Positions 1 through 64,000 of a stretch of DNA of 64,000 nucleotides are shown here, piece by piece. How positions within the stretch are numbered: position 1 is the first letter of the stretch; the number at the start of each line of letters is the position of its first letter. The notes under the pieces are model-generated. The model ran no database searches and was not told the origin of the DNA. It worked only from the letters and a program-made list of their open reading frames with translations. Origin of the DNA: Bacteroidales bacterium (lineage in GTDB: Bacteria > Bacteroidota > Bacteroidia > Bacteroidales > UBA4417); assembly GCA_963677975.1 (NCBI GenBank), contig OY782677.1:1665821-1729820 (forward strand), in the 5' to 3' direction. The position numbers and the translations under genes were made by a program.

Positions 1-874
1 AGACTTCGAGCAATGCTTTCTGCCCCTTGTATGTAATGCCGGTATGCGATATGTCGTAAATTTTATTGCCCATGATTCCATGGGAGGTGTAGGTTTCGGT
101 TTTCCCGATTATTATCTCTGATCTGAGCGGGCAGCCGGTACATTGTTTTTTGTCGTCACGATATAATTCCCAACAGTTTTTGCCAAGTGATTCCTGCCCA
201 TAGAGCTCCCCAGAGCTATCTTTTATAAACAGGAGCGTGCCGGATTCGTCCACAATATTCATTCTGAACGGTAATGCCTTAAGCAAGGTTTCATTGAAAG
301 CATTGCTAATAAGAAGTGATTCCTGGGCCCTGCGGAGTTCGGTTATATCAATTGCAGTCATGAAACATTTATCTGCATCGCCGGTCACAATAGCGCTGAC
401 AAAAATATCGGCGGGCGGTTCATCGCCGGATGATAATGTAAGTTCGCATACTTGCCTGGTCTTTCCTGAAAATACTTTTTCGAGAAATGAACTGAAAATA
501 GTCCTGTTATTTGCTGATACAAAATATCCGAATAAATTGTTTACAAGCTGCGACCGGGCTTTGCCAAGCATTTTTGCCCCGTACAGGTTCAGTTCTATAA
601 TTTTGCCACTGGCAGTAAGAGTAAAGTATCCTCTCGGGGCAAAATCGTACAGGTCAGTGTATTTTTCCACTGCTTCGAGTGCCTTCGACCTGGCCTGTAT
701 GAGTTCTGAGTTCTGCAACTCAAGTTCTATCTGGTGTACTTCGAGTTCATGAATCAGTTTCAGGGTATCGGCTTCCGAAAATTTTGATTTATGTTGTGAC
801 AGTGTATTATCTATATATTCGATTGCTTTGCGGCGCAGAGAAGAGGCTTCATCCGATGGCTTATCCTTTTTCAT
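1..874 (-). CDS. PAS-domain sensor protein, N-terminal ~291 aa (3' end lies beyond window start)
   Basis: Own minus-strand translation from ATG (874-872): MKKDKPSDEASSLRRKAIEYIDNTLSQ...LIHELEVHQIELELQNSELIQARSKALEAVEKYTDLYDFAPRGYFTL... This is the HELEVHQIELE-QN-EL coiled-coil leader followed by PAS-like segments. The frame stays open to position 1. It is absent from the ORF track because no stop lies in the window. Confidence 0.7.
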   Translation of the reverse strand, partial: MKKDKPSDEASSLRRKAIEYIDNTLSQHKSKFSEADTLKLIHELEVHQIELELQNSELIQARSKALEAVEKYTDLYDFAPRGYFTLTASGKIIELNLYGAKMLGKARSQLVNNLFGYFVSANNRTIFSSFLEKVFSGKTRQVCELTLSSGDEPPADIFVSAIVTGDADKCFMTAIDITELRRAQESLLISNAFNETLLKALPFRMNIVDESGTLLFIKDSSGELYGQESLGKNCWELYRDDKKQCTGCPLRSEIIIGKTETYTSHGIMGNKIYDISHTGITYKGQKALLEV

Positions 875-995
875 ACTGTTCTATCTTTAATTTTGTCATA
901 AACTTTATGAACAAATCTGCATGCAAAGATTCCGGTTGACTTTTCCGTATTATAAAGGGGGATAATAACTGCTTCAATGTCGGGTTATTTTTGTC

Positions 996-3959
996 TTACC
1001 CGATAATCTCACGTATAAAACAGTGTATTACTTTATTTGTACCTGCAAGGTATACATTGCTTATAAATTCGGCATGTATTTTCTTCCCGTTGGCCGTTTC
1101 GAGCGGCAAATTCTCATAACGGACTATCTCCTTCTGCTGCAGTTCGATAAATTTATCTTTATTGGCAACTATATCTTTCAGGGGGCTGATTTCCCAGATT
1201 GCTTTTTCGATGAATTGTTCTTTTGAATACCCTAACAACCCGATTAAAAACGGGTTCACATCCACAATTTTCCCGGTGGCGGCATCGAGTATCAGGATAC
1301 CATCCTTAGCCATTTCAAAAATACTCCGGTATCGAATTTCGGAAACCTCAAGAACGTCTTTGGTTTTTGATATTTCTATTTCCAGTTTTTTCGATATGGT
1401 GATATTGTTGAACGTGATCACCAGCCCGTCGATGCGGTCGTCAATTGTGCGATACGGCATAATCCTGACCGTATACCACTTCCCGTCGGTGGTTTGAATT
1501 TCCGATTCGATTGTTGTTAGCGTTTTCAGTACTTTAAGCGTATGCTTCTCAATATCAGGATATATCAGGTTCGAAACCAGGTCGGTGAATGGTCGGCCTA
1601 AATCGCTGGTGCGGAGTTTAATTATATCGTGTAGTGTTTCGGTATACCTTCGGATATTAAGTTCCTTATCGAGGAAAAGGGTTGCTATTTCGGTACTGTT
1701 GAGCAGGTTTTTCATGTCGTTGTTGGCGAGTATGAAATCACCTACCTTGCTCTGAAGTTCGATATTCACAGTCTGAAGTTCTTCGTTCAGGCTCTGCATC
1801 TCTTCTTTCGAAGTAGTGAGTTCTTCGTTGGTCGACTGCAGTTCTTCGTTCGATGACTGTAATTCCTCATTGGTTGATTTCAGTTCTTCCTGTGACGACT
1901 GCATCTCTTCGCGTATACTCTGCATTTCTTCCTGGCTCTGCATCAGTTTGGATTCCAGTTCAATCGAGCGGATTTTCGAAATCCGTCTCCCGGTCTTCGA
2001 GCCAGGAAGCATTTGTTCTGAAACTGACGGCACATCAGTAAATACCACAATTATTTTTCCCCGGAGTAACTCCGGGCTTTCGATCCGCTGAACTGTTACG
2101 TTCACAAACAGGGTGCCCCCGTTGGTTCCAACTTTAATATTACGCAAAACCACTGGGTCGAAATGCGTCATTGCCGAACGGAAAGCCCCGGGTAATATAT
2201 CACGTAACCCTTCGCGCGACATGGCATGAATGTTCAGGTTGGCTTTGCCGGCAAGCGGTTCGAGGTATTTGCCGGTACGCCCGGTGATATAAATAATATC
2301 GCCTTTATCGTTTACCAGGACGCTTGGCGGGGCATACCGCTGAAGCAAAATCTGGTCGGTAAGAGTTTGCAGGCTGTCAGCCGGTTTAGTATGTGAAACT
2401 TCGGGTGTTATTCCATGTTTTTTTGGCTTGAAAGAACTCGGAAAATCAATGAGTTCAGGAGGCTGGGATATTGTATCGCGTTTGTAAATTTTCAGGCGGG
2501 TATCAATTTCGGTGAACCCTTCCTGCCGGTTTCCGATGGTTTCGGCGGTACCAAGCAGCAATATTCCTCCAGGGTTCAGACTATAATTGAAAAGTGAGAT
2601 GAGTTTTCCCTGGAGTTCAGCTTCCATGTATATCATCATGTTACGGCAGCTCAGTAATTCGAGTTTTGTAAATGGAGGGTCCTTAATCACATTCTGGGTC
2701 GCAAACACCACCATCTCACGTATGCTTGCATTCACCCTGAAATTATTGACTTCAGGTGTAAAGAACCGGCTGATGCGTTCCGATGAAACATCGGAAACTA
2801 TATTTGATGGGTAAATACCCCGTCGTGCTATTTCGACGGCATCGCTGTCGAGATCTGTGGCAAATATCTGTATACTATGCTTCTTCAGGGGTTTGATTTT
2901 TTCAAGTACTTCTTTAAAAACCATGGCTAACGAATAGGCTTCTTCGCCGGTTGAGCAGCCGGCAACCCAGGCACGAACCACATTTCCGGCTGGTAGCCGG
3001 TTAATCAGGTCAGGAATGGTCGATTGTTTAAGCTTATCCCAAACGGCCTTATCACGGAAAAAACCGGTTACTCCTATAAGCAACTCTTTAAACAATATTT
3101 CAATTTCTTTGGGATTTTCCTGGCAGTAGCGGACATAATTACTGATCTTTTCAATCTGGTGAATACCCTTGCGCCTTTCGATACGGCGAATAAGGGTGTT
3201 TTTTTTATACAACGAAAAATCATGACCCGACTGTTCGCGAAGCAGGATGATGATCTTATCAAGGTTACTCTTGTCCAGATTGTCCGGTTCGGAAAAAGTT
3301 TTAATCCCCGGAATAAAATTCAGAAGGGAGATCAGTTTTGCCGGCAATTCATCGGCTGGGGCCACAATATCTGCGATCACAGCATCAATGGCATTGCGTG
3401 GCATACTGTCGAACTTCGCCGAAGCAGGCGACTGTACCAAAACCAAACCATGATTTTCTTTTATTGCTTTCAACCCGAGGCTCCCGTCAGAACCCATCCC
3501 CGAGAGTATAAGCCCTATACTTTTATCTTTCCGGTCGTTTGCAAGCGAACGGAAGAAAATATCGACCGGTAAACGTAATCCGCGCGTTTCGACCGGATCG
3601 AAAAGGTATAGCGCCCCATTCAAAATTTTAAGGCTTTTATTAGGAGGGATAACGTACACACAGTTGGGTTTTATCTTCATATTATCGCTTGCCGGGAAAA
3701 CCTTCATGGGTGTAATGCGTTGAAGCAACTCAGGCATCATGCCAACATGGTTAGGGTCGAGGTGTTGAATAACTACAAAGGCCATCCCGTTATTGGCAGG
3801 CATATTCTGGAAAAACTGCTCCAATGCTTCGAGTCCTCCGGCCGAGGCACCAATACCTACGATAGGGAAATCGGTTTTGACAGGGATACTGTTTTTTGTT
3901 GTTTTTGAAACGGGTATTGCTTCCCCGGCATTTTGGGCATTGGTTTTTCGTGTTACCAT
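996..3959 (-). CDS. CheB-type methylesterase / CheR-type methyltransferase fusion with coiled coil and C-terminal PAS domains
   Basis: 987-aa ORF. N-terminus IVGIGASAGGLEALEQFF...VVIQHLDP is CheB-like. Central SAM-methyltransferase region (RAWVAGCSTGEEAYSLAM) is CheR-like. A heptad block EELKSTNEELQSSNEELQSTNEELTTSKEEMQSLNEELQ follows, then PAS-like segments. I saw no HisKA/HATPase motifs. Confidence 0.85.
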   Translation of the reverse strand: MVTRKTNAQNAGEAIPVSKTTKNSIPVKTDFPIVGIGASAGGLEALEQFFQNMPANNGMAFVVIQHLDPNHVGMMPELLQRITPMKVFPASDNMKIKPNCVYVIPPNKSLKILNGALYLFDPVETRGLRLPVDIFFRSLANDRKDKSIGLILSGMGSDGSLGLKAIKENHGLVLVQSPASAKFDSMPRNAIDAVIADIVAPADELPAKLISLLNFIPGIKTFSEPDNLDKSNLDKIIILLREQSGHDFSLYKKNTLIRRIERRKGIHQIEKISNYVRYCQENPKEIEILFKELLIGVTGFFRDKAVWDKLKQSTIPDLINRLPAGNVVRAWVAGCSTGEEAYSLAMVFKEVLEKIKPLKKHSIQIFATDLDSDAVEIARRGIYPSNIVSDVSSERISRFFTPEVNNFRVNASIREMVVFATQNVIKDPPFTKLELLSCRNMMIYMEAELQGKLISLFNYSLNPGGILLLGTAETIGNRQEGFTEIDTRLKIYKRDTISQPPELIDFPSSFKPKKHGITPEVSHTKPADSLQTLTDQILLQRYAPPSVLVNDKGDIIYITGRTGKYLEPLAGKANLNIHAMSREGLRDILPGAFRSAMTHFDPVVLRNIKVGTNGGTLFVNVTVQRIESPELLRGKIIVVFTDVPSVSEQMLPGSKTGRRISKIRSIELESKLMQSQEEMQSIREEMQSSQEELKSTNEELQSSNEELQSTNEELTTSKEEMQSLNEELQTVNIELQSKVGDFILANNDMKNLLNSTEIATLFLDKELNIRRYTETLHDIIKLRTSDLGRPFTDLVSNLIYPDIEKHTLKVLKTLTTIESEIQTTDGKWYTVRIMPYRTIDDRIDGLVITFNNITISKKLEIEISKTKDVLEVSEIRYRSIFEMAKDGILILDAATGKIVDVNPFLIGLLGYSKEQFIEKAIWEISPLKDIVANKDKFIELQQKEIVRYENLPLETANGKKIHAEFISNVYLAGTNKVIHCFIREIIG

Positions 3960-4072
3960 ACTAGTAAAGGTACAACTATAAATTATGATTCATACTAATA
4001 TTCTGATTATTAATGTAAAAGCTTATTTAACCAACTGATTCGTCAAGCTGTAAATGTGTACAATTTTGTGCT

Positions 4073-4080
4073 TATCTTTG
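4073..4080 (+). promoter_or_regulatory. Bacteroidota -7 promoter box (TAtcTTTG) for deoD
   Basis: TATCTTTG matches the TAnnTTTG consensus 19 nt upstream of ATG 4099. It lies inside the track ORF's N-terminal extension, which argues for the 4099 start. Confidence 0.6.
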
Positions 4081-4098
4081 CGCCTTTATTTTTTTAGG

Positions 4099-4806
4099 AT
4101 GAGTATTCATATTGAAGCAAAACAAGACGAAATAGCTGATTTCGTTCTGCTCCCGGGCGATCCGTTAAGAGCTAAACATATTGCAGAAAACCTGCTGACA
4201 AATGCAGTTTGTTACAATAATGTACGTGGCATGCTGGGGTATACAGGGTACTATAACGGAAAACGTGTTTCGGTGCAGGGAACAGGAATGGGATTGCCTT
4301 CGCATATGATCTATGCAACGGAACTCATAAATGATTACAAGGTGAAAACCCTTGTAAGGATAGGCACCTGTGGAGGTTTGCTTGACGAAGTTAAATTGCG
4401 CGATGTGGTTGTGGCCGTGAGTGCTTCGACCGATTCGTTTGCCGTTGCAAGATATTTTCCTGGAATGACCTTTGCCCCGACAGCCAGTTTCAGGCTTACC
4501 CAACTGGCTGTTGCCAATGCTGCAAAAATGGATATAACTGTTAAGGCTGGGAATATACTATCATCGGATTTGTTTTATCATTTTCCCGAAGAAGGCGATG
4601 CATACGAACTTTGGCGTAAATACGGGACACTGGCTGTGGAAATGGAATCAGCGGGTTTATACCTTCTTGCCTCACGGCTGGGTGTTGAAGCATTATCACT
4701 GCTTACGGTAAGCGATCACCTGCTTACAGGTGAACATGTGAGCGCCGAAGAAAGACAGTCGAATTTTACCAATATGACTAAACTGGCGCTTTCGCTGGTT
4801 GGGTAA
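4099..4806 (+). CDS. deoD: purine nucleoside phosphorylase, DeoD type
   Basis: MSIHIEAKQDEIADFVLLPGDPLRAKHIAE...NNVRGMLGYTGYYNGKRVSVQGTGMGLPS...EMESAGLY aligns by eye with E. coli DeoD. I chose the start at the internal ATG (track ORF starts at 4054). Confidence 0.92.
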   Translation: MSIHIEAKQDEIADFVLLPGDPLRAKHIAENLLTNAVCYNNVRGMLGYTGYYNGKRVSVQGTGMGLPSHMIYATELINDYKVKTLVRIGTCGGLLDEVKLRDVVVAVSASTDSFAVARYFPGMTFAPTASFRLTQLAVANAAKMDITVKAGNILSSDLFYHFPEEGDAYELWRKYGTLAVEMESAGLYLLASRLGVEALSLLTVSDHLLTGEHVSAEERQSNFTNMTKLALSLVG

Positions 4807-4810
4807 ATAT

Positions 4811-4886
4811 TTCGGATTTCGGATTTCGAAATACATTTTAAGATCTGCAATCGCAATTCTCAAATCGCAAATCCGAAATCGTAAAT
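4811..4886. repeat. inverted blocks of degenerate heptamers (TTCGGAT x2-3, then AAATCGC/AAATCCG/AAATCGT/AAATTTC)
   Basis: Direct reading: ttcggatttcggatttcgaaat ... aatcgcaattctcaaatcgcaaatccgaaatcgtaaatttc. gatttcggattt (4815-) is complementary to aaatccgaaatc (4869-4880). Confidence 0.7.
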
Positions 4887-4889
4887 TTC

Positions 4890-5207
4890 ATGCCCTGGTT
4901 TATCTTATTTATCGCAGGTTTGTTCGAGGTTGCCTGGGCAGTCGGGATAAAGTATACCGAGGGTTGGACCAGGTTATGGCCTGTGGTTTTTACCATAGGT
5001 GCAATGGTTGCATCTTTTTACTTTCTTTCAGTTGCACTTAAAAATATTCCTATGGGAACAGCCTACGCTGTATGGACAGGTATTGGAACCCTGGGAACCG
5101 TTGTTTATGGTATTATTTTTTTTAAAGAACCTACTGATATTCTCAGGATCGTTTGTATCTTGCTCATTATTTGCGGTATTGCAGGATTAAAGATTTTTGC
5201 ACGCTAA
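4890..5207 (+). CDS. sugE: SMR-family small multidrug/guanidinium exporter (SugE/Gdx type)
   Basis: 105 aa. MPWFILFIAGLFEVAWAVGIKYTEGW...GTAYAVWTGIGTLGTV matches E. coli SugE nearly motif for motif. Four TM helices. Confidence 0.9.
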   Translation: MPWFILFIAGLFEVAWAVGIKYTEGWTRLWPVVFTIGAMVASFYFLSVALKNIPMGTAYAVWTGIGTLGTVVYGIIFFKEPTDILRIVCILLIICGIAGLKIFAR

Positions 5208-5251
5208 TGCTTAAGTGCATTTAATTAGAAATTAAAAAAACAGAATATTTT

Positions 5252-6010
5252 ATGCAGAAAACTATTTTGATTACCGGTGCTACCAGTGGTTTTGGCAAAG
5301 CATGTGCACGTTCTTTTGCGCATGAAGGGCACAGGTTGATATTAACGGGCCGAAGGGCTGACAGGCTGGTAACCGAAGCACATAATCTACTTGCTATGTA
5401 TGGCGTAGAAGTGCTTACTCTGAATTTTGATGTCCGCAACCGCGATGCTGTTAAAAATGCAATCGACGGGATTCCTCCCGAATGGCGCAATATTGATATT
5501 CTTATAAATAATGCCGGCCTTGCAGCCGGGAGCGACCTATTGCAGGACGGAAATATCGACGACTGGGAAATCATGATCGATACCAACGTAAAAGGATTAC
5601 TCTATGTTACAAAATTTGTTTTCCCAATGCTGGTTCAAAGCACATGCCCTCATATTGTGAATATTGGGTCCATAGCAGGTAAAGAAGTATATCAGAAAGG
5701 GAACGTATATTGTGCCTCCAAATTTGCCGTAGATGCCCTTACCCGTGGTATGCGTATCGATATGCTCAGCCAGGGTATTAAAGTTTCGCAGGTGTCGCCA
5801 GGGGCAGTTGAAACGGAATTTGCCCAGGTTAGGTTCAAAGGGGATATGGAAGCAGTTGCAAACGTGTATAAAGGATATAAACCACTTGAAGCTGAAGATA
5901 TTGCGGGTGCCGTACTTTGGATAACCAGCCTGCCGCCCCATGTGAATATTAACGACCTTGTAATTATGCCCACAGCCCAGGCGAGCCCGGGCTATGTTTT
6001 CAGGCAATAG
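5252..6010 (+). CDS. ydfG: NADP-dependent short-chain dehydrogenase (YdfG / 3-hydroxy acid dehydrogenase type)
   Basis: TGATSGFG cofactor motif, NNAG, Y-x3-K (YCASK), and the C-terminal LPPHVNINDLVIMP tail match E. coli YdfG along the full length. Confidence 0.85.
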   Translation: MQKTILITGATSGFGKACARSFAHEGHRLILTGRRADRLVTEAHNLLAMYGVEVLTLNFDVRNRDAVKNAIDGIPPEWRNIDILINNAGLAAGSDLLQDGNIDDWEIMIDTNVKGLLYVTKFVFPMLVQSTCPHIVNIGSIAGKEVYQKGNVYCASKFAVDALTRGMRIDMLSQGIKVSQVSPGAVETEFAQVRFKGDMEAVANVYKGYKPLEAEDIAGAVLWITSLPPHVNINDLVIMPTAQASPGYVFRQ

Positions 6011-6149
6011 CATGTACAGAGCAATGAATACGGATTGCCGGGTTTTTTATACTTTGTTTAAAAAATTATCGAAAATGTTATCCGGTATATATGTAATATA
6101 TTTAATATTCTAATTATCTTTACCCCCAACCTTAACTTAAACCATACCT

Positions 6150-7931
6150 ATGCAGGATGTTACGCGCTTATTCGATATTCTTCCGCATTATGCAAACTCC
6201 TTTAAGCCCAAGGATGATGTGCTTGCAGGAAAAGATAATGGTATCTGGGTAAAATACTCAATTGCCGACTATATATCACATGCTGATAATATAAGTTATG
6301 GTTTACTGAAGCTGGGAATTAAGCCCGGCGATAATGTGGCTACCATTTCGGGCAGTCGCCCTGAATGGAACCTTGTCGATATGGGCATACAACAGGCAGG
6401 GGCTATTCATGTTCCTATCTATCCTACTATAAGTGAAAGCGATTATAAATACATTCTGGAACATGCTGAAGTTAAGGTGATCTTTGTTTCAGGTCGCGAT
6501 ACATTTCGCAAAATCGAACACCTGGTTGATAGCCTTAAAGGTTTGGTAGCCATTTATGCTTTCAAGGAAACAGAAAGCATTCAACATCTAGATGCCCTGC
6601 TTAAGCTTGGCAAGGATAATGCTGATCCTACGAAAATCAAGGAATTAAAAGCCAGCATTGTCCCCGATGACATGGCTACAATTATCTATACCTCTGGAAC
6701 AACAGGGAATCCGAAGGGCGTAATGCTCACTCACCGGAATATTATTTCCAATTTTATGGCGGTGAAGGATATTCCTCCTGTAGGCGAGGAAGGCCGGGCT
6801 TTGAGTTATCTTCCTCTTTGCCATATATATGAGCGCATGCTGGTTTACCTCTATCAATACCTTGGAATTTCGGTTTATTATGCTGAAAACCCGGCAACTG
6901 TCGGTGAAAATATGCGCGAGGTTAAGCCTGATATTCTGAGTACCGTTCCGCGGCTTCTAGAAAAGGTGTATGATAAGATCATTGGTTCGGGACGCAAACT
7001 TACCGGGATCAAAAAATTGATTTTTTTCTGGGCAGTCAATGTTGGTATGCATTACGAAATGTATGGTGCCAAAGGAATGTATTATGGTCTTAGGTTAAAA
7101 GTAGCACGCAAACTTGTTTTCAGCAAATGGCAGGAAGCCCTGGGTGGTAACCTGAAAGTTATTGTGAGTGGAGGTGCCGCATTACAGCCCCGGCTCGCAC
7201 ACATTTTCTGGGCTGCCGGTATCCCGGTGCTGGAAGGTTACGGCCTAACCGAGACATCACCGGTTATAGCAGTTAATAATTTTGAAGAAAACGGTGTAAA
7301 ATTCGGAACCGTTGGCCCTGTTGTTGCCGATACCACGGTAAAAATTGCTGAAGACCACGAAATACTTGTAAAAGGTCCTGGCCTAATGCTGGGTTATTAT
7401 AAGGAACCTGAACTTACAGCCGCAGCTATCGACACGGAAGGCTGGTTTCATACCGGTGACCTCGGGCGCATGGAGCCGCAGGGCCAGCTTAAAATTACCG
7501 GACGCAAAAAGGAAATTTTCAAAACTTCGTTCGGTAAATATGTAAGCCCCGAAATGATTGAAAACAGCCTCAAAGAGTCTGCTTTTATAGATGCTCTTAT
7601 GGTGGTTGGCGAAAACCAGAAATATGCGGCAGCTATTGTTGTTCCTGACTTCACCCACCTGCGCTCATGGTGCCAGATCAAAGGTATAACCTATACTACA
7701 AATGCCGAAATGATCGCCCTCGAACGGATAAGGAAACGCTATCAGAAAGAAATTTCAAAATTTAACAAGCATCTTGGGGCAACGGAACAGATCAAATCAT
7801 TCGAATTGCTCGATTCGGAATGGACCGTCGACTCAGGAGAACTTACTGCAACTTTAAAGCTCCGCCGCAAACTCATCAGCGACAGGTACGCGGCAAGCAT
7901 TGCTAAATTGTTTAATAAAAACGACGATTAA
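6150..7931 (+). CDS. long-chain acyl-CoA synthetase (AMP-forming), paralog 1
   Basis: 593 aa. AMP-binding signature IIYTSGTTGNPKGVMLTHRN, GYGLTETSP, and TGDLG...GRKKEIFKTSFGKYVSP. Confidence 0.88.
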   Translation: MQDVTRLFDILPHYANSFKPKDDVLAGKDNGIWVKYSIADYISHADNISYGLLKLGIKPGDNVATISGSRPEWNLVDMGIQQAGAIHVPIYPTISESDYKYILEHAEVKVIFVSGRDTFRKIEHLVDSLKGLVAIYAFKETESIQHLDALLKLGKDNADPTKIKELKASIVPDDMATIIYTSGTTGNPKGVMLTHRNIISNFMAVKDIPPVGEEGRALSYLPLCHIYERMLVYLYQYLGISVYYAENPATVGENMREVKPDILSTVPRLLEKVYDKIIGSGRKLTGIKKLIFFWAVNVGMHYEMYGAKGMYYGLRLKVARKLVFSKWQEALGGNLKVIVSGGAALQPRLAHIFWAAGIPVLEGYGLTETSPVIAVNNFEENGVKFGTVGPVVADTTVKIAEDHEILVKGPGLMLGYYKEPELTAAAIDTEGWFHTGDLGRMEPQGQLKITGRKKEIFKTSFGKYVSPEMIENSLKESAFIDALMVVGENQKYAAAIVVPDFTHLRSWCQIKGITYTTNAEMIALERIRKRYQKEISKFNKHLGATEQIKSFELLDSEWTVDSGELTATLKLRRKLISDRYAASIAKLFNKNDD

Positions 7932-8116
7932 CCACTTGGTTGTGACTGAGTAGATTATGAATCGATTTCGAAAATCGTGTTTTGACTATAATTATACCCG
8001 GGCGATCAAAATTGTAATAAATGAAATCCAGGTCCGTTTTAAAAGGACCTTTATTAGTTAAAGGTAGATTTTTCAGGGAAAAAAGGAATTGAATTACCAT
8101 TTCACAAGTTAGACCG

Positions 8117-9895
8117 ATGAACGGAGTTACCCGCATTTTCGATCTGCTTCAGGTGGCCGGAAAGCGTTATAGACCGGGCCGTCCGGTATTATATGGAAAA
8201 AATAACGGTATCGTTTTCAGTGTAGATGCCGAAACCTACTCCCGCAATAGCTTCTCAATCGGTAAGGCGCTAATGGATTCGGGCATTAAACAGGGCGACA
8301 GGGTTGCTACGATAATAAACAATCGCCCTGAATGGAACTTTTTCGATATGGCTATCGGACTTATCGGTGCCGTGCAGGTCCCGGTTTATCCTACGCTTAG
8401 CGAAGATCAGATCAGGTATATATTCAGGGATGCATCCATTTCAGGCCTGGTTGTTAATGATTCTTTAATTTTCGAAAGGATTAGGACTGTTGCTGCCGAA
8501 ACTCCTTCCCTGAAAATTATTTTTTCGGTCGACCCGGTTCCGGGGCTTACATGCCTTAACAACATGCTAAGTGAATATATACCCGGAATCCCGCATAGTG
8601 ATGTCAGGGCAATTGCTGATAAAATATTACCATCCGCACTCTTTGCTATTATTTATACTTCGGGGACAACCGGCAGACCAAAAGGGGTAATGCTTTCGCA
8701 CAATAACCTGGTAAGTAATTTCCTTGCACTTACCCAAATCCTTGCACAGCAACCGGTCGCAAAAGCGGCCAGTGTGCTTCCTCTCTGCCATATTTACGAA
8801 AGGATTTTGAATTATACCTACCAGAATTCAGGAACGGCAATATGGTATATCGAAGGATTCGATAAGTTACGCGAAAACCTTGCCGAAGCACAGCCCGACA
8901 TGTTTTGTGCCGTACCGCGTTTGCTGGAAAAGCTTTTTGATGCCATTATGGCAAAAGGCCGCGACTTTAAAGGCATAAAACGATTCCTTTTCTTTAGGGC
9001 AATTGCTGTCGGGCAGCAATACGAACCCTATGCAGAATTTGGTTTGTTCTATCATATTCAACTGGCTATATACCGCCGGCTTGTTTTTAAAAAATGGCGC
9101 GATGCTCTTGGAGGCAAACTGATTTCAATAGTTTCGGGTGGTGCCAGTCTTAATCCCAGAATTGCCCGTATTTTCTGGGCGGCAGGTTTTAAACTCATGG
9201 AAGGATACGGACTTACGGAAACATCGCCGGTTATTGCTGTGAGCAATTTTCTTAAAGGCGGTGCACGTACCGGCACTGTGGGGCCGGTTTTGCCGGGAGT
9301 CGAACTGAGGTTTGCTCCCGACGGCGAAATCCTTGTTCGTGGCCCGAACGTAATGCTTGGTTATTATAAAAGACCGGAACGAACTGCCGATGTAATTGAT
9401 CCCGAAGGTTGGTTCCATACCGGTGATATTGGTCAGCTGGTCGATGGTACATACGTTCAGATCACCGACAGGAAAAAGGAAATCTTCAAAACATCGGGAG
9501 GAAAATATATTGCACCCCAGGTGCTGGAAAACCGGTTTAATGAATCGGCTTTTATTGAACATATTGTCATTATCGGAGAAAACCGCAAACATCCCTCAGC
9601 TATAATTGTTCCTGCATTCGATTACCTGAAAAGCTGGTGCAGGGTGAAAAGAATAAAGTATACGACCGATGCGGAAATGATCCGTCATCCGCGAATCATA
9701 AACCGTATTGAAGAGGAGATCTTCAGGATTAACCAGCATTTTGCCCGTCACGAACAGGTAAAAAAATGGGAAATTATAGCCGACCGCTGGAGCCCCGACA
9801 CAAGAGAACTGTCGCAGACACTGAAACTCCGGCGTAAATTCCTGAATGAGAAATATGCTGATTTGATTGAGAAAATCTACGAAAACCTGGAGTGA
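8117..9895 (+). CDS. long-chain acyl-CoA synthetase (AMP-forming), paralog 2
   Basis: 592 aa, collinear with the upstream paralog (IIYTSGTTGRPKGVMLSHNN, GYGLTETSP, DRKKEIFKTSGGKYIAP). Confidence 0.88.
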   Translation: MNGVTRIFDLLQVAGKRYRPGRPVLYGKNNGIVFSVDAETYSRNSFSIGKALMDSGIKQGDRVATIINNRPEWNFFDMAIGLIGAVQVPVYPTLSEDQIRYIFRDASISGLVVNDSLIFERIRTVAAETPSLKIIFSVDPVPGLTCLNNMLSEYIPGIPHSDVRAIADKILPSALFAIIYTSGTTGRPKGVMLSHNNLVSNFLALTQILAQQPVAKAASVLPLCHIYERILNYTYQNSGTAIWYIEGFDKLRENLAEAQPDMFCAVPRLLEKLFDAIMAKGRDFKGIKRFLFFRAIAVGQQYEPYAEFGLFYHIQLAIYRRLVFKKWRDALGGKLISIVSGGASLNPRIARIFWAAGFKLMEGYGLTETSPVIAVSNFLKGGARTGTVGPVLPGVELRFAPDGEILVRGPNVMLGYYKRPERTADVIDPEGWFHTGDIGQLVDGTYVQITDRKKEIFKTSGGKYIAPQVLENRFNESAFIEHIVIIGENRKHPSAIIVPAFDYLKSWCRVKRIKYTTDAEMIRHPRIINRIEEEIFRINQHFARHEQVKKWEIIADRWSPDTRELSQTLKLRRKFLNEKYADLIEKIYENLE

Positions 9896-9902
9896 TCTCC
9901 AA

Positions 9903-9970
9903 TTTGCGATTTCGGATGTATAATTTCAGACCTCAGAATCGGGGTCTGGATTTCCAAACTACAAACGAAG
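9903..9970. repeat. degenerate heptamer-periodic intergenic array with embedded hairpin (cagacc-N10-ggtctg, 9927-9948)
   Basis: aatttgc gatttcg gatgtat aatttca gacctca gaatcgg ggtctgg atttcca aactaca, read directly. It sits between convergent gene ends. Confidence 0.55.
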
Positions 9971-9978
9971 TGTTATTC

Positions 9979-10998
9979 CTAATGTAATATTTTGAAAACC
10001 AGTTCCCTGAGTAATTCGCCATGGTCGGCTGAGTAATTGTCAATCCCTATGGCACGGGTGTTGCATTCACGGATCCAGCCGATAATCTGCTGTATTTTAT
10101 TCGCATTGTAATTCCGGTAGGCATCAAAATAATCAAACTTATTGTAGTTGGAGAGTTTCGCTTTGCTTAAAATGGATGCTTCCGATTTGTCGGTAAGGGA
10201 ATGTATCAGGAGCACCTTGCTGAAAAAGCCAAATAACATGGGTATAGTTTTGAAAAGTGAATTCTCGCCCGGGTTCAGCGAAAAATGATTCGCTATCTGG
10301 TTCGATTTCAGAACATTTTTCTTTGCTATGGCTTTCTGGAATTCAAATATGTTATAGTCTTTGCTTATACCGATATAAAGCTCAATTTCATTTTCGGTAA
10401 TTACCTTATGTTTCGGGTGGTTTATGTATAATTTACCGAGCTCGTTGTTGATTTTTTCAAGGTTGGTTCCCAGGTATTCCACCAGCATAATGGCCGCCTT
10501 ATCCGAAATGGAATAACCGTTGTTTTTTACCATACCGGCAATCCATACCGGCATATCACTCTCATATTTCTTTTTCGATTCGAGTGTAACTGCTTTATCC
10601 GAACTTCCCAGAACCTTGAGTAATTTGGCTGGCGGTGCTTTGTATTTATAACAGATAACAAGAATGGTCGATTGAGGCGGGTGGCGTATATATGATAGCA
10701 GGATATCGAGTGTTTCTTCTTTTTTCAGATCCATATCCTGGGCTTCGCGCAGCACCAGCAGCTGCCTTTCGCCAACCATAGGGAATTGTTTGCAGTAATT
10801 AACCACGGTGGCGATGTTCGAATCCCTTCCATATAATACAGCAAGATTGAATTCTTTCTCCGTTTCGCTTAGTACGTTTTCGGTAAGATAATCCGACAGT
10901 TCATCGATATAAAAAGGCTCTTCTCCATAAAAAAGGTATATGCCGGTATAGGCCTTTTTCTGGAAATCCTTGATAAGCTGATAATAGGTCGATGTCAT
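9979..10998 (-). CDS. holA: DNA polymerase III subunit delta
   Basis: 339 aa. The N-terminus (...IYLFYGEEPFYIDELSDYL) and overall length and layout are typical of HolA. The adjacent HsdR_N-domain gene is a common Bacteroidota neighbour. Confidence 0.8.
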   Translation of the reverse strand: MTSTYYQLIKDFQKKAYTGIYLFYGEEPFYIDELSDYLTENVLSETEKEFNLAVLYGRDSNIATVVNYCKQFPMVGERQLLVLREAQDMDLKKEETLDILLSYIRHPPQSTILVICYKYKAPPAKLLKVLGSSDKAVTLESKKKYESDMPVWIAGMVKNNGYSISDKAAIMLVEYLGTNLEKINNELGKLYINHPKHKVITENEIELYIGISKDYNIFEFQKAIAKKNVLKSNQIANHFSLNPGENSLFKTIPMLFGFFSKVLLIHSLTDKSEASILSKAKLSNYNKFDYFDAYRNYNANKIQQIIGWIRECNTRAIGIDNYSADHGELLRELVFKILH

Positions 10999-11028
10999 TG
11001 CATGAACAGGGTTGCGGACGAATGCATC

Positions 11029-11799
11029 CTAGAATTTTAGATGCTTTACAGTCAAACGTTTTTCGATAAGTTGCTGCAGCGATTCAATCCCGATTTTTAC
11101 ATGATCTTCCATGTAATTTTCAGTCACAATTTTATCACTCTGCTCTGTCTTAACCCCGCTCGAAATCATCGGCTGGTCCGAAACAAGGAGTAAAGCTCCC
11201 GTAGGGATGTTATTGGCAAAACCGACGATGAATATAGTTGCCGTTTCGAGGTCAATCGCCATCGCCCTTGTGCTCTGAAGGTAAAGCTTGAAATCATCGT
11301 CATGCTCCCAAACCCTGCGGTTGGTTGTATACACGGTGCCAGTATAATAATCGAGTCCCATTTCGCGAATAGTGGTCGAAATAGCTTTCTGCAGGTTAAA
11401 AGCAGGCAATGCGGGTATTTCGGGAGGGAAATAGTCGTCGGAGGTTCCTTCTCCCCTGATGGCTGCAATAGGAAGAATGTAGTCGCCTAAAGCATTTATA
11501 TGTTTCAACCCGCCGCATTTTCCTAAGAAAAGGCATGCTTTTGGGTTGATTGCACTAAGCAGGTCCATTACGGTAGCTGCATTGGCACTACCCATGCCGA
11601 ATTTGATCATGGTTATATTGCCTGCTGTAGCGCTGGGCATTGAACGTTCCCTGCCCTGTATTTCAACCTTATTGAGTCGGGCAAAAGTTTCGAGGTATGC
11701 ACCGAAATTAACAAGCAGTATATATTCTCCGAAATCTTCAACTGCAGTACCGGTGTAACGGGGCAGCCAGTTTTCAACTATTTCCTTTTTTGTTTTCAT
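11029..11799 (-). CDS. amn: AMP nucleosidase (short Bacteroidota form, PNP/UDP phosphorylase fold)
   Basis: MKTKKEIVENWLPRYTG...GEYILLVNF...GMGSANAATVMDLL...GKCGGL. I chose the ATG at 11799; the track's 11832 start is a TTG extension. Confidence 0.75.
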   Translation of the reverse strand: MKTKKEIVENWLPRYTGTAVEDFGEYILLVNFGAYLETFARLNKVEIQGRERSMPSATAGNITMIKFGMGSANAATVMDLLSAINPKACLFLGKCGGLKHINALGDYILPIAAIRGEGTSDDYFPPEIPALPAFNLQKAISTTIREMGLDYYTGTVYTTNRRVWEHDDDFKLYLQSTRAMAIDLETATIFIVGFANNIPTGALLLVSDQPMISSGVKTEQSDKIVTENYMEDHVKIGIESLQQLIEKRLTVKHLKF

Positions 11800-11894
11800 G
11801 TATAGCAGAGTAAATTCAGGTATATGGGGCAAATTTAAATTTTTTAAGCCATCTTTGCTGTAATTTCAGGTGTTTTTTCCGAAATGTTGATAAA

Positions 11895-12365
11895 ATGCAG
11901 CAACTAAACTTTCCTCATTTCGATTTCAGGCTTCGTGATTTAAACGGCCGCAGCGAAATATTCGATCCCGTAAGGCACAGGTTTGTTGCGCTTACACCCG
12001 AGGAATGGGTAAGGCAGCATTTAATCGCTTACCTTCATATTGTTAAAGGATACCCGCTACACCTGATAGGCGTGGAGAAGCAACTCATGCTGAATAAACG
12101 TATAAAACGCTTCGACCTCGTTGTGTTTAAACGAAATGCAAGTCCTTTTATCCTTGCTGAATGCAAAGCGCCTGGTGTTGAAATCACCCAACATGCCTTC
12201 GATCAGGCAGCACGGTATAACATGCCGCTGCTTGCCGGGTATTTCCTTATTACTAACGGGCTCGAACATTACCCTTGCCGTATCGACTATGCCCGGAAGC
12301 AATATGTTTTTATCGAAGAAATTCCATCATATGGGAACGATGCTGAACCTATTCCTGGAAAGTAA
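11895..12365 (+). CDS. type I restriction enzyme HsdR N-terminal domain-containing protein (stand-alone)
   Basis: 156 aa. ...IFDPVRHRFVALTPEEWVRQH...DLVVF...ILAECKAP resembles the HSDR_N-type PD-(D/E)xK-like domain family. Confidence 0.65.
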   Translation: MQQLNFPHFDFRLRDLNGRSEIFDPVRHRFVALTPEEWVRQHLIAYLHIVKGYPLHLIGVEKQLMLNKRIKRFDLVVFKRNASPFILAECKAPGVEITQHAFDQAARYNMPLLAGYFLITNGLEHYPCRIDYARKQYVFIEEIPSYGNDAEPIPGK

Positions 12366-12403
12366 TCAGCTGTTGCTTACGATCCTGACTACCAGGCATA
12401 AAA

Positions 12404-12424
12404 AAAGCCGGATTGACCGGCTTT
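12404..12424. terminator. hairpin terminator between convergent genes (aaagccgg-attga-ccggcttt)
   Basis: Perfect 8-bp stem. An A-run on the left gives a U-tract for the minus-strand TPR gene. Confidence 0.65.
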
Positions 12425-12444
12425 AAAATTTGTTTATTGATGAA

Positions 12445-13419
12445 TTACTGGCATTTGAGTACCGTCTTCATCTGGTAATCAGCTGACGCTTTAAAGGTGC
12501 CTACAGCCGATTTTTTGTAATTGGCACAAGCGTTGGCAACATCTTTTTTGCCTTCATACGCTTTTGCAATTTCATAAAAGAAACGGGCCATTTTATCGGG
12601 TGTTTGTTCTTCCATTGCAAGACCGAGATTTGCGGCTTCTATGGCCTGATCAAAGTTCTTTACAAAATTGTTTGAGGATGCCAGCAGGTAATAGCATTCC
12701 TTGTTTTTGATATCGTAGGTCAGGGCACTGTTAAGTTTTGTTACGGCATCAGCGTACAATTTCTTTGTAAATGCAGTTTTCCCATCATTATACATCGAAT
12801 TTCCTATTGCTGATCTGGCAGCTTTTATGGTAACTGTATCGTTGGTTTTTGAAGCCGAAGCGATAGCAAGTTCCATATTTTCCTGCATTTTTACATTATC
12901 TCCTTTTTTCTTGAAGGCTTGCCCTTTGGCAAATAATGCTTTGCTGTACTGAGGGTCGAGTTTGAGCGCTTTATCAAGGAAAAGGATTGCTGAGTCAGCT
13001 TTTTCAGCTTTAAGCAAGGTGTTTCCCTTATTAGTATAAAGTTTTACAAGCTGATCATTCGATTTGTCGCCTATTGTTGCATCAGCGTATGTTGATGCAA
13101 ATTCATTACTTTTCTCAAAAGCACCTATTGCCTGATCATACTTCTTGTCTTTCAGGAAGCTGTTCCCCACGTTATATTGCCATGCCGGGATTACTTTTGC
13201 GACTTTCATTTTCAGTGAGTCGGCATCTTTTCCTACTGTTGCACACATTTTTAGAACATCCTGCATTTTAACAATAGCACCGGCCATGTCTGTTTTCGAA
13301 AGTTCAAGAGCTGCATTAAATGCATTACCAGCCTCTTCTTTGGTTTGAGCTATTGACTGCTTTCCTGTGAAGGTGGCAAGAATTGTTAAGGCAAAAGCCA
13401 GGATCAGGGTCTTCTTCAT
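12445..13419 (-). CDS. secreted tetratricopeptide-repeat protein
   Basis: Signal peptide MKKTLILAFALTILATFTGKQSIA, then repeated A/Y/K-rich TPR-like helices (e.g. YDQAIGAFEKS, DSAILFLDKALKLDPQYSKALFAKGQA). Confidence 0.7.
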   Translation of the reverse strand: MKKTLILAFALTILATFTGKQSIAQTKEEAGNAFNAALELSKTDMAGAIVKMQDVLKMCATVGKDADSLKMKVAKVIPAWQYNVGNSFLKDKKYDQAIGAFEKSNEFASTYADATIGDKSNDQLVKLYTNKGNTLLKAEKADSAILFLDKALKLDPQYSKALFAKGQAFKKKGDNVKMQENMELAIASASKTNDTVTIKAARSAIGNSMYNDGKTAFTKKLYADAVTKLNSALTYDIKNKECYYLLASSNNFVKNFDQAIEAANLGLAMEEQTPDKMARFFYEIAKAYEGKKDVANACANYKKSAVGTFKASADYQMKTVLKCQ

Positions 13420-13773
13420 TGATTTCAGAGAGTTAGTTGTTAATTAATTTTTCTGGTTTAACCGGCAAATATACACATAATTGTATTCGTTGCAAATCAT
13501 GTTTATCAACCTGATTGCAATAACTGTTCCAAAACGGACCGGATGGGCATATTAGCGTTTGTTAAAAAAATATAAATCTGTTTTCAGGAGCTAAACAGGT
13601 GAAAAAGAAGGTAATAATTGAAAAAAAGCAGGCATTAAAATTATTTCAGCTAAATATCTTTTAGCAGGTAATGATGATTCCGGTTAAAATACAGGCAATT
13701 TATTTTTTGCCACATGCACTTCCCCGCTAATGTCCAATTTTTGTAGCGGCTGAACTATTGTCGAAAATTGTAA

Positions 13774-13781
13774 TATATTTG
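13774..13781 (+). promoter_or_regulatory. candidate -7 box (TAtaTTTG)
   Basis: TATATTTG lies 116 nt upstream of the DUF3822-like ORF start. Confidence 0.4.
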
Positions 13782-13896
13782 TAGTTCTGTGCAATCAGTC
13801 TGACGGAGCGAATTAGTTAGGTGTAATGCGCAGATTTTCAGATTTCTATTTAATTATACCGGCAGTCTCCTGAAATATAACTAAACCACCAATCCC

Positions 13897-14772
13897 TTGG
13901 AATGTACATATAACCAGGTTGATCCTCAGTATGAAACCACTCAGGGGTTAAATTACAGGCTCTCAGTTTTGCTTTGCCAGGATGGATTTTCGTTCCTTGT
14001 AACCCATGTGCATTCTCACCAGGTATTAAAACTTTCTTCGTATAAACTCGGGCACGATGATGTAAAATATAACGGGCTTGCCGGCTGGCCTGTAAACGCA
14101 TATGAGTATTTCTCCCTGATCCGGAAAATCGATTTCCTGCAACTTAACTTCAGGCAGGTTGATATCGCAATCGCTTCTTCCAAAATTACTACTGCTCCAC
14201 AAGACTTTTTCACCCAATCCGATGCCATGGATTTGGTTTCAGCCACATACGCAGTGAGTCCTGATGATGAAATTCTTATTGAGCCTATTTTCGACCTTGG
14301 CCCAGCAACTGCCATACTTGTACCCCGGTATGTAAAGGAAAACTGTATGAGCCTGTTTCCCGGGGCATGTCTGCGCAGTGCACCGGCAGTTTTTGTTAAG
14401 GGAGTGATGCGGAATCATTCGCAGCTTATTTCGCGCCAGGTATTTATCAATATCCATCGCGAATATTTCGAGATAACTGTAATACAGGGCGTCCGATTGC
14501 TTTACCTAAATGCATTCAGGTATTCAACACCTTCGGATGTGTTGTATTATGTGATTTTCGTACTCGAACAACTGGGTTTTGTTCCTTCTGAACAGGATGT
14601 TACCCTTATGGGTAATGTTGCTCAATTGTCAACAATAGCTGAAGAATTAAAAATGTACTGTGGTTCACTGCATTTTGCTGAATGTCCAGATGCACTTCAA
14701 TACAATGATTCCTTTAACGATGCAGCCATGCATCAGTATTTTACACTTTTAAACATTTCGTTGTGCGAATAA
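13897..14772 (+). CDS. DUF3822-like protein (conserved Bacteroidota protein upstream of rsmD)
   Basis: 291 aa. ...YRLSVLLCQDGFSFLV... is typical of this family, and its position overlaps rsmD. Only a TTG start (13897) is available after the upstream stop. Confidence 0.6.
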   Translation: MECTYNQVDPQYETTQGLNYRLSVLLCQDGFSFLVTHVHSHQVLKLSSYKLGHDDVKYNGLAGWPVNAYEYFSLIRKIDFLQLNFRQVDIAIASSKITTAPQDFFTQSDAMDLVSATYAVSPDDEILIEPIFDLGPATAILVPRYVKENCMSLFPGACLRSAPAVFVKGVMRNHSQLISRQVFINIHREYFEITVIQGVRLLYLNAFRYSTPSDVLYYVIFVLEQLGFVPSEQDVTLMGNVAQLSTIAEELKMYCGSLHFAECPDALQYNDSFNDAAMHQYFTLLNISLCE

Positions 14773-15323
14773 TAAGCGGAAGCCATGCAAGACGGCTACT
14801 CAGACCACCCCTGGGATTACCGGTAAGGCCCACTACCGACCTTGCCAAAGAAAGTTTATTCAATATCCTGAATAACTATATTGACTTTGAAGACCTGAAA
14901 GTGCTTGACCTTTTCGCCGGTACGGGTAATATATCATACGAATTTGCTTCACGCGGTGCTGGCCTGGTCCTATGCATCGAACTAAACCGGAAATGTGCCG
15001 ATTATATTTCTCAAACGGCTACCCAGCTGAAATTTAGCAAAATGTCGGTTATCCAGGCCAACGTGTTTTCCTTCCTGGCCCGTCCGGCAGGTAAATACGA
15101 TGTGATTTTTGCCGATCCTCCCTACGATATGCCTGAACGCGAAAAGATTCCTCAACTGGTATTTGCCAACAACTGGCTTGCCGACGAAGGCTGGCTTATA
15201 GTTGAACACGACAGCAACATCAGCTTCAGCGACAATCCCAATTTTTCAGAGATACGCCGCTACGGGAAAGTTCATTTTTCGTTTTTTACTAAACCAAGGG
15301 CTGAAGAACAGAAAGATATCTGA
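14763..15323 (+). CDS. rsmD: 16S rRNA (guanine966-N2)-methyltransferase
   Basis: (GTG)MRIISGSHARRLLRPP...RPTTDLAKESLFNIL...DLFAGTGNISYE...FADPPY. The GTG start reproduces the family N-terminus MRIISG. Confidence 0.88.
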   Translation: MRIISGSHARRLLRPPLGLPVRPTTDLAKESLFNILNNYIDFEDLKVLDLFAGTGNISYEFASRGAGLVLCIELNRKCADYISQTATQLKFSKMSVIQANVFSFLARPAGKYDVIFADPPYDMPEREKIPQLVFANNWLADEGWLIVEHDSNISFSDNPNFSEIRRYGKVHFSFFTKPRAEEQKDI

Positions 15324-15363
15324 TATTTATCGTTTTTGTACAACACGGGTAGAGAAACATTTT

Positions 15364-15398
15364 ACATCCGACATCCGACATCCAACATCCAACTTCCG
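15364..15398. repeat. tandem heptamer array ACATCCG x2, ACATCCA x2, ACTTCCG
   Basis: Read directly: acatccgacatccgacatccaacatccaacttccg, located between the convergent rsmD and coaD ends. Confidence 0.85.
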
Positions 15399-15449
15399 CC
15401 CTTTATTATTGCGCCTTTCTAGCCCCGAATCAGGCCTGACTGCCCATGT

Positions 15450-15905
15450 CTAAATCGAAATCACCTCAGGAATAAACTGATCGATACTTCCTCCGTGTTT
15501 ATGAACTTCGCGTACAATCGACGATGTAACCATAACATATTCAGGAAGAGTAAGAAGGAATACCGTTTCGATGTCCTCATCCAGTTTGAGGTTTACCTGT
15601 GCAACGGAGCGTTCGAATTCAAAATCGGCTGACGTACGCAACCCGCGGATAATATAACTTGCGCTTACTTTTCTACAGAAATCTACGGTTAATCCATTGT
15701 AGCTCTCAACACTTACCTGTGGCAAATCGCTGAAAACCTGGTTGATCCATTCAAGTCGTCTCTCCACAGGGAAATATCCGCTTTTATCGGCGTTAACCCC
15801 TATAGCAACTATAATTTTATCGAACAAAGGTAAAGCACGCCTTACTATCGATTCGTGGCCGCGGGTAATAGGGTCGAACGAACCTGGAAAAACTGCGATT
15901 TTCAT
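15450..15905 (-). CDS. coaD: phosphopantetheine adenylyltransferase
   Basis: MKIAVFPGSFDPITRGHESIV... with the classic T/HxGH nucleotidyltransferase motif. 151 aa. Confidence 0.93.
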   Translation of the reverse strand: MKIAVFPGSFDPITRGHESIVRRALPLFDKIIVAIGVNADKSGYFPVERRLEWINQVFSDLPQVSVESYNGLTVDFCRKVSASYIIRGLRTSADFEFERSVAQVNLKLDEDIETVFLLTLPEYVMVTSSIVREVHKHGGSIDQFIPEVISI

Positions 15906-15981
15906 ACAACGATTTTGTGCAAAGTTAAAAACATATATTCAAATTGCTACCCCGGCACGCAAATGATCAGGCTATTGCCAG

Positions 15982-16611
15982 CTATTCAGGCATATAGGCT
16001 TTCCACAATTGCTGAAGCGATGCATACGTGTTCCTGATCGGGATTGAAAGTTCGGCTTTTGTAAACCATTTTTCTTCTGTTATATCTTCTTCTGTCTGAG
16101 GTACAAGGGGTTGTGGCTCCTGGCAAAGCATTTCGAACCAGTAGGTCTCTTTTAAAACAGCTCGGCCGTGACGATCAGTATAAATATGGAACGAAGAAGG
16201 GAGTTGTTTTGTGATTGAAAGTCCTTTCAGCCCGGTTTCTTCCCGAACCTCGCGTAGAGCGCCTTCGTGCACAAGTTCTGATTTATGCAGTTTCCCTTTC
16301 GGCAAATCCCATACTCCAAGCCGCTTAATAAACAGGTACTCTCCAAGGTGATTTCGTACAATGCCGCCCGCAGCTTCAATCCGTTTGAACAAGCTGTTAA
16401 ATTCAAAGTATGCTTTTTCAAAATCGGCTCCTGCAATAATCCAAAGCGTTTTACTGTCGCTGGCTCCGGTAAACCTTGCGTACTCAGCTTCAATGGATTG
16501 CCTGCCTGCATACTGAAGTATAATATCATTGTCCTGGTTTTCAGGCTTGTTGATATTTCGGCAAATAATTACTGCTTTGTCATTCAAAAAAACTGTATAC
16601 CTTTGTGCCAT
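15982..16611 (-). CDS. NUDIX hydrolase with N-terminal accessory domain
   Basis: Nudix box GKLHKSELVHEGALREVREETGL in the C-terminal half. 209 aa. Confidence 0.8.
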   Translation of the reverse strand: MAQRYTVFLNDKAVIICRNINKPENQDNDIILQYAGRQSIEAEYARFTGASDSKTLWIIAGADFEKAYFEFNSLFKRIEAAGGIVRNHLGEYLFIKRLGVWDLPKGKLHKSELVHEGALREVREETGLKGLSITKQLPSSFHIYTDRHGRAVLKETYWFEMLCQEPQPLVPQTEEDITEEKWFTKAELSIPIRNTYASLQQLWKAYMPE

Positions 16612-17260
16612 GAGAAAGAATTTTGAAGAAACCGCCCTTTATACGGCTGAATCGCTTTTGCAAATTAAAGCAATAAAGCTTGATAATGCGAATCCTTTTA
16701 CCTGGGCTTCAGGTATAAAATCACCGATTTATTGCGACAACCGCCGCACTTTATCTTATCCGAAAATCCGCACTTATATCCGCCAGGAGTTTGTTAAACT
16801 CATAAATGAAGAATTCGGTACTGTTGATGTAATTGCAGGCGTTGCTACAGGTGCAATTGCAATCGGGGCACTGGTTGCTCAGGAGTTGGGCCTGCCTTTT
16901 GTTTATATCCGTTCCGAAAAAAAGAGCCACGGCCTCGAAAACCAGATTGAAGGCGTGGTCGAAAGCGGCCAGTCGGTTGTAGTGATCGAAGACCTTATTT
17001 CGACTGGTAAAAGCAGCCTTAATGCTGTATATGCTCTGCGCGAAGCTGGTTGCAATGTTAAAGGAATGGCCGCTATCTTTACATACGGGTTACCCGATGC
17101 TGAAGAAAGTTTCAAAGCCGCCAACTGCATTTTACACACCTTAACCAACTATAATTTCCTAATCAGGAAAGCCCTCGAACAAAACCAGATTAAGGATTCG
17201 GATATGCAATCACTCATACAGTGGCGCGAAAATCCAAAAGCGTGGGGGCTCGATAAATGA
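16610..17260 (+). CDS. pyrE: orotate phosphoribosyltransferase
   Basis: MRKNFEETALYTAESLLQIKAIKL...FTWASGIKSPIYCDNR...VVVIEDLISTGKSS (PRPP-binding motif). I chose the ATG at 16610; the track start at 16529 is an extension that overlaps the NUDIX gene. Confidence 0.9.
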   Translation: MRKNFEETALYTAESLLQIKAIKLDNANPFTWASGIKSPIYCDNRRTLSYPKIRTYIRQEFVKLINEEFGTVDVIAGVATGAIAIGALVAQELGLPFVYIRSEKKSHGLENQIEGVVESGQSVVVIEDLISTGKSSLNAVYALREAGCNVKGMAAIFTYGLPDAEESFKAANCILHTLTNYNFLIRKALEQNQIKDSDMQSLIQWRENPKAWGLDK

Positions 17261-17664
17261 GCAGGCGCATCCAAAGTCAATGGACTGATATAGCTTGTGA
17301 GCCGGAAAAAGTTTTCAATTTTCTGGGTAATTTCGATAATTTCGAAAGCCTGCTGCCTGACCAGGTCGAAAACTGGCAGTCAACAGGCAATTCGTGTTCA
17401 TTCGATGTAAAAGGACTTGCCAGTCTGGGATTTAGAATTACTTCCAAAATACCGTTTGCTAAAATTTGCATGATCGGTGAAGGCAAACTACCCTTCAATT
17501 TTACGTTCAATACCGAAATTAGAGAAACAGCTCCGGGCAAATGCCAGGTTCAGGCAGTAATCGATTCCGATATGAGCCATTTTATCGCTATGGTGGCTGA
17601 AAGACCACTACAAAACTTTATCGATCTCATAGTAGTAAAACTGAAAGAGGAAATGGAAAAGTAA
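17257..17664 (+). CDS. SRPBCC-fold (START/polyketide-cyclase-like) protein
   Basis: 135 aa. ATGA overlap with the pyrE stop. The family call rests on pattern memory only (...VFNFLGNFDNFESLLPD...). Confidence 0.5.
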   Translation: MSRRIQSQWTDIACEPEKVFNFLGNFDNFESLLPDQVENWQSTGNSCSFDVKGLASLGFRITSKIPFAKICMIGEGKLPFNFTFNTEIRETAPGKCQVQAVIDSDMSHFIAMVAERPLQNFIDLIVVKLKEEMEK

Positions 17665-17696
17665 TTTCCACAATTGTTCATCAGAAGTTTATTACA

Positions 17697-17733
17697 AACA
17701 GCATCCCGGCAGGTACTTATACCTGCTGTTTTT
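17697..17733 (+). terminator. rho-independent terminator after pyrE operon
   Basis: aacag-(bulge)-caggta ctta tacctg ctgtt followed by TTTTT. Confidence 0.6.
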
Positions 17734-17785
17734 ATTTAGTCTGTATAACAAATATATTTATTGTGAATCTATATAAAGTTTGATT

Positions 17786-17793
17786 TATATTTG
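17786..17793 (+). promoter_or_regulatory. -7 box (TAtaTTTG) upstream of hdr-like cluster
   Basis: TATATTTG lies 104 nt upstream of the TTG start at 17897. Confidence 0.5.
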
Positions 17794-17896
17794 CCTTTTG
17801 CTTTGAACTTATCGTTAAGTTAAACTAGTTTTATGCTGATTGTAATGATATATAGCAAAATAAATAGAATGCTTCAACCTTTCAAAACACTGAAAT

Positions 17897-18607
17897 TTGG
17901 GAGAACTTTTCAATCGCCTTGCTTCGGATATCAGGTTTGTCGAAAGCCTTAAAGCCTGTATTAATTGCGGCACCTGCACAGCAATTTGCCCAGCTGCCGA
18001 ATTCTATACCTACGATCCGCGTGTGGTAGCCACTACCGTGCAAACGCAGGACGATGAAAAAATACGGGAACTCCTGAGCAGCGATGTGATCTGGTATTGT
18101 GGTGAATGCATGTCGTGCAAAACACGCTGTCCGCGCGGTAATGCTCCCGGCCTTCTCATCATGGCTCTTCGCGGGCTTTCACAGGACCTGGGATACTTTA
18201 CTGAATCGGAGAAAGGCCGCCAGCAATTGGCCGTTAAACGCATTATTGGCGACCAGATTTTGTCCTCCGGGTACTGTGTCCGGCCCGATATTGTTGACCC
18301 TGCTTTGCATCCTGAACAAGGACCCGTATGGGAATGGGAACATAAAAATCTTGGACCTGTACTCGATAAGCTTGGTGCAAATTATAACGGAGACGGGGCA
18401 GGCGCATTACGCAAAATATCGGATACCGACCTCGACGAATTAAAAAGGATTTTTGAAATTACAGGTGGCAAAGAACGGTACGATAATATCGAAGCTTTCT
18501 CAAAACTGAAAGCCGATGAAATGGGTCTTGAATTCGGAACTGATACCACCAGCGACTACGTACAGCATATTTATACTGCCAACAATCAAAAACATAACCA
18601 CGAATGA
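17897..18607 (+). CDS. hdrC: heterodisulfide reductase subunit C-like 2x[4Fe-4S] protein
   Basis: CINCGTCTAICP ... CGECMSCKTRCPRGN (two CxxCxxCxxxCP motifs in the HdrC arrangement). TTG is the only start after the in-frame TGA at 17891-17893. Confidence 0.75.
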   Translation: MGELFNRLASDIRFVESLKACINCGTCTAICPAAEFYTYDPRVVATTVQTQDDEKIRELLSSDVIWYCGECMSCKTRCPRGNAPGLLIMALRGLSQDLGYFTESEKGRQQLAVKRIIGDQILSSGYCVRPDIVDPALHPEQGPVWEWEHKNLGPVLDKLGANYNGDGAGALRKISDTDLDELKRIFEITGGKERYDNIEAFSKLKADEMGLEFGTDTTSDYVQHIYTANNQKHNHE

Positions 18608-19683
18608 AGCTGGAAGGGAAGAGACTTATTTGGCAGGACTACCAGAAAGAGATAGCCGACGATCATTATTTTTATGCACGAAGCTGCATAAGGCAGACTT
18701 TCTTCCCCGGTGCCGAAGCTGTTTTTGTAAAAATCCTGAAAGATGAACTTGGTAAGGATATTCATGACGAAAAGCACCATACTTCGTGCACTGGCATAGG
18801 CTACCATTCCGATGTTGTACCTTTTGATACTACCATGACCGTGGTTGCCAGGCAGTTTGCCCTGATGACCGAAGCCGGATACGAAAACTATGCTGCCTCA
18901 TGTGTTACCAGTTTCGGACTTTATACCGAAATTCTCGATACCTGGCATCATTTCCCCGAAACCGAAGCGAAAATCAGGGAGTTCCTGTTCAAAGCAACAG
19001 GGCGTGAATTTAATAAACCGAAAAACCTGGCCCATGCCAGCGATATTGTATATAAGTTCAGGCACCAGATTGCCGGCAAGGCTAAATATAAGCTGGTTGA
19101 TAAAGACACGGGTGAACCCTTAAAGGTGGTTGAACATATTGGGTGCCATTATTCGAAAATGTTTCCTCACAAAGGAATCGGTGGAGCTGAATACCCTTAT
19201 GTACTGTCAGGAATGATTGAAGCCTGGGGAGGCGAAGTGATCGATTACCCTGAGCGCCGCCATTGCTGCGGGTTTGGGTTCAGGCAATACATAGTACAGG
19301 CTAACCGCGGTTTTTCGCTTTCGTGTTCGAAAAAGAAATTCGATTCAATGGAGCCCTATGAGCCGGATATGATTATCACCAACTGCCCCGGATGCCCTAT
19401 GTTCCTCGACCGGTGGCAATATGCTCTAAGTGAAATGGAAGGGAAAACTTATGGGAAAGGGAAGAACGGAATTCCTGTTTTTACCTACGAAGAAGTTGCA
19501 GGTTTAATAATGGGATACGATCCCTGGGAAATCGGGCTGCAGGTGCATCAGGTCCCGGCCGAACCCCTTCTTGATAAAATAGGAATACCGTATGATTCGG
19601 AACGTAAATTTAAAGGGAAAAACGGGGAGGATCTCGGAATGCCGGAATCACCGTCGTATCTCAAGTTTTATGCAGATAAATAA
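18604..19683 (+). CDS. hdrB: heterodisulfide reductase subunit B-like CCG-domain protein
   Basis: HIGCHY...RRHCCGFGFRQ...ITNCPGCPMFLD (CCG domain) plus a degenerate N-terminal CCG-like half. ATGA overlap with the upstream gene. Confidence 0.75.
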   Translation: MKLEGKRLIWQDYQKEIADDHYFYARSCIRQTFFPGAEAVFVKILKDELGKDIHDEKHHTSCTGIGYHSDVVPFDTTMTVVARQFALMTEAGYENYAASCVTSFGLYTEILDTWHHFPETEAKIREFLFKATGREFNKPKNLAHASDIVYKFRHQIAGKAKYKLVDKDTGEPLKVVEHIGCHYSKMFPHKGIGGAEYPYVLSGMIEAWGGEVIDYPERRHCCGFGFRQYIVQANRGFSLSCSKKKFDSMEPYEPDMIITNCPGCPMFLDRWQYALSEMEGKTYGKGKNGIPVFTYEEVAGLIMGYDPWEIGLQVHQVPAEPLLDKIGIPYDSERKFKGKNGEDLGMPESPSYLKFYADK

Positions 19684-19699
19684 GTCTTCTTAAAGTCGC

Positions 19700-19817
19700 G
19701 GGTTCCAAATTCCAGGACATCAACCCATCAACCCATCAACAATCTAAAACCCTGAGTAACCATGTATATCTAAATAGCTTGAAACACTGAAACCCTGAAA
19801 CTTCTAAACACGGGTAG
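19700..19817. repeat. octamer arrays CATCAACC x3 (19718-19741) and NNTGAAAC x4 (19778-19809) plus flanking ttccaaattcca
   Basis: Read directly: gacatcaacccatcaacccatcaac ... cttgaaacactgaaaccctgaaacttctaaac acgggtag. Confidence 0.8.
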
Positions 19818-19880
19818 CACAATGAACCCCTGGCAGAGCCACTGAATTGCATTAATAAAGAAAACGCCCCCAAAATAAAC

Positions 19881-20900
19881 ATGCCAAAACACGTAATTGT
19901 TATAGGAGCAGGACCGGCAGGACTCGAAACATCGGCTAACCTGGCAAAGATGGGAATTGCTGTTACACTTGTCGAGAAGGAAGAATATACCGGAGGGCAT
20001 GTAAAACAATGGCATGCTCTGTTCCCTGCTTTACTTCCGGGGACTGAAGCCCTCGATGCGATCCGCAAAGGAATGCCCGAAAATGTAAGGGTGCAAAATA
20101 AAACAACGGTTACAGGTATCGAAGCGGTTAATAATTATTTTACAGTTTCGGGCCACAACGGCTGGCAGGAAAAGGCGGATGCCATAGTTTTCGCAACCGG
20201 TTTCCAGCTTTTCGATGCACACCGTAAGGAAGAATACGGTTATGGAATTTATGAAAATGTAATCACTTCGGCTGACCTTGAAGAAATGTTTGCCACAGGT
20301 AAAAGCCTTGTTAACCGCCATGGAAATAAACCCGAAAGAATAGGATTTGTGCATTGCGTGGGTTCCCGTGATGAGAAAGTGAATAACCTGCATTGCTCCA
20401 AGGTATGCTGTATAACCGCTGTTAAACAGGCTATAGAAGTGAAACAGATGCTTCCTGAAGCGGAGGTTTTCTGCTTTTATATGGACCTGCGGATGTTCGG
20501 CCGTCATTACGAGGAACTATATAAGGAAGCACAGGAAAAATACAATATTCAGTTTATAAGGGGCAGGCTCAGCGAATCAGCGGAGGACCAGGATGGTAAT
20601 ATAGTTCTGAAGGTTGAAGATACCCTACTTGGAAAACCTTTACGTATAAAAGCAGGATTGCTAGTACTTATGGTCGGAATGGAGCCTTCGGCAGGAACCA
20701 GATCACTTGCCGACAAGCTTGGTCTTACCAAAGTTCCTGATGGATTCATCCAGCCTGCTGATGAAGTATTGCAATCAAACTTTACCGATCTTCCCGGCGT
20801 TTTCGTTGCCGGAGCATGTTCAGGCCCCAAATCAGTATCCGACACTCTTGCCGATGCCCGTTCAGCAGCTCTTGCTGTAGCCGGTTTTTTAAAAATATAA
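19881..20900 (+). CDS. hdrA: short HdrA-like FAD/[4Fe-4S] flavoprotein
   Basis: VIVIGAGPAGLETSANLAKMG (FAD dinucleotide fold), the HdrA-specific cluster motif HCVGSRDEKVNNLHCSKVCC, and a C-terminal GVFVAGACSGPK. 339 aa. Confidence 0.78.
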   Translation: MPKHVIVIGAGPAGLETSANLAKMGIAVTLVEKEEYTGGHVKQWHALFPALLPGTEALDAIRKGMPENVRVQNKTTVTGIEAVNNYFTVSGHNGWQEKADAIVFATGFQLFDAHRKEEYGYGIYENVITSADLEEMFATGKSLVNRHGNKPERIGFVHCVGSRDEKVNNLHCSKVCCITAVKQAIEVKQMLPEAEVFCFYMDLRMFGRHYEELYKEAQEKYNIQFIRGRLSESAEDQDGNIVLKVEDTLLGKPLRIKAGLLVLMVGMEPSAGTRSLADKLGLTKVPDGFIQPADEVLQSNFTDLPGVFVAGACSGPKSVSDTLADARSAALAVAGFLKI

Positions 20901-20909
20901 ACCGGAAGT

Positions 20910-21257
20910 ATGGAAAAGAAGGCAAGGCAATTCGGATACACTATTACCCGCGACAGGCAGATCGATTTCGATGCAAACAAACACGATATAAGTAAGATTG
21001 TGGCTGCCGCAGAGCCTTCACTCAACCTTTGTATTTCGTGCGGAACCTGTTCGGCTACCTGCTCTGCAGCCTTGTTTACCGATTTCAGCCTGCGGCACGT
21101 AATCCTTCTCCTGCGAAGGGGCGAAACCCAGGGTCTTGCTAAAGAAGTTGCAAAATGCATGCTTTGCGGTAAGTGCCAGCTTGTTTGCCCGCGCAATGTG
21201 AGTACACGCAATCTTATTATCCAGATAAGCAAAGCCGTAACGCCTGTTCAGCCATGA
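20910..21257 (+). CDS. small HdrC-like 2x[4Fe-4S] ferredoxin domain protein
   Basis: CISCGTCSATCS ... CMLCGKCQLVCPRN. 115 aa. The stop overlaps the next start (ATGA at 21254-21257). Confidence 0.7.
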   Translation: MEKKARQFGYTITRDRQIDFDANKHDISKIVAAAEPSLNLCISCGTCSATCSAALFTDFSLRHVILLLRRGETQGLAKEVAKCMLCGKCQLVCPRNVSTRNLIIQISKAVTPVQP

Positions 21258-23083
21258 CCTTCGACCTTTTCGTGCTTCCGTTTTTCCTGGGTTTGTTGTT
21301 CCTGCTTGTTGTTCTGTTTATTAAATACAGCCGATGGATAGCCATGATGAGTGGCCCGGACCGGGTAAAAGCCGGGATGGCACTTTTCTCGGTGGGAATG
21401 CTGAAGACAATCTGGGAAGTCTTCCTCGAAAGCCTGATGCATCGCAAGATGTTCAAGCGGAATCCTTTGCTGGGATATATGCACATGAGTTTTGCACTCG
21501 GTTGGTTCCTGCTTATAGTAATGGGAAACCTGGAATCGCGAGTATATAGCGGCGGGCACATTAACCCACCATATTATCCCATTTTCCTGAAGTTTTTTAT
21601 TCACGATAAGAGGGTGCTTCCTTTCGAAATATTCACTTTGCCTGGATTTTTCAGGTTCACTATGGATTTGATTTTGCTTTTTGTGCTATCAGGTCTGGTT
21701 CTTGCCCTTTTCAAACGTACACGTTCCAAATGGTTTGGGATGAAACGTGCCACAAAACACAATAAATTTGATAAATGGGCAATTACTTCTCTCTGGCTCA
21801 TTTTCCCGATGCGTTTACTGGCCGAAAGTTTTACTGCAGGTTTGTACAAGGGAGGCGGTTTTATTACCAATTCTCTCGGCAGTATTTTTGATGCAATCCT
21901 GCCGCTCCAGTACCTGGCTTATCCTGCCTGGTGGGCGTATTCCACCATGCTCGGGATTTTCTTTGTCACGCTTCCATGGAGCCGGTTTATGCATATTCCC
22001 ACAGAGGTCATGCTTATTTACCTGCGTAATGCAGGGATTGAACAGGGCAAATATCCCGGAAGTTTTGCCGAACTGGAATTACGCGCCTGTCCGCGCTGCG
22101 GGGTATGCATAGATGTGTGCCAGATGAACGATGCCGGGCTGAATGGCTCAACCGCTGTCTATTTTATCCGTGCTTTGCGCGAAAACCGCGGCGAGGTGCA
22201 ACTCAACTCTAACTGTATGATGTGTGGACGCTGCCTGGAAGCATGCCCGGTTGGAATTGATACTCTTGGTTTACGGGTAGGAGCTAGGAGTGTAGATAAT
22301 AAAATAGTAGCCTCTGATTTTAGTTACCTTCTGCCAAAGCCATCTGATAAGAAGAATGCAGATGTTGTGTATTTCGCCGGTTGTATGGGGCATCTTACGC
22401 CTGGAGTTAAAAATGCCATGCAGAAGATTTTTAAAAATGCGGGGGTTAATTATAATTTCATTGACGAAGATGGTTCCATTTGTTGCGGAAGACCGCTAAA
22501 ACTTGCAGGTATAACAGATGCTGCATCCACGCTTACAGTAGAAAATACCCGGAAAATCCTTGAAACAAAAGCAAGCATACTGGTTACTTCCTGCCCGATC
22601 TGTTATAAGATTTTTAATAACGATTACAAACTCAAAGGGATGCAGGTAATGCATCATAGTGTTTATATCGACAAACTTGTAACCGAAGGCCTTTTAACCC
22701 TGCAGTCTTCCGCCCTGAGAGCTGTTTACCACGACCCTTGTGAACTTGGTAGGGGTTCGGGCGTTTACGAAGAGCCACGAAATGTGCTGAAACAAATTGC
22801 TGAAGTTGCCGATGTGGCCGAACAAGGCGTGAATTCGCTTTGTTGTGGCGGCAGTATAGGCGAACTTGGGATGAACTCCACCCAACGGAACACCATTCGC
22901 GACAGCGCTCTGAAAATGCTCTGCGAGCCACAGCCTGATGTGCTGGTTACTGCCTGTCCCTTGTGCAAAAAAACTTTCGATTCAGGCAACCAGGTTGCCA
23001 TAAAGGATATTGCCGAAATGGTCGCCGAAAGTATGATTATAAACCGTCAAGTGGCTAAAAGCAAAGAACTTGTTGAGGCCTGA
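21254..23083 (+). CDS. membrane-anchored Fe-S/CCG protein (NarI/DsrM/HdrE-like TM domain fused to HdrD/DsrK-like domain)
   Basis: Starts MTFDLFVLPFFLGLLFLLVVLF. About 6 hydrophobic helices carry His residues (YMHMSFALGW, SRFMHIP). These are followed by CPRCGVCIDVC and CMMCGRCLEACP, then CCGRP...SCPICY and CCGGS...ACPLC. The track start at 21173 is an out-of-context extension. Confidence 0.75.
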   Translation: MTFDLFVLPFFLGLLFLLVVLFIKYSRWIAMMSGPDRVKAGMALFSVGMLKTIWEVFLESLMHRKMFKRNPLLGYMHMSFALGWFLLIVMGNLESRVYSGGHINPPYYPIFLKFFIHDKRVLPFEIFTLPGFFRFTMDLILLFVLSGLVLALFKRTRSKWFGMKRATKHNKFDKWAITSLWLIFPMRLLAESFTAGLYKGGGFITNSLGSIFDAILPLQYLAYPAWWAYSTMLGIFFVTLPWSRFMHIPTEVMLIYLRNAGIEQGKYPGSFAELELRACPRCGVCIDVCQMNDAGLNGSTAVYFIRALRENRGEVQLNSNCMMCGRCLEACPVGIDTLGLRVGARSVDNKIVASDFSYLLPKPSDKKNADVVYFAGCMGHLTPGVKNAMQKIFKNAGVNYNFIDEDGSICCGRPLKLAGITDAASTLTVENTRKILETKASILVTSCPICYKIFNNDYKLKGMQVMHHSVYIDKLVTEGLLTLQSSALRAVYHDPCELGRGSGVYEEPRNVLKQIAEVADVAEQGVNSLCCGGSIGELGMNSTQRNTIRDSALKMLCEPQPDVLVTACPLCKKTFDSGNQVAIKDIAEMVAESMIINRQVAKSKELVEA

Positions 23084-23431
23084 TTCGTTTAACTAAAGCC
23101 ATCCTTATTTTCAATGACTTTCGAATGATATCGATTACTGCAGGCATAATGATCGCTTCCTGCATATTTCAGTTTATTCTGTTTTTCAAAAGCAATTCCT
23201 GTTATAAATCATATCCCGTAATTCTAGGCAGAACATTTGCTGCCAGGATTCATTTATCAGATATTTATTTATGCACTCATTCAAAATGGGATGCGGCTCA
23301 GTCAAATATTCCGAACACGCTGTTTTAGATTCATTTTTTTAGATATTCTGAATATAAAGTCAGAGAAGAAATACACTTTGGGCGCAATATTATATTAAAG
23401 TAATTATTTGATTATAAGTAAGATGTAATGA

Positions 23432-23453
23432 TTTTGAAAATATTTTTTCAAAA
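23432..23453. promoter_or_regulatory. 9-bp perfect inverted repeat ttttgaaaa-tatt-ttttcaaaa; attttttcaaaatgt also repeated directly at 23462-23476
   Basis: Read directly, upstream of the GntR gene. Confidence 0.5.
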
Positions 23454-23475
23454 TGTGCTTGATTTTTTCAAAATG

Positions 23476-23513
23476 TTGTATATTTGTACTATATAACTAG
23501 TACAAATATACAA
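23476..23513. promoter_or_regulatory. operator: perfect 16-bp inverted repeat TTGTATATTTGTACTA-N6-TAGTACAAATATACAA overlapping a TAtaTTTG -7 box (23479-23486)
   Basis: The reverse complement of the right arm equals the left arm exactly. It ends 8 nt before the GntR ATG. The GTACTA/TAGTAC core resembles YtrA-subfamily operators. Confidence 0.75.
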
Positions 23514-23520
23514 TAATGCC

Positions 23521-23919
23521 ATGATAAATTTTATTTTAGACCCGGGTGGCGGAATGCCTTTCTACCGGCAGATCATTGACCAGATAAAATTTGGGATTGC
23601 CTCAGGCAATTTAAAAACAGGGGAGCAGCTTCCAACTGTCAGGTCATTAGCGGTGCAGCTTAAGGTTAACCTTAATACCATCGCCAAAGCATACAAAGAA
23701 CTCGAAATCCTGAATATCCTCGATACCCAGCAAGGTTCGGGCACCTTTATCAATGCCAATGGGGTTGTGCTGAGCAATGAGGAAAAGCAAAAAAAAATCC
23801 AGGACATCTGTAAGGAATTTTTGACGGTTGCATACACCTACGGGTTTTCGAAAGAAAATGTGATCGCTGAACTGCAAAACAACAATCTAAACAACAATCT
23901 TAATCACAAACAATTATGA
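23521..23919 (+). CDS. GntR-family transcriptional regulator, YtrA-like (short effector domain)
   Basis: PFYRQIIDQIKFGIASGNLKTGEQLPTVRSLAVQLKVNLNTIAKAYKELE is a GntR winged-helix domain. 132 aa total. Confidence 0.85.
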   Translation: MINFILDPGGGMPFYRQIIDQIKFGIASGNLKTGEQLPTVRSLAVQLKVNLNTIAKAYKELEILNILDTQQGSGTFINANGVVLSNEEKQKKIQDICKEFLTVAYTYGFSKENVIAELQNNNLNNNLNHKQL

Positions 23920-24797
23920 AAACGAAAAATCTCTTTAACTCGATTTCAACAACTGCATTAATCCTGGTATCTGCGATACTGGCAGTTTTGTTTTATTTAA
24001 AGTATCTCGACATTAAAATCTTTGTTGTACTGATCGTTTTTACAGTACTCATTACAAGCTCGATAAAAATTGCCGATCAGTGGGAAAAGGCAGTTTTGTT
24101 GCGTATGGGGAAATATATTGGTTTAAAAGGACCAGGGATATTTTTTATTGTACCAGTTATCGATAATGTTATGGACTATATCGATCAAAGGGTCAGGGTT
24201 ACTGATTTCAAGGCAGATCAAACTTTAACCAAGGACACTGTGCCCGTGAATGTAGTTGCTACTTTATACTGGACAGTGTGGGACGTTGAAAAAGCGGCTC
24301 TTGAGGTACAGGATTACATGACAGCTGTTCAATATATTGCTCAAACCGGTTTGAGAGATATTATAGGGCGGCACGAATTGGCCGATTTGCTTCAGGACAG
24401 GGTGAAAATTGCCGAAGACCTTCAGAAATTACTTGATGAGAATACAAATCCGTGGGGGATTACCTGTCAGACTGTCGGGATAAAAGATATTACTATTCCT
24501 CAGGGTTTATCGGATGCCATGAGCAAACAAGCCCAAGCCGAAAGGGAGCGCAAAGCCCGGGTTATCCTTGGAACGGCCGAAACCGAAATAGCCGAAAAAT
24601 TTGCCAAAGCCAGCGAATCGTACCTGAGTAACCCCGTTGCCCTTCAGTTAAGGGCAATGAACCTGATTGGTGAAGGCCTGAAAATAGGTTCGATGATAAT
24701 AGTCCCCAGTTCTGCGCTCGATACTATGAATCTTGGCGGGATAAGCGGTATAACATCTCTGTCAAAATTAAATGTAACGGAGCCCATACCACAATAA
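23916..24797 (+). CDS. SPFH/band-7 (stomatin-like) membrane protein
   Basis: N-terminal TM helices, then KIADQWEKAVLLRMGKYIGLKGPGIFFIVPVID...RVTDF...TKD...V and a coiled-coil QAQAERERKARV. ATGA overlap with the GntR gene. Confidence 0.85.
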   Translation: MKTKNLFNSISTTALILVSAILAVLFYLKYLDIKIFVVLIVFTVLITSSIKIADQWEKAVLLRMGKYIGLKGPGIFFIVPVIDNVMDYIDQRVRVTDFKADQTLTKDTVPVNVVATLYWTVWDVEKAALEVQDYMTAVQYIAQTGLRDIIGRHELADLLQDRVKIAEDLQKLLDENTNPWGITCQTVGIKDITIPQGLSDAMSKQAQAERERKARVILGTAETEIAEKFAKASESYLSNPVALQLRAMNLIGEGLKIGSMIIVPSSALDTMNLGGISGITSLSKLNVTEPIPQ

Positions 24798-24818
24798 TCC
24801 TGTTTGTACAACCAAGCA

Positions 24819-24845
24819 TCCCGGGCCCTAAACCCGGGATTTTTT
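24819..24845 (+). terminator. rho-independent terminator (tcccggg-ccctaaa-cccggga + T6)
   Basis: Perfect 7-bp GC-rich stem followed by tttttt. Confidence 0.8.
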
Positions 24846-25000
24846 GCCTGGGCGACATAATATTCATATTCGCCAGCGATTATATTCTCCATCTTTCCGG
24901 AGCCGGCTGAATTAATACTAAAAATAGTTCTGTAATCTCCCTTGAGATTTTTTGAGAATAATCTCGTTTGTTTCAGGACGAAAATGAAACGGCTTTAATC

Positions 25001-26215
25001 TTAATTATCGGCAATTACAATTTTTCGGGTGGCTATCTGGTTTTTGTTTTCCCTGATGTTTAAAATATAAAGCCCGGCTGGTAAATTGCCCCTGTACATA
25101 GTAATGACCTGTCCTGAAATATTTTTTAGTTGCTGCACCCTCTGCCCGATTGAATTGAAAATAGTAAGGGTTGCATCATTCAGCATAACGGTGGACTGGA
25201 GAGTAGTTTGTGTAACCCATGGGTTTGGTTCAACGGATATAACGTCTTGCTTTAACTTGTTTTCACCCGGAAGCGAAAGGAAACTCATTGAGATTTTTGA
25301 CACAAAACTTCCTGATGTAATGCCGCCACCGGTTCCGGCATAAAAATAGTTATTCAGAGCAGTCACCGAATAGTATGATACAGTTCCTTCAACTGCATTG
25401 GTTATCATGTTCCAGGTCAACCCGTTGTCGACACTGTAAAAGGCACTTGCATAGGTTCCGGCAACAATATACCCGTTATTGGCTGAGAAGCAGGTAACAA
25501 CTGAACTTGTGGGTAAGCCGGTCGCAGTATTCCATGTATTACAGTGATCCGGAGAAATATAAATTCCATTTGTGGTTCCGGCCACAATATTTCCGTCGAT
25601 TACCAGTAATGATTTAACAGGGAGAACAGGATTGGTTGCATTGCCCGGCCTTGTCCAGGCTGCCCCGTTATCGGAACTAACATACACCCCCGAATCTGTT
25701 GCGGCGAGTAACTGGTTTCCATCAATAGCCAGTGCGTTAACAGCCAGATTTGCCGGTATGCCGTTATGCATTGGCAACCAGCCTGCAGCGGTTAAAGCTT
25801 TTCGATATATTCCATTTCCGGGGCCATGCCCAATTCCGGCAAAGAGATAATTATCCTTAACCTTCACGGCATAAACAAAATCATTTAAATCTAAATGAAG
25901 GTCCAGTGATGTCCAGTTTTCGCCGCCGTTTTTTGATATATATACCTCACCAAACGCACCTGCATAGAGACTGTCGTTAGCATTAGTAAGAGAGAAAATG
26001 TAGGCCCCGCCAAACTGTATCCCATTATTCATGGCATTCCAGGTGCCGCCTTCGTCGGGGCTCATATACACGCCGCCGCCCGCTAGCCCGGCATACAAAT
26101 TTGTATTTACCGTTATAAATGAAATGGCCGGATTGGTAAAGGAATAAAGATTTTGCCATTGTGCGCCGGCGACTCCTGCTAATGACAGGAAGGCGAATAA
26201 AAGTATAGCTTTCAT
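25001..26215 (-). CDS. secreted BNR/Asp-box repeat beta-propeller protein with T9SS C-terminal sorting domain
   Basis: Signal peptide MKAILLFAFLSLAGVAGA. Repeated SxDxGxTW boxes (SPDEGGTW, SKNGGENW, SSDNGAAW, SPDHCNTW, SVDNGLTW). The C-terminus ...LTIFNSIGQRVQQL...LPAGLYILNI...KIVIADN is a Por secretion tail. Confidence 0.8.
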   Translation of the reverse strand: MKAILLFAFLSLAGVAGAQWQNLYSFTNPAISFITVNTNLYAGLAGGGVYMSPDEGGTWNAMNNGIQFGGAYIFSLTNANDSLYAGAFGEVYISKNGGENWTSLDLHLDLNDFVYAVKVKDNYLFAGIGHGPGNGIYRKALTAAGWLPMHNGIPANLAVNALAIDGNQLLAATDSGVYVSSDNGAAWTRPGNATNPVLPVKSLLVIDGNIVAGTTNGIYISPDHCNTWNTATGLPTSSVVTCFSANNGYIVAGTYASAFYSVDNGLTWNMITNAVEGTVSYYSVTALNNYFYAGTGGGITSGSFVSKISMSFLSLPGENKLKQDVISVEPNPWVTQTTLQSTVMLNDATLTIFNSIGQRVQQLKNISGQVITMYRGNLPAGLYILNIRENKNQIATRKIVIADN

Positions 26216-26388
26216 GTTCTGTTAATTATACTTTCAACAAAAGAAAAATTCAGTTACAGGCAGATATAATAAATAGCTATATGAGAGACACTTTAAAGGT
26301 CATTTACCACTACAAGGCGTTGAAAAATAGTTTGTTGAAGATAGATAGAATCAGGAATAACAGTATATGCAGCGATTCAGGACAGTGT

Positions 26389-27129
26389 TTAAATAATGAA
26401 CTTTACTTCTTTCAGATCACAGGTAAGCTGTTCACCCTCCTGGGTTTCGAGAAGTAACTGGCCGTAGGGATTGGTCCCGGTAATCATGGCTATTAATGCT
26501 GAGCCTCTTACTTCGTATTTCTGCCACTCCAATCTCCTGTAAAGGGCTGCTTGATAAGCTGTTTCGATTTCACTAAAAGTGCCTGGCATTACCTGTCTGT
26601 ATCTCCTGAAAATCGATATTAGGAGTTTTGACAACACAGTATCAAGATTGTAATCCATTCCGGTTCCCATTTTCATGGAAACTGGGTTTGGCGCATTTTC
26701 TGTAAAATGTGTCTGGTTCACATTGAGCCCGATTCCGGATACAACATAGTCAAGTTTATTCCCGATAACTGAGTTCTGTATTAATATGCCGCAGACCTTT
26801 TTATCTCCTACGTAAATGTCATTCGGCCATTTTATTGATATTCTTTGGTCAGGTAATTCGCCTGTGAGGAAATCGTAAATACCCAGCGAGATGGCTTTGT
26901 TGAGAATAAACTGCTTATCGGCTTTAAACTCCGGATAGAGTATGAGGCTGAAGGTGAGGTTTTTCCCTGTTTCACTTTCCCAGCTGTTTGTGTCGGTACC
27001 CCTGCCACTCGTCTGGTAGTCGGCCCGGATTACGCATCCTTCAGCAGGGCGTTGCTTTGCAATCAGCTCAATTGCATAGTTGTTTGTTGAGCCGGTTTCC
27101 GGAAGGTGGATAATTGTACTCTGTAACAT
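26389..27129 (-). CDS. birA: biotin--[acetyl-CoA-carboxylase] ligase (no HTH domain)
   Basis: ...QTSGRGTDTNSWESETGKNLTFSLIL...KWPNDIYVGDKKVCGILI. 246 aa. Confidence 0.82.
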   Translation of the reverse strand: MLQSTIIHLPETGSTNNYAIELIAKQRPAEGCVIRADYQTSGRGTDTNSWESETGKNLTFSLILYPEFKADKQFILNKAISLGIYDFLTGELPDQRISIKWPNDIYVGDKKVCGILIQNSVIGNKLDYVVSGIGLNVNQTHFTENAPNPVSMKMGTGMDYNLDTVLSKLLISIFRRYRQVMPGTFSEIETAYQAALYRRLEWQKYEVRGSALIAMITGTNPYGQLLLETQEGEQLTCDLKEVKFII

Positions 27130-27298
27130 TTTACGAATAAATGGTTTTAACTTCTTTTAGGAACAAATGTAAAACAATATTTGACCTTATGCGTTCAACA
27201 GAAGTTCGTGATGTGACAAATTGTCGTGTTTGTAAAAAGGGACTGAAGTTTGATAAAGTTAATGCACTGTTTACAAAAGGGCTTTCGCGATAAATCCG

Positions 27299-27306
27299 TA
27301 CCTTTG
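27299..27306 (+). promoter_or_regulatory. -7 box (TAccTTTG) for rsfS-ftsH, leaving a ~140-nt leader
   Basis: TACCTTTG read directly. ATG at 27448. Confidence 0.5.
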
Positions 27307-27447
27307 CGGGCAGAAAAGCCTGTGAATTAATTTATTCGCAACACTTTAGAAGCGGTACAGGCAAATTATCCACGGAAGGGTTTTATAAAATAAAGGGAAA
27401 TACCTGTTCCCTGAACCGGAAAAAGTAAAGAAATTAAACAAACATAC

Positions 27448-27891
27448 ATGGCAAAACGTATTAAAAGTGAAACTTCGGGAATGCTTGCTGACATTATAGT
27501 TAATGGAATGCAGGAAAAACTCGGGTTAAACATAGTAAAACTTAACCTTTCAGGAATTCCGAATTCGATAACCGATTATTTTGTTATATGCCATGGCTCA
27601 TCCCGTTCGCAGGTTGATGCAATTGCCGACTCGGTGCAATGGGAAGTTAAAAAAGCGATCGGGGAATTGCCATCGCATAAAGAAGGTTTCGAAAATTGCG
27701 AATGGATATTACTCGATTATTTCGATGTGGTTGTACATATTTTCGAGGCCGAAGCAAGGGATTTTTATCAACTGGAAAAACTATGGGCCGATGCGCCGCG
27801 TGAGGATGTGAAACCCGTTGAACAACCATCAAAAACAGCCGCTAAACCGGTTGCGAAACCTGTTGTGAAGAGGGTTTCAAAAAAAAAATAA
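27448..27891 (+). CDS. rsfS: ribosome silencing factor RsfS with Lys/Pro-rich C-terminal tail
   Basis: ...DYFVICHGSSRSQVDAIADSV...EWILLDYFDVVVHIFEAEARDFYQLEKLW. The tail is KPVEQPSKTAAKPVAKPVVKRVSKKK. Confidence 0.88.
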   Translation: MAKRIKSETSGMLADIIVNGMQEKLGLNIVKLNLSGIPNSITDYFVICHGSSRSQVDAIADSVQWEVKKAIGELPSHKEGFENCEWILLDYFDVVVHIFEAEARDFYQLEKLWADAPREDVKPVEQPSKTAAKPVAKPVVKRVSKKK

Positions 27892-27909
27892 CTAACGATA
27901 TTTTGTAAA

Positions 27910-29988
27910 ATGAGCGAAGAACAAAACTATAATAAAGGCGGAAAACCACAGGAACCAGGCGGACCTAAAATGCCCAAAATGCCAAAAGTGAAATTCAATT
28001 TTTACTGGATTTACGGTATACTGGGAGTAATCCTGTTCGGGCTTTACCTGAACAATATGGGAACCACTCCAAAAGAAATAGGGTGGGGTGAACTTAAGGA
28101 AATGCTTACAAACCAGGAAGTTGATAAATTGATTCTTGTTAACGAAAAACAAGCCGAAGTATATATCAAAAAGGAAAAACTGTCGCTTCCTAAATTTAAA
28201 GATGTTAAGCCGGCGAATTCGCTCAGTGCAGCAGCACCAAATTATACTTACCAGATTGGGTCAGTCGAAACTTTCGAGAAAGATGTCCGTGAAGTGCAGG
28301 CCAGTATTCCTACCCCGGTCTATATTAAGAACGATACGCGTAAAAACTGGGGCGGTGATATCCTGAGCTGGATTCTGCCCATAGTAGTTTTGGTTGGATT
28401 ATGGTTCCTGATAATGCGTATGATGACCAAAGGTGGCGGTGGAGGCGGCGGACAGATATTCAATATCGGTAAGTCGAAGGCCCAGCTTTTTGATAAGGAT
28501 ACCATGGTTTCGTTGAATTTTAACGATGTTGCCGGTCTCGAAGAAGCTAAAGTGGAAGTAATGGAAATTGTCGAATTTCTTAAGAACCCCAAAAAATATA
28601 CTGACCTGGGAGGAAAAATACCGAAAGGCGCTTTACTTGTCGGTCCTCCGGGAACCGGTAAAACCCTGCTTGCCAAGGCTGTTGCCGGCGAAGCAAAAGT
28701 GCCGTTCTTCTCGCTTTCCGGTTCTGATTTTGTTGAAATGTTTGTTGGCGTTGGCGCATCACGTGTTCGCGACCTTTTTAAACAAGCCAAGGAAAAAGCG
28801 CCAAGCATTATTTTTATCGACGAAATTGATGCTGTAGGTCGTGCCCGTGGACGTAGTGCCATGACCGGCGGAAACGACGAACGGGAAAATACACTCAACC
28901 AGCTGCTTACCGAAATGGATGGTTTCCAGACTAATGCAGGTGTTATTATTCTTGCAGCTACAAACCGTGCCGATATTCTTGACCGTGCGCTTCTGCGTGC
29001 TGGCCGTTTCGACCGCCAGATCTATATAGAACTTCCCGACCTCGAAGAACGCAAAGCTATTTTCAAAGTGCACATGCGAAACCTTAAAATGGATGATACG
29101 GCTAACGTTGAATTCCTTGCAAGGCAAACACCTGGTTTCTCAGGAGCTGATATAGCCAATGCCTGTAACGAAGCTGCTCTTATTGCAGCCCGTGGAGATA
29201 AAAAGGTGATCGGTAAACAGGATTTCCTCGATGCTATCGACCGGATTGTAGGTGGACTCGAGAAAAGAAATAAAATTATTTCGCAGCACGAAAAGAAAGT
29301 TATTGCATACCACGAATCGGGACATGCAGCTGTAAGCTGGTTGCTCGAACATGCACACCCGTTGGTTAAAGTTACTATTGTTCCGCGTGGAAAAGCGCTT
29401 GGCGCAGCCTGGTATCTGCCCGACGAAAGGCAGATCACAACCTACGAGCAAATGCTCGATGAGATAATTGCTACCCTGGGTGGACGTGCAGCCGAAGATG
29501 TTGTATTTGGTAAAATTTCGACCGGCGCTCTTAACGATCTCGAAAAAGTGACCAAACAGGCTTATGCTATGGTTGCCTTCTACGGATTGAATAAGAAAAT
29601 CGGTAATATCAGCTATTACGATTCGTCAGGGCAAAGTGAATATTCATTTTCAAAACCATTCAGTGAAGAAACTGCACGTACAATTGATGATGAAATCCAC
29701 AAGCTGGTTGAGGATGCATACGAAAAAGCCAAGCAGATACTTACCGAAAACCGTGAAAAACTGAACCAGTTAGCTGAAATGCTGCTAACCAAAGAGGTTA
29801 TCTTCCGCGAAGATCTTGAAAAGATTTTTGGCAAACGTCCTTTTCCCGATCATGAACACGTAATGATTAACAGCAACGGCGATACGAACGATAAGAAGTA
29901 CGAGGAACGTACATCCGATGTGAACCTGCCTTCAGCCGAAGCTGCACCTGACGATAAGGCTGAAACCACTGGCCCTGATGCCACTTAA
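27910..29988 (+). CDS. ftsH: ATP-dependent zinc metalloprotease FtsH
   Basis: Walker [19 protein letters not shown], Walker [13 protein letters not shown], and the zinc motif HESGHA. Confidence 0.97.
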
Positions 29989-30080
29989 TAAGTTTTTTAC
30001 TTTTAAGTATTGATAAGGTGAAATTTATTTAAATTTACCTTGTCGTTAAATCAGGTTAAGCTAAATAACTCAGCCCTTGT

Positions 30081-30743
30081 ATGGAAGAAAGCACTTCGCG
30101 TGAAAAAGTATTAAAAAAAGTACGGCACGCCTTAATATATAAGACCGATAACCCTTATCCGAATGTTGATTTTGATTCGCCGGTATACAATCCTTTACCG
30201 GATTCACCGGATGTGAATTTTGCACAGGAATTCACCAAAGTTGGCGGGGTTTTCATTTATTGTGAAAATGAAGGCGACCTTATAAATACATTGTCGGCGC
30301 TTAGTACCGAATGCAACTGGCAAGATGTGTATTGCGGTGAACCTGAATTCCAGTATCTGCTTACGCAGGCTGGTGTGCCTTTCGAATCGGATGAGGATGG
30401 ATTGAAAACTCTGAAAGTTGGCATAACAGGATGCGAATTCCTGGTTTCAAGGCTGGGCAGTATCATGGTGTCGTCAAAAAACAGCCGCAGGCTTAATGTA
30501 TATCCCGAAATTCATGTGGTCATTGCATATGCCGATCAGCTTGTTGAGGATCTGAAAGACGCATTTACAGCTGTGCAGACAAAATATTCGGGAAAACTAC
30601 CTTCGATGCTGTCGGTAATTACAGGTCCAAGCCGTACTGCCGATATCGAAAAAACGCTTGTTATGGGAGCTCACGGCCCCCGCGAATTATACCTCCTCCT
30701 GGTTGAAACTCCCCAGGCTGAAGATGAGTCTGATGATTTATGA
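30081..30743 (+). CDS. LUD-domain (LutC/YkgG-like) protein
   Basis: 220 aa. ...GITGCEFLVSRLGSIMVSS...ITGPSRTADIE... matches the layout of the LUD/DUF162 family, by pattern recognition only. Confidence 0.55.
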   Translation: MEESTSREKVLKKVRHALIYKTDNPYPNVDFDSPVYNPLPDSPDVNFAQEFTKVGGVFIYCENEGDLINTLSALSTECNWQDVYCGEPEFQYLLTQAGVPFESDEDGLKTLKVGITGCEFLVSRLGSIMVSSKNSRRLNVYPEIHVVIAYADQLVEDLKDAFTAVQTKYSGKLPSMLSVITGPSRTADIEKTLVMGAHGPRELYLLLVETPQAEDESDDL

Positions 30744-30946
30744 TCGATAACTGGAACGTAATTTACACAACTAATCAACTTTATGATGCTGAACTGGTAA
30801 AAGAAATTATCGCCGGTGAAGATATCGAATGTGTTGTAATGAATAAGATAGATTCAAATTACGGTATCGGCGAAATTGAAATTCTCGTACCCTCGGCCGA
30901 TACTATCAGGGCTAAACAACTAATTCTTGATCTTCGTAGTGAATAA
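30740..30946 (+). CDS. DUF2007-like small protein (putative signal-transducing fold)
   Basis: 68 aa. ATGA overlap with the upstream gene. WNVIYTTNQLYDAELVKEIIAGEDIECVVMNK...IEILVPSADTIRAKQLI. Confidence 0.5.
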   Translation: MIDNWNVIYTTNQLYDAELVKEIIAGEDIECVVMNKIDSNYGIGEIEILVPSADTIRAKQLILDLRSE

Positions 30947-31760
30947 TCTTGCCACCCGAACTCTTACCTCAGTATTTTTTGTTGTAGCCATGGTTGGGTC
31001 AGCCCTGCTGGGCCAGAATGTTTTTGGTGTTCTGCTGCTTATACTTACCGTTTTGAGTATAAATGAATACATCAAAATTGTTACTGTCGGCAACATTCAG
31101 CCGGCTTTATGGCCAACTGTGATAACCGGTAGTTTTGTTTATACTTTTTTTACTGCAAATGCAATGGGGTTGTTAAAAGCTGAATGGCTCCTGGCAGCAA
31201 TTCCCTTTGTGTTTTTACTTTTTATATCCGAACTTTGGCGCAACAAACCGAACCCGTTCGGTAATATTGCTTTTGAACTGCTTGGTATTTTTTATATTGC
31301 CTTTCCTTTGAGCCTGGTGATGTACTTTTTCGATCCTCTTAGATTGTCCGGGCCGTTTCATTATGGAGTTGTCCTGGGGTTCTTTTTTATTTTATGGCTC
31401 AACGATACCGGTGCATACTTTGTAGGATCATTGATAGGTAAGCATAAGCTCTTCGAGCGGATTTCACCGGGAAAAACCTGGGAAGGCAGCATAGGAGGGT
31501 TTGTTTTTGCTATGCTGACAGCATGGGGGTTATCGTTTGTGTTTCAGCAGCTTACTGCTCCTCAATGGTTAATACTTGCCATGATTATTGTTGTTACAGG
31601 TTCGCTGGGCGACTTGGTTGAATCCATGCTGAAACGTAGCCTTGGAATTAAAGATTCAGGTACATTTTTGCCCGGTCACGGAGGATTACTCGATCGATTT
31701 GATGCGGTTTTTATTTCGGCACCGTTTGTATTTGTATATTTGGCGCTCTTTTGCAGGTAA
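30927..31760 (+). CDS. cdsA: phosphatidate cytidylyltransferase
   Basis: Signature NDTGAYFVGSLIGKHKLFERISPGKTWEGSIGG. Multi-TM. The start is uncertain (TTG 30927 or GTG 30939, the latter giving MNNLATRTLT). Confidence 0.9.
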   Translation: MIFVVNNLATRTLTSVFFVVAMVGSALLGQNVFGVLLLILTVLSINEYIKIVTVGNIQPALWPTVITGSFVYTFFTANAMGLLKAEWLLAAIPFVFLLFISELWRNKPNPFGNIAFELLGIFYIAFPLSLVMYFFDPLRLSGPFHYGVVLGFFFILWLNDTGAYFVGSLIGKHKLFERISPGKTWEGSIGGFVFAMLTAWGLSFVFQQLTAPQWLILAMIIVVTGSLGDLVESMLKRSLGIKDSGTFLPGHGGLLDRFDAVFISAPFVFVYLALFCR

Positions 31761-31778
31761 TTTAAACAGGGAAAGCGG

Positions 31779-32450
31779 ATGAAAATACACAAGGAAGGGT
31801 ATAAAAGTATTGTTGTAGCGACCATTTTCGTTGCAGTAGCTATTATTGTCGGGAATTATTTTTACCCCGAACAGAATATCTTACATTACCTTGCTTATAT
31901 TTTATTATTTGTCTTACTGGTAATTGTAGTCCGGTTTTTCCGAATGCCTTACCGGGAATTGTATATCGATGCCGATACAGTCCTTTGCCCGGCCGACGGA
32001 ACCATTGTTGCAATCGAAGAAGTGGTAGAAGATGAGTATTTTAAAGATAAACGGATCCAGGTTTCAGTATTCATGTCGCCTAACAACGTTCATGTTAACA
32101 GGTACCCGGTTTCAGGTAAAATTGTATATACTAACTACTGGCCCGGATCGTTCCTTGTAGCGTGGCATCCGAAATCATCGACCGAAAACGAAAGAAATAC
32201 TGTGGTAGTTGAGCATCATTACTATGGACCGATACTCGTACGTCAGATTGCAGGGGCACTTGCACGGCGCATCGTTTGCTATGCAAAAACCGGGGAACGG
32301 ATCGAGCAGGGAAGGGAACTGGGATTTATTAAATTTGGAAGCAGGGTGGATCTGTTTCTGCCGCTTACAGCTGAAATCAAGGTCTCACTCGATGAGAAAG
32401 TAAAGGGTGGAATTACAACGATTGCCTTACTCAGCAGTAACCTCCGCTGA
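31779..32450 (+). CDS. psd: phosphatidylserine decarboxylase family protein (short form)
   Basis: N-terminal TM helices, ...VHVNRYPVSG...GFIKFGSRVDLFLP (proenzyme cleavage-region motif). Confidence 0.85.
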   Translation: MKIHKEGYKSIVVATIFVAVAIIVGNYFYPEQNILHYLAYILLFVLLVIVVRFFRMPYRELYIDADTVLCPADGTIVAIEEVVEDEYFKDKRIQVSVFMSPNNVHVNRYPVSGKIVYTNYWPGSFLVAWHPKSSTENERNTVVVEHHYYGPILVRQIAGALARRIVCYAKTGERIEQGRELGFIKFGSRVDLFLPLTAEIKVSLDEKVKGGITTIALLSSNLR

Positions 32451-32505
32451 AAATCTTTAACATCTCTTTAACAAAATATATGATTGCCGGTCCAACAATT
32501 GGATA

Positions 32506-32513
32506 TATTTTTG
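32506..32513 (+). promoter_or_regulatory. -7 box (TAttTTTG) for the Cys-rich small gene
   Basis: TATTTTTG lies 43 nt upstream of ATG 32556. Confidence 0.5.
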
Positions 32514-32555
32514 CGTTACTAAAATATTAGAAACCCTTAATTAATCTATATCAAA

Positions 32556-32870
32556 ATGAAAAAAGTTGCTATTGTAATTTCGTTGTTTGCTTTTCTTTTT
32601 GCTATCACTGTTTCGACAGCTTCAGCACAAAAAGTAACCTCAGCTGAAAAATCGAAAACAGAACAGGTAAGTAAAGAATCACCAAAAAGCTGCTGTGCAA
32701 AATCAGAAGCTAAAGCGGGTTGTGCAAAATCAGATGCTAAAGCTGGCTGCGCTAAAGAAGGCGAAGCTAAAGCTGGTTGCGCTAAATCATGCAGCAAAGG
32801 CGAAGCTAAAGGCTGTTGCGCTAAAGGTGAAGCTAAAACCGAAGCTGTACCGGTACCTAAAAGTAATTAA
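32556..32870 (+). CDS. small secreted Cys/Ala/Lys-rich repeat protein (AKAGCAK repeats), function unknown
   Basis: Signal peptide MKKVAIVISLFAFLFAITVSTASA, then ...SCCAKSEAKAGCAKSDAKAGCAKEGEAKAGCAKSCSKGEAKGCCAKGEAK... It has its own promoter box and a strong terminator. Confidence 0.75.
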   Translation: MKKVAIVISLFAFLFAITVSTASAQKVTSAEKSKTEQVSKESPKSCCAKSEAKAGCAKSDAKAGCAKEGEAKAGCAKSCSKGEAKGCCAKGEAKTEAVPVPKSN

Positions 32871-32890
32871 GCAATATGCTTAAGTGTCTT

Positions 32891-32918
32891 AAACCCGCTG
32901 ATGAAGCGGGTTTTTTTA
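32891..32918 (+). terminator. rho-independent terminator (aaacccgc-tgatgaa-gcgggttt + T-run)
   Basis: Perfect 8-bp stem followed by ttttt. Confidence 0.85.
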
Positions 32919-32959
32919 TGCCTTGTTTTTCCTGTAACTGATCCCCGTTGAATATGCAG

Positions 32960-33658
32960 CTAAAGCAACCCGATAATTTCGTGGAGCGAAAATACCTCCA
33001 TGGTAACCGGTTCATTATGCTGCTTCCGGTCATGGTTAACATACATCTGATCCATCCCTAGCTGTCGGGCACCAGCCATATCTACTTCCAGGTCATCTCC
33101 TATCATCAGGCTTTCGCCCGCATTTGCCCCGGCCTCTTGTAAAGCGTAACGGAATATTTCATTTTCCGGTTTCTTCGATCCTGCTGCCTCACTCGTTATT
33201 ATAGTAGTAAAATATTTATCAAGGCCCGAATTCTTTAGTTTACCGTATTGTACTTCTTCGAAACCATTGGTTATAATGTGTAAAGGGTATTTCGGACAGA
33301 GATAGTCGAGCAGCTCCCTTGTATAAGGGAAAAGGTATGTTTTAGTGGTGATACCTTCGATGAATGCGCTGGCCATGGCTTCGCCCAGGCTGGGGTCGTC
33401 GATCCCGAACAGACAGAGTGTATCATAAAAACGCCTGAAATTCAGTGCATCCTTTTCAATTTTATCTTCCCGGTATAGCGCCCATAAGGCCATGTTGATA
33501 ACAACATATTTTTCCCTGAAAGCTTCGTAGCTTTCAATTCCCCTGTTTTTAAGATCGAGATTTTCAAACATTTCACGCTTGGTTTCCTCGGCATTACGTT
33601 CGAAATCCCATAAGGTATGATCAAGATCGAAAAATATATGTTTGTAGCTCTTAGGCAT
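32960..33658 (-). CDS. HAD-superfamily hydrolase (YjjG/noncanonical pyrimidine nucleotidase-like)
   Basis: MPKSYKHIFFDLDHTLWDF (motif I DxDxT), ITNG, GDDLEVD. I chose the ATG at 33658; the track start at 33679 is TTG. Confidence 0.8.
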   Translation of the reverse strand: MPKSYKHIFFDLDHTLWDFERNAEETKREMFENLDLKNRGIESYEAFREKYVVINMALWALYREDKIEKDALNFRRFYDTLCLFGIDDPSLGEAMASAFIEGITTKTYLFPYTRELLDYLCPKYPLHIITNGFEEVQYGKLKNSGLDKYFTTIITSEAAGSKKPENEIFRYALQEAGANAGESLMIGDDLEVDMAGARQLGMDQMYVNHDRKQHNEPVTMEVFSLHEIIGLL

Positions 33659-33743
33659 TTTCGCTTGTTTAGTTTGCAAATGTAGGTTTTCCCTATAAGA
33701 AAAAAAATTTTAGCGGTTTTGTCGGATTTGACAGAAAGTATAA

Positions 33744-33751
33744 TATCTTTG
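33744..33751 (+). promoter_or_regulatory. -7 box (TAtcTTTG) for the SPFH-membrane-RHH trio
   Basis: TATCTTTG lies 27 nt upstream of ATG 33778. Confidence 0.55.
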
Positions 33752-33777
33752 TAACATCAAAATAATATCAAAATAAA

Positions 33778-34644
33778 ATGGAAAAGGAAAAATTAAATTC
33801 GACTTCATCAGGCTATATGGGCCTGCTTTTAGTGTTTGTATTCCTGATTGCCGGTATACTTACGCTGGTAAATTTCAATAATCAGTTGTTTGGGGTCATC
33901 CTGGGACCCGTTTTCCTGATACTAACAGGTTTCATGGCAGCCGGTTTCCTGGTTATCAATCCGAATGAATCGTCGGTACTTACTCTTTTCGGTGCGTATA
34001 AAGGAACTTTGAAGAACAATGGGTTTTACTGGCTCAATCCTTTTTTTGTTAAAAAGAAAGTCTCGTTACGCGCCCGCAACTTCAACAGCGAATTGCTGAA
34101 AGTGAACGACAAACTCGGTAACCCTATTATGATCGGTATTGTATTGGTGTGGAAAGTGGAAGATACTTTCAAAGCAGCTTTCCAGGTGGATGACTACCTG
34201 CGTTTTGTTGAGATACAAAGCGAATCGGCAGTTCGTAAACTTGCCGGTCATTATGCCTACGATAATTTCGACGATGAACAATCCGAAATTACTTTACGTG
34301 GCGGAGGTGAAGAAGTAAACCATGTACTGGAAAAAGAACTTTCGGAGCGTCTTCATATTGCCGGTATTAATGTAATTGAGGCACGTATTGCACACCTGGC
34401 TTACTCAGCTGAAATTGCCCAGGCCATGCTAAAACGCCAGCAGGCAACAGCCGTTATTGCTGCCCGTACTAAAATAGTTGAAGGGGCTGTAAGCATGGTT
34501 GAAATGGCGCTCAATAAGTTATCGGACCGCAAAATTGTGGAACTGGATGATGAGCGAAAGGCTGTAATGGTAAGCAACCTCCTTGTAGTGTTGTGTTCGG
34601 ATAAGGATGCTTCGCCGGTAGTTAATGCAGGCTCAATTTATTAG
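33778..34644 (+). CDS. SPFH/band-7 domain membrane protein (second copy, different subfamily)
   Basis: Two N-terminal TM helices, then [31 protein letters not shown]...[18 protein letters not shown]... and a C-terminal Ala-rich helix. Confidence 0.78.
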
Positions 34645-34649
34645 TAACC

Positions 34650-35198
34650 ATGGAACGATTAATTTTCAGGGAAGAACAGCCCATGCGCCAGTCGTTTATT
34701 CCCTGGCTTGTAATACCCGTATGGCTGTTTACTGTTGTGTACTTTGGATATGGTTTTTACAGGCAATTGTATTTTGGACAACAATTCGGTGAACAACCAA
34801 TGGGTAATTCCGAATTGCTTTGGACGGGTATACTTACCATTGTATTCACAGGAGTGCTTTTCCTGGTATTAATGAGCATAGTTCTTGTAACCGAAATCTG
34901 GACCGACGGAATTCGTTACAGGTTTAAACCGTTTATGTGGAAACTGAAACATATCAGGCTGGATGAAATTGAATCGGCAAGCGTTATGAAGTACAACCCG
35001 CTTTTCGAATTTGGTGGCTGGGGGATCAAGCCAAGGTTGCTGTCGCGGAAAACAGCATACAACATAAGCGGCAACATCGGTTTGCGGATAATGCGGAAGA
35101 ACGGCAGCCAGGTTATGATTGGTACACACAGGAAAGAGGAATTGCAGCGGGCAGTTGATAAAATGAGAATGCCCGCATTAGAAAAATACCCAATATAA
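34650..35198 (+). CDS. membrane protein of unknown function (2 TM helices + soluble C-terminal domain)
   Basis: 182 aa. Hydrophobic segments FIPWLVIPVWLFTVVYFGYGF and LLWTGILTIVFTGVLFLVLMSIVLV. It starts 6 nt after the SPFH gene. Confidence 0.55.
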   Translation: MERLIFREEQPMRQSFIPWLVIPVWLFTVVYFGYGFYRQLYFGQQFGEQPMGNSELLWTGILTIVFTGVLFLVLMSIVLVTEIWTDGIRYRFKPFMWKLKHIRLDEIESASVMKYNPLFEFGGWGIKPRLLSRKTAYNISGNIGLRIMRKNGSQVMIGTHRKEELQRAVDKMRMPALEKYPI

Positions 35199-35377
35199 TG
35201 GCTAAAAAAAAGGTTTTTGCTCTTCGGGTCGACGACGACATTTATGCTGCTATTGAACGGTGGGCTGCTGATGAATTCCGCAGCATCAATGGGCAGCTCG
35301 AATGGCTTATAGCGAAAGCCTTGAAGGATGCCGGGAGGCTGCCAAAATCCAGGTCGGCTCAAAGCGATGATAAATAG
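35198..35377 (+). CDS. Arc/MetJ-type ribbon-helix-helix DNA-binding protein (59 aa; not in ORF track)
   Basis: Own translation: MAKKKVFALRVDDDIYAAIERWAADEFRSINGQLEWLIAKALKDAGRLPKSRSAQSDDK. It has the beta-strand (FALRVDDD) helix-helix pattern of RHH proteins. The ATG overlaps the upstream TAA (TAATG). Confidence 0.65.
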   Translation: MAKKKVFALRVDDDIYAAIERWAADEFRSINGQLEWLIAKALKDAGRLPKSRSAQSDDK

Positions 35378-35539
35378 CCTTGTTCTGGTGATCGGAATGA
35401 TGTAATAATTGTTTTAGATGGAAGCAATAAATATTGTGTTTCAAAATAGTACATCAAGCCAGTTTTCATTATAAATGACATCATAATTTCCAGATCCTCG
35501 TGTAAAGATTAAAACAAAAAAAATTTCAATAAATTTAAA

Positions 35540-36811
35540 ATGAAAAAAACTACGCTAATCCTGATTACTCTATTAACCACAACTAGTATGTTTGGACAGG
35601 ATATAACCGGTCAATGGAATGGAATTCTTCAAGTTCGGGAAACACAATTACGGATTGTATTTAATATCAGTAAAACAATTAGCGGATACAGTTCTACTAT
35701 GGACAGCCCCGACCAGGGAGCAAGCGGTATTCCTGTTACAACAACAAATTATGATGGTTCAGTTTTAAAACTGGCAATAGCAGCTGCAGGTATTGAATAC
35801 GAAGGCACTTTGAATGCTGATCATACAATAACAGGAATTTTCAAACAGTCAGGGAAAACCTTCCCCTTAACTTTGTCGGTGGAGAAACCCGAAACCGTTA
35901 AAACCGTTGGTATTTTAGCCGGTAATGACACAAATTTCATTGAAACCCAGGTCATACTGCAAACCGCCACCGGACAAATTTTCGGAACCCTTACGCTACC
36001 TAAAAAGTACACAAAAATGCCTGTGGCTCTTATCATTTCTGGTTCCGGTCCAACCGACCGCGATTGCAACAACCCTATGATGAAATGTGATGCCTACAAG
36101 AAACTCGCTTATGGTCTGGCAGAAAACAACATTGCTTCGCTGCGCTACGACAAACGTGGAATTGCCGGAAGCAAGGCAGCCGGCAAAAGCGAAGCTGATC
36201 TTCGCTTCGATGACTATGTTAATGATGCAATTGAATGGATAAAACTGCTGAAGCAGGATATGCGTTTTTCGGAAATCACAGTTATTGGGCACAGCGAAGG
36301 ATCGCTTATCGGGATGATAGCGGCAGGAAATGCCGACAAGTTCATTTCTATTGCTGGCGTTGGGCAAACAGCTGATAAAACTTTAAAAGAGCAACTGAGC
36401 GTCCAGCCTAAGGAAGTACAGGATATTGCTTTTCCTGTGATCGATAGTTTAGTAAAAGGGAAAACGGTTGCCAGTGTTGATCCGAAGCTTAATTCGCTTT
36501 TCAGGCCGAGTGTCCAGCCATATCTGATTTCTTGGTTTAAATATGATCCACAAACCGAAATACAAAAACTTGGTATCCCTTTGCTGATTGTTCAGGGCAC
36601 AAACGATATCCAGGTTGGTGTTGAAGATGCAAAACGACTTTCGAGGGCTAATCCCAATTCGAAACTGGTTTTGATATTAAACATGAATCATATCCTCCGC
36701 ACGGTTGTAGGTGACAGGCAGGCAAATATTGCCACTTACAGCAATCCTGCTCTGCCATTAGCCACCGGTTTGGTAGGCGATTTATCCGGTTTTATTCTTC
36801 AGGTGAAGTAA
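35540..36811 (+). CDS. secreted alpha/beta-hydrolase (serine hydrolase)
   Basis: Signal peptide MKKTTLILITLLTTTSMFG, nucleophile elbow GHSEGS, and a C-terminal ...VQGTNDIQV...NH region. Confidence 0.75.
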   Translation: MKKTTLILITLLTTTSMFGQDITGQWNGILQVRETQLRIVFNISKTISGYSSTMDSPDQGASGIPVTTTNYDGSVLKLAIAAAGIEYEGTLNADHTITGIFKQSGKTFPLTLSVEKPETVKTVGILAGNDTNFIETQVILQTATGQIFGTLTLPKKYTKMPVALIISGSGPTDRDCNNPMMKCDAYKKLAYGLAENNIASLRYDKRGIAGSKAAGKSEADLRFDDYVNDAIEWIKLLKQDMRFSEITVIGHSEGSLIGMIAAGNADKFISIAGVGQTADKTLKEQLSVQPKEVQDIAFPVIDSLVKGKTVASVDPKLNSLFRPSVQPYLISWFKYDPQTEIQKLGIPLLIVQGTNDIQVGVEDAKRLSRANPNSKLVLILNMNHILRTVVGDRQANIATYSNPALPLATGLVGDLSGFILQVK

Positions 36812-36832
36812 CTTCCATAAAATGAATAAAAA

Positions 36833-36866
36833 AAGAGGCTTCCCTGAACAGGAAAGCCTCTTTTCG
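36833..36866. terminator. bidirectional hairpin terminator between convergent genes
   Basis: aagaggcttcc-ctgaaca-ggaaagcctctt (1-nt bulge), flanked by an A-run and a T-run. Confidence 0.8.
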
Positions 36867-36885
36867 ATTTTATGCTTTTTCTGTA

Positions 36886-37323
36886 TTACGGCTGTTTTGC
36901 AACTACCGTACCTTTGATATAAAGTACAACCGGGTTTGGATCGGCATTGGTTGTAACGGTGATGTTTTTCATGAAAGCACCGGGAGCAGCAGCATTATAT
37001 GTAGCTGAGATGATGGTGAATTTTCCAGGAAGAACAGGCTCCTGTGAATATTTCAGGTTTGTGCAACCGCAACCAGCGCGGGCTGTCTGGATAAGCAATG
37101 GCTCTTTACCGGCATTGGTAAGTTTGAATTCAGCTTCTTTTGGAATGTTTTGTTCTATTTCGCCGAAATCAGCAGTAGTCCTGTCCCATTTTGCAACCGG
37201 GGCATTAGGATTAACAACCGGAGTTGCAGGAGCTGGATTGGTAGCCGGGGTGGTAGTAGTTTGTGCGATTGCCTGGCTTAAACCAAACACAAAAAGAATA
37301 GCAATAAAAAGTACGTTTTTCAT
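36886..37323 (-). CDS. DUF1573-domain secreted protein
   Basis: Signal peptide, a Thr/Pro-rich linker, then ...FGEIEQN...FKLTNAGKEPLLIQTARAGCGCTNLKYS..., characteristic of DUF1573. Confidence 0.7.
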   Translation of the reverse strand: MKNVLFIAILFVFGLSQAIAQTTTTPATNPAPATPVVNPNAPVAKWDRTTADFGEIEQNIPKEAEFKLTNAGKEPLLIQTARAGCGCTNLKYSQEPVLPGKFTIISATYNAAAPGAFMKNITVTTNADPNPVVLYIKGTVVAKQP

Positions 37324-37495
37324 AGTTTTCTGTTTATTTAGTTATTTAATGCAAAGGTGAGATGTTTATTAGCAGTTCCGGTTAATGAAATGTAAAACAA
37401 TCCAAACAAAGTGTAAAAAAATGTAAACGATATGTAAATGGCTGCCCCCTCACGGAAAATAGCGTAACTTTATCCTCCGAAATCATCAAATCACT

Positions 37496-38764
37496 ATGAA
37501 GTACAGGCATATCAGGTATGTTGTTTTATTAGGTGCTGTTGCCATTATCAGCATTATTTCCATGCAGGTGTATTTCATGAAAAAGGAATGGAGTAATAAG
37601 GAAAAACAATTTGCCCAAACCGTTACCATTTGCCTCCGAAATGTAGCATCGAAAATTTACAAATTCAACAATGCCACTCCTTCGACTCCCAACCCAGTGA
37701 GGCAGCTTTCGTCGAATTATTTTGTGGTGGATGTTAACAGCGAACTGGATGCCAACATTCTCGAACATTATCTTAAAACAGAGTTTACCAAATACAATAT
37801 CCAGACCGATTTTGAATACGGGATTTACAATTGTGAGACTGATGTTATGGAGTACGGCAATTATGTATTTAATAACGGAACGGTGAAAACCGGGGCAATA
37901 TCGGTCGATTTGCCAAAATACAGGGGGTACAATTACTATTTTGGGGTGAATTTCCCGCTGCTTAACAACACAATTGCCGGCGACATGACGATCTGGTTTT
38001 TCCTGGTCGGGATACTGGTGGTATCGGTTATTTTCTTTGCATATTCTATTTTTGTAATCCTTAAACAGAAGAAATTGTCGGAATTGCAGCGCGATTTCAT
38101 TAATAACATGACGCACGAGTTTAAGACTCCGATTGCCAGCATTAATATTGCCGCCGATGTAATTTCCAATCCGTTATCAATTGATGAACCCGCAAGGATT
38201 ATTACCTATGGTTCGGTTATCAAGCAGGAGGTTAACCGCCTTAACGATCAGGTTGATAAGGTATTACAGATTGCCCGTATCGAGAAAAGCGGCTTTCATC
38301 TTCGTATGGAGCTGTTGGATATAAATGCAATCATAGGGCAGGCGGTTGATAATTGCCTTGCCAACCATGCCGAAAAAGTTAAAATTTCCTGCGACCTGGC
38401 TCCCGATCCCGGCTCAGTTGCAGGTGATCGTATGCATCTTACCAATATTTTTTATAACCTGCTCGATAATGCAGTGAAGTATGCGGGTGATAATCCGGTA
38501 ATTAAAATAAAAACCATAAAAAAGGCTAAAAAGCTTTTAGTCTATGTCAGTGATAACGGGCCAGGTATCGGGCGCGCTCACCAGAAGCGGGTTTTTGAAA
38601 AATTTTACCGTATCCCTACTGCCAATGTGCACGATGTAAAAGGTTTCGGACTGGGCTTGTTCTATGTAAAAAGCATCTGCGAAGCCCATCGATGGAAAAT
38701 CAGCCTTGATCCTTCACCTGCCATTGGTACCACCTTTGTAATTGAAATAACGCCTAACCCTTGA
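37496..38764 (+). CDS. two-component sensor histidine kinase
   Basis: Two TM segments, H-box MTHEFKTPIASI, N-box LLDNAVKY, G1 DNGPGI, G2 GFGLGL. Confidence 0.9.
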   Translation: MKYRHIRYVVLLGAVAIISIISMQVYFMKKEWSNKEKQFAQTVTICLRNVASKIYKFNNATPSTPNPVRQLSSNYFVVDVNSELDANILEHYLKTEFTKYNIQTDFEYGIYNCETDVMEYGNYVFNNGTVKTGAISVDLPKYRGYNYYFGVNFPLLNNTIAGDMTIWFFLVGILVVSVIFFAYSIFVILKQKKLSELQRDFINNMTHEFKTPIASINIAADVISNPLSIDEPARIITYGSVIKQEVNRLNDQVDKVLQIARIEKSGFHLRMELLDINAIIGQAVDNCLANHAEKVKISCDLAPDPGSVAGDRMHLTNIFYNLLDNAVKYAGDNPVIKIKTIKKAKKLLVYVSDNGPGIGRAHQKRVFEKFYRIPTANVHDVKGFGLGLFYVKSICEAHRWKISLDPSPAIGTTFVIEITPNP

Positions 38765-38768
38765 AATA

Positions 38769-39464
38769 ATGACAAAAGCCCGGATTTTATACGTTGAAGA
38801 TGACCTTACGCTTTCGTTCCTGACCCGCGATAACCTCGAACGGGCCGGCTATACGATTGATTCGTGCGACGATGGCATTACAGCATATGAAAAAATATTA
38901 CAGGGGAATTACGATCTCTATATTCTCGATGTAATGCTTCCGAAAATTGATGGATACACACTGGCCCGCAAAATCAGGGAGAAAAACGAAGCTGTGCCAA
39001 TCCTTTTTCTTTCAGCCAAATCGACACTCGACGATAAAATATACGGGCTCCAGCTCGGTGCCGACGATTATATCACAAAACCGTTCAGTATCGAGGAACT
39101 TATCCTGAAGATTGAAGTCTTCCTCAAACGCAGCAGTATCGATTCGTCGCACCGTTCAAAGGAAACTACAACAAGCATAGGGAGTTTTACTTTTTCGTTA
39201 AGCGGGCTGCAACTTACCAACGGTCAGCTAACCCATTCCCTTACGCACCGGGAAGCCGAACTGCTCGCATTTCTTTCGTCGCACCGGGGTAGTATACTTA
39301 AGCGGGATGATATTTTGAACAAAGTGTGGGGAAACGATCATTTCTTTTCATCACGAAGCCTCGATGTATTTATTTCCCGCTTACGCAAACTGCTCCAGGC
39401 CGATCCATCGGTTAAGATTGAAAATATTCATAATATCGGATATAGATTGGTAGTTAATAATTGA
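38769..39464 (+). CDS. OmpR/PhoB-family response regulator
   Basis: Receiver domain (ILYVEDD...ILDVMLPKIDG...SAKS) plus a winged-helix output (REAELLAFL...VWG...SRSLDVFISRLRKLL...GYRL). Confidence 0.92.
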   Translation: MTKARILYVEDDLTLSFLTRDNLERAGYTIDSCDDGITAYEKILQGNYDLYILDVMLPKIDGYTLARKIREKNEAVPILFLSAKSTLDDKIYGLQLGADDYITKPFSIEELILKIEVFLKRSSIDSSHRSKETTTSIGSFTFSLSGLQLTNGQLTHSLTHREAELLAFLSSHRGSILKRDDILNKVWGNDHFFSSRSLDVFISRLRKLLQADPSVKIENIHNIGYRLVVNN

Positions 39465-39469
39465 TCTTG

Positions 39470-39540
39470 TTTCAGAGTTTCAGGGTTTAGCTTCGCTGAG
39501 CTCGCTTCGCTCGGTTGAGAGTTTCAGGGTTTCAGAAGTT
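39470..39540. repeat. duplicated AGAGTTTCAGGGTTT motif (39472-, 39516-) flanking gcttcgct-gagctc-gcttcgct
   Basis: Read directly. GTTTCAG units are the reverse complement of the CTGAAAC units at 19778-19809. Confidence 0.7.
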
Positions 39541-39580
39541 TAAATTCCAAATTCAAAAAAGCAAACTATCGATTTACCAT

Positions 39581-39702
39581 CAAATGACCACAAATGACTA
39601 CGAATGACCACAAATGACTATCGAATGACCACGAATGACCACGAATGACTGCAAATGACCACAAATGACTATCGAATGTCCATTGTATGACCATCGTATA
39701 AC
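39581..39702. repeat. about 12 tandem units of degenerate decamer CRAATGACYA
   Basis: caaatgacca caaatgacta cgaatgacca caaatgacta(t) cgaatgacca cgaatgacca cgaatgactg caaatgacca caaatgacta(t) cgaatgtcca ttgtatgacca tcgtataacca. It lies between convergent gene ends. Confidence 0.9.
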
Positions 39703-39713
39703 CACTCAAAAAC

Positions 39714-40676
39714 TCAACCTCCCGTCATCCTAATCATCTTCCCCTGCCAGGTATCCCTTAGCTCAAATTCCTTTTCAATTAAAACCTGAACTTCATCACT
39801 GCGCAAGCCACCCCAGATCGGACCAGCCTGGAATCGGGGAGGAGCCTCTCCCGTAAAACGCTCAATAACAAATGCCGGGTTAAGCCGTTCGGTGAAACGC
39901 ACAATAAAATCGATATATCTTTCCAGTGTGAACAAATTGAATTGAGATGGATCAGCCAGGTATTCCTGCAACATCAGGGTGTCTTTAATAATCTGCAGCT
40001 GGTGAAACTTTATTGTATCCAGGGGTAGTTGCGAAACAATTTCGGCTTCAGCAAGCATATCCTCTTCGGTTTCGCCCGGTAGCCCGAAAATCAGGTGGGC
40101 ACCTGTGTGTATTCCATAAGCAGAAGTTTTACGGATAGCTTCTGCCGATTCCTCCCAGGTATGCCCGCGGTTTATCTGCACCAGCGTTCGGTTATAGCAC
40201 GATTCGATGCCGTATTCAATAATTACATAATGTTTTTCGGCCAGCCTGGCAAAGTAATCCAGTCTGGCTTCATCGATACAGTCGGGGCGTGTTCCGATCA
40301 CCAGGCCTGCAACACCCGGGAATGCTAATGCTTCATCGTAAAGAGATTTTAAATGTTCCAGCGAACCATACGTGTTGGAATATGCCTGGAAGTATGCAAG
40401 GTAGTTTTTTGCCTTGCGATACCTCACCTGGTGGAATTCAATTCCCTCGGCGATTTGCTGGGTAATGCTCTTATGAGGCTGGCAATAGGAGGGATTGAAG
40501 GCATCGTTATTGCAATAGGTGCATCCGCCAACTCCTTTTGAACCATCGCGGTTCGGACAGGTAAAGCCGGCGTCGATGGTTACTTTCTGCACACGCGTGC
40601 CGAACTCCCTTTTGAAATATTCGGAGTAAGAATTGTAGCGGCGGTTATGTTGCCAGGGGAAGAGGTCTTCGGGCAT
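39714..40676 (-). CDS. TIGR01212-family radical SAM protein (YhcC-like)
   Basis: ...GFTCPNRDGSKGVGGCTYCNNDAF... cluster motif typical of this family. 320 aa. Confidence 0.82.
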   Translation of the reverse strand: MPEDLFPWQHNRRYNSYSEYFKREFGTRVQKVTIDAGFTCPNRDGSKGVGGCTYCNNDAFNPSYCQPHKSITQQIAEGIEFHQVRYRKAKNYLAYFQAYSNTYGSLEHLKSLYDEALAFPGVAGLVIGTRPDCIDEARLDYFARLAEKHYVIIEYGIESCYNRTLVQINRGHTWEESAEAIRKTSAYGIHTGAHLIFGLPGETEEDMLAEAEIVSQLPLDTIKFHQLQIIKDTLMLQEYLADPSQFNLFTLERYIDFIVRFTERLNPAFVIERFTGEAPPRFQAGPIWGGLRSDEVQVLIEKEFELRDTWQGKMIRMTGG

Positions 40677-40741
40677 AGTGCAAAAGTAAAGAAAAAGGCT
40701 GCCTGTTTCCGGGCAGCCTTCGTTTCTATTTGTGAAAAGCC

Positions 40742-42526
40742 TTATTTAGTAGCATTTTCCAGCTTTTTCATGATCGAGAAAATAAATATTGCCGATAGTA
40801 TGCAGCAAATTACAAAAATCGACCAGAGTTCCCAGAGATGTAACTTATCCCAGGCCCATGTGCCAACGAAAAGAAGTTTATTCCCCACTGCCGTAGCCAA
40901 TAACCAGCCTCCCTGCATTAATCCCTGGAAGCGAACAGGAGCAACTTTCGATACAAATGAAAGTCCCATAGGGCTGAGGCATAACTCGGCAACTGTAAGG
41001 ATAAGGTACGTGCTTACGAGCCAGTAAGGACTTACCCTCGACGAATCAGCAACAGGCTGACCAGCCAGGTCGAGTGGCGAAGGAAGGTTCAGCGAACTTA
41101 TAAGAACCAGGGTGAAACCTATAGCCGCTATAATCATACCGTAACCAATCTTTCGTGGGGTTGAAGGTTCCTTGTCCTTTTTATTCAGCCAGTTGAAAAA
41201 TCCCATAACCGGGAAAGTAAGTGCGACGATGAACAACGGGTTGAACGACTGGAATACTTCAGGTGAAATTGAGTTTGCGGCACTGCCTTTGCTGTAAAAA
41301 TAATATGATAAGGCTGCACCGGCTATTGTTAGAACAGCCCCGGCAATCTTCAGGTTTACTGAATTCTTTTTGCCAACCAGTAAGATCACACCGGCAATGG
41401 AACCAAGTACGGCCAAAATGGATTCGAGTCCAAAGAAGAGGTTTGTAAACGGATCAACTACTTTAAATGTATAATCCCGGGCGTACAAAGTTAAGGTAAG
41501 ACCATTCTGATGGAATGACATCCAGAAGAAAATGACCACAAGGAAAACAAGTAAAAGTGCCGAAATACGCGGGCGTTCTTCTTTGGTTGAAATCTGTACA
41601 ATCCAGCTTACGAAACCTATAAACAATCCAAATGCGAAGGCAAGGTCGATGCTGTTGGCAAGGAAGTAGATTGCGGTTCCAACAGCCAAAGCAATCCCTA
41701 TTGCGATAACCGCTTTCAACGAACCACCAGTATTGATTTGTGCAGAGGTTGCTGCAGTCTTTTCTTTATTAGGAAGTAACTTGTTGAAAATCAAATAAAC
41801 CACCAGAGAAATTACCAATGCAATAGCAGCAATTCCGAAAGCATAATTATAACCACGTGAGAAAACATCAATATAATTTTGTGCAAATGCCGATAGATCG
41901 GTAATAGGTCCGTTCAGGCTGACTTTATCAGCCAGAGTCTGTAATTCAGCAGTATCTTTCAGAGTGCCGTTGATCTGCTGATGGCATAATGCCGGTAAAC
42001 TTCCGTCGTGGAGATAACCGTTGGTTTTTAACCACCAGTCGCGAACACCTTTAGCTGCAAATGGTGCGAAAAAGGCTCCGACGTTGATTCCCATATAGAA
42101 AACCATAAAAGCCGAATCGCGCAGTTTATTGTATTTCGGGTCATCGTACATCTGGCCAACCACTGCCTGCAGGTTTCCTTTAAATAGACCGTTCCCCAGT
42201 GCAATGGTGAATAATCCGGCTATCGTGATTGCAAGAGGCAAGCCCGGTAAAGCCATAATGGCATAACCGGCAAACATAACGATCTGGCCGATAAGGATTA
42301 CAGTTTTGTATTTCTTGGTTGCGTCAGCCAACATACCTCCGGCGAGGGCCAGCGCATAAATGGCGAAATAGAACCAACTGTATATACTTCCGGCTTTTTC
42401 GGCCGAAAGGCCATATTTTGCCTGCAGGAATAGCACCAGGATAGCCATCATGGTGTAAAATCCGAAACGCTCGCCCATATTGGCAAAGAACGCTACAATA
42501 AGTCCCCGTGGATGTTGTTTGAACAT
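40742..42526 (-). CDS. POT/PTR2-family di-/tripeptide:proton symporter
   Basis: N-terminus MFKQHPRGLIVAFFANMGERFGFYTMMAILVLFL carries the ExxERFxYY-type motif. About 14 TM. 594 aa. Confidence 0.88.
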   Translation of the reverse strand: MFKQHPRGLIVAFFANMGERFGFYTMMAILVLFLQAKYGLSAEKAGSIYSWFYFAIYALALAGGMLADATKKYKTVILIGQIVMFAGYAIMALPGLPLAITIAGLFTIALGNGLFKGNLQAVVGQMYDDPKYNKLRDSAFMVFYMGINVGAFFAPFAAKGVRDWWLKTNGYLHDGSLPALCHQQINGTLKDTAELQTLADKVSLNGPITDLSAFAQNYIDVFSRGYNYAFGIAAIALVISLVVYLIFNKLLPNKEKTAATSAQINTGGSLKAVIAIGIALAVGTAIYFLANSIDLAFAFGLFIGFVSWIVQISTKEERPRISALLLVFLVVIFFWMSFHQNGLTLTLYARDYTFKVVDPFTNLFFGLESILAVLGSIAGVILLVGKKNSVNLKIAGAVLTIAGAALSYYFYSKGSAANSISPEVFQSFNPLFIVALTFPVMGFFNWLNKKDKEPSTPRKIGYGMIIAAIGFTLVLISSLNLPSPLDLAGQPVADSSRVSPYWLVSTYLILTVAELCLSPMGLSFVSKVAPVRFQGLMQGGWLLATAVGNKLLFVGTWAWDKLHLWELWSIFVICCILSAIFIFSIMKKLENATK

Positions 42527-42649
42527 AACTCTTAGTTTTGGTTTATATTTGGTTAAATTAGTTTCGGTTAAGGCAAAAATAAACTAATTTTTCAATTATA
42601 AGTGATCGAAAAATCAGCATTCGGAAAAGATTTTTGATAAACCGGATAA

Positions 42650-44752
42650 TCAGAATGAAAACCTGAGGATTGCTTTAATGTCCGATTTTTTATTCCCCGT
42701 TATTTCGTCAGGCCCGCTGCTGATTATATTCCTGTCGGAGTACCAGGTTCGTGCAAATCGTAAAATTAGTGAAAGGTCTTTATACAAATTTGTATTCAGC
42801 ATGATATAAAACCGACTGCCTTTTCCTGAGAAAGCCGGAACCGAAAATGAATATGGAACATCATTTTCGTATGCATACAAACGGGTATCATACGAGTCGG
42901 TATCAAACAGCAGATACCTGAAATTCAGCGTCCAGTTTTTCTCAAGCGGTTTCACCTGGAATCCCTGGTAAATAAGGTAGCCTCTTTCCCGATTTTTTTG
43001 AGGAGTTTCGCGCCTTGCAATCTCAATGCGGCTTTGAGTTTTAAGCCAGGGCAAAGCCTGGAAATTGAATTGCACCCTGAAATACATGCGTTCCGACTCC
43101 CCGAGCTGGTTTGTTTTTTCACTAATGAGACTATAATTCAGGGGATTGTTCATTTGCCTGAATCCTAAAATCAGATCCCCTCGTCGCGATATATTGTAGG
43201 TAACCTGAGCCGAATACTCCTGTCCGCCGGAAGGCGCGTCAACCCTGTAGTGAAGCCACTCATAACGGAAAATATCAGCATAAGCGCTAAGTGTAATTTG
43301 TTTGAACAGCGAAGCGACCAATCCCAGGTAAAGTCCTTCTTCGTTTGTATTTGAACTGCTTTCGCCAAATGCTGCACTGAAGCTGTTAAGGTAATTTTTG
43401 GGGTAATTACGGTAAACCATTGCAACAGCAAACCGAGGATCGGGACTGAACGAAAGCCCCTGCAGAAACGCGGTTCCTGCATCCAGTTGCCTGGAGACTT
43501 CACCATAGAGCGTGAGTGTCCGGTAGTTGTAGCTGTAATCCAGACCGGCATAGGTGTTTGAGTTAAGTACAGGCTGGAATTTTTTATACATTTCGATGCC
43601 GGCTTCGAACGGGATGGCATAATTTACATGGAAAATTGTTAGCCCTGCTCTCAGACGCTGCCCATTCCATGCAAGGTGGCCACCAAGCATAGTTTCGCGG
43701 TTTGCACCTTTATCGGCAAGTTCAGCCGGGGTGCGATGATATCCGGTTTGCTGCAGGGAAGTTACATAATCTTCATCGGTAGTTAACGAATCGGCCGCGA
43801 CAAGATTAGCATCCACTCTGCGGTTGGAGTAAAATGCCGTAAGATCAAATTTCCTTAAAGCCACTGTGGCTGCAATTCCCCTCAGGAATGAATACTCGTT
43901 CGACGAAGCATGCGGCCTCAATGCAGGAGCACGCCTCCTCATTATTATCGATCCGGCTGATTTTCCCGTTGCAAATCCTGACCAGATATTTAAACCCTGA
44001 CCGAACTGTACGTGGTAATCACCAATAGCCAGTTGTTTTACATTCCCTATGTTTTTCAGGAAAAAATGAACCGAATAGAAATCAAATCCCTTTTTCAGTG
44101 TATCAGATTTGGGCAGGAAGGGTTCGCCGGCATCCTTTTCGCCTGTGATGCCAAGTTTGAGGTAGTCCTTGTAAGAATATTGAATCCTGAAAAACAAGCC
44201 ATTCTGGTCGCCGAGATAATAGTCGTTGGGGCTGGCTTTCCGGACGGAATCATTTACATCTTTATATCCCTGCTGCTCCTGCAACACGCGCAGGTACCGG
44301 AGCATAACATCGGTCCCTCCATACTTTACAGCTCTTTTCAAGGAGAATTTTTCCGGCACATAAGGTGAAAGTGAAACAAAAGGTAGAATCTGTGAAATAA
44401 GTTTCTCATTAAACCCTTCGATCAGCTGAAGCTCGAAAATACTTGCCATGCTACCGTATTTCCTGGTGTATTCGAGCAGGTTGCTGATTTGCAGCTCATA
44501 CAGAAAAAAAAGTCGGCGCAGTTCATTTTCATCACCCGAATTCAGGTTCACAGGCCGCTGGCGTAGCAGGTTTATTTCTTCCGTCCAGTCGCTATAGTCC
44601 ATTTCAACTTCAGAGCGTTCGGCAAGGTTTTCGATCTGCTGTTCGATTTCTTCGGCACCGGTATATTTTGTTGTATCCGGGTCCTGGGCAACAGCTATTG
44701 TTGCTGCCAGCAGCAAGTATATCGAAATAAAGCTGAAACGGAGATGTAGCAT
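42650..44752 (-). CDS. ComEA-like helix-hairpin-helix domain fused to a large predicted outer-membrane beta-barrel
   Basis: Signal peptide. VNLNSGDENELRRL...LLEYTRKYGSMASIFELQLIEGFNEKLISQILPFVSL is a tandem HhH pattern. About 550 aa of alternating aromatic/Gly beta-strand-like sequence follow, ending ...AILRFSF. Confidence 0.55.
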   Translation of the reverse strand: MLHLRFSFISIYLLLAATIAVAQDPDTTKYTGAEEIEQQIENLAERSEVEMDYSDWTEEINLLRQRPVNLNSGDENELRRLFFLYELQISNLLEYTRKYGSMASIFELQLIEGFNEKLISQILPFVSLSPYVPEKFSLKRAVKYGGTDVMLRYLRVLQEQQGYKDVNDSVRKASPNDYYLGDQNGLFFRIQYSYKDYLKLGITGEKDAGEPFLPKSDTLKKGFDFYSVHFFLKNIGNVKQLAIGDYHVQFGQGLNIWSGFATGKSAGSIIMRRRAPALRPHASSNEYSFLRGIAATVALRKFDLTAFYSNRRVDANLVAADSLTTDEDYVTSLQQTGYHRTPAELADKGANRETMLGGHLAWNGQRLRAGLTIFHVNYAIPFEAGIEMYKKFQPVLNSNTYAGLDYSYNYRTLTLYGEVSRQLDAGTAFLQGLSFSPDPRFAVAMVYRNYPKNYLNSFSAAFGESSSNTNEEGLYLGLVASLFKQITLSAYADIFRYEWLHYRVDAPSGGQEYSAQVTYNISRRGDLILGFRQMNNPLNYSLISEKTNQLGESERMYFRVQFNFQALPWLKTQSRIEIARRETPQKNRERGYLIYQGFQVKPLEKNWTLNFRYLLFDTDSYDTRLYAYENDVPYSFSVPAFSGKGSRFYIMLNTNLYKDLSLILRFARTWYSDRNIISSGPDEITGNKKSDIKAILRFSF

Positions 44753-44776
44753 TCCGCTGTGAACTTAAATGGCTTA

Positions 44777-45589
44777 TTAAAATGCAAACTGTAACGAAGC
44801 CTGCGGCGAATAACCGAGTTCAGTATGGATTGACGAGGAAAGGTCGAGTGTAAGTTTTTTCATTTGTATACCAAACCCGAAAGTAATCCGGGCAGGGTTA
44901 GTGCTGATGCCGATACGCGCAAAAGCAATCTTGTTAAGTTTATATTCTGCCCCGGAGCGGAATTCCATTGGGAATTCGCTGTTTTTATACGCTTCGGCTG
45001 TAAGCAGAAGTTTATCGGAGAAAGTATATCCAAAACCTGCATTCAGAATTACAGGAATCCTTTCATTATTGTATTCTGATAGTTTAACATGCACAGGATT
45101 AAAAGTATGTACCCCGAATGTCAGTTCCTCAGTAAGTTTGATAATTATGCCGGCATCGAAAGTAACATTGCTGCGTTTGCCATATTCCTCCCCAAGAGCA
45201 GTTCCTATATAGTCAAGCTGAATTCCTGCAGCAAAGCGGGTTCCGATTTTCAACGCATAGGCAATTCCGGCCGTGGTCGTATTGTAACCAGCATCGCCCG
45301 AATAGCCGACTGAGGCTCCCAGCATGCCATACTTTGATTTATATGTAAACGCAGCTGTTTGGGTTGCAAGTTCATTGATCAGGAAGCGGTTTTCGTAATA
45401 AATACCTGCCGCACTTTTGTCGAAGAAAACCATACCGGCCTGGTTGTTATTTATGCTCCAGAAATCACATACAGCTGCTGATGTATAGCCCATCGAAGCT
45501 GAGTGTCCTCCCTGTGTGATCCATTCGCCTGTAGCGAGTGCGGATTTAAAAACCAGGAATAGTATAAAAAGTAGTAAGTTTGCTTTCAT
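44777..45589 (-). CDS. outer-membrane beta-barrel protein (PorQ/PorV/FadL-like N-terminal motif)
   Basis: Signal peptide, GGHSASMGYTSAAVCDFWSINNNQAGMVF motif, alternating strand pattern, C-terminal ...QASLQFAF. Confidence 0.5.
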   Translation of the reverse strand: MKANLLLFILFLVFKSALATGEWITQGGHSASMGYTSAAVCDFWSINNNQAGMVFFDKSAAGIYYENRFLINELATQTAAFTYKSKYGMLGASVGYSGDAGYNTTTAGIAYALKIGTRFAAGIQLDYIGTALGEEYGKRSNVTFDAGIIIKLTEELTFGVHTFNPVHVKLSEYNNERIPVILNAGFGYTFSDKLLLTAEAYKNSEFPMEFRSGAEYKLNKIAFARIGISTNPARITFGFGIQMKKLTLDLSSSIHTELGYSPQASLQFAF

Positions 45590-45693
45590 ACAAACTTATT
45601 TTGGCACTAATATAGTGAAAAATAGATTATTTCCGACAAATATTTCCTTTAAGCAAATGAAATTTTGAATGACTCCTAATCTGAGTTTCATAC

Positions 45694-45722
45694 TTTGAAT
45701 TTGGGTTTTGGGAATTTGGTTA
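45694..45722. repeat. short-period array tttgaatttgggttttgggaatttggt
   Basis: Read directly. It is the reverse complement of the ccaaattcc-type words seen at 19701-19714 and 39541-39556. Confidence 0.5.
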
Positions 45723-45835
45723 GCACAAAGGCCGTGAAGAAGACGCGAAAAACACAAAGTATTATTCGTCGCATGAAGCCGGGAATTATATAGACATCTA
45801 ATAAAATTGACTTTACCTTCTAAACAAATTTGACA

Positions 45836-45843
45836 TATTTTTG
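45836..45843 (+). promoter_or_regulatory. -7 box (TAttTTTG)
   Basis: Lies 31 nt upstream of ATG 45874. Confidence 0.55.
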
Positions 45844-45873
45844 TAATACTATACTCTAAAAACAAATTTCAAA

Positions 45874-46539
45874 ATGGATACAGCCCTGGTTCTTGAATTC
45901 CTCACCGAGTTAAAAGTGAATAACAACCGTGAGTGGTTCCTGGAAAATAAAAAATGGTACGATGCTTCGAAAAAAGAAGTAGAAAGTTTTGTGTCAGAAA
46001 TGATAGTTGCAATTTCAGCAATTGATCCTTTGTTACAGACCCCATCGATGAAAGATTGCATGTTTCGTATTTTCAGGGATGTGCGCTTTGGAGCGGATAA
46101 ATCACCCTATAAGACGAATTTCGGGGCTTTTATAGCCCGTGGAGGACGCAAGAGTTCATTTCCCGGTTATTATTTCCATTTCGAGCCGGGCGAATCGATG
46201 CTCGCGGGTGGTGTGTATATGCCGCCGCCTGATGTACTGAAACTCCTCCGCAACGAAGTGTATTACCACAGTGATGAATTCAAGGGAATCCTTGCTAATC
46301 CTTCGTTTCAAAAGCATTTTGACCAGCTTGGCGATTTCGACAAGTTGAAGAAACCGCCAAAGGATTTCCCGGCTGATTTCCCTGATGTTGATTTGCTTAA
46401 ATACCGCTCATATATTGTATCGCGGGTTTTCGCCGATACTGCAGTAACATCAGGTGACTACCATAAGCAACTTATTGAAATGGTAAAAGAACTTCAGCCC
46501 TTCATGGCTTTTCTCAACAGGGCTATCAGCAATGCATAG
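45874..46539 (+). CDS. DUF2461 (TIGR02453) family protein
   Basis: ...FLTELKVNNNREWFLENKKWYD...FRIFRDVRFGADKSPYKTNFGAF...YYFHFEPGESMLAGGVYMP. Confidence 0.8.
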   Translation: MDTALVLEFLTELKVNNNREWFLENKKWYDASKKEVESFVSEMIVAISAIDPLLQTPSMKDCMFRIFRDVRFGADKSPYKTNFGAFIARGGRKSSFPGYYFHFEPGESMLAGGVYMPPPDVLKLLRNEVYYHSDEFKGILANPSFQKHFDQLGDFDKLKKPPKDFPADFPDVDLLKYRSYIVSRVFADTAVTSGDYHKQLIEMVKELQPFMAFLNRAISNA

Positions 46540-46561
46540 CTGTTACCGGATAATGAAAATG

Positions 46562-46592
46562 AAAAAAGACAGATATTACCTGTCTTTTTTTT
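46562..46592. terminator. bidirectional terminator (A6-agacag-atattac-ctgtct-T8)
   Basis: Read directly, between the convergent DUF2461 gene and gyrB. Confidence 0.8.
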
Positions 46593-46613
46593 GATGCAAT
46601 CTTTGTCTTGTAT

Positions 46614-48626
<2,013 letters not shown>

Positions 48627-48637
48627 TTAATGCATGG

Positions 48638-48645
48638 CAAAGGTA
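48638..48645 (-). promoter_or_regulatory. -7 box (TAccTTTG on minus strand) for gyrB
   Basis: The reverse complement of caaaggta is tacctttg, 36 nt upstream of ATG 48602. Confidence 0.5.
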
Positions 48646-48817
48646 AGAATTTTATTTGAGAAAATCGGGAAAATGGCTCTCCTGATGACAAGAATTTATC
48701 AACAATTTTATGAAATAGTTAAAAAGTTAACTATCAGTAAATGAATAATATATAGTTTATTTTTAGATATATGTGCTGCCCTTTTCAGCTCACATGCAAT
48801 AGCAATGCATCAGCATG

Positions 48818-51433
48818 CTAGAAGATTATGGCGTATGATAGTTTTATAAGAAAATCGTTCTGCGGGAATGTGCTGTGCAGTTCTTTCGTATAGTCGTTAA
48901 ACATGAATTGACCTTCGGATCCATCGGTTGTTCGTCCCTGCGACCAAACAAGAAAAAATGTAGAACCGGGTTTGTATTCCCATCTGAAAACCAGGTTCGA
49001 CCTGTATTGCAGGAAATGAAAGTTGGGGTCTTCAAAACTGAAATCAGTGCCGTTGCCATCGGTGTCAACATCAAACTCTTCGGTCTCGGAATTGTATTGA
49101 ATTTCATTTGGTGTATATACATGGAAACGGTCATTATAATCGGCGGCGTCCGGATCGGTAATAGTTTTAAATTTCGAATAGTTGCCTGCGAAAAAGAAGG
49201 GTTGCCCGTAATATTGAATCGACATATCGGGTGTTATCCCGACATTAATCCTTGCTGAAACCGAAAACTGTTCACTATAAAGGTATGCCATAATATAATT
49301 GTCGGGAGCATCACCTTCAATGGTGGTTACATATTGCAGGTTATCCTGTCCGATGGAATAAGAGGGAGCAAGGGAAATGGAAACCGTATTTACGGGTTTA
49401 TAGGTTATATTCATTTCTACAAGCGAAAATGTTGAATTGTCGTGTCCGCTCCAGCGGTTCATAAGGAAAACACCGGCCTGAAGTTTTTTCCGTTGGTCGC
49501 TGTCGAATCCTATCCTGTAGTTAAACCCTGGAGGGGAATTTAGCATGGGTCCGCCGCGGAGGTCATAGGCTGACAGTGAGTTGCCCTGAAGGTTGAACCC
49601 GGTATATACGGAATAGTAATTTTTGAACTGCATGTTGCCGTTCATTTCCAGCCCTTTGTATATGCTTTGCCCGGCAAAATTCCAGCCGGTATAAATATCG
49701 CCGCCAAAGTTGAAATTATTATAAAAGCTCTTAGGCTGCCACTCGTTATATCCGAACCATGCAACCTGCTGAATATTATCAGCCTGCTGCATAAATCCCA
49801 GGTCGTTGAAATCGAGCCCTGGCGACGACCATGTTACCCATGACAATATTCTCAGGTGACCACCTCCGAATTTACCGAATTCCAGGGTTCCTCCGTGCCC
49901 GCTCAGGCTTGTGCGTGAGCTGTCGACTTCAAAGTGTGTGGCATCAGGCCGTTGAAAATTATGTGTTGAAGTGGTTTGTAGTTCGGTTATTGATTCGGTA
50001 GTGCCGTATATGCTGCTGAAGATTCCTTTTACTGTGAAGAAGTAGTTCTTGTTTTTCCAGTAATGTGTGAGATTTGCACCTCCTGTATAAGCTGAGGCAG
50101 GTAAAGTCAGAAAATTGTCATCGTCGATTTTGCGGTTAGTAGCAGTAAAAAGACCTCCAACAACTGTATTTCCTTTATCAATATCCTGTTCTACCCGGGC
50201 TACCATGTAATTTGTAAGAGGTTCGACCGGGTAATCGCTCCGGACACCATTTTTGTCAATTTCGGCAACTTCACGCTGAGTAATTGACTCAAGAATACCG
50301 ATTGAAGTGCCATTTCGGGTTTTGCCGGATAATTTAAAAGCACCAAGTATACTTGTATTTTCAGGGATATCGGCATACTCATTATCAGCGAGATCCGGCT
50401 CAAAATGGGGGGAGCGCCCTATACGCCGGGAATAAAACATACCTGTACTCGAACCGTCGCCATCACCAGAGGTCATGCGGAAATTAAAGATATTGCGCCC
50501 TTCGATAAAAAACGGCCTTTTCTCAGGGTAAAATGATTCGAATGCCGAAAGGTTAACCTGCGAAGGATCGGCTTCAACCTGGCCAAAGTCGGGGTTCACA
50601 GAAAAGTTAAGTGTAAGGTCGTTGGTTATACTGACCTTCCCATCGAGTCCTGCCGAAAATGATGTTTCTTTACCTGTGGCAAACGGGTTTCCTTCTTCTT
50701 TTTCGGAAAGGGAGTATTTGCTAAGTGCAAACGGGAATAGTTCAATGTCTTTCTTTGGAGAGATATTGCTGATTCCCTCAAGAGTTCCGAAATCGCTTAC
50801 CATTTTGTTAGCACTCTTGTGTAATGGGCTCCACAACGATAATTCGCTTTTGCGGTATACAAACCGTGCTACTTCAACTCCCCATTTATAACTATCCTTT
50901 TTGGTAAACCGGAGCTGCGAAAGCGGGATCCTCATCTCGGTATACCAGCCCATGGCATCCGAACTTGTTTCAACATACCAGATCGGATCCCAGCTATCAT
51001 CGTCATTCACATCATTCGTAAAGATCATATCGACCTTTGAACCTGCTGCGGTAACCGTGAATCCAAATGCGGTAAGTTTATCCTCGTAACTGTCTAATAT
51101 TACTCCAACCCAATCGCCATCACCGTCATCGCGCCGGGTAAGCCGCTTGTTGATTTTATCAGGTTCGGTGTCAAATGCTTTTATTGCAACATAAATATTG
51201 TTGTCATCATAAAGTATCGCAAATTGCGTGTTCTGGCTTGGGAGCGAGTCTTCGTAAGGTTCGAATTGTACGAAATCACCACTCCATACGGCATGGTCCC
51301 AACAGCCATCATCGAGTTTGCCATCGAGTACAGGAGGTTTTGGATTTATCTTATGGGTAGTATAGGATTTGCTTTGAGTAAAAGCTAAGAAAGGCAGAAA
51401 TATAAGAATTAAAAAAGTTAGGCGTGCAGGCAT
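48818..51433 (-). CDS. CBM9-like N-terminal domain + DUF5916-type large beta-rich protein (secreted/outer membrane)
   Basis: Signal peptide. ...PPVLDGKLDDGCWDHAVWSGDFVQFEPYE... (CBM9-like), a long beta-rich body, and C-terminal ...FRWEYKPGSTFFLVWSQGRT...DFLIKLSYAIIF. Confidence 0.65.
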   Translation of the reverse strand: MPARLTFLILIFLPFLAFTQSKSYTTHKINPKPPVLDGKLDDGCWDHAVWSGDFVQFEPYEDSLPSQNTQFAILYDDNNIYVAIKAFDTEPDKINKRLTRRDDGDGDWVGVILDSYEDKLTAFGFTVTAAGSKVDMIFTNDVNDDDSWDPIWYVETSSDAMGWYTEMRIPLSQLRFTKKDSYKWGVEVARFVYRKSELSLWSPLHKSANKMVSDFGTLEGISNISPKKDIELFPFALSKYSLSEKEEGNPFATGKETSFSAGLDGKVSITNDLTLNFSVNPDFGQVEADPSQVNLSAFESFYPEKRPFFIEGRNIFNFRMTSGDGDGSSTGMFYSRRIGRSPHFEPDLADNEYADIPENTSILGAFKLSGKTRNGTSIGILESITQREVAEIDKNGVRSDYPVEPLTNYMVARVEQDIDKGNTVVGGLFTATNRKIDDDNFLTLPASAYTGGANLTHYWKNKNYFFTVKGIFSSIYGTTESITELQTTSTHNFQRPDATHFEVDSSRTSLSGHGGTLEFGKFGGGHLRILSWVTWSSPGLDFNDLGFMQQADNIQQVAWFGYNEWQPKSFYNNFNFGGDIYTGWNFAGQSIYKGLEMNGNMQFKNYYSVYTGFNLQGNSLSAYDLRGGPMLNSPPGFNYRIGFDSDQRKKLQAGVFLMNRWSGHDNSTFSLVEMNITYKPVNTVSISLAPSYSIGQDNLQYVTTIEGDAPDNYIMAYLYSEQFSVSARINVGITPDMSIQYYGQPFFFAGNYSKFKTITDPDAADYNDRFHVYTPNEIQYNSETEEFDVDTDGNGTDFSFEDPNFHFLQYRSNLVFRWEYKPGSTFFLVWSQGRTTDGSEGQFMFNDYTKELHSTFPQNDFLIKLSYAIIF

Positions 51434-51770
51434 AAATGTGTTTTGAGGGTATGACGTATCAATGTCAGTATTGTTACAAAATTATATCGTTTTATACAAA
51501 ATAATTGCTCGTTGAAGCATTGTCCGCAATGTATTATACATGTACTGTGATATCCTCGCTGACTTGCGAAAATTCATCGGTCAAACCCCGCACCTTTGAT
51601 CAGGAAAAATTTACCGGCTTATATTTGTTGAAGGCTGGAACCGGATTGAAAAATGTTTTTTACATATATTTTGATTAATGTACTTTTTCAGTTCACTTAT
51701 CCGTATTTGTTTTCCGCTGATCAATTTTAGTTATCTGTCGAAATAGTTTGTTATTGCCTGCAGCCGGTTA

Positions 51771-51778
51771 TACCTTTG
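51771..51778 (+). promoter_or_regulatory. -7 box (TAccTTTG) for the LytS/LytTR pair
   Basis: Lies 33 nt upstream of ATG 51811. Confidence 0.55.
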
Positions 51779-51810
51779 CGATTGAAACCAGAATTACCGG
51801 ATCCTGAACG

Positions 51811-52965
51811 ATGAGGGAGAAAATACTGAATATACGCAAAATCGAACTGATCGTTTTTATTGTGATCTGGATGGTTGTGTTTTCGATTCCCTTTTTCAGC
51901 CAGAGAATTGAAAATGATATCAACTGGAGCAAAGTTACAGGTGAATGGATCAGGATGTGTTCCTTCCTTGCCGTTTTTTTACTAAACACGTTATTGTTTG
52001 TACCGAAATTTCTTTTACAGAAAAAGTATCGCTCCTATTTTATATACACCACTTTATCGATACTTATAATTATCGGAATTACGGTTTCACTAAGGCTTTT
52101 CATGACTCCTCCCCAGCCGCTGGAAATGCCGCCCATGGATTTAGGGCCCGGGATGCCGCCCATGGAATTAGGGCCCGGGATGCCGCCTCCGCAGGGTTTC
52201 AAGATGGCTGACCCTCCCGAACAGAGATCAATACTGATGCATTTTATCGATAACCTGATTCTTGCCATTCTTGTAGTTGGATTGAGTACTGCGTTCAAAC
52301 TGTTATCGGAATGGCTCAGGGAGGAAAACTGGCGCAAAGACCTGGAGAAGGAACAACTCAGGACCGAGTTGGCCCTGCTCAGGCACCAGGTAAGCCCGCA
52401 TTTTTTCATGAATACACTCAATAATATTCACGCACTTATCGATATTAATTCCGAAGATGCCAAGGATACGATAATACAACTTTCGACCATGATGCGGTAC
52501 CTTCTTTATGATACAGCCCACGGGAAAACCACGCTTAAAAAAGAAATTAATTTCATCGAAAGCTATATGACCCTGATGAAATTGCGTTTCCCCAAGGAAG
52601 TGGCCGTTGTACTCGATATACCTGACGAGATTCGCGATATTGAAATCCCGCCAATGTTGTTTATTTCGTTCCTCGAAAATGCGTTCAAACATGGCGTTAG
52701 TTACAAGGCCGAATCGTATGTTTCGATGAAGATTGAACAGGTTGGCAACCGTTTAAAATGTTCCGTTAAAAACAGTAAACATAACAATATTGATAGTCTT
52801 GACAGCAGCTATTCGGGGATCGGATTGACCAATATCAAGAAAAGCCTTAAACTGCTCTTCGGCAACGATTATAGCCTTCATATTCATGAAACCGAAAAAG
52901 AATTTGAGGTTCAGTTGTCAATCCCGGTTCATGAAATAGTTCAGACTGTTAAAACTGATATATAG
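51811..52965 (+). CDS. LytS/YehU-type sensor histidine kinase
   Basis: N-terminal TM helices, a Pro/Met/Gly repeat linker, the His_kinase motif LRHQVSPHFFMNTLNNIHAL, and an HATPase region (FLENAFKHG...GIGLTN). Confidence 0.88.
   Translation: MREKILNIRKIELIVFIVIWMVVFSIPFFSQRIENDINWSKVTGEWIRMCSFLAVFLLNTLLFVPKFLLQKKYRSYFIYTTLSILIIIGITVSLRLFMTPPQPLEMPPMDLGPGMPPMELGPGMPPPQGFKMADPPEQRSILMHFIDNLILAILVVGLSTAFKLLSEWLREENWRKDLEKEQLRTELALLRHQVSPHFFMNTLNNIHALIDINSEDAKDTIIQLSTMMRYLLYDTAHGKTTLKKEINFIESYMTLMKLRFPKEVAVVLDIPDEIRDIEIPPMLFISFLENAFKHGVSYKAESYVSMKIEQVGNRLKCSVKNSKHNNIDSLDSSYSGIGLTNIKKSLKLLFGNDYSLHIHETEKEFEVQLSIPVHEIVQTVKTDI
52126..52195 (+). repeat. in-frame 27-nt tandem repeat encoding MPPMDLGPG / MPPMELGPG / MPPPQG
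   Basis: atgccgcccatggatttagggcccggg atgccgcccatggaattagggcccggg atgccgcctccgcag, read directly inside the kinase gene. Confidence 0.85.
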
Positions 52966-53045
52966 GTTGAGGGTTAAAGGTTTTGAACTTCTCAAATTTT
53001 TTTTTCTACCTTCTATCATCCACCTTCTACCTTCAATAAAGCAGT
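52966..53045. repeat. short-period intergenic arrays (GGTTGAG GGTTAAA GGTTTTG; ctACCTTCTatcatccACCTTCTACCTTC)
   Basis: Read directly, immediately after the kinase stop codon. Confidence 0.6.
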
Positions 53046-53079
53046 CATTAAAGAGAAATTATACAAATCCAACTGCCAA

Positions 53080-53799
53080 ATGAAACTAAAGTGCCTGGCT
53101 ATTGACGACGAGCCTCTTGCATTAAAACAGATCAACTCATACATTGAAAAGACATCATTTCTCGAAGTTATGTCACTGTGCAGCAGTGCTTTTGAAGCTA
53201 TGGAGTATTTGTCGGCGAATGAGGTTGACCTTATGTTTGTTGATATCAATATGCCCGACCTCAACGGAATGGATTTTGTAAAGTCGCTGGCCGTTAAGCC
53301 CCAGGTGATTTTTACAACTGCCTACAGCGAATATGCACTCGAAGGATTCCAGGTGAATGCGCTTGATTATATCCTGAAACCGGTTAGTTATGCCGCTTTC
53401 CTGAAATCGGTCAACAAGGCAAAAATCTGGTTCGAACTCAGCCAGCGTCAGCCAGAAATCTTGAAATCCAATAAGGACAGCCTTTTTGTAAAATCGGAGT
53501 ACAAAATGGTACGTATATTCTTATCAGAGATTAAATATATCGAAAGTTCGAACGAGTACATTCTTATTCATCTTACCACCGGGGAACCTGTTTCGACGCT
53601 TATACGGCTTAAAGTAATGGAAGAACAGCTTCCCGCCGATATTTTTATGCGGGTACATCGTTCGTTTATTGTAAACCTCAACCAGGTGAAAGTGATCGAA
53701 AGGAACCGGATTGTTTTTGATAATAAAATTTACATACCCGTTGGGGAGCAGTACAAGGATAATTTCCAGGCTTTTGTTGATAAAACCTTCCTGGTTTGA
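53080..53799 (+). CDS. LytR/AlgR-family response regulator (LytTR DNA-binding domain)
   Basis: Receiver domain (CLAIDDEPLAL...LMFVDINMPDLNG) plus a LytTR domain (IKYIESSNEYILIHL...RVHRSFIVNL). Confidence 0.92.
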   Translation: MKLKCLAIDDEPLALKQINSYIEKTSFLEVMSLCSSAFEAMEYLSANEVDLMFVDINMPDLNGMDFVKSLAVKPQVIFTTAYSEYALEGFQVNALDYILKPVSYAAFLKSVNKAKIWFELSQRQPEILKSNKDSLFVKSEYKMVRIFLSEIKYIESSNEYILIHLTTGEPVSTLIRLKVMEEQLPADIFMRVHRSFIVNLNQVKVIERNRIVFDNKIYIPVGEQYKDNFQAFVDKTFLV

Positions 53800-53821
53800 T
53801 TTTAGTCCAATACAGTTTCTG

Positions 53822-54847
53822 TTAAGCTTTCCGCGAATACCATTTCACAATCTTTTCGTATGCGAATGTAAGCAATACCGTTGCAGCAAAAATAATCCCG
53901 GTCCAAATGGGGAATGTCCCTATAGTCTGAGTTTGGTAAAATACAGTTGCAAGATTCCCTATAATCAGCCATTGGATCACATAAAACGCAGTTATGTTTC
54001 TCCCTATATTGCAAAAGAAATTTGCAGTTTGAGATTGAAGGAACTGCTTTACTGCCAGGCGGATAACCAGCACCCACAAGAATGTTAATCCTATAGCCCA
54101 GAAAATAAACAAGAAAGTGTGATGGTAATAGGAGGGAAGATCAATAGTTGTATTCACTCCCCAACGGAAAAAAATCAGCACTGGTACTGCAATGGAAACG
54201 ATAAGTGCCCTTGCGGCTTTTTTATTTTTCAGAATAAATGATGTTACCTGATTTTCGAAACGGGCAAAAATAAATCCTGCCAGCGGATAGGCCAGCCATG
54301 GGAAAAGTGGGAAATACGACCAGGAATAATGGCCGGCTATAAATGGCAAAACGAAATAATGATTCTCTAAAGTAAGTTTTTCGTTTAATGTTCCGGTTAT
54401 ACTGCCAACAACAATGAACAGGGCCATTGCAGCCCATTCCTGCCATTTCCCGAAAAGTTTAAAAAAAGCAAGGATAATTATACTTAGGCCAGCAAGATAA
54501 AAGATATCGATGCCAAACAGGTATTGAAGCGGGTTATGTGGCCAGCCAGAATAGAATATATTGAGCAGGAGATGTAGGTTGAGCCCGAAATTAAGCAGGA
54601 AGCCGAGAATAAATATCCTGATTCCGCGAAAAACATTTTCGGAAATGCTGTGTTTGTTAAGGGCAATAAAATAACCCATTACCACCATGAAAACCACAGC
54701 AGCAAATGGCCCCCCGAGGAAAAGGGAAGCTTCCCCGACCAAGGTTCCCTTACCCGCAGGATCAATAAATAGCTCAGTTATATGTATCTGAACCATAAGG
54801 AAAGCTGCCAGCCCTTTGAGTATGTCAGGCAGTAGAAATCGTTTCAT
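53822..54847 (-). CDS. DUF1624 / heparan-alpha-glucosaminide N-acetyltransferase-like membrane acyltransferase
   Basis: N-terminus MKRFLLPDILKGLAAFLMVQIHITELF is typical of the family. About 10 TM. Confidence 0.65.
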   Translation of the reverse strand: MKRFLLPDILKGLAAFLMVQIHITELFIDPAGKGTLVGEASLFLGGPFAAVVFMVVMGYFIALNKHSISENVFRGIRIFILGFLLNFGLNLHLLLNIFYSGWPHNPLQYLFGIDIFYLAGLSIIILAFFKLFGKWQEWAAMALFIVVGSITGTLNEKLTLENHYFVLPFIAGHYSWSYFPLFPWLAYPLAGFIFARFENQVTSFILKNKKAARALIVSIAVPVLIFFRWGVNTTIDLPSYYHHTFLFIFWAIGLTFLWVLVIRLAVKQFLQSQTANFFCNIGRNITAFYVIQWLIIGNLATVFYQTQTIGTFPIWTGIIFAATVLLTFAYEKIVKWYSRKA

Positions 54848-55068
54848 TTTTTATGACTCTTGAACAGGGTTATCCGGCTATATGCTCAAAAATACGATTA
54901 TTCTGCATATATCATCTTATGATTCTTTGTTTGAAATATTAGTTCGTAATATTCAATTAAGCTCAAAAAATCAAATTCAACCGGCTCGGTTTACAAGCCA
55001 TTTTACCCTTTCTACTTAATAGGAGGGGCTTTTGATTGAAATCGTTTTTACAGGTTAGCAGCTCGAAT

Positions 55069-55076
55069 TATCTTTG
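55069..55076 (+). promoter_or_regulatory. -7 box (TAtcTTTG), with TTTG at 55031-55034 as a possible -33 element
   Basis: Lies 63 nt upstream of the PqqD-like ATG. The leader contains the hairpin gacag-N11-ctgtc (55091-55110). Confidence 0.55.
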
Positions 55077-55138
55077 ACAAATAATAAAAAGACAGAAATA
55101 TTTTCCTGTCACGTCAATAAACCGTAAAAACCTGCATT

Positions 55139-55378
55139 ATGAAAATACGTAAAAATATAGCTACCAGCGACGAAGGTTTTATATTCAACCCGGCCACCGG
55201 TGATTCGTTCTCAACTAACACTATAGGCGCAGAAATTATTGCTTTGCTGAAGGACGATAAGAGCACGGCAGAAATTAAAGCCGCTGTCTGTGCAAAATAC
55301 TTTGTTGAGGAAATTCAGTTTGAGAAGGATCTTGACGACTTTGTCGCACAACTGAAGGAATCGTCCATCATGGAGTAA
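55139..55378 (+). CDS. PqqD-family protein (RiPP-recognition-element-like peptide chaperone)
   Basis: 79 aa. ...EGFIFNPATGDSFSTNTIGAEIIALLKDDKSTAEIKAAVCAKYFVEEIQFEKDLDDFVAQLKESSI follows the PqqD pattern (beta-strands, then G-x-x-I-W/L-x-L-L...E-I, then 'D...F...L'). Confidence 0.7.
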   Translation: MKIRKNIATSDEGFIFNPATGDSFSTNTIGAEIIALLKDDKSTAEIKAAVCAKYFVEEIQFEKDLDDFVAQLKESSIME

Positions 55379-55498
55379 TCAATCCGGCCACCAAGGTCCT
55401 TTTCGATTGAGGAACTATGGGGTATTTTATGGGTTGGTTTATTTTTACCATTAAAAAGCCAGGTATATTCAGGTAATAAACTGCAAAAATCACTTTCA

Positions 55499-56302
55499 TT
55501 GAAACAACTTATTTTCACTTTCACATTGCTGCTTTTGCTTGTTTTTCGCGCACAGGCACAATTTAATCTCGAACACACATATTCAGGAGTGTCGGCAGCC
55601 TATGTAAATCTTCCGGTTGAGGGCTATAAATACTATGTAATGGATGTAACCAACAGCCAGTGCCGGCTTTACAATAATGATCATTCGCTGTGGAAAACCA
55701 TTAACCTGAGCCTCCCTGAAGGCTATTACCTATATGATTTACAATACGTTACCGAGAATCTTTTCAACACCGACAACGCGATTGAATTTATGTATGTTTC
55801 GTATACCTACAATACAACCCTGGCATATTACACATACGACACCCGCATAGCTAACGAAAATGGGACTGTTCTTCTGGATATTCCAGGCGGCGGTTATAAC
55901 TACATTTATCCGGCACTTACCGGCTCAAAATTATTCAGCTGGCAATATGATTACTCTGTTTCACCTTCAACTGTGAATACGTTGGTTTATTCCATTCCCG
56001 GTAAGGTAAGCAGCAACGCAGTCCCCGAATATCCTGCTTCAGAGCAGGTTCCGATGCGGGCTGCATTCCCTAACCCGGCCGGCAGTGAAGTTACAATTCC
56101 GTATACATTACCTTCACAGGTTAAGCAGGCTGAGCTGAAGCTCTTTACATTGAACGGAGTTTTACTGAAAGCCTACCCTGTCGACCATACATTCGAAACC
56201 ATAAAACTGCAGACCGGTGGTCTTATGCCGGGAACCTATTTGTACAGGATCGAATCGGGAACGTACATGTCGGAAACACTAAAGCTGGTTGTCGGCAGGT
56301 AG
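55499..56302 (+). CDS. secreted Tyr-rich protein with T9SS C-terminal sorting domain
   Basis: (TTG)MKQLIFTFTLLLLLVFRAQAQ signal peptide. The C-terminus FPNPAGSEVTIPY...LKLFTLNGVLLKAY...GTYLYRIESG...LKLVVGR is a Por secretion tail. No in-frame ATG is available. Confidence 0.72.
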   Translation: MKQLIFTFTLLLLLVFRAQAQFNLEHTYSGVSAAYVNLPVEGYKYYVMDVTNSQCRLYNNDHSLWKTINLSLPEGYYLYDLQYVTENLFNTDNAIEFMYVSYTYNTTLAYYTYDTRIANENGTVLLDIPGGGYNYIYPALTGSKLFSWQYDYSVSPSTVNTLVYSIPGKVSSNAVPEYPASEQVPMRAAFPNPAGSEVTIPYTLPSQVKQAELKLFTLNGVLLKAYPVDHTFETIKLQTGGLMPGTYLYRIESGTYMSETLKLVVGR

Positions 56303-56379
56303 AAATAAACATACAGCATCCCGTAAATCAGAAATAAACTTCGGATATAGTAGTTCGGTGAATTTTAAAATATTTGGAA

Positions 56380-57456
56380 ATGAAAACAGAAATCAGTAAT
56401 ACGGACCAGCAGGGTAAAATGAAACTTGTTATTGCGGTTACGGGGCTGAATGCGATCGACAGTCCGGGTCCCGGTGTGGCAGTAATCCGTGCCATACGCG
56501 AATGTCCTGATTTTGAAGTGCGTATTATAGGTCTTTCGTACGAATCACTCGAGCCAGGCTCCTACATGCACGACCTGGTCGATAAAACATACCTGATTCC
56601 ATACCCATCGGCCGGCACCGATACACTTATGGCCAGGCTCATGTATATTCATGAGAAAGAGAAACTTAACCTGGTTATTCCCAATTTTGATGCCGAGCTC
56701 TTCAATTTTATCAAATTATGGGACAAACTCCTTGCTGCCGGCATACATTCGTTTCTGCCTGAACTGGAGCAATTCGAGGCACGCGACAAGATCAAACTTT
56801 ATGAATTTGGCGAAAAGCATGGTTTGCTTATTCCGGCTGATAAAATCATTTACCATTCAGGCGACATTGACAAATCTGCCAAGGAAATCGGCTTCCCAAT
56901 GGTGATAAAAGGCAAATTTTATGATGCCATTATTGCAAATACTCTAGAGCAGGCACACAAAGCATTTTATAAAATCCAGGCTAAATGGGGGCTCCCGATC
57001 ATAATACAGCAGTTTATAAATGGTACCGAAATTAATGTTGCTGCCCTGGGCGATGGCGAAGGCAACGCGATAAGCATAGTCCCAATGCGTAAGCTGTATA
57101 TTACCGATAAAGGGAAGGCCTGGTCGGGAATTACGATCGAAGATTCGGCCTACGTGGAACTGGCCCGTAAATTTATTAAAGCTACCAAATGGCGCGGTGG
57201 CTGCGAACTCGAGATTATGCAGTCCGACGACGGCAAACCTTATATTATGGAAGTAAACCCAAGGTTCCCGGCATGGATTTATTTAACAGCCGCAGCCGGG
57301 CAAAACCAGCCGGCCTCACTTGTTAAGATGGCGATGGGACAAAAGGTTCAGCCTTTTACAGAGTATAAAGTCGGGACACTGTTTATCCGCTATGCCTGGG
57401 ACCTGATTACCGATATAAGCGAATTCCAGCGGATGTCGGGAACAGGAGAACTATAA
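56380..57456 (+). CDS. ATP-grasp-fold ligase (carboxylate-amine/peptide ligase type)
   Basis: ...FPMVIKGKF...IIIQQFINGTEINVAALGDGEG...CELEIMQSDDGKPYIMEVNPRFPAW... shows the ATP-grasp core with the E-x-N Mg/ATP site. The start is uncertain (TTG 56374, ATG 56380 or ATG 56419). Confidence 0.75.
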   Translation: MKTEISNTDQQGKMKLVIAVTGLNAIDSPGPGVAVIRAIRECPDFEVRIIGLSYESLEPGSYMHDLVDKTYLIPYPSAGTDTLMARLMYIHEKEKLNLVIPNFDAELFNFIKLWDKLLAAGIHSFLPELEQFEARDKIKLYEFGEKHGLLIPADKIIYHSGDIDKSAKEIGFPMVIKGKFYDAIIANTLEQAHKAFYKIQAKWGLPIIIQQFINGTEINVAALGDGEGNAISIVPMRKLYITDKGKAWSGITIEDSAYVELARKFIKATKWRGGCELEIMQSDDGKPYIMEVNPRFPAWIYLTAAAGQNQPASLVKMAMGQKVQPFTEYKVGTLFIRYAWDLITDISEFQRMSGTGEL

Positions 57457-57644
57457 TTCAAATCAGTGAAAAGGCCAATTAGTCAAAATAATAAGTAAAA
57501 GAGATATTACCATATACTGGAACGCGAAGGAAAGGGTTAATCGTTTTAAAATACTGGATTATAGCCAGCTACGGACTTCATGCTTCCGACTTGCTGTCTT
57601 ATAGAGGAATACAATGAAAATCAGAAAAAGTAAATCAGTACAAC

Positions 57645-58991
57645 ATGGAAAAGATACGTTATGAAAGGCCGATAATTAAGAAAATGAGTACAGGATTGAT
57701 GAATAAATTCGGTACAAGAGCCGAACAAACACCTGTAACTCACATCGACAATGTACCGGTTAAAACCCTTTTATCGGAATATGGTTCGCCCTTATTTGTT
57801 TTATCGGAAAAGCAGATCAGGCATAACATTCTTAACGCTTCACGGATTTTTAAAACTCGATATCCAAAGGTTCAGTTTGCATGGTCGTATAAAACCAATT
57901 ACATGGATGCTGTGTGCCGGATCTTTCACCAGGAAGGTTCATGGGCGGAGGTCGTGTCGGGATTCGAGTACGATAAAGCACTTAGCAACGGTGTACCAGG
58001 GAATAAGATTATTTTCAACGGTCCTGATAAAAGCGATGAACAGCTTATTACCGCTTCGCGAAACAATTCGCTGATCCATATCGATCATTTTGATGAACTT
58101 TACACTTTGATAAGGCTGAGTGACGAATTTGATCTCAAACCACGAGTAGCTATACGGGTAAATATGGATACCGGTATTTATCCCAAATGGGACAGGTTCG
58201 GGTTTAATTATGAGAATGGACAGGCCTGGAATGCCATAACCCGCATCATTAATTCAACAAATCTCGACCTGGTCGGGCTGCATTGCCATATTGGCACATT
58301 TATGCTTTCGCCCTCGGCCTACGCAGTTGCTGCAACCAAGCTTTGTGAACTTACAAAAACGGTAAAGGAGAAGTTCAATAAAGTGCTTCAGTATATCGAT
58401 CTGGGCGGCGGTTTTCCTTCGACAAATACTCTTAAGGGATCCTATCTGCCGGGTTCCGATACGGTGCCTTCGATCGACCAGTTCGCCGATGCCATTACCG
58501 ACGTTATACTCGGTTTTGGTTTCCGGCAGGAAGAATTGCCCCTGCTTATCCTCGAATCAGGAAGAGTTCTGATTGATGATGCAGGCTTTTTACTCGGAAC
58601 GGTTGTGACTACAAAACGACTTTCGGATGGCCGCCGGGCAACCATTCTTGATTTTGGTGTGAATACTCTTTTTACAGCATTTTGGTACGATCACCAGGTA
58701 AGTACAACAAAATCCTATGGCCAGCATACCGAGGAAATGATAATGTACGGACCGCTCTGCATGAATATTGATGTTGTTCGCGAAAGCATCACTATGCCCC
58801 TTATCGAAAAAGGCGACCAGGTGGTGGTTCACAAAGTCGGTGCATACAATATGACCCAATGGATGCAGTTCATAACTTTGCGTCCCAATATAGTACTTAT
58901 CGACAGGGAGAGTAAGACGCATATAATCCGTAAAGCGGAAACAGTCGAAAGCATGCAGTCGGCTGAGTTGATTCCTGCCTATTTAAAATAA
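57645..58991 (+). CDS. PLP-dependent decarboxylase, Orn/DAP/Arg (group IV, alanine-racemase fold) family
   Basis: PLP-lysine motif FAWSYKTNY, HCHIGT, phosphate-binding IDLGGGFP, ESGRVLI, and a C-terminal beta-barrel region (YGPLCMNIDV...GAYN). Confidence 0.82.
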   Translation: MEKIRYERPIIKKMSTGLMNKFGTRAEQTPVTHIDNVPVKTLLSEYGSPLFVLSEKQIRHNILNASRIFKTRYPKVQFAWSYKTNYMDAVCRIFHQEGSWAEVVSGFEYDKALSNGVPGNKIIFNGPDKSDEQLITASRNNSLIHIDHFDELYTLIRLSDEFDLKPRVAIRVNMDTGIYPKWDRFGFNYENGQAWNAITRIINSTNLDLVGLHCHIGTFMLSPSAYAVAATKLCELTKTVKEKFNKVLQYIDLGGGFPSTNTLKGSYLPGSDTVPSIDQFADAITDVILGFGFRQEELPLLILESGRVLIDDAGFLLGTVVTTKRLSDGRRATILDFGVNTLFTAFWYDHQVSTTKSYGQHTEEMIMYGPLCMNIDVVRESITMPLIEKGDQVVVHKVGAYNMTQWMQFITLRPNIVLIDRESKTHIIRKAETVESMQSAELIPAYLK

Positions 58992-59072
58992 TAAGTTAAA
59001 TCAACAATTTGAAGTGCCGGGAATTGTAATTTAGATTAATTTACTGCCTTGTTCAGCAACAGGAATACAAGT

Positions 59073-61283
59073 ATGAATTTCAAGCGATATATTAATACTT
59101 TCGGTACAACAGTTCTGCCTGCAACGCTGAACTCATATTCGGCTGTGTTTTTCTTCAACAACAAGGTACTATCAACACTCATATTGCTGGTAAGTTTCTT
59201 CAATTTTTATGCCGGGCTGAGTGGACTTATAGCTGTGTTGTTTACCGTACTCCTGGCAAATTCAATGGGGCTCGATAAAATTCAGCTTAAAAGCGGAGTT
59301 TATACTTTCAATGCGTTGCTTACCGGCATTGGGATGGGAACATTTTTTGAACCTGGCTACGTTTTCTTTAGCCTGTTGTTGTTAGCGGCTTTACTTTCGC
59401 TTATACTATCAGTTACAATGAGCGGATGGCTGGGAAAAAGCGGTTTGCCATTCCTGAGTATGCCTTTTGTATTTTCATTCTGGTTTATACTTCTGCCGGC
59501 ATCGCAATTTGAGAACCTGGGATTAACCCAGCGAAATATATACTGGATGAATGAAATGTATGCCATAGGCGGGAGTACTATGCTTAATTTCTTTCAAACC
59601 ATCGATCAGTTGCCCATCAATAAAATGGTTGATATTTACCTGAGGTCGATGAGCTCGATATTTTTCCAGAATAACCTCATTACAGGTTTTCTTGTTACAA
59701 TAACTATACTGCTTAGTTCACGGATTGCATTTTCTCTCTCCATTGTCGGTTTTCTTTCGGCTTATCTCTTTGCCCAGTTTTCGGGTTCGGAGGCAGCGAG
59801 CATTACTTATTACAACATCGGGGCTAATTATATTATGGTTGCCATTGCAGTAGGCGGTTTTTTTGTGATTCCCTCTGGTTACTCATACTTATGGACGGTT
59901 TTGCTGGTACCGCTCACATCGCTGGTGCTGCTTTTTATGAGTAAGTTATTCGGATTTATCCAGTTGCCGGTGTTTTCGCTTCCATTTTCAGTAGTAGTCA
60001 TTCTTTTTGTTTATTTCCTTCGGCTCCGGGTAAGCCCGTCAAAACTTAAACTGACTCCGCGACAGTACTTTTCGCCCGAAATAAATCTTTATGCCTTTAA
60101 TAATAACCAGGATCGCTTGTCGAATTTCCTTTATTTCCCGCTGTACCTGCCGTTCTGGGGCGAATGGAACGTAACACAGGGGCATGATGGTGAACACACC
60201 CATAAAGGGGATTGGGGCAAGGCTCTCGACTTTATGATCCTCGATGATAAATCAAAATCCTATAGCTCGAAGGGGCAACTCTGTGAGAATTACTACTGTT
60301 ACAATAAACCGGTTGTAGCGGCAGCCGATGGTATTGTTGAAGAAATTGTTGATAATATCGACGACAACGATATCGGAAAGGTGAACACCAGTAACAACTG
60401 GGGCAATACAATCATTATCAGGCACCTGCCCGGGCTTTATACCCAGGTATCGCACCTTAAAAAAGGATCTTTTAAAGTTTCGAAAGGTGATTTTGTAAAA
60501 AGAGGCGATTTGCTTGCTACCTGTGGAAACTCGGGCCGCTCCCCCGAGCCGCATATTCATTTCCAGGTGCAGACAACCCCATTGCTCGGGGCAAAGACGA
60601 TCTTTTACCCTATTGCATATTACGTTCAGAAAGAGAATTCAGGCCAGCAACTACTCCAGTTTGCGGTACCTTCCGAAGGTGATTCTGTTTCCGGTCTTGA
60701 AGTAAACACTCAACTCAGGACTGCCTTTGATATCATGCCCGATACCAGTCTTTCGTACCGCTTTATGAATGAAAACGGCATCGAAATAACCGAGAAATGG
60801 GATGCCTACACCGATGCGTACAACAGCAAGTACCTGTATTGTAAAGAAACCGATTCGAGTGCTTATTATATAAACGATGGCACTATGTTTTATTTCACTT
60901 CTTTTTACGGCGATAAGAAATCACTTCTTTATTATTTCTACCTGTCGGCCTACAAAATACTTATGGCTAATCCTGATTTGTTTATCGTTGAGGATGCTAT
61001 GCCTCTTGATATAATCAGGAATAAAAAACTGAGCATATGGCTCCAGGATTTTATTGCACCATTCTATACCTACATTAAGTTGGGCTATTCAGTTAAAGCT
61101 GAGTCGTCTGATCTGCAGTTCGGAAACAGCATGATGCAACTCGCATCTGAAATTGATTTAATGATATTGGGCAAAACCCGCAACGAAAGCAGAAGTTCTT
61201 TGTTGATACAGGGCAACTGTATAAAAGAATTCAGCTTTGAATCCTCCACTATTACCATAAAAGCCATATGCGTAAGTACATAA
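59073..61283 (+). CDS. fusion protein: urea-transporter-like (UT family) membrane domain + M23 metallopeptidase domain + C-terminal domain of unknown function
   Basis: About 330 aa with ~10 TM helices (LNSYSAVFFFNNKVLSTLILLVSFF..., a UT-like N-terminus). Then HTHKGDWGKALDF...GNTIIIRHLPGLYTQVSHLKKGSFKVSKGDFVKRGDLLATCGNSGRSPEPHIHFQV (M23 HxH motif). I prefer the ATG at 59073 over the TTG at 59049. Confidence 0.72.
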   Translation: MNFKRYINTFGTTVLPATLNSYSAVFFFNNKVLSTLILLVSFFNFYAGLSGLIAVLFTVLLANSMGLDKIQLKSGVYTFNALLTGIGMGTFFEPGYVFFSLLLLAALLSLILSVTMSGWLGKSGLPFLSMPFVFSFWFILLPASQFENLGLTQRNIYWMNEMYAIGGSTMLNFFQTIDQLPINKMVDIYLRSMSSIFFQNNLITGFLVTITILLSSRIAFSLSIVGFLSAYLFAQFSGSEAASITYYNIGANYIMVAIAVGGFFVIPSGYSYLWTVLLVPLTSLVLLFMSKLFGFIQLPVFSLPFSVVVILFVYFLRLRVSPSKLKLTPRQYFSPEINLYAFNNNQDRLSNFLYFPLYLPFWGEWNVTQGHDGEHTHKGDWGKALDFMILDDKSKSYSSKGQLCENYYCYNKPVVAAADGIVEEIVDNIDDNDIGKVNTSNNWGNTIIIRHLPGLYTQVSHLKKGSFKVSKGDFVKRGDLLATCGNSGRSPEPHIHFQVQTTPLLGAKTIFYPIAYYVQKENSGQQLLQFAVPSEGDSVSGLEVNTQLRTAFDIMPDTSLSYRFMNENGIEITEKWDAYTDAYNSKYLYCKETDSSAYYINDGTMFYFTSFYGDKKSLLYYFYLSAYKILMANPDLFIVEDAMPLDIIRNKKLSIWLQDFIAPFYTYIKLGYSVKAESSDLQFGNSMMQLASEIDLMILGKTRNESRSSLLIQGNCIKEFSFESSTITIKAICVST

Positions 61284-62410
61284 TATTCCTGTTCCTTTTA
61301 TATTCCATAGCTTTGAAAGCCAATGCCGCCCTCACATATGCAGAGGTCGACAGTATAACGTATCATTGCTACCTTACCGCCGACTGGGATAATCTGATTG
61401 TGACCGGCGAACAGGCCATAAAGGAGAAAATTGATTTCAAAACACTGAGGCAACGCCTGGGTTATGCATTCTTTATGAAGGGAAATTATTACGTTTCACA
61501 GAAACATTACGAAAAAGCCCTTGAGTTTGATAAATATGATGCCGGAACGCGGGAATACCTATACTACTGTGCATTAAATACCGGCAACGAGACTTCGATG
61601 CGGTATCATGCTGCAAGACTTACCCTGGAACAAAAGGAAGCGTTCCGGATTAAAGCCTTTAATCCCTTGGCAGCTATCGATCTTGAGTTTAATTATAAAT
61701 CAAATACCTACGATAAACGTTCCAACCCGACCTATTTTCGCCTGGGAGTGAGCAGCTACCTGGGAAGCCGTTTCTCATTGTACCAGTCCATTTCAATGTA
61801 TAATCAAATGATCGACACATTTCCCGTTCAGCAACCTGATTATTTTGCCATGCTGAAATACTCGGTTACACCAGCCACAACATTCACCGTAGCTTACCAT
61901 TACCTGAATACGAATATTGACGGGTATAAGTACCCGGGTAACCTGGTTTTCGGCCAACTTTCAACCCGCATAAGCCGGTTTGAGATAGGTGTGAACGGAT
62001 CCTCTTTTAAATACGATCTTGGTAAGTTCAACCAGGTGGGTGCTCATGCAAAGGTTACACTGCCCGGCAAACAAGGCATTTATCTCAAAACTTCGCTTAA
62101 CGAAATGATTGAATCTTCGAATAACCGCCTGATATTTTCACAAACAGCCGGAAGCCGCATTTTTAAATCTCTTTGGGGTGAAGGGCAGTTGGATGTAGGT
62201 AACATTCAGAACTATTGCGATCACAATGCACTTTATGTTTATAACTCGCTCGATCCAACTGTTTTCAGGGTAGGAGCTTCACTTTTCTGGTCCGTCAATA
62301 AGAAAATTACCCTATATGGCAATTACCTGTACGATTCGAAACAAATCGGACAAACTACTGATCAATATATTCAACATTCATTTTTAACCGGAATTATATG
62401 GAAACTTTAA
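61268..62410 (+). CDS. secreted protein: N-terminal TPR-like repeats + predicted beta-barrel C-terminal domain
   Basis: Signal peptide MRKYIIFLFLLYSIALKANA. TPR-like YYVSQKHYEKALEFD. From about residue 130, alternating beta-strand pattern ending ...SFLTGIIWKL. It overlaps the upstream gene by 16 nt. Confidence 0.55.
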   Translation: MRKYIIFLFLLYSIALKANAALTYAEVDSITYHCYLTADWDNLIVTGEQAIKEKIDFKTLRQRLGYAFFMKGNYYVSQKHYEKALEFDKYDAGTREYLYYCALNTGNETSMRYHAARLTLEQKEAFRIKAFNPLAAIDLEFNYKSNTYDKRSNPTYFRLGVSSYLGSRFSLYQSISMYNQMIDTFPVQQPDYFAMLKYSVTPATTFTVAYHYLNTNIDGYKYPGNLVFGQLSTRISRFEIGVNGSSFKYDLGKFNQVGAHAKVTLPGKQGIYLKTSLNEMIESSNNRLIFSQTAGSRIFKSLWGEGQLDVGNIQNYCDHNALYVYNSLDPTVFRVGASLFWSVNKKITLYGNYLYDSKQIGQTTDQYIQHSFLTGIIWKL

Positions 62411-63018
62411 AAAAGATTTTAGTCTCAGTGGCCTTTGTCCTGTTATCAGGATACATAATGGCTCAAACTGCGGCTGTTACGCAGGCTGCATTTGTAAAAA
62501 GTTATGAAGCCGAAAAAGATGGCAATTACTCCACAGCCATTTCGTCGCTGAAGACAGTTTACCAGGCCGACAGTTATGTACTGAATGTCCGTTTAGGATG
62601 GCTCAGTTACCTTGCCAAACAGTACAACGAATCGATAAAATACTACGAAAAGTCAATTTCGCTGAAACCCTATGCAATCGAAGCCCGCTTTGGATATATA
62701 AAACCACTTAGTGCTATTGAGAACTGGGAAAAGGTAAAAGCCAATTACCTGGAAATTCTGAAGATTGATCCGCAGAACACCGTTGCAAACTACTGGCTGG
62801 GTGTAATTTACTATAACCGTAAAGACTACGCGAATGCTACAAAACTTTTCGAAAAAGTAGTAAATCTGTACCCTCTGGATTACGATTCGGTAATTATGCT
62901 TGCCTGGTCGAAACTTAATACCGGAAAACCGGCTGACGCAAAAGTGCTTTTTAACCATGCACTAATTCTCAGGCCCGATGATAGTTCAGCGCTCAGCGGA
63001 CTGAAACTGATAAAATAA
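62398..63018 (+). CDS. secreted tetratricopeptide-repeat protein
   Basis: Signal peptide ...LLSGYIMAQT. TPR motifs (YNESIKYYEKSISLKPYAIEARFG, ANYWLGVIYYNRKDYANATKLFEKVVNLYPLDYDS). It overlaps the upstream gene by 13 nt. Confidence 0.75.
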   Translation: METLKKILVSVAFVLLSGYIMAQTAAVTQAAFVKSYEAEKDGNYSTAISSLKTVYQADSYVLNVRLGWLSYLAKQYNESIKYYEKSISLKPYAIEARFGYIKPLSAIENWEKVKANYLEILKIDPQNTVANYWLGVIYYNRKDYANATKLFEKVVNLYPLDYDSVIMLAWSKLNTGKPADAKVLFNHALILRPDDSSALSGLKLIK

Positions 63019-63039
63019 GTGAAGTGATTGTAAATATTA

Positions 63040-63076
63040 ATTCCCGGAATGCCTGCTTTCCGGGAATTTGTTTTTT
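63040..63076. terminator. strong hairpin terminator (attcccggaa-N8-ttccgggaat + ttgtttttt)
   Basis: Perfect 10-bp stem read directly. It closes the 55-63 kb cluster and sits between convergent genes. Confidence 0.85.
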
Positions 63077-63101
63077 GGCTATATTGTTTTTTAGCAAAAC
63101 T

Positions 63102-64000
63102 CTAGAATACAACCAGGTACGAGATTTTAAGCATAAAATCATTCCTGGGCTTAGTTTGCCAGAGGTCGGTTAAATAGTCATCAAAAACCTCTCCGCTTCC
63201 ATTCTCGTAATTGGTGCGTCCCTGTGCCCAAACCAGGTAAATCGATGAACCTGTTTTGTATTCCCAGCGGAAAACCATATTTGAGCGGTATTGAATAAAA
63301 TGGAAATCGGGATTTGAGAATGAAAAATCCTGAATACCGTTTTGATCCTCATCCACACTAAATTTGTTGGTTTCTTCATTCAGCGAAATCTCTTCTGTTG
63401 TGAACTGATGAAAGCGGTTGGTGAATTGGTCCGCCTTCGGATCGGTGATCCTTTTGTAATCAGTGTATTTCCCTTCGAAAATATAAGGCTGTGCATAATA
63501 TTGTATTGAAAGCTCAGGAGTCAGGCTCACATTAATCCTTGCCGATAGATCGAATACCTGCCTGCTGAGGCTGCCCATTATGTAACGGGTATTATTCTCC
63601 ACTTTAGGTGCTGTTACAAACTGTAGTTGGCTGAAACCACTGGTGAATTGTGGTATCAGGGAAAGCAGCAGCGTTTTTACAGGTTTATATGTTATTTCGC
63701 AGGTATACCTGTGGTTATTGTAATACCCATCCTTCCCATAGTGATGTGAAGTACTGAAGCGTAATGCAAGTTTTTTGCGTGTGTCGCTTTCGGCATAGGC
63801 ATTGAAATTAAATACCGGAGGGAGCAGCAGGGCAGGTCCTCCCCAAAGTTCACCGCGTGAAAGTGTTGTACCGGCATAATTAATACCAGCCCCTGTGGTA
63901 TAGTATTTTTTAAACTGCCCGTTTGCATTCAGGTCGAATCCTTTATTTATGGTTTCACCGCCGAAATCCCATGTAATGAATTCGGTAAAATTAGCCGACG
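63102..64000 (-). CDS. DUF5916-type protein, C-terminal ~299 aa (paralog of 48818-51433; 5' end beyond window)
   Basis: I extended the frame upstream of the track's GTG at 63602 by hand. It stays open to 64000 (...GGETINKGFDLNANGQFKKYYTTGAGINYAGTTLSRGELWGGPALL...ITYKPVKT...) and is collinear with the other copy. The C-terminus is ...FRWEYKTGSSIYLVWAQGRT...DFMLKISYLVVF. Confidence 0.7.
   Translation of the reverse strand, partial: SANFTEFITWDFGGETINKGFDLNANGQFKKYYTTGAGINYAGTTLSRGELWGGPALLLPPVFNFNAYAESDTRKKLALRFSTSHHYGKDGYYNNHRYTCEITYKPVKTLLLSLIPQFTSGFSQLQFVTAPKVENNTRYIMGSLSRQVFDLSARINVSLTPELSIQYYAQPYIFEGKYTDYKRITDPKADQFTNRFHQFTTEEISLNEETNKFSVDEDQNGIQDFSFSNPDFHFIQYRSNMVFRWEYKTGSSIYLVWAQGRTNYENGSGEVFDDYLTDLWQTKPRNDFMLKISYLVVF

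Follow-up and report, generated by a model that had tools for sequence, protein, structure and literature searches.

Two arrangements of sHdr genes have been described, type I (shdrC1B1AHC2B2) and type II (shdrC1B1AHB3-etfAB-emo), and in type II the electrons have been proposed to reach menaquinone via EtfAB-EMO (PMC11094781). The sHdr literature holds that in a genuine locus genes for LbpA, DsrE, TusA, rhodanese, lipoate maturation or Etf-type proteins are always at hand. EtfD of M. smegmatis (9OJN) and the EMO of S. aciditrophicus (SaEMO) are ETF:(methyl)menaquinone oxidoreductases; in EtfD, the clusters and one heme b, which is ligated by H78 and H241, form a wire that reduces menaquinone (PMC13083937). 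The locus analyzed here, found in a 64-kb stretch of Bacteroidales DNA (the window), appears to be an undescribed variant of the Hdr-like Fe-S flavoenzymes, one with a direct electron link to the quinones of the membrane.

Gene organization and conservation

The locus comprises five intact, co-directional genes (17897-23083; Table 1), as an earlier note on this DNA had claimed, and an independent gene caller returned the same five products. The ATGA overlaps given in that note agree with the gene coordinates and lie at both C/B-type junctions, g1/g2 (18604-18607) and g4/g5 (21254-21257, where the g4 stop meets the g5 start), while g3 and g4 are 9 bp apart. The start that the note had set at 17786 did not hold, as no coding sequence begins there and an in-frame TGA at 17891 restricts the g1 reading frame to the TTG at 17897. 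What does lie at 17786-17793 is TATATTTG, which fits TAnnTTTG, a sequence that we take to be the Bacteroides -7 promoter consensus. Further upstream, a terminator-like hairpin would end an unrelated 135-aa gene and mark the 5' boundary of the five-gene unit. The g2-g3 spacer had no match in an Rfam search, and its counterparts in relatives range from none to about 860 bp.

Table 1. Features of the five-gene locus and its upstream region (window positions)
Feature	Position	Strand	Remarks
Terminator-like hairpin	17707..17728	+	9-pair stem with a run of T after it; known from its match to a consensus only
Candidate Bacteroidetes -7 promoter box TATATTTG	17786..17793	+	fits TAnnTTTG
g1, HdrC1-like di-[4Fe-4S] protein	17897..18607	+	236 aa, TTG start
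g2, HdrB1-type CCG (non-cubane cluster) protein	18604..19683	+	359 aa
g2-g3 spacer	19684..19880		variable; holds short direct repeat CAACCCAT
g3, short HdrA-type FAD/[4Fe-4S] flavoprotein	19881..20900	+	339 aa
g4, HdrC2-like minimal di-[4Fe-4S] ferredoxin	20910..21257	+	115 aa
g5, membrane protein	21254..23083	+	609 aa
g5 membrane domain, aa 1-259	21254..22030	+	EtfD/NarI-like, AF2 model
g5 segment with eight Cys	22076..22258	+	Pfam; all eight Cys invariant
g5 non-cubane-cluster (CCG) domain	22361..22978	+	Pfam CCG 88 bits, two stretches

The five genes are also syntenic elsewhere: of 80 related Bacteroidota loci, 61 have all five in this order and on one strand, which excludes chance. The g4 gene lies upstream of and adjoins g5 in every one of the 80, g3 adjoins wherever the sequence extends, and the median g1/g2 and g4/g5 junctions are both -4 bp. 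No further neighbor gene is conserved among these 80 loci, and to judge from gene order the five genes seem to behave as one unit. Its carriers include many anaerobic Bacteroidales, among them the gut genera Odoribacter and Butyricimonas.

The HdrC1-, HdrB1-, HdrA- and HdrC2-type proteins

Profile searches gave HdrC, HdrB and HdrA as the best NCBIfam matches of g1 to g4, with all scores far under the equivalog cut-offs, and Pfam detected Fer4 and CCG domains. Motif invariance was judged over 60 to 75 homologues; the trees are neighbor-joining trees with few references, a set that did not include HdrD, DsrK, SaEMO or type II sHdr sequences. Both proteins that had been called HdrC-type di-cluster proteins carry two CxxCxxCxxxC motifs. 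In g1, these eight cysteines and C127 are invariant (61 homologues), the HdrC-type C-terminal extension is long, the match to NCBIfam HdrC reaches 76.6 bits (residues 17-199), and the identity to Hyphomicrobium-type sHdrC1 is 34%. In g4, the eight cysteines are likewise invariant (66 homologues).

The HCCGFG and NCPGC motifs reported for the HdrB-type CCG protein are both present in g2. Its C-terminal cluster site is complete (C181, C221, C222, C261, C264), and the N-terminal site keeps three of five cysteines (C28, S61/C62, C100/S103). Classification as a Lut/GlpC/SdhE-type subunit was ruled out, as HdrB (150.9 bits) outscores SdhE (44.5), LdhH (33.3) and GlpC (16.4), and g2 shares a clade with genuine sHdrB1 (92-100% bootstrap) as well as the pattern C-S-C-C-S. 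These comparisons place g2 in the HdrB1 type. None of the other four genes is as well conserved: among the six closest loci g2 is 93-96% identical, and the others 76-84%.

The g3 protein combines an FAD fold with one [4Fe-4S] site (C159, C172, C176, C177) and has no ferredoxin insertions. The HdrA motif and the GxGxxG noted earlier are indeed there, as CVGSRD...CSKVCC and GAGPAG, except that the spacer within the former has seven residues (EKVNNLH) rather than eight. The protein is not a generic pyridine-nucleotide disulfide oxidoreductase: it aligns along its length (residues 3-333) with the crystal structure of sHdrA (6TJR) at 3e-60, and all four cysteines of the cluster fall on their counterparts there. 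The core aligns with methanogen HdrA at 2e-66. The cluster cysteines are invariant in 74 to 75 of 75 homologues.

A membrane-anchored fusion protein

A Pfam search with the membrane domain of g5 stayed empty up to E <= 10, and the domain matched no family at the sequence level. In the AF2 model it has five helices (5-30, 71-98, 131-156, 171-198, 218-242), and Foldseek matched the whole protein to EtfD (9OJN) at full length (E 4e-19, query-length-normalized TM-score 0.70). As modeled, g5 thus has the fold of mycobacterial EtfD/EMO, in which five transmembrane helices are combined with two cubane clusters and a pair of CCG domains. The earlier description of g5 stands as to its two ferredoxin motifs and two CCG motifs, which are present as two copies of CxxCxxCxxxC and as two CCG sets, both of them complete, and fails as to its roughly six His-bearing helices. 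Only H77 and H247 are both invariant and suitably placed for heme ligation; they align to H78 and H241 of EtfD, in an alignment that by itself is below HMMER significance. We propose that they are the ligands of one proximal heme b. The membrane domain accordingly looks mono-heme. It is the presumed menaquinone site, and the positive-inside rule is compatible with an N-terminus-out topology.

The CCG (NCB) domain of g5 forms a clade with that of EtfD (100% bootstrap), and g5 scores 72 bits against the DsrK model (cut-off 400). All ten CCG cysteines (C377, 410, 411, 447, 450, 496, 530, 531, 568, 571) are invariant, and I449 occupies the position of the occluding His583 of EtfD. Because it has the ten cysteines of catalytic HdrB and an isoleucine in place of the occluding histidine, g5 looks like a catalytic protein and not just a conductor of electrons.

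Related clusters outside Bacteroidota, together with the EtfD/EMO fold of g5, support the earlier suggestion that a quinone-linked fusion has replaced the second CCG subunit. The closest in sequence are soluble clusters of filamentous cyanobacteria (C1-B1-A-C2-B2) and an Altiarchaeales-like cluster, in which C1, B1 and A are 42-53% identical to ours and the gene order is identical. A soluble C2-B2 pair stands in the corresponding position in Planktothrix sp. FACHB-1355, in which the gene context was read (Phormidium gave sequence matches), and the HdrB2 there is a soluble protein of 288 aa as opposed to a membrane fusion. A Deltaproteobacteria MAG has a fused soluble C2B2 at this position. The Altiarchaeales-like contig carries the same membrane fusion (homologous to g5 over the full length, with 37% identity and E 4e-142) in the order C1-B1-A-fd-C2-membrane fusion, but unlike the Bacteroidales unit, it adds a ferredoxin (83 aa, 2x[4Fe-4S], between A and C2) and a further C-B pair. 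The homologous clusters would thus appear, from sequence, to differ only in the second arm.

Proposed function and alternatives

We put at about even odds (probability near 0.5) the reading that the products of the five genes make up a single Hdr-like Fe-S flavoprotein complex, anchored in the membrane, that exchanges electrons between menaquinone and a cytoplasmic sulfur-based substrate. The hub of such a complex would be a dimer of g3, with FAD and one [4Fe-4S] cluster per short HdrA. In one arm, HdrC1 (g1) would connect this hub with the HdrB1-type site of g2; in the other, HdrC2 (g4), a small ferredoxin, would connect it with g5, which would do the work of HdrE and HdrD in one chain and bind both heme and quinone. 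Within g5, the path would lead over the non-cubane clusters, the two cubane clusters and the one heme b to menaquinone near the cytoplasmic membrane face, and the substrate could react at non-cubane clusters in g2, in g5 or in both. The substrate would be a thiol/disulfide or a sulfane sulfur, and electrons may pass either to or from menaquinone; the complex would couple thiol/disulfide chemistry to menaquinone, as the earlier note had also inferred. Five or six loci have a three-gene form, g3-g4-g5, without C1B1; such loci either do without C1B1 or have it at another site, and the two-arm picture is weaker for it.

An unlikely though arguable alternative is a quinone-dependent flavin-based bifurcating or confurcating enzyme, analogous to FixABCX or HdrABC, in which electron pairs would be split or merged at the HdrA FAD, with menaquinone (via C2-g5) as the high-potential partner and a second partner served via C1-B1 or ferredoxin. 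FAD, B1 and quinone make three redox termini, which speaks for such an enzyme, as do the ferredoxin inserted in the Altiarchaeales-like cluster and the identity of the g3 core, which is higher to archaeal HdrA (45%; 44-46% to the bifurcating methanogen enzymes) than to Hyphomicrobium sHdrA (34%). Yet g3 (339 aa versus about 650) lacks the ferredoxin domains used by HdrA to reduce ferredoxin, no extra ferredoxin is encoded in the Bacteroidales clusters, and neither the window nor the neighbors in the 80 loci include a linked hydride-donor module (MvhD, FdhB or an NAD-binding subunit).

We regard as improbable a true sulfur-oxidizing sHdr orthologue that converts LbpA-bound sulfane sulfur to sulfite, with accessory genes elsewhere in the genome. 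The C1-B1-A order, the short HdrA, the place of g2 in the sHdrB1 clade with the same variant cysteine pattern and, going by record titles, the many carriers from sulfidic waters and sediments all fit it, but fermentative gut anaerobes are among the hosts, the 9-bp g3-g4 gap leaves sHdrH absent, and the identity to Hyphomicrobium-type sHdr is only 27-34%. No gene for LbpA, DsrE, TusA, rhodanese, lipoate maturation or Etf was found in the window or among the conserved neighbors in the 80 loci, and DsrC/TusE, another substrate carrier, was not linked either, although genuine loci are reported always to have such company, as did an example locus that we viewed; the earlier note had likewise seen no adjacent lipoate-binding, DsrE/TusA, Etf or MvhD gene. 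The nearby BPL-family gene is BirA. Because sHdrH, LbpA, DsrE, TusA and Etf are missing and identity is this low, several defining features fail, and the unit is, as far as sequence can tell, not a sulfur-oxidizing sHdr in the strict sense.

Least probable of all is that g5 is an ordinary ETF:menaquinone oxidoreductase that serves butyrate metabolism or beta-oxidation, its EtfAB lying at another site and its hdr-like neighbors being incidental: EtfD is its best structural and phylogenetic match and ETF is expected in Odoribacter and Butyricimonas, which are butyrate producers, but the junction with g4 (mostly a 4-bp overlap) and the adjoining g3 recur throughout the related loci and again on the archaeal-like contig, no locus has a linked etf gene, and g5 has the full catalytic cysteine set without the occluding histidine.

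Comparison with known systems

The unit shares with sHdr the C1-B1-A order, the short HdrA (FAD and a single [4Fe-4S] cluster in ~340 aa), the HdrB1-type subunit with its C-S-C-C-S variant site and the second ferredoxin, C2; with type II sHdr, as proposed, it also shares a menaquinone exit via an EMO-type membrane protein. It differs in lacking sHdrH, a separate HdrB2 or HdrB3 and linked LbpA, lipoate-maturation, DsrE and TusA genes, in placing the EMO-type protein directly after C2 where type II has EtfAB, in its divergence from the Hyphomicrobium type, and in its anaerobic Bacteroidales hosts, which are not known sulfur oxidizers.

With EtfD/EMO, g5 has in common the single chain, the five helices, the HdrC-like two-cubane and two-CCG domains and, in the case of EtfD, the full-length fold, histidines at both heme-ligand positions and the clade of the non-cubane-cluster domains, at a sequence identity of ~16%. 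Its partner genes are HdrA and HdrC2 as opposed to EtfAB, so that HdrA-HdrC2 would stand in for ETF. It keeps all ten cluster cysteines, whereas EtfD has Thr539 and a linear [3Fe-4S] cluster and SaEMO lacks one cysteine; it has isoleucine in place of His583, and it lacks the long disordered C terminus of EtfD/EMO. HdrED, the methanophenazine-dependent heterodisulfide reductase, and DsrMK/HmeCD are of similar design: a b-type cytochrome serves as membrane anchor for an HdrD/DsrK-type subunit, which has two cubane clusters besides a ten-cysteine non-cubane catalytic domain. Those parts are separate there and fused in one chain in g5, which has one histidine pair, looks mono-heme, and is combined with HdrA, C1 and B1.

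Methanogen HdrABC (5ODC, 9SFI) has the same A-C-B electron-wire logic, with 44-46% identity in the HdrA core, a homologous HdrC and an HdrB that aligns with g2 at 1.7e-31 (PDB search). Relative to HdrABC, g3 lacks the N-terminal and ferredoxin domains and g2 has a variant N-terminal cluster site, and the unit has a further C protein as well as its membrane subunit.

Gene organization

The cluster comprises five genes that encode an HdrC1-like protein (g1), an HdrB1-like protein (g2), a short HdrA-like protein (g3), an HdrC2-like protein (g4), and a membrane protein (g5), and an independent gene caller run on the source contig returned the same five products. The ATGA overlaps between g1 and g2 and between g4 and g5, reported in an earlier note that proposed an Hdr-like module here, are borne out by the coordinates. 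No coding sequence starts at 17786, where that note had the module begin; an in-frame TGA at 17891 restricts g1 to the TTG at 17897. Positions 17786 to 17793 read TATATTTG, a candidate promoter by its match to the Bacteroides -7 consensus. The start of g5 agrees with the N termini (MTF...) of 21 homologues.

Features of the cluster and of other genes in the window
Feature	Position	Strand	Remarks
CheB/CheR/PAS gene	996-3959	-	987-aa fusion of CheB methylesterase, CheR methyltransferase, and PAS domains
AMP-binding genes	6150-9895	+	two tandem paralogues (acyl-CoA synthetase-like), 593 and 592 aa
terminator-like hairpin	17707-17728		closes the gene upstream of g1
g1	17897-18607	+	236 aa; intact ORF
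g2	18604-19683	+	359 aa; intact ORF
g2-g3 spacer	19684-19880		short direct repeat CAACCCAT CAACCCAT CAAC at ~19720-19740
g3	19881-20900	+	339 aa; intact ORF
g4	20910-21257	+	115 aa; intact ORF
g5	21254-23083	+	609 aa; intact ORF
BPL_LplA_LipB gene	26389-27129	-	3.3 kb downstream of the cluster
LUD-domain gene	30081-30743	+	LutC-like, stand-alone, after ftsH
modification-type run	55139-61283	+	PqqD-like 79-aa protein, Por_Secre_tail, ATP-grasp enzyme, Orn/DAP decarboxylase, 736-aa urea-transporter and peptidase M23 protein

In relatives the g2-g3 spacer varies in length from zero to about 860 bp, and an internal promoter may lie within it. Genes g3 and g4 lie 9 bp apart, which is also the median gap between them (48 loci). 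An Rfam search of 17200-23700 gave zero matches, and a sigma-70 scan found fewer sites than in shuffled sequence, the model being uninformative for a Bacteroidota genome.

Among the other genes, the BPL_LplA_LipB gene encodes the biotin ligase BirA (135 bits on that model; cut-off, 83) and no lipoate ligase, and the LUD-domain gene is not part of the unit, being present in the closest relatives only. The CheB/CheR/PAS gene adjoins hybrid histidine kinases just outside the start of the window, and the run at 55139-61283 may serve to modify a small molecule or a peptide.

An Hdr-type core

Both g1 and g4 are 2x[4Fe-4S] proteins with their top NCBIfam score on HdrC; g1 spans nearly the whole model, including the C-terminal extension, and g4 only the ferredoxin core. 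The g2 protein has the non-cubane-cluster (CCG) domain. The earlier note had allowed that such proteins might belong with LutABC, GlpC, or SdhE-type subunits; g2 scores best on HdrB (150.9 bits), far above SdhE (44.5), LdhH (33.3), and GlpC (16.4), and aligns with the solved methanogen HdrB at 1.7e-31. Eight of its 10 cluster cysteines are present. In a neighbour-joining tree with few references, g2 forms a clade (92-100% bootstrap) with sHdrB1 of a Hyphomicrobium-type sHdr locus (L090), and the two have in common two cysteine-to-serine changes (first-half pattern C-S-C-C-S). The N-terminal cluster site of g2 is a variant one (residues 59-68, HTSCTGIGYH), with a nearly invariant H59 and an invariant H68 on either side of C62; H68 is also found in the Hyphomicrobium-type sHdrB1 (NYHGSG). 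These histidines may serve as non-cysteine ligands or contact the substrate.

Residues 3-333 of g3 align end to end with residues 2-336 of the Hyphomicrobium sHdrA crystal structure (6TJR), and the cysteines of its cluster motif are in register with that structure, as expected of the HdrA-like protein the earlier note had described; the motif itself reads CVGSRD-x7-CSKVCC in translation and not x8. With methanogen HdrA, only residues 98-334 and the GxGxxG stretch align. Compared over one core region, g3 has 34% identity to sHdrA, 45% to methanogen HdrA, and 53% to cyanobacterial and Altiarchaeales-like proteins. All cofactor cysteines of the cluster are invariant across 60 to 75 homologues. 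Databases carry only generic labels for the proteins of the cluster. For g2 and g3, the NCBIfam scores on the HdrB and HdrA models are 151 to 256 bits against cut-offs of 450 to 1400.

A membrane protein of the EtfD/EMO lineage

After about 260 residues of membrane domain, g5 has the two cubane (ferredoxin) motifs and two CCG domains that had been read from its sequence, both recovered in our domain search. The AlphaFold model (22 homologues; mean pLDDT, 76) predicts five transmembrane helices, one fewer than the approximately six of the earlier note. Its closest solved structure is the EtfD of M. smegmatis (9OJN), matched over the full length (Foldseek E value, 4e-19; query-normalised TM-score, 0.70). 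The membrane domain alone matched nothing in Pfam, even at E <= 10, and its affinity to NarI and EtfD is thus a matter of structure only. NCBIfam scores for g5 (TfrB, 109.6 bits; LdhH, 83.6; DsrK, 72.3 with a cut-off of 400; GlpC, 59.1) are all far below cut-offs. In EtfD and the Syntrophus EMO, a single chain combines a NarI-like domain of five helices with HdrC-like and HdrB-like domains, and electrons from ETF reach menaquinone by way of non-cubane clusters, cubane clusters, and heme b (PMC13083937; bioRxiv 10.64898/2026.08.18.745454).

Two histidines of g5, H77 and H247, are invariant in 22 sequences. With the N terminus outside, the topology that the positive-inside rule favours, they lie where helices 2 and 5 meet the cytoplasmic side. 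In a profile alignment whose segments are individually not significant, they pair with H78 and H241, which in EtfD ligate the proximal heme b. Because no second histidine pair is conserved within the helices, a single proximal heme b with H77 and H247 as putative ligands is likeliest, an assignment based on this sub-threshold alignment and the fold match. All 10 cluster cysteines are present, as in catalytic HdrB, and Ile449 occupies the place of the cluster-capping His583 of EtfD. The g5 and EtfD CCG domains form a clade with 100% bootstrap, apart from HdrB2 and sHdrB2, in a neighbour-joining tree of few references with no HdrD or DsrK sequence among them. A first tree had suggested an HdrB2 lineage, which was dropped when the EtfD domain was added.

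Conservation and distribution

With one genome per species, a relative of g5 was found in at least 438 species-level genomes, and the 80 best-matching loci were examined for synteny by tblastn. Among these best 80 of 438, 77 bear the label Bacteroidota or Bacteroidales; the remaining three come from a Syntrophothermus MAG (L051), the MAG of an unclassified bacterium (L025), and an uncultured bacterium (L054). The L051 contig, 3.7 kb long and assigned to Syntrophothermus sp., has a typical Bacteroidales-type cluster at 51 to 77% identity, which probably reflects misbinning and not a true presence in Firmicutes. Carriers include Draconibacterium, Saccharicrinis, Plebeiibacterium, and Prolixibacteraceae, marine Marinilabiliales, and the cultured gut genera Odoribacter and Butyricimonas.

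The five genes are syntenic elsewhere, a point on which the module proposal had been made to depend: 61 of the best 80 loci have all five in the same order and on the same strand, and in 13 the cluster is interrupted by contig ends. The other six have only g3-g4-g5 with upstream sequence present (>6 kb in five, 1.5 kb in L058). This three-gene form (hdrA-hdrC2-membrane fusion, without hdrC1-hdrB1) occurs in L015, L023, L036, L053, L073, and probably L058. Its sources are MAGs of Draconibacterium orientale and of other Bacteroidales and one from Prolixibacteraceae; L023 and L036 at least have flanking genes in common with five-gene loci. The g1/g2 and g4/g5 junctions each have a median gap of -4 bp, which suggests two translationally coupled pairs flanking hdrA. 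The most conserved protein is g2, with 93 to 96% identity in the six closest loci versus 76 to 84% for the others, and its relatives are few (822 matches at E <= 0.001 among 1.84 billion representatives). No other gene family near the cluster occurs in more than 13 of the 80 loci, and those present are housekeeping genes.

Beyond Bacteroidales, the nearest g2 relatives are in Altiarchaeales (~46% identity), and filamentous cyanobacteria carry close relatives of that protein; a protein of a Deltaproteobacteria MAG is 46% identical to g2. Planktothrix has an all-soluble C1-B1-A-C2-B2 cluster (letters for the corresponding Hdr proteins), and the Deltaproteobacteria MAG has C1-B1-A followed by a fused C2B2 in which the membrane domain is absent. 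An Altiarchaeales-like contig (L089) has the order C1-B1-A-ferredoxin-C2-(632-aa g5 homologue)-C-B. The 632-aa protein is a full-length homologue of g5 (37% identity; E value, 4e-142), which indicates that the membrane-fusion architecture is not confined to Bacteroidota. From these gene orders, C1-B1-A appears as the constant core and the second arm as the variable part.

The L089 cluster (4552-11511) has an HdrB1 with 80% identity to an Altiarchaeales sequence cluster, an extra 83-aa 2x[4Fe-4S] ferredoxin, and an additional HdrC-HdrB pair at the end. The cluster of Planktothrix sp. FACHB-1355 (L086, 7281-11600) has no sHdrH or LbpA and is flanked by very large multi-PAS sensor proteins; its HdrB1 belongs to a sequence cluster of 341 members. 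We know of no described function for it.

Proposed function

Starting from the invariant cofactor motifs, the tight linkage of the genes, the family placement of g2 and g5, and the resemblance of g5 to EtfD in fold, we propose that a dimer of the HdrA-like g3 would join two arms. The first would be C1-B1 (g1-g2). The second would connect C2, the non-cubane clusters of g5, its pair of cubane clusters, heme b, and menaquinone in this order, and HdrA-C2 would take the part of ETF toward EtfD/EMO. Because the three-gene form exists, A-C2-g5 may work without C1-B1. The HdrB1 type to which g2 belongs is proposed to be catalytic in sHdr (PMC11094781), and this, with the open 10-cysteine site of g5, makes thiol/disulfide or sulfane-sulfur redox chemistry coupled to the quinone pool the most likely activity, judged from sequence and analogy.

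A rival and less likely reading is a quinone-dependent electron-bifurcating or confurcating enzyme. Our fullest reading, to which we give a probability of roughly 15%, is a third Hdr-like architectural type, in which a heme-b/menaquinone-coupled catalytic HdrE::HdrD fusion and a variant HdrB1 would be connected via the HdrA flavin in a quinone-dependent bifurcating/confurcating disulfide/sulfane-sulfur oxidoreductase. Anaerobic Bacteroidales, human gut Odoribacteraceae among them, would then have an energy-coupling site that has so far gone unrecognised and that has relatives in Altiarchaeales. A true sHdr system with its accessory genes elsewhere in the genome would account for the C1-B1-A order and the sHdrB1 affinity of g2, and we consider it improbable: precomputed Pfam hits and gene calls for the 64-kb window include no sHdrH, LbpA, lipoate-maturation, DsrE, TusA, rhodanese, EtfAB, or MvhD gene, which extends to the whole window what had been noted for the immediate neighbours (lipoate-binding protein, DsrE/TusA, Etf, and MvhD), and no lbpA, lipoate-maturation, or DsrE/TusA genes are among the conserved neighbours of the 80 loci. 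Least credible is an ordinary EtfD adjacent to hdr genes by chance, which would fit the fold and the CCG clade of g5; g4 stands directly before g5 in 80 of 80 loci, and neither the 64-kb window nor any of these loci has etf genes.

Enzymes of the Hdr type with non-cubane clusters have a central part in methanogenesis, sulfate reduction, and sulfur oxidation and, as shown recently, in beta-oxidation via EtfD/EMO. Each module of the present cluster is already known. Their combination, an sHdr-type core apparently wired directly to a fused, seemingly catalytic, EMO-lineage membrane subunit, without Etf, sHdrH, or sulfur-carrier genes and conserved across Bacteroidales, we have not found described; the literature on hdr genes in Odoribacter, Butyricimonas, Marinilabiliales, and Bacteroidales in which we looked for it is incompletely covered and is no proof of absence. 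If the proposal is true, a quinone-linked redox enzyme joins the respiratory and fermentative networks of Bacteroidales, and soluble C2-B2, fused C2B2, and the membrane fusion form a natural series for the rewiring of Hdr modules. The cultured gut and marine carriers make the proposal directly testable.

Comparison with known systems

Methanogen HdrABC differs in its HdrA, which is about 650 aa long and includes an N-terminal domain and ferredoxin domains where g3 has only 339 aa, and in its HdrB, which has 10 cluster cysteines versus 8 of 10 in g2. HdrED and DsrMK have a di-heme NarI-type cytochrome b; g5 has the 10 cysteines but one conserved helix histidine pair, and its DsrK score is 72 bits versus 400.

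The likeness to sHdr is closer. The hdrC1-hdrB1-hdrA order is found in the cluster and conserved in 61 loci, g3 is of the short HdrA type (~340 to 350 aa; FAD and one [4Fe-4S] site), and g2 is an HdrB1-type subunit. A type I sHdr locus found via the 6TJR sequence reads DsrE3-C1-B1-A-H-C2-B2-hyp-LbpA...TusA, and identity to it is 34% for C1, 27% for B1, and 31% for A. It has a 282-aa gene where no sHdrH stands between g3 and g4, and the second arm here is C2 with a membrane EMO-type fusion, versus HdrC2 and HdrB2 in type I and HdrB3 with etfAB-emo in type II. Like EtfD/EMO, g5 unites in one chain a NarI-like domain of five helices, two cubane clusters, and a pair of CCG domains. It differs in having all 10 cysteines and Ile449, whereas the distal cluster of EtfD/EMO is non-catalytic, being fully ligated or variant (Thr539 and His583 in M. 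smegmatis EtfD, one cysteine missing in the S. aciditrophicus EMO), and in being linked to hdrA and hdrC2 rather than to etfAB.

Follow-up and report, generated by a model that had tools for sequence, protein, structure and literature searches.

A six-gene module of Bacteroidales and other phyla that probably makes its product in the cytoplasm and passes it through both membranes

Results

Organization of the locus

The window, a stretch of 64,000 nucleotides from the genome of a Bacteroidales bacterium, contains seven co-directional open reading frames on its forward strand at positions 55069-63076, where the first-pass annotation had described them. They encode a 79-aa PqqD-family protein (55139-55378; PF05402, 40.8 bits), a 267-aa secreted protein with a T9SS tail (55499-56302), a 358-aa ATP-grasp ligase (56380-57456), a 448-aa PLP decarboxylase of alanine-racemase fold (57645-58991), a 736-aa fusion of a UT-type channel with an M23 peptidase, designated UT::M23 (59073-61283), a 380-aa outer-membrane protein (61268-62410), and a 206-aa periplasmic TPR protein (62398-63018). 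Profile-HMM annotation placed six of the seven proteins in Pfam families above the gathering score, the product of the sixth gene remaining without a family. The most likely start codon of the ATP-grasp gene is at 56380, and that of the UT::M23 gene is most likely the ATG at 59073, giving the 736 aa seen in all homologues. The catalytic motifs recognized earlier are present in the sequence: EVNPR in the ligase; WSYKTNY, GGGF, and ESGR in the decarboxylase; and PHIHFQ in the M23 domain. Likewise, the overlaps of 16 nt between the UT::M23 and barrel genes (61268-61283) and of 13 nt between the barrel and TPR genes (62398-62410) had been given correctly, and both are kept in nearly all related loci.

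Analysis of the region upstream of the PqqD-like gene (55008-55076, forward strand) revealed two blocks, at 55008-55018 and 55031-55048, followed by a TAnnTTTG box (TATCTTTG) at 55069-55076. The motif alone gives no support to the promoter proposed previously, with 71 matches in the window vs 66.9 ± 7.7 expected, which is chance frequency. This copy, however, is invariant in 11 related loci in spite of a divergent leader 3′ of the box, and for that reason we read it as probably a real promoter element; both blocks are invariant or nearly so in the same loci. At the other end, the intrinsic terminator (63039-63078, forward strand) consists of a hairpin at 63039-63068, with an 8-nt loop and a stem of 11 bp rather than the 10 bp first reported, followed by a T-run.

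Conservation of the module

Comparison of about 160 loci defined a six-gene core made up of the PqqD-like, ATP-grasp, decarboxylase, UT::M23, TPR-barrel, and TPR genes. All six were found in 49 of the 51 well-flanked Bacteroidales genome loci, and five or six of them in 27 of 30 well-flanked metagenome loci, which were picked for distant UT::M23 relatives. Lineages carrying the module include Bacteroidales, Chitinophagaceae, Nannocystaceae, and Desulfobacterales; in Myxococcota, Desulfobacterota, and Latescibacterota, the UT::M23 protein shows about 30% identity. The module is thus real and tightly conserved, spanning at least four bacterial phyla. In distant loci, part of the gene order is changed, with a TPR-barrel-like ORF upstream of the PqqD-like gene, and this permutation points to functional rather than inherited linkage; flanking genes are entirely different between loci while the core set is kept. 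The synteny test set by the first-pass annotation therefore gave a very strong result, although the single unit it had proposed has to be redrawn: six genes form the core, the T9SS-tail gene is accessory, and in Bacteroidales a pair of regulatory genes is included.

This pair encodes a LytS/YehU-type histidine kinase (51811-52965, forward strand; PF06580), with four predicted TM segments and a Pro/Met/Gly-rich loop, and its partner, a LytTR-family response regulator (53080-53799, forward strand; Response_reg and LytTR domains, synteny). Both genes lie at most 3.8 kb upstream of the PqqD-like gene in 41 of 49 genome loci, often contiguously, with gaps of 14-77 nt; intergenic gaps in some module operons are of just 4-77 nt. 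The pair is absent outside Bacteroidales, and other lineages carry AraC, ECF-sigma, or MmyB-type regulators. Judged from this gene order, the LytS/LytTR pair is part of the unit in Bacteroidales only.

Two accessory genes recur. An integral-membrane acyltransferase of the Acyl_transf_3/HGSNAT-like type (53822-54847, reverse strand; Pfam) is present in 12 near relatives, and homologues with 34-49% identity adjoin or sit within the module in L112, L117, L136, L150, and L153, in L136 between the decarboxylase and UT::M23 genes. The T9SS-tail protein (Por_Secre_tail, 33.5 bits by Pfam; NCBIfam) carries a signal peptide and, at its C-terminus, a T9SS sorting domain; its N-domain is beta-rich and orphan. 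The family of its N-domain occurs in 18 of the about 160 loci, the gene lying between the PqqD-like and ATP-grasp genes in the clade of the window, upstream of the PqqD-like gene in L130, L147, L151, and L160, and downstream of the TPR gene in L117, L125, and L161.

Proteins without a signal peptide

The PqqD-like, ATP-grasp, and decarboxylase proteins are devoid of signal peptides. The first of them corresponds to a discrete, RRE-like peptide chaperone; among NCBIfam models it comes closest to those of lasso-peptide B1 chaperones, none of which it matches above cut-off. Its gene is immediately upstream of the ATP-grasp gene in essentially all loci, often 4 nt apart or overlapping, and the overlap is also conserved. 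The C-terminus is variable across phyla, and a LysW-type carrier role was ruled out on account of this lack of conservation. No precursor or scaffold peptide was found in or beside the module in any lineage examined; the earlier RiPP-type idea thus retains its PqqD-family domain, but classical RiPP logic is unproven with no precursor in cis.

The ligase belongs to the "carbamoyl-phosphate-synthase-like" PRK12767 group (Pfam ATP-grasp_3/ATPgrasp_Ter) and matches only "CPS-like" models, a clade that includes BtrJ (PMC4431377). It scored far under the cut-offs for Ddl, RimK, PurD, and CPSase, which sets it apart from the housekeeping enzymes, and its closest PDB sequence relatives (2pn1, biotin carboxylases, and Ddl) are remote. 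Among 36 orthologues, the EVNPR motif and about 150 further positions do not vary. A single informative context was found outside the module: a distant homologue (25% identity) lies in an exopolysaccharide locus beside genes for an aminotransferase and a HAD phosphatase, a set that presumably resembles the capsule amidation genes Cj1435-Cj1438 of Campylobacter. The usual targets of Acyl_transf_3 enzymes are glycans, and this habit, together with the exopolysaccharide-locus homologue, points to a glycan or envelope target, against the reading preferred below.

The decarboxylase (Orn_Arg_deC_N and Orn_DAP_Arg_deC) has as its best solved relative the N-citrylornithine decarboxylase FigC (7kh2, 1e-61, vs 5e-42 for DAPDC), and BtrK structures are also detectable (about 1e-20). 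An orthologous LysA, an identity that the first-pass annotation had named as speaking against its idea, was rejected: the score against TIGR01048 was 217.8 (cut-off 297.9), the DAP-binding Arg (equivalent to Arg343 of DAPDC) is missing, and CMNID stands in place of CESxD. With residue roles taken from PMC7857480, the pocket resembles that of FigC, sharing the Met after the catalytic Cys and the equivalents of T327 and Y331, and it lacks the acidic residues that bind basic substrates, whereas the positions of the FigC citrate contacts are hydrophobic (T330 to Trp, H357 to Ile). All 123 sequences compared share an unchanged GPLCMNID loop and GVNxLFT[SA]FWYxH helix. Members of the FigC clade (FigC, SbnH, AcsE, MccE, and BtrK) act on already-conjugated amino acids (PMC7857480). 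The FigC-like pocket suggests that ligation comes first and is followed by decarboxylation of the conjugated amino acid, an order better supported than the reverse one, with the amine produced first, that had been put forward initially.

Membrane and envelope proteins

The UT::M23 protein (Pfam UT, 172 bits; Peptidase_M23, 60 bits) begins with a UT-type inner-membrane channel domain of 10 TM segments (about 59121-60017), which aligns along the whole of dvUT. A linker with a conserved QxxSPExNLY motif leads to the M23 zinc peptidase domain (about 60135-60608), and the C-terminal domain (60609-61280) is beta-rich and orphan, with no Pfam or PDB match. Foldseek matches were dvUT/UT-B for the channel and Csd1/2, LytM, and lysostaphin for the peptidase, the AlphaFold model of the UT part being poor (pLDDT about 45). 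Full-length proteins form at least 150 representatives of 50% clusters, and throughout the family, at 25-37% identity, the His/Asp/His and HxH residues of M23 are strictly kept. Five Lys/Arg residues follow the last UT TM segment, and in a natural 1305-aa fusion a hydrophobic segment separates the C-terminal domain from a TPR/barrel-like region.

A urea-transporter survey (Biol Direct 2026, PMC12998343) lists this fusion, with the M23 domain placed C-terminally of UT, among bacterial UT architectures and is silent on its gene context, function, and topology. The termini of UT-B are intracellular, and other UT fusions bear C-terminal cytosolic ankyrin or EF-hand domains (PMC12998343). Because it is attached to the C-terminus of the UT fold, the M23 domain is probably on the cytoplasmic side, which makes a murein-binding role unlikely and weakens the earlier alternative that the cluster decorates peptidoglycan. 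To our knowledge, a cytoplasmic M23 peptidase would be without precedent. UT pores are too narrow for peptides, so that an export role of the UT domain carries little weight except for a small and neutral product.

Both remaining core proteins carry signal peptides. The outer-membrane protein was modelled with high confidence (AlphaFold pLDDT 92.7) as an N-terminal TPR-like helical domain (about 61337-61642) followed by a 14-strand beta-barrel (about 61658-62404), with Foldseek matches to OmpG, CymA, FadL, BcsC, PelB/PelBC, AlgE, and PgaA. It represents an orphan family of 199 homologues, none with a Pfam domain. The product of the last gene matches multiple TPR Pfam families and has no lipobox. 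The pairing of a TPR protein with an outer-membrane barrel, previously read from sequence, is in this way confirmed structurally.

Discussion

The reading that we tentatively prefer, with a probability of roughly 35%, is a cytoplasmic pathway of ligation followed by decarboxylation on a chaperone-held substrate, with release by the M23 peptidase and export over both membranes. A peptide or peptide-like segment would be held by the PqqD-like protein, whose translation is coupled to that of the ATP-grasp enzyme, and the CPS/BtrJ-type ligase would join an amino acid to this segment by an amide bond; the alpha-amino and alpha-carboxyl groups of this amino acid would stay free, implying a side-chain linkage. 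The FigC/BtrK-like decarboxylase would then strip the alpha-carboxylate from the conjugated residue, exposing a primary amine that could take a second ligation, as in rhizoferrin and butirosin biosynthesis. At the cytoplasmic face, the M23 peptidase may cleave or free the product at the membrane, with exit through or alongside the UT domain, after which the periplasmic TPR protein and the TPR/14-strand barrel would carry it over the periplasm and the outer membrane. In some lineages the membrane acyltransferase may acylate the product, possibly at the exposed amine, and the T9SS-secreted protein may also be associated. Expression would be set by lineage-specific regulators, the LytS/LytTR pair in this genome. 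It has to be noted that the decarboxylase scored 230 against the FslC model, under the cut-off of 500, and that this score and the lack of a cis precursor for the PqqD-like protein both count against such a pathway.

Parts of this scheme have counterparts in known systems. The rhizoferrin pathway of Francisella (FslA/FigA NIS synthetase and FslC/FigC) shares the ligase-then-decarboxylase logic, in which a side-chain amide becomes a diamine amide, and its decarboxylase likewise has a Met following the catalytic Cys, as well as the specificity-helix Thr/Tyr. In contrast, the module employs an ATP-grasp ligase instead of an NIS synthetase, its decarboxylase pocket is more hydrophobic (Trp and Ile for Thr330 and His357), and it lacks an MFS exporter and a TonB receptor; the rhizoferrin pathway, in turn, has no counterpart of PqqD, UT::M23, or the TPR-barrel. 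Butirosin BtrI/BtrJ/BtrK resembles the module in its make-up, with an ATP-grasp ligase of the CPS clade, a small protein as partner, and a decarboxylase of clade 2 and alanine-racemase fold; there, the decarboxylase works on a tethered amino acid and the ligase acts again afterwards (PMC7857480, PMC4431377). The small protein of the module, however, has a PqqD fold and not that of an acyl carrier protein, nothing implies thioester chemistry or a phosphopantetheinylation site, aminoglycoside genes are missing, and the btr system has no membrane components.

Lasso-peptide and other RRE-dependent RiPP systems also place a discrete PqqD-family protein next to a protease, an export component, and an enzyme that forms amides at the expense of ATP. 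Lasso peptides rely on a B1 chaperone, a B2 protease, an ATP-dependent C cyclase, and a D exporter. Unlike them, the module has no precursor in cis and PqqD model scores that are all under cut-off, its protease is M23 and not transglutaminase-like, its ligase is ATP-grasp and not asparagine-synthetase-like, and its membrane protein is a UT channel and not an ABC exporter. A periplasmic TPR fused to a barrel, plus an extra TPR protein, is structurally similar to PgaA, BcsC, PelB, and AlgK/AlgE, but here the barrel has 14 strands in a much smaller protein (380 aa), there is no glycosyltransferase synthase or c-di-GMP receptor, and the PgaA and BcsC models match only the separate TPR protein, far under cut-off. 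PCAT transporters likewise fuse a cytoplasmic peptidase to a membrane exporter and couple cleavage to exit. This likeness is conceptual only: the module has a C-terminal M23 peptidase on a passive UT-type channel, and PCATs have an N-terminal C39 peptidase on an ATP-driven ABC transporter.

Among the alternatives, in line with the one raised in the first-pass annotation, a free amine or diamine could be made from a free amino acid and then ligated by the ATP-grasp enzyme to an envelope carboxylate. This carboxylate could belong to the stem peptide of peptidoglycan or its precursor, to a uronic-acid glycan, or to the T9SS anchor, with M23, TPR, and barrel proteins acting on the envelope. ATP-grasp, M23, and DAPDC-type families all perform peptidoglycan stem-peptide chemistry, the accessory Acyl_transf_3 and T9SS-tail proteins suggest the cell surface, and the distant ATP-grasp homologue of the exopolysaccharide locus, as well as HAD and aminotransferase genes near some module loci, would agree with such a role. 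We nevertheless consider it unlikely, given a FigC-like pocket without residues for free basic amino acids or DAP and an M23 domain predicted to be cytoplasmic; moreover, the neighbourhoods of the compared loci show no conserved association of the module with glycosyltransferase, Mur-type, or flippase genes, and the PqqD-like protein is left unexplained.

Secretion of a polyamide polymer is improbable. The ligase would polymerise iteratively, as RimK and cyanophycin synthetase do, with TPR/barrel export and M23 trimming, and this would suit the TPR-barrel in one polypeptide accompanied by a separate periplasmic TPR protein, the Foldseek matches to BcsC, PelBC, AlgE, and PgaA, the translational coupling of the three envelope genes, and the accessory acyltransferases, typical of polymer-modifying systems. 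On the contrary, the barrel has 14 strands and not 16-18, a synthase-like membrane enzyme is missing, the UT fold is no polymer conduit, and the ATP-grasp protein falls outside the RimK and cyanophycin families; besides, a PLP decarboxylase can act only on a free alpha-amino acid moiety, and a backbone polymer offers one at a single end at most.

Similarly improbable is a small siderophore- or metallophore-like metabolite, or a polyamine amide, made by rhizoferrin logic without a peptide, in which an acid joined to Orn, Lys, or Dab would yield a diamine amide and the PqqD-like protein would be a mere accessory subunit of the ligase. That FigC is the nearest solved relative, that clade-2 decarboxylases typically belong to specialised metabolism, siderophores included (PMC7857480), and that a small product fits a channel-type exporter and a 14-strand barrel are offset by the hydrophobic residues at the FigC citrate-contact positions, by the absence of conserved TonB-dependent receptor or uptake genes from the neighbourhoods of the compared loci, and by a strictly conserved PqqD-like protein and a cytoplasmic M23 domain that would have no explanation.

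Import through barrel, TPR, and UT proteins, with processing by M23, ligase, and decarboxylase as in peptide or muropeptide salvage, appears very improbable. The 14-strand barrels FadL, CymA, and OmpG are uptake channels, UT channels are bidirectional, a cytoplasmic peptidase at the channel exit suits processing on entry, and two M14 carboxypeptidase genes lie downstream of the module in 15 Prolixibacteraceae loci; an ATP-consuming ligase and an RRE-like chaperone are, however, biosynthetic and not catabolic traits, the UT pore would not admit peptides, and the module contains no periplasmic binding protein or energised transporter. Finally, chance or inherited neighbours without joint function are effectively refuted by the synteny data, the set being kept across phyla at ~30% identity with permuted order, retained overlaps, and differing flanks.

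In agreement with the first-pass annotation, no pathway with this gene combination was found in the literature searched, where the module is represented by nothing beyond the passing mention of the UT::M23 fusion. Altogether, the data describe a self-contained, widespread six-gene module, without description in that literature, whose product is probably made in the cytoplasm and passed through both membranes.

Conservation and extent of the module

The locus at window positions 55069–63076 contains the seven co-directional ORFs described in the first-pass annotation, whose domain calls were in agreement with Pfam and NCBIfam (PqqD, T9SS tail, ATP-grasp, decarboxylase of the Orn/DAP/Arg family, UT plus Peptidase_M23, and TPR). 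The catalytic motifs that it quoted were all found in the sequence, and the 16-nt and 13-nt overlaps of the last three genes were correct. On the basis of homologues and gene calls, the start of the ATP-grasp gene was placed at position 56380 and that of the UT::M23 fusion gene, encoding 736 aa, at position 59073.

When an alignment of the UT::M23 fusion was scanned against one genome per species, 80 loci were obtained, all of them in Bacteroidales MAGs (Paludibacter, Prolixibacteraceae, Lentimicrobiaceae, Mariniphaga, and Tangfeifania). The neighbourhood comparison suggested in the first pass revealed that the genes encoding the PqqD-like protein, ATP-grasp ligase, decarboxylase, UT::M23 fusion, barrel, and TPR protein occur together and in identical order in 49 of the 51 loci having enough flank, with gaps frequently of 4–80 nt and with the −13/−16 nt overlaps kept. 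The seven-gene unit originally proposed is reduced to a conserved core of these six genes, the T9SS-tail gene being an accessory at variable positions, and the genes flanking the module vary by lineage.

A metagenome scan seeded from distant UT::M23 members provided 80 further loci. Among the 30 well-flanked loci, profile HMMs of the core genes identified 27 that contain PqqD, ATP-grasp, decarboxylase, UT::M23, and TPR, with a recognisable barrel in 18 of those; some loci without one carried instead a single TPR + OMP-barrel-like ORF upstream of the PqqD gene. Exact-sequence look-ups placed some of the metagenome loci in Nannocystaceae, Desulfobacterales, Latescibacterota, 'Ca. Zophobacter', and Chitinophagaceae. 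Exhaustive HMMER searches for the complete UT::M23::CTD architecture, where CTD is the orphan C-terminal domain of the fusion, yielded at least 150 full-length representatives at 50%-identity clustering, with identity down to 30%. The module is frequent in anaerobic and sediment Bacteroidota, and is also found in several other diderm phyla.

Several loci depart from or add to this arrangement. A well-flanked metagenome locus (L131, 10025–14342) contains UT::M23, barrel, and TPR genes but lacks those of PqqD, ATP-grasp, and decarboxylase over 10 kb of upstream sequence, which shows that the envelope half can exist apart from the enzyme half. In L048 (14111–19851) and 14 other loci, the TPR gene is followed, in the same orientation, by two M14 carboxypeptidase genes, an aminotransferase gene, and an SDR gene, a set confined to Prolixibacteraceae. 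A 694-aa BspA-type leucine-rich-repeat protein is encoded between the LytTR regulator and PqqD in L065 (4886–6970) and about 11 other Paludibacter-type loci, at approximately the same spot as the acyltransferase gene of the clade of the window. Within the window, two paralogous DUF5916/CBM9 genes (about 870 aa, Pfam) on the opposite strand bracket the block formed by regulators and module, one upstream (48818–51433, minus strand) and one downstream (63102–64000, minus strand, running off the window); the latter is kept in the nearest 14 loci only. A further ORF of 104 aa (32556–32870, plus strand), in which Cys/Lys/Ala-rich repeats (CAKSxAKAGCAK...) come after a signal peptide, may encode a metal-binding secreted protein and has no relation to the module.

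Ligase, PqqD-like protein, and decarboxylase

The ATP-grasp protein has approximately 150 positions invariant among 36 orthologues; it matches only 'carbamoyl-phosphate-synthase-like' PRK12767 models, and its solved relatives are remote. Membership of a housekeeping clade, raised in the first pass as an objection, was not observed, its scores being far under the corresponding cut-offs (Ddl, 37.5 vs 243; RimK, 23.3 vs 143; PurD, 18.3 vs 288; CPSase, 28.2 vs 1027). No graspetide-maturase model appeared among its 17 NCBIfam matches, and no graspetide precursor was found. Relatives among plasmid-borne sequences were in uninformative contexts in Streptomyces, an EPS locus of Priestia being the sole suggestive one. 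BtrJ, from butirosin biosynthesis, is a member of the CPS-like ATP-grasp clade (PMC4431377).

The gene directly upstream of the ligase always encodes the PqqD-like protein (79 aa; PF05402, 40.8 bits vs a gathering score of 23.4), which keeps the canonical RRE motif GF(I/V)F..P.TG.S(F/Y)..N across phyla. Its nearest models are those of lasso B1 chaperones, all scoring below the cut-offs (22.6–30.9 vs 70–80), and both the B2 transglutaminase-like protease and the asparagine-synthetase-like cyclase of lasso clusters are absent from the locus. A LysW-like carrier role, with an amino acid on the C-terminal Glu of the small protein, was considered and discarded: the ..ILE/..LLEE ending is found in Bacteroidales only, and elsewhere the C-termini vary freely, with no conservation across phyla.

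The presence of an RRE-like protein implies that a peptide segment is among the substrates. A precursor encoded in cis was rejected after a small-ORF search (at least 22–25 aa; window and both locus sets) and gap measurements, which revealed no conserved small ORF in or beside the approximately 160 loci; in some module operons the intergenic gaps are of just 4–77 nt. The substrate would therefore be encoded elsewhere or form part of the module's own proteins. As a speculation, the conserved QxxSPExNLY linker of UT::M23 can be named as a candidate for the PqqD-bound substrate.

The nearest solved relative of the decarboxylase is the N-citrylornithine decarboxylase FigC/FslC (1e-61), followed by archaeal DAPDC (5e-42). 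The enzyme scored below the cut-offs of both the LysA model TIGR01048 (217.8 vs 297.9) and the FslC model NF041039 (230 vs 500), and no NIS synthetase is encoded in the locus. The LysA score and the replacement of the DAP-binding Arg dispose of the concern that it might be simply the orthologous lysA. Signature residues of DAPDC are lost: the Arg of the specificity helix that contacts the distal carboxylate (MjDAPDC R343) is replaced by Thr, and the Cys loop reads CMNID in place of CESxD with its acidic residue, both features being invariant in 123 family members. In the pocket, the equivalents of FigC Thr327 and Tyr331 are kept, FigC Thr330 is replaced by Trp and His357 by Ile, and the catalytic Cys is followed by Met as in FigC; ODC, ADC, and DAPDC carry an acidic residue after this Cys, and FigC carries Met (residue roles from PMC7857480). 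The loops GPLCMNID and GVNxLFT[S/A]FWYxH are essentially invariant in the 123 sequences from all lineages, which points to a single substrate throughout, one that would be a compound other than free DAP or a free basic amino acid. The members of the FigC clade (FigC, SbnH, AcsE, MccE, and BtrK) act on amino acids that have already been conjugated (PMC7857480). The pocket therefore argues for ligation before decarboxylation, and not for the opposite order, a free amine followed by ligation, that had been put forward for this cluster.

In one Nannocystaceae locus (L128, 3540–5569 and 14862–16043), the module is immediately preceded by dapA and dapB and has genes for a class I/II aminotransferase and a CN-hydrolase downstream. 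The arrangement is not conserved in other loci, so the link to lysine biosynthesis was rejected and the neighbourhood treated as coincidence, although it is worth keeping in mind because the decarboxylase descends from DAPDC. A lysine-riboswitch-type leader RNA before the decarboxylase gene was likewise rejected, since the Rfam search (E ≤ 1) gave no riboswitch or leader RNA apart from one chance-level match.

UT::M23 fusion and outer-membrane proteins

The UT domain of the fusion (PF03253, 172 bits, 290 of 292 profile positions covered) aligns in full length with residues 24–314 of the Desulfovibrio urea channel dvUT, including both LPxxxxPF pore-helix motifs, and resembles dvUT and UT-B in Foldseek searches; against the yut equivalog model it scored 117 vs 274.6. 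The motif YNIGANY at window positions 59808–59822 contains the site at which urea channels have their second pore-motif Phe (GFN in dvUT); this residue is Ala in the Bacteroidales clade and Phe in the wider fusion family (IGFNF), a replacement that might widen the pore entrance. In the M23 domain (PF01551, 60 bits), the zinc and catalytic residues H, D, H, and HxH show no variation among homologues of 25–37% identity, and Foldseek matched Csd1/2, LytM, and lysostaphin. The CTD, corresponding to the last 220 residues, is beta-rich and confidently modelled; a PDB profile search for its relatives was empty, and the Foldseek matches were confined to the UT and M23 parts.

The termini of UT proteins are intracellular, and other UT fusions bear C-terminal ankyrin or EF-hand domains (PMC12998343). 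In the fusion studied here, five Lys/Arg residues follow the last TM segment of the UT domain. A natural fusion of 1305 aa has a signal-like hydrophobic segment between the CTD and a TPR/barrel-like region. From UT topology, the positive-inside rule, and this natural fusion, M23 and CTD are predicted to be cytoplasmic, the UT part of the AlphaFold model being poor.

That natural fusion, P0430, belongs to a cluster of 12 proteins, ten of them of 1305 aa, in which UT::M23::CTD is continued by the hydrophobic segment, then by TPR-like sequence, and lastly by a barrel-like C-terminus that closes with an OMP-like motif. P0430 may be a genuine polyprotein carrying a signal peptide internally, or else the product of a gene call that reads through. 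Among plasmid matches (H1–H10), the closest relatives of the M23 domain (35–39% identity) occur as stand-alone M23 proteins in Thermus, Thermomicrobium, and several haloarchaea, the last being organisms that have no murein; the gene neighbourhoods of the Thermus and haloarchaeal relatives were uninformative.

For the following gene (61268–62410), which has no family assignment in Pfam or NCBIfam, the earlier description as TPR/beta-barrel was substantiated by an AlphaFold model (pLDDT 92.7) in which a 14-strand beta-barrel comes after TPR-like helices. Foldseek paired this model with outer-membrane barrels, among them the TPR-barrels BcsC and PelB, so that, like the exopolysaccharide porins PgaA, BcsC, and PelB, the protein combines TPR with an outer-membrane barrel. 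Those systems, in contrast, have barrels of 16–18 strands and an inner-membrane glycosyltransferase synthase, and no glycosyltransferase is conserved with the module across the loci compared. An N-terminal TPR region with a 14-strand DUF560 barrel is the hallmark of Slam/DUF560 proteins (type XI secretion). Signal peptides are present on the barrel and TPR proteins and absent from the PqqD-like protein, ligase, and decarboxylase.

Accessory genes and regulation

The T9SS-tail protein (gene at 55499–56302) is a T9SS type A cargo according to PF18962 (33.5 vs 27) and TIGR04183 (31.6 vs 23), with a signal peptide evident in the sequence. It was found in 18 loci at variable positions beside or inside the module, and its N-domain family was encountered nowhere except adjoining the module. 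A random insertion was rejected, the same family adjoining distant modules at different positions. The gene encoding an Acyl_transf_3/HGSNAT-like membrane acyltransferase (53822–54847) was seen in 12 near relatives and in five distant loci, in one of which it separates the decarboxylase gene from that of UT::M23. Both genes are accessories outside the core.

A LytS-type kinase and a LytTR regulator are encoded immediately upstream of the module in 41 of the 49 loci; the regulator differs by lineage, with AraC in nine loci and MmyB-type regulators or ECF sigma factors elsewhere. The kinase of the window contains, between hydrophobic segments 3 and 4, a repetitive Pro/Met/Gly-rich loop (PPMDLGPGMPPMELGPGMPPP, 52099–52222) that, following the positive-inside rule, probably faces the periplasm.

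The TAnnTTTG box at 55069–55076 had been proposed as the promoter. Counts of the motif in the window are at chance (71 observed vs 67 ± 8 expected), but 11 related loci with otherwise divergent leaders all keep the box unchanged, together with two blocks upstream of it, and for this reason it is probably a genuine promoter. The proposed hairpin terminator, with a T-run, was also located, with a stem of 11 bp rather than the 10 bp claimed. Another box (TAACTTTG) and a near-consensus sigma-70-like pair (TCGACA-16-TATAAT, 11/12 matches) lie at 58873–58927, within the 3′ end of the decarboxylase gene and upstream of UT::M23; these elements may constitute an internal promoter for the envelope half.

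Proposed function of the module

These observations led us to a reading in which a conjugate is ligated, decarboxylated, released by M23, and exported across both membranes. We infer its substrate, order, topology, direction, and product, and give it a probability of roughly 0.35. The soluble trio of PqqD-like protein, ligase, and decarboxylase would act in the order ligation and then decarboxylation. In the FigA/FigC pair, the amine unmasked by decarboxylation is taken again by the same ligase. BtrJ/BtrK behave in the same manner (PMC7857480, PMC4431377), and the ligase of the module might perhaps reuse the amine likewise. The small protein nevertheless differs from that of the BtrI/BtrJ/BtrK system, BtrI being a phosphopantetheinylated acyl carrier protein and the module's protein having a PqqD fold. 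The fusion of a channel to an M23 domain that is predicted to be cytoplasmic and keeps its catalytic residues suggests that cleavage would be coupled to exit, and the strict coupling of the TPR-barrel gene to the TPR gene points to passage of the product across the periplasm and outer membrane. The accessory HGSNAT-like acyltransferase would be consistent with acylation of an exported amine. Against this reading stand the missing peptide, the narrow pores of UT proteins, and a topology that is predicted. Its more detailed form, in which the RRE chaperone steers the ATP-grasp and FigC-like enzymes to build an amine-bearing conjugate on a trans or in-module peptide, which cytoplasmic M23 on a repurposed UT would release and the TPR/14-strand-barrel pair would export, is tentative.

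Decoration of an envelope molecule, with the amine made first, would accommodate the acyltransferase and T9SS accessories and the distant ATP-grasp homologue in an EPS locus, but it is at odds with the decarboxylase pocket and the predicted location of M23, and we consider it unlikely. The murein variant suggested in the first pass is disfavoured by the same predicted location and by a pocket unlike the free-DAP type. Export of a polyamide polymer appears improbable, and equally so the synthesis of a rhizoferrin-like small metabolite in which no peptide takes part. An uptake or recycling system is less probable again, and chance adjacency of the genes can be practically dismissed.

Full-text literature searches yielded no account of this gene combination, in line with the first-pass statement that no such pathway had been described. 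The sole mention encountered is a 2026 survey naming M23 among bacterial UT fusion partners, without context or function (PMC12998343). All the domains are known and the logic of biosynthesis plus export is familiar; it is the combination that is undescribed, and together with the implied roles of UT and M23 it could prove categorically new. Database labels for the module proteins ('urea transporter', 'diaminopimelate decarboxylase', 'carbamoyl-phosphate synthase large subunit', and 'hypothetical') are generic or probably misleading, and given the at least 150 clusters of the full-length fusion, the blind spot in annotation is large. The module is present in MAGs assigned to Paludibacter jiangxiensis, Tangfeifania diversioriginum, and Mariniphaga, that is, genera or species with cultured members, so the proposal is directly testable if isolates carry it. 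If true, ligate-then-decarboxylate chemistry, known from rhizoferrin, butirosin, and microcin C, would be extended to a new ligase family partnered by an RRE; a cytoplasmic M23 peptidase would have a function assigned to it for the first time, and the UT fold would acquire its first role unrelated to urea; and, should the detailed machine hold, UT and M23 would gain roles never described, in a pathway common to at least four phyla.
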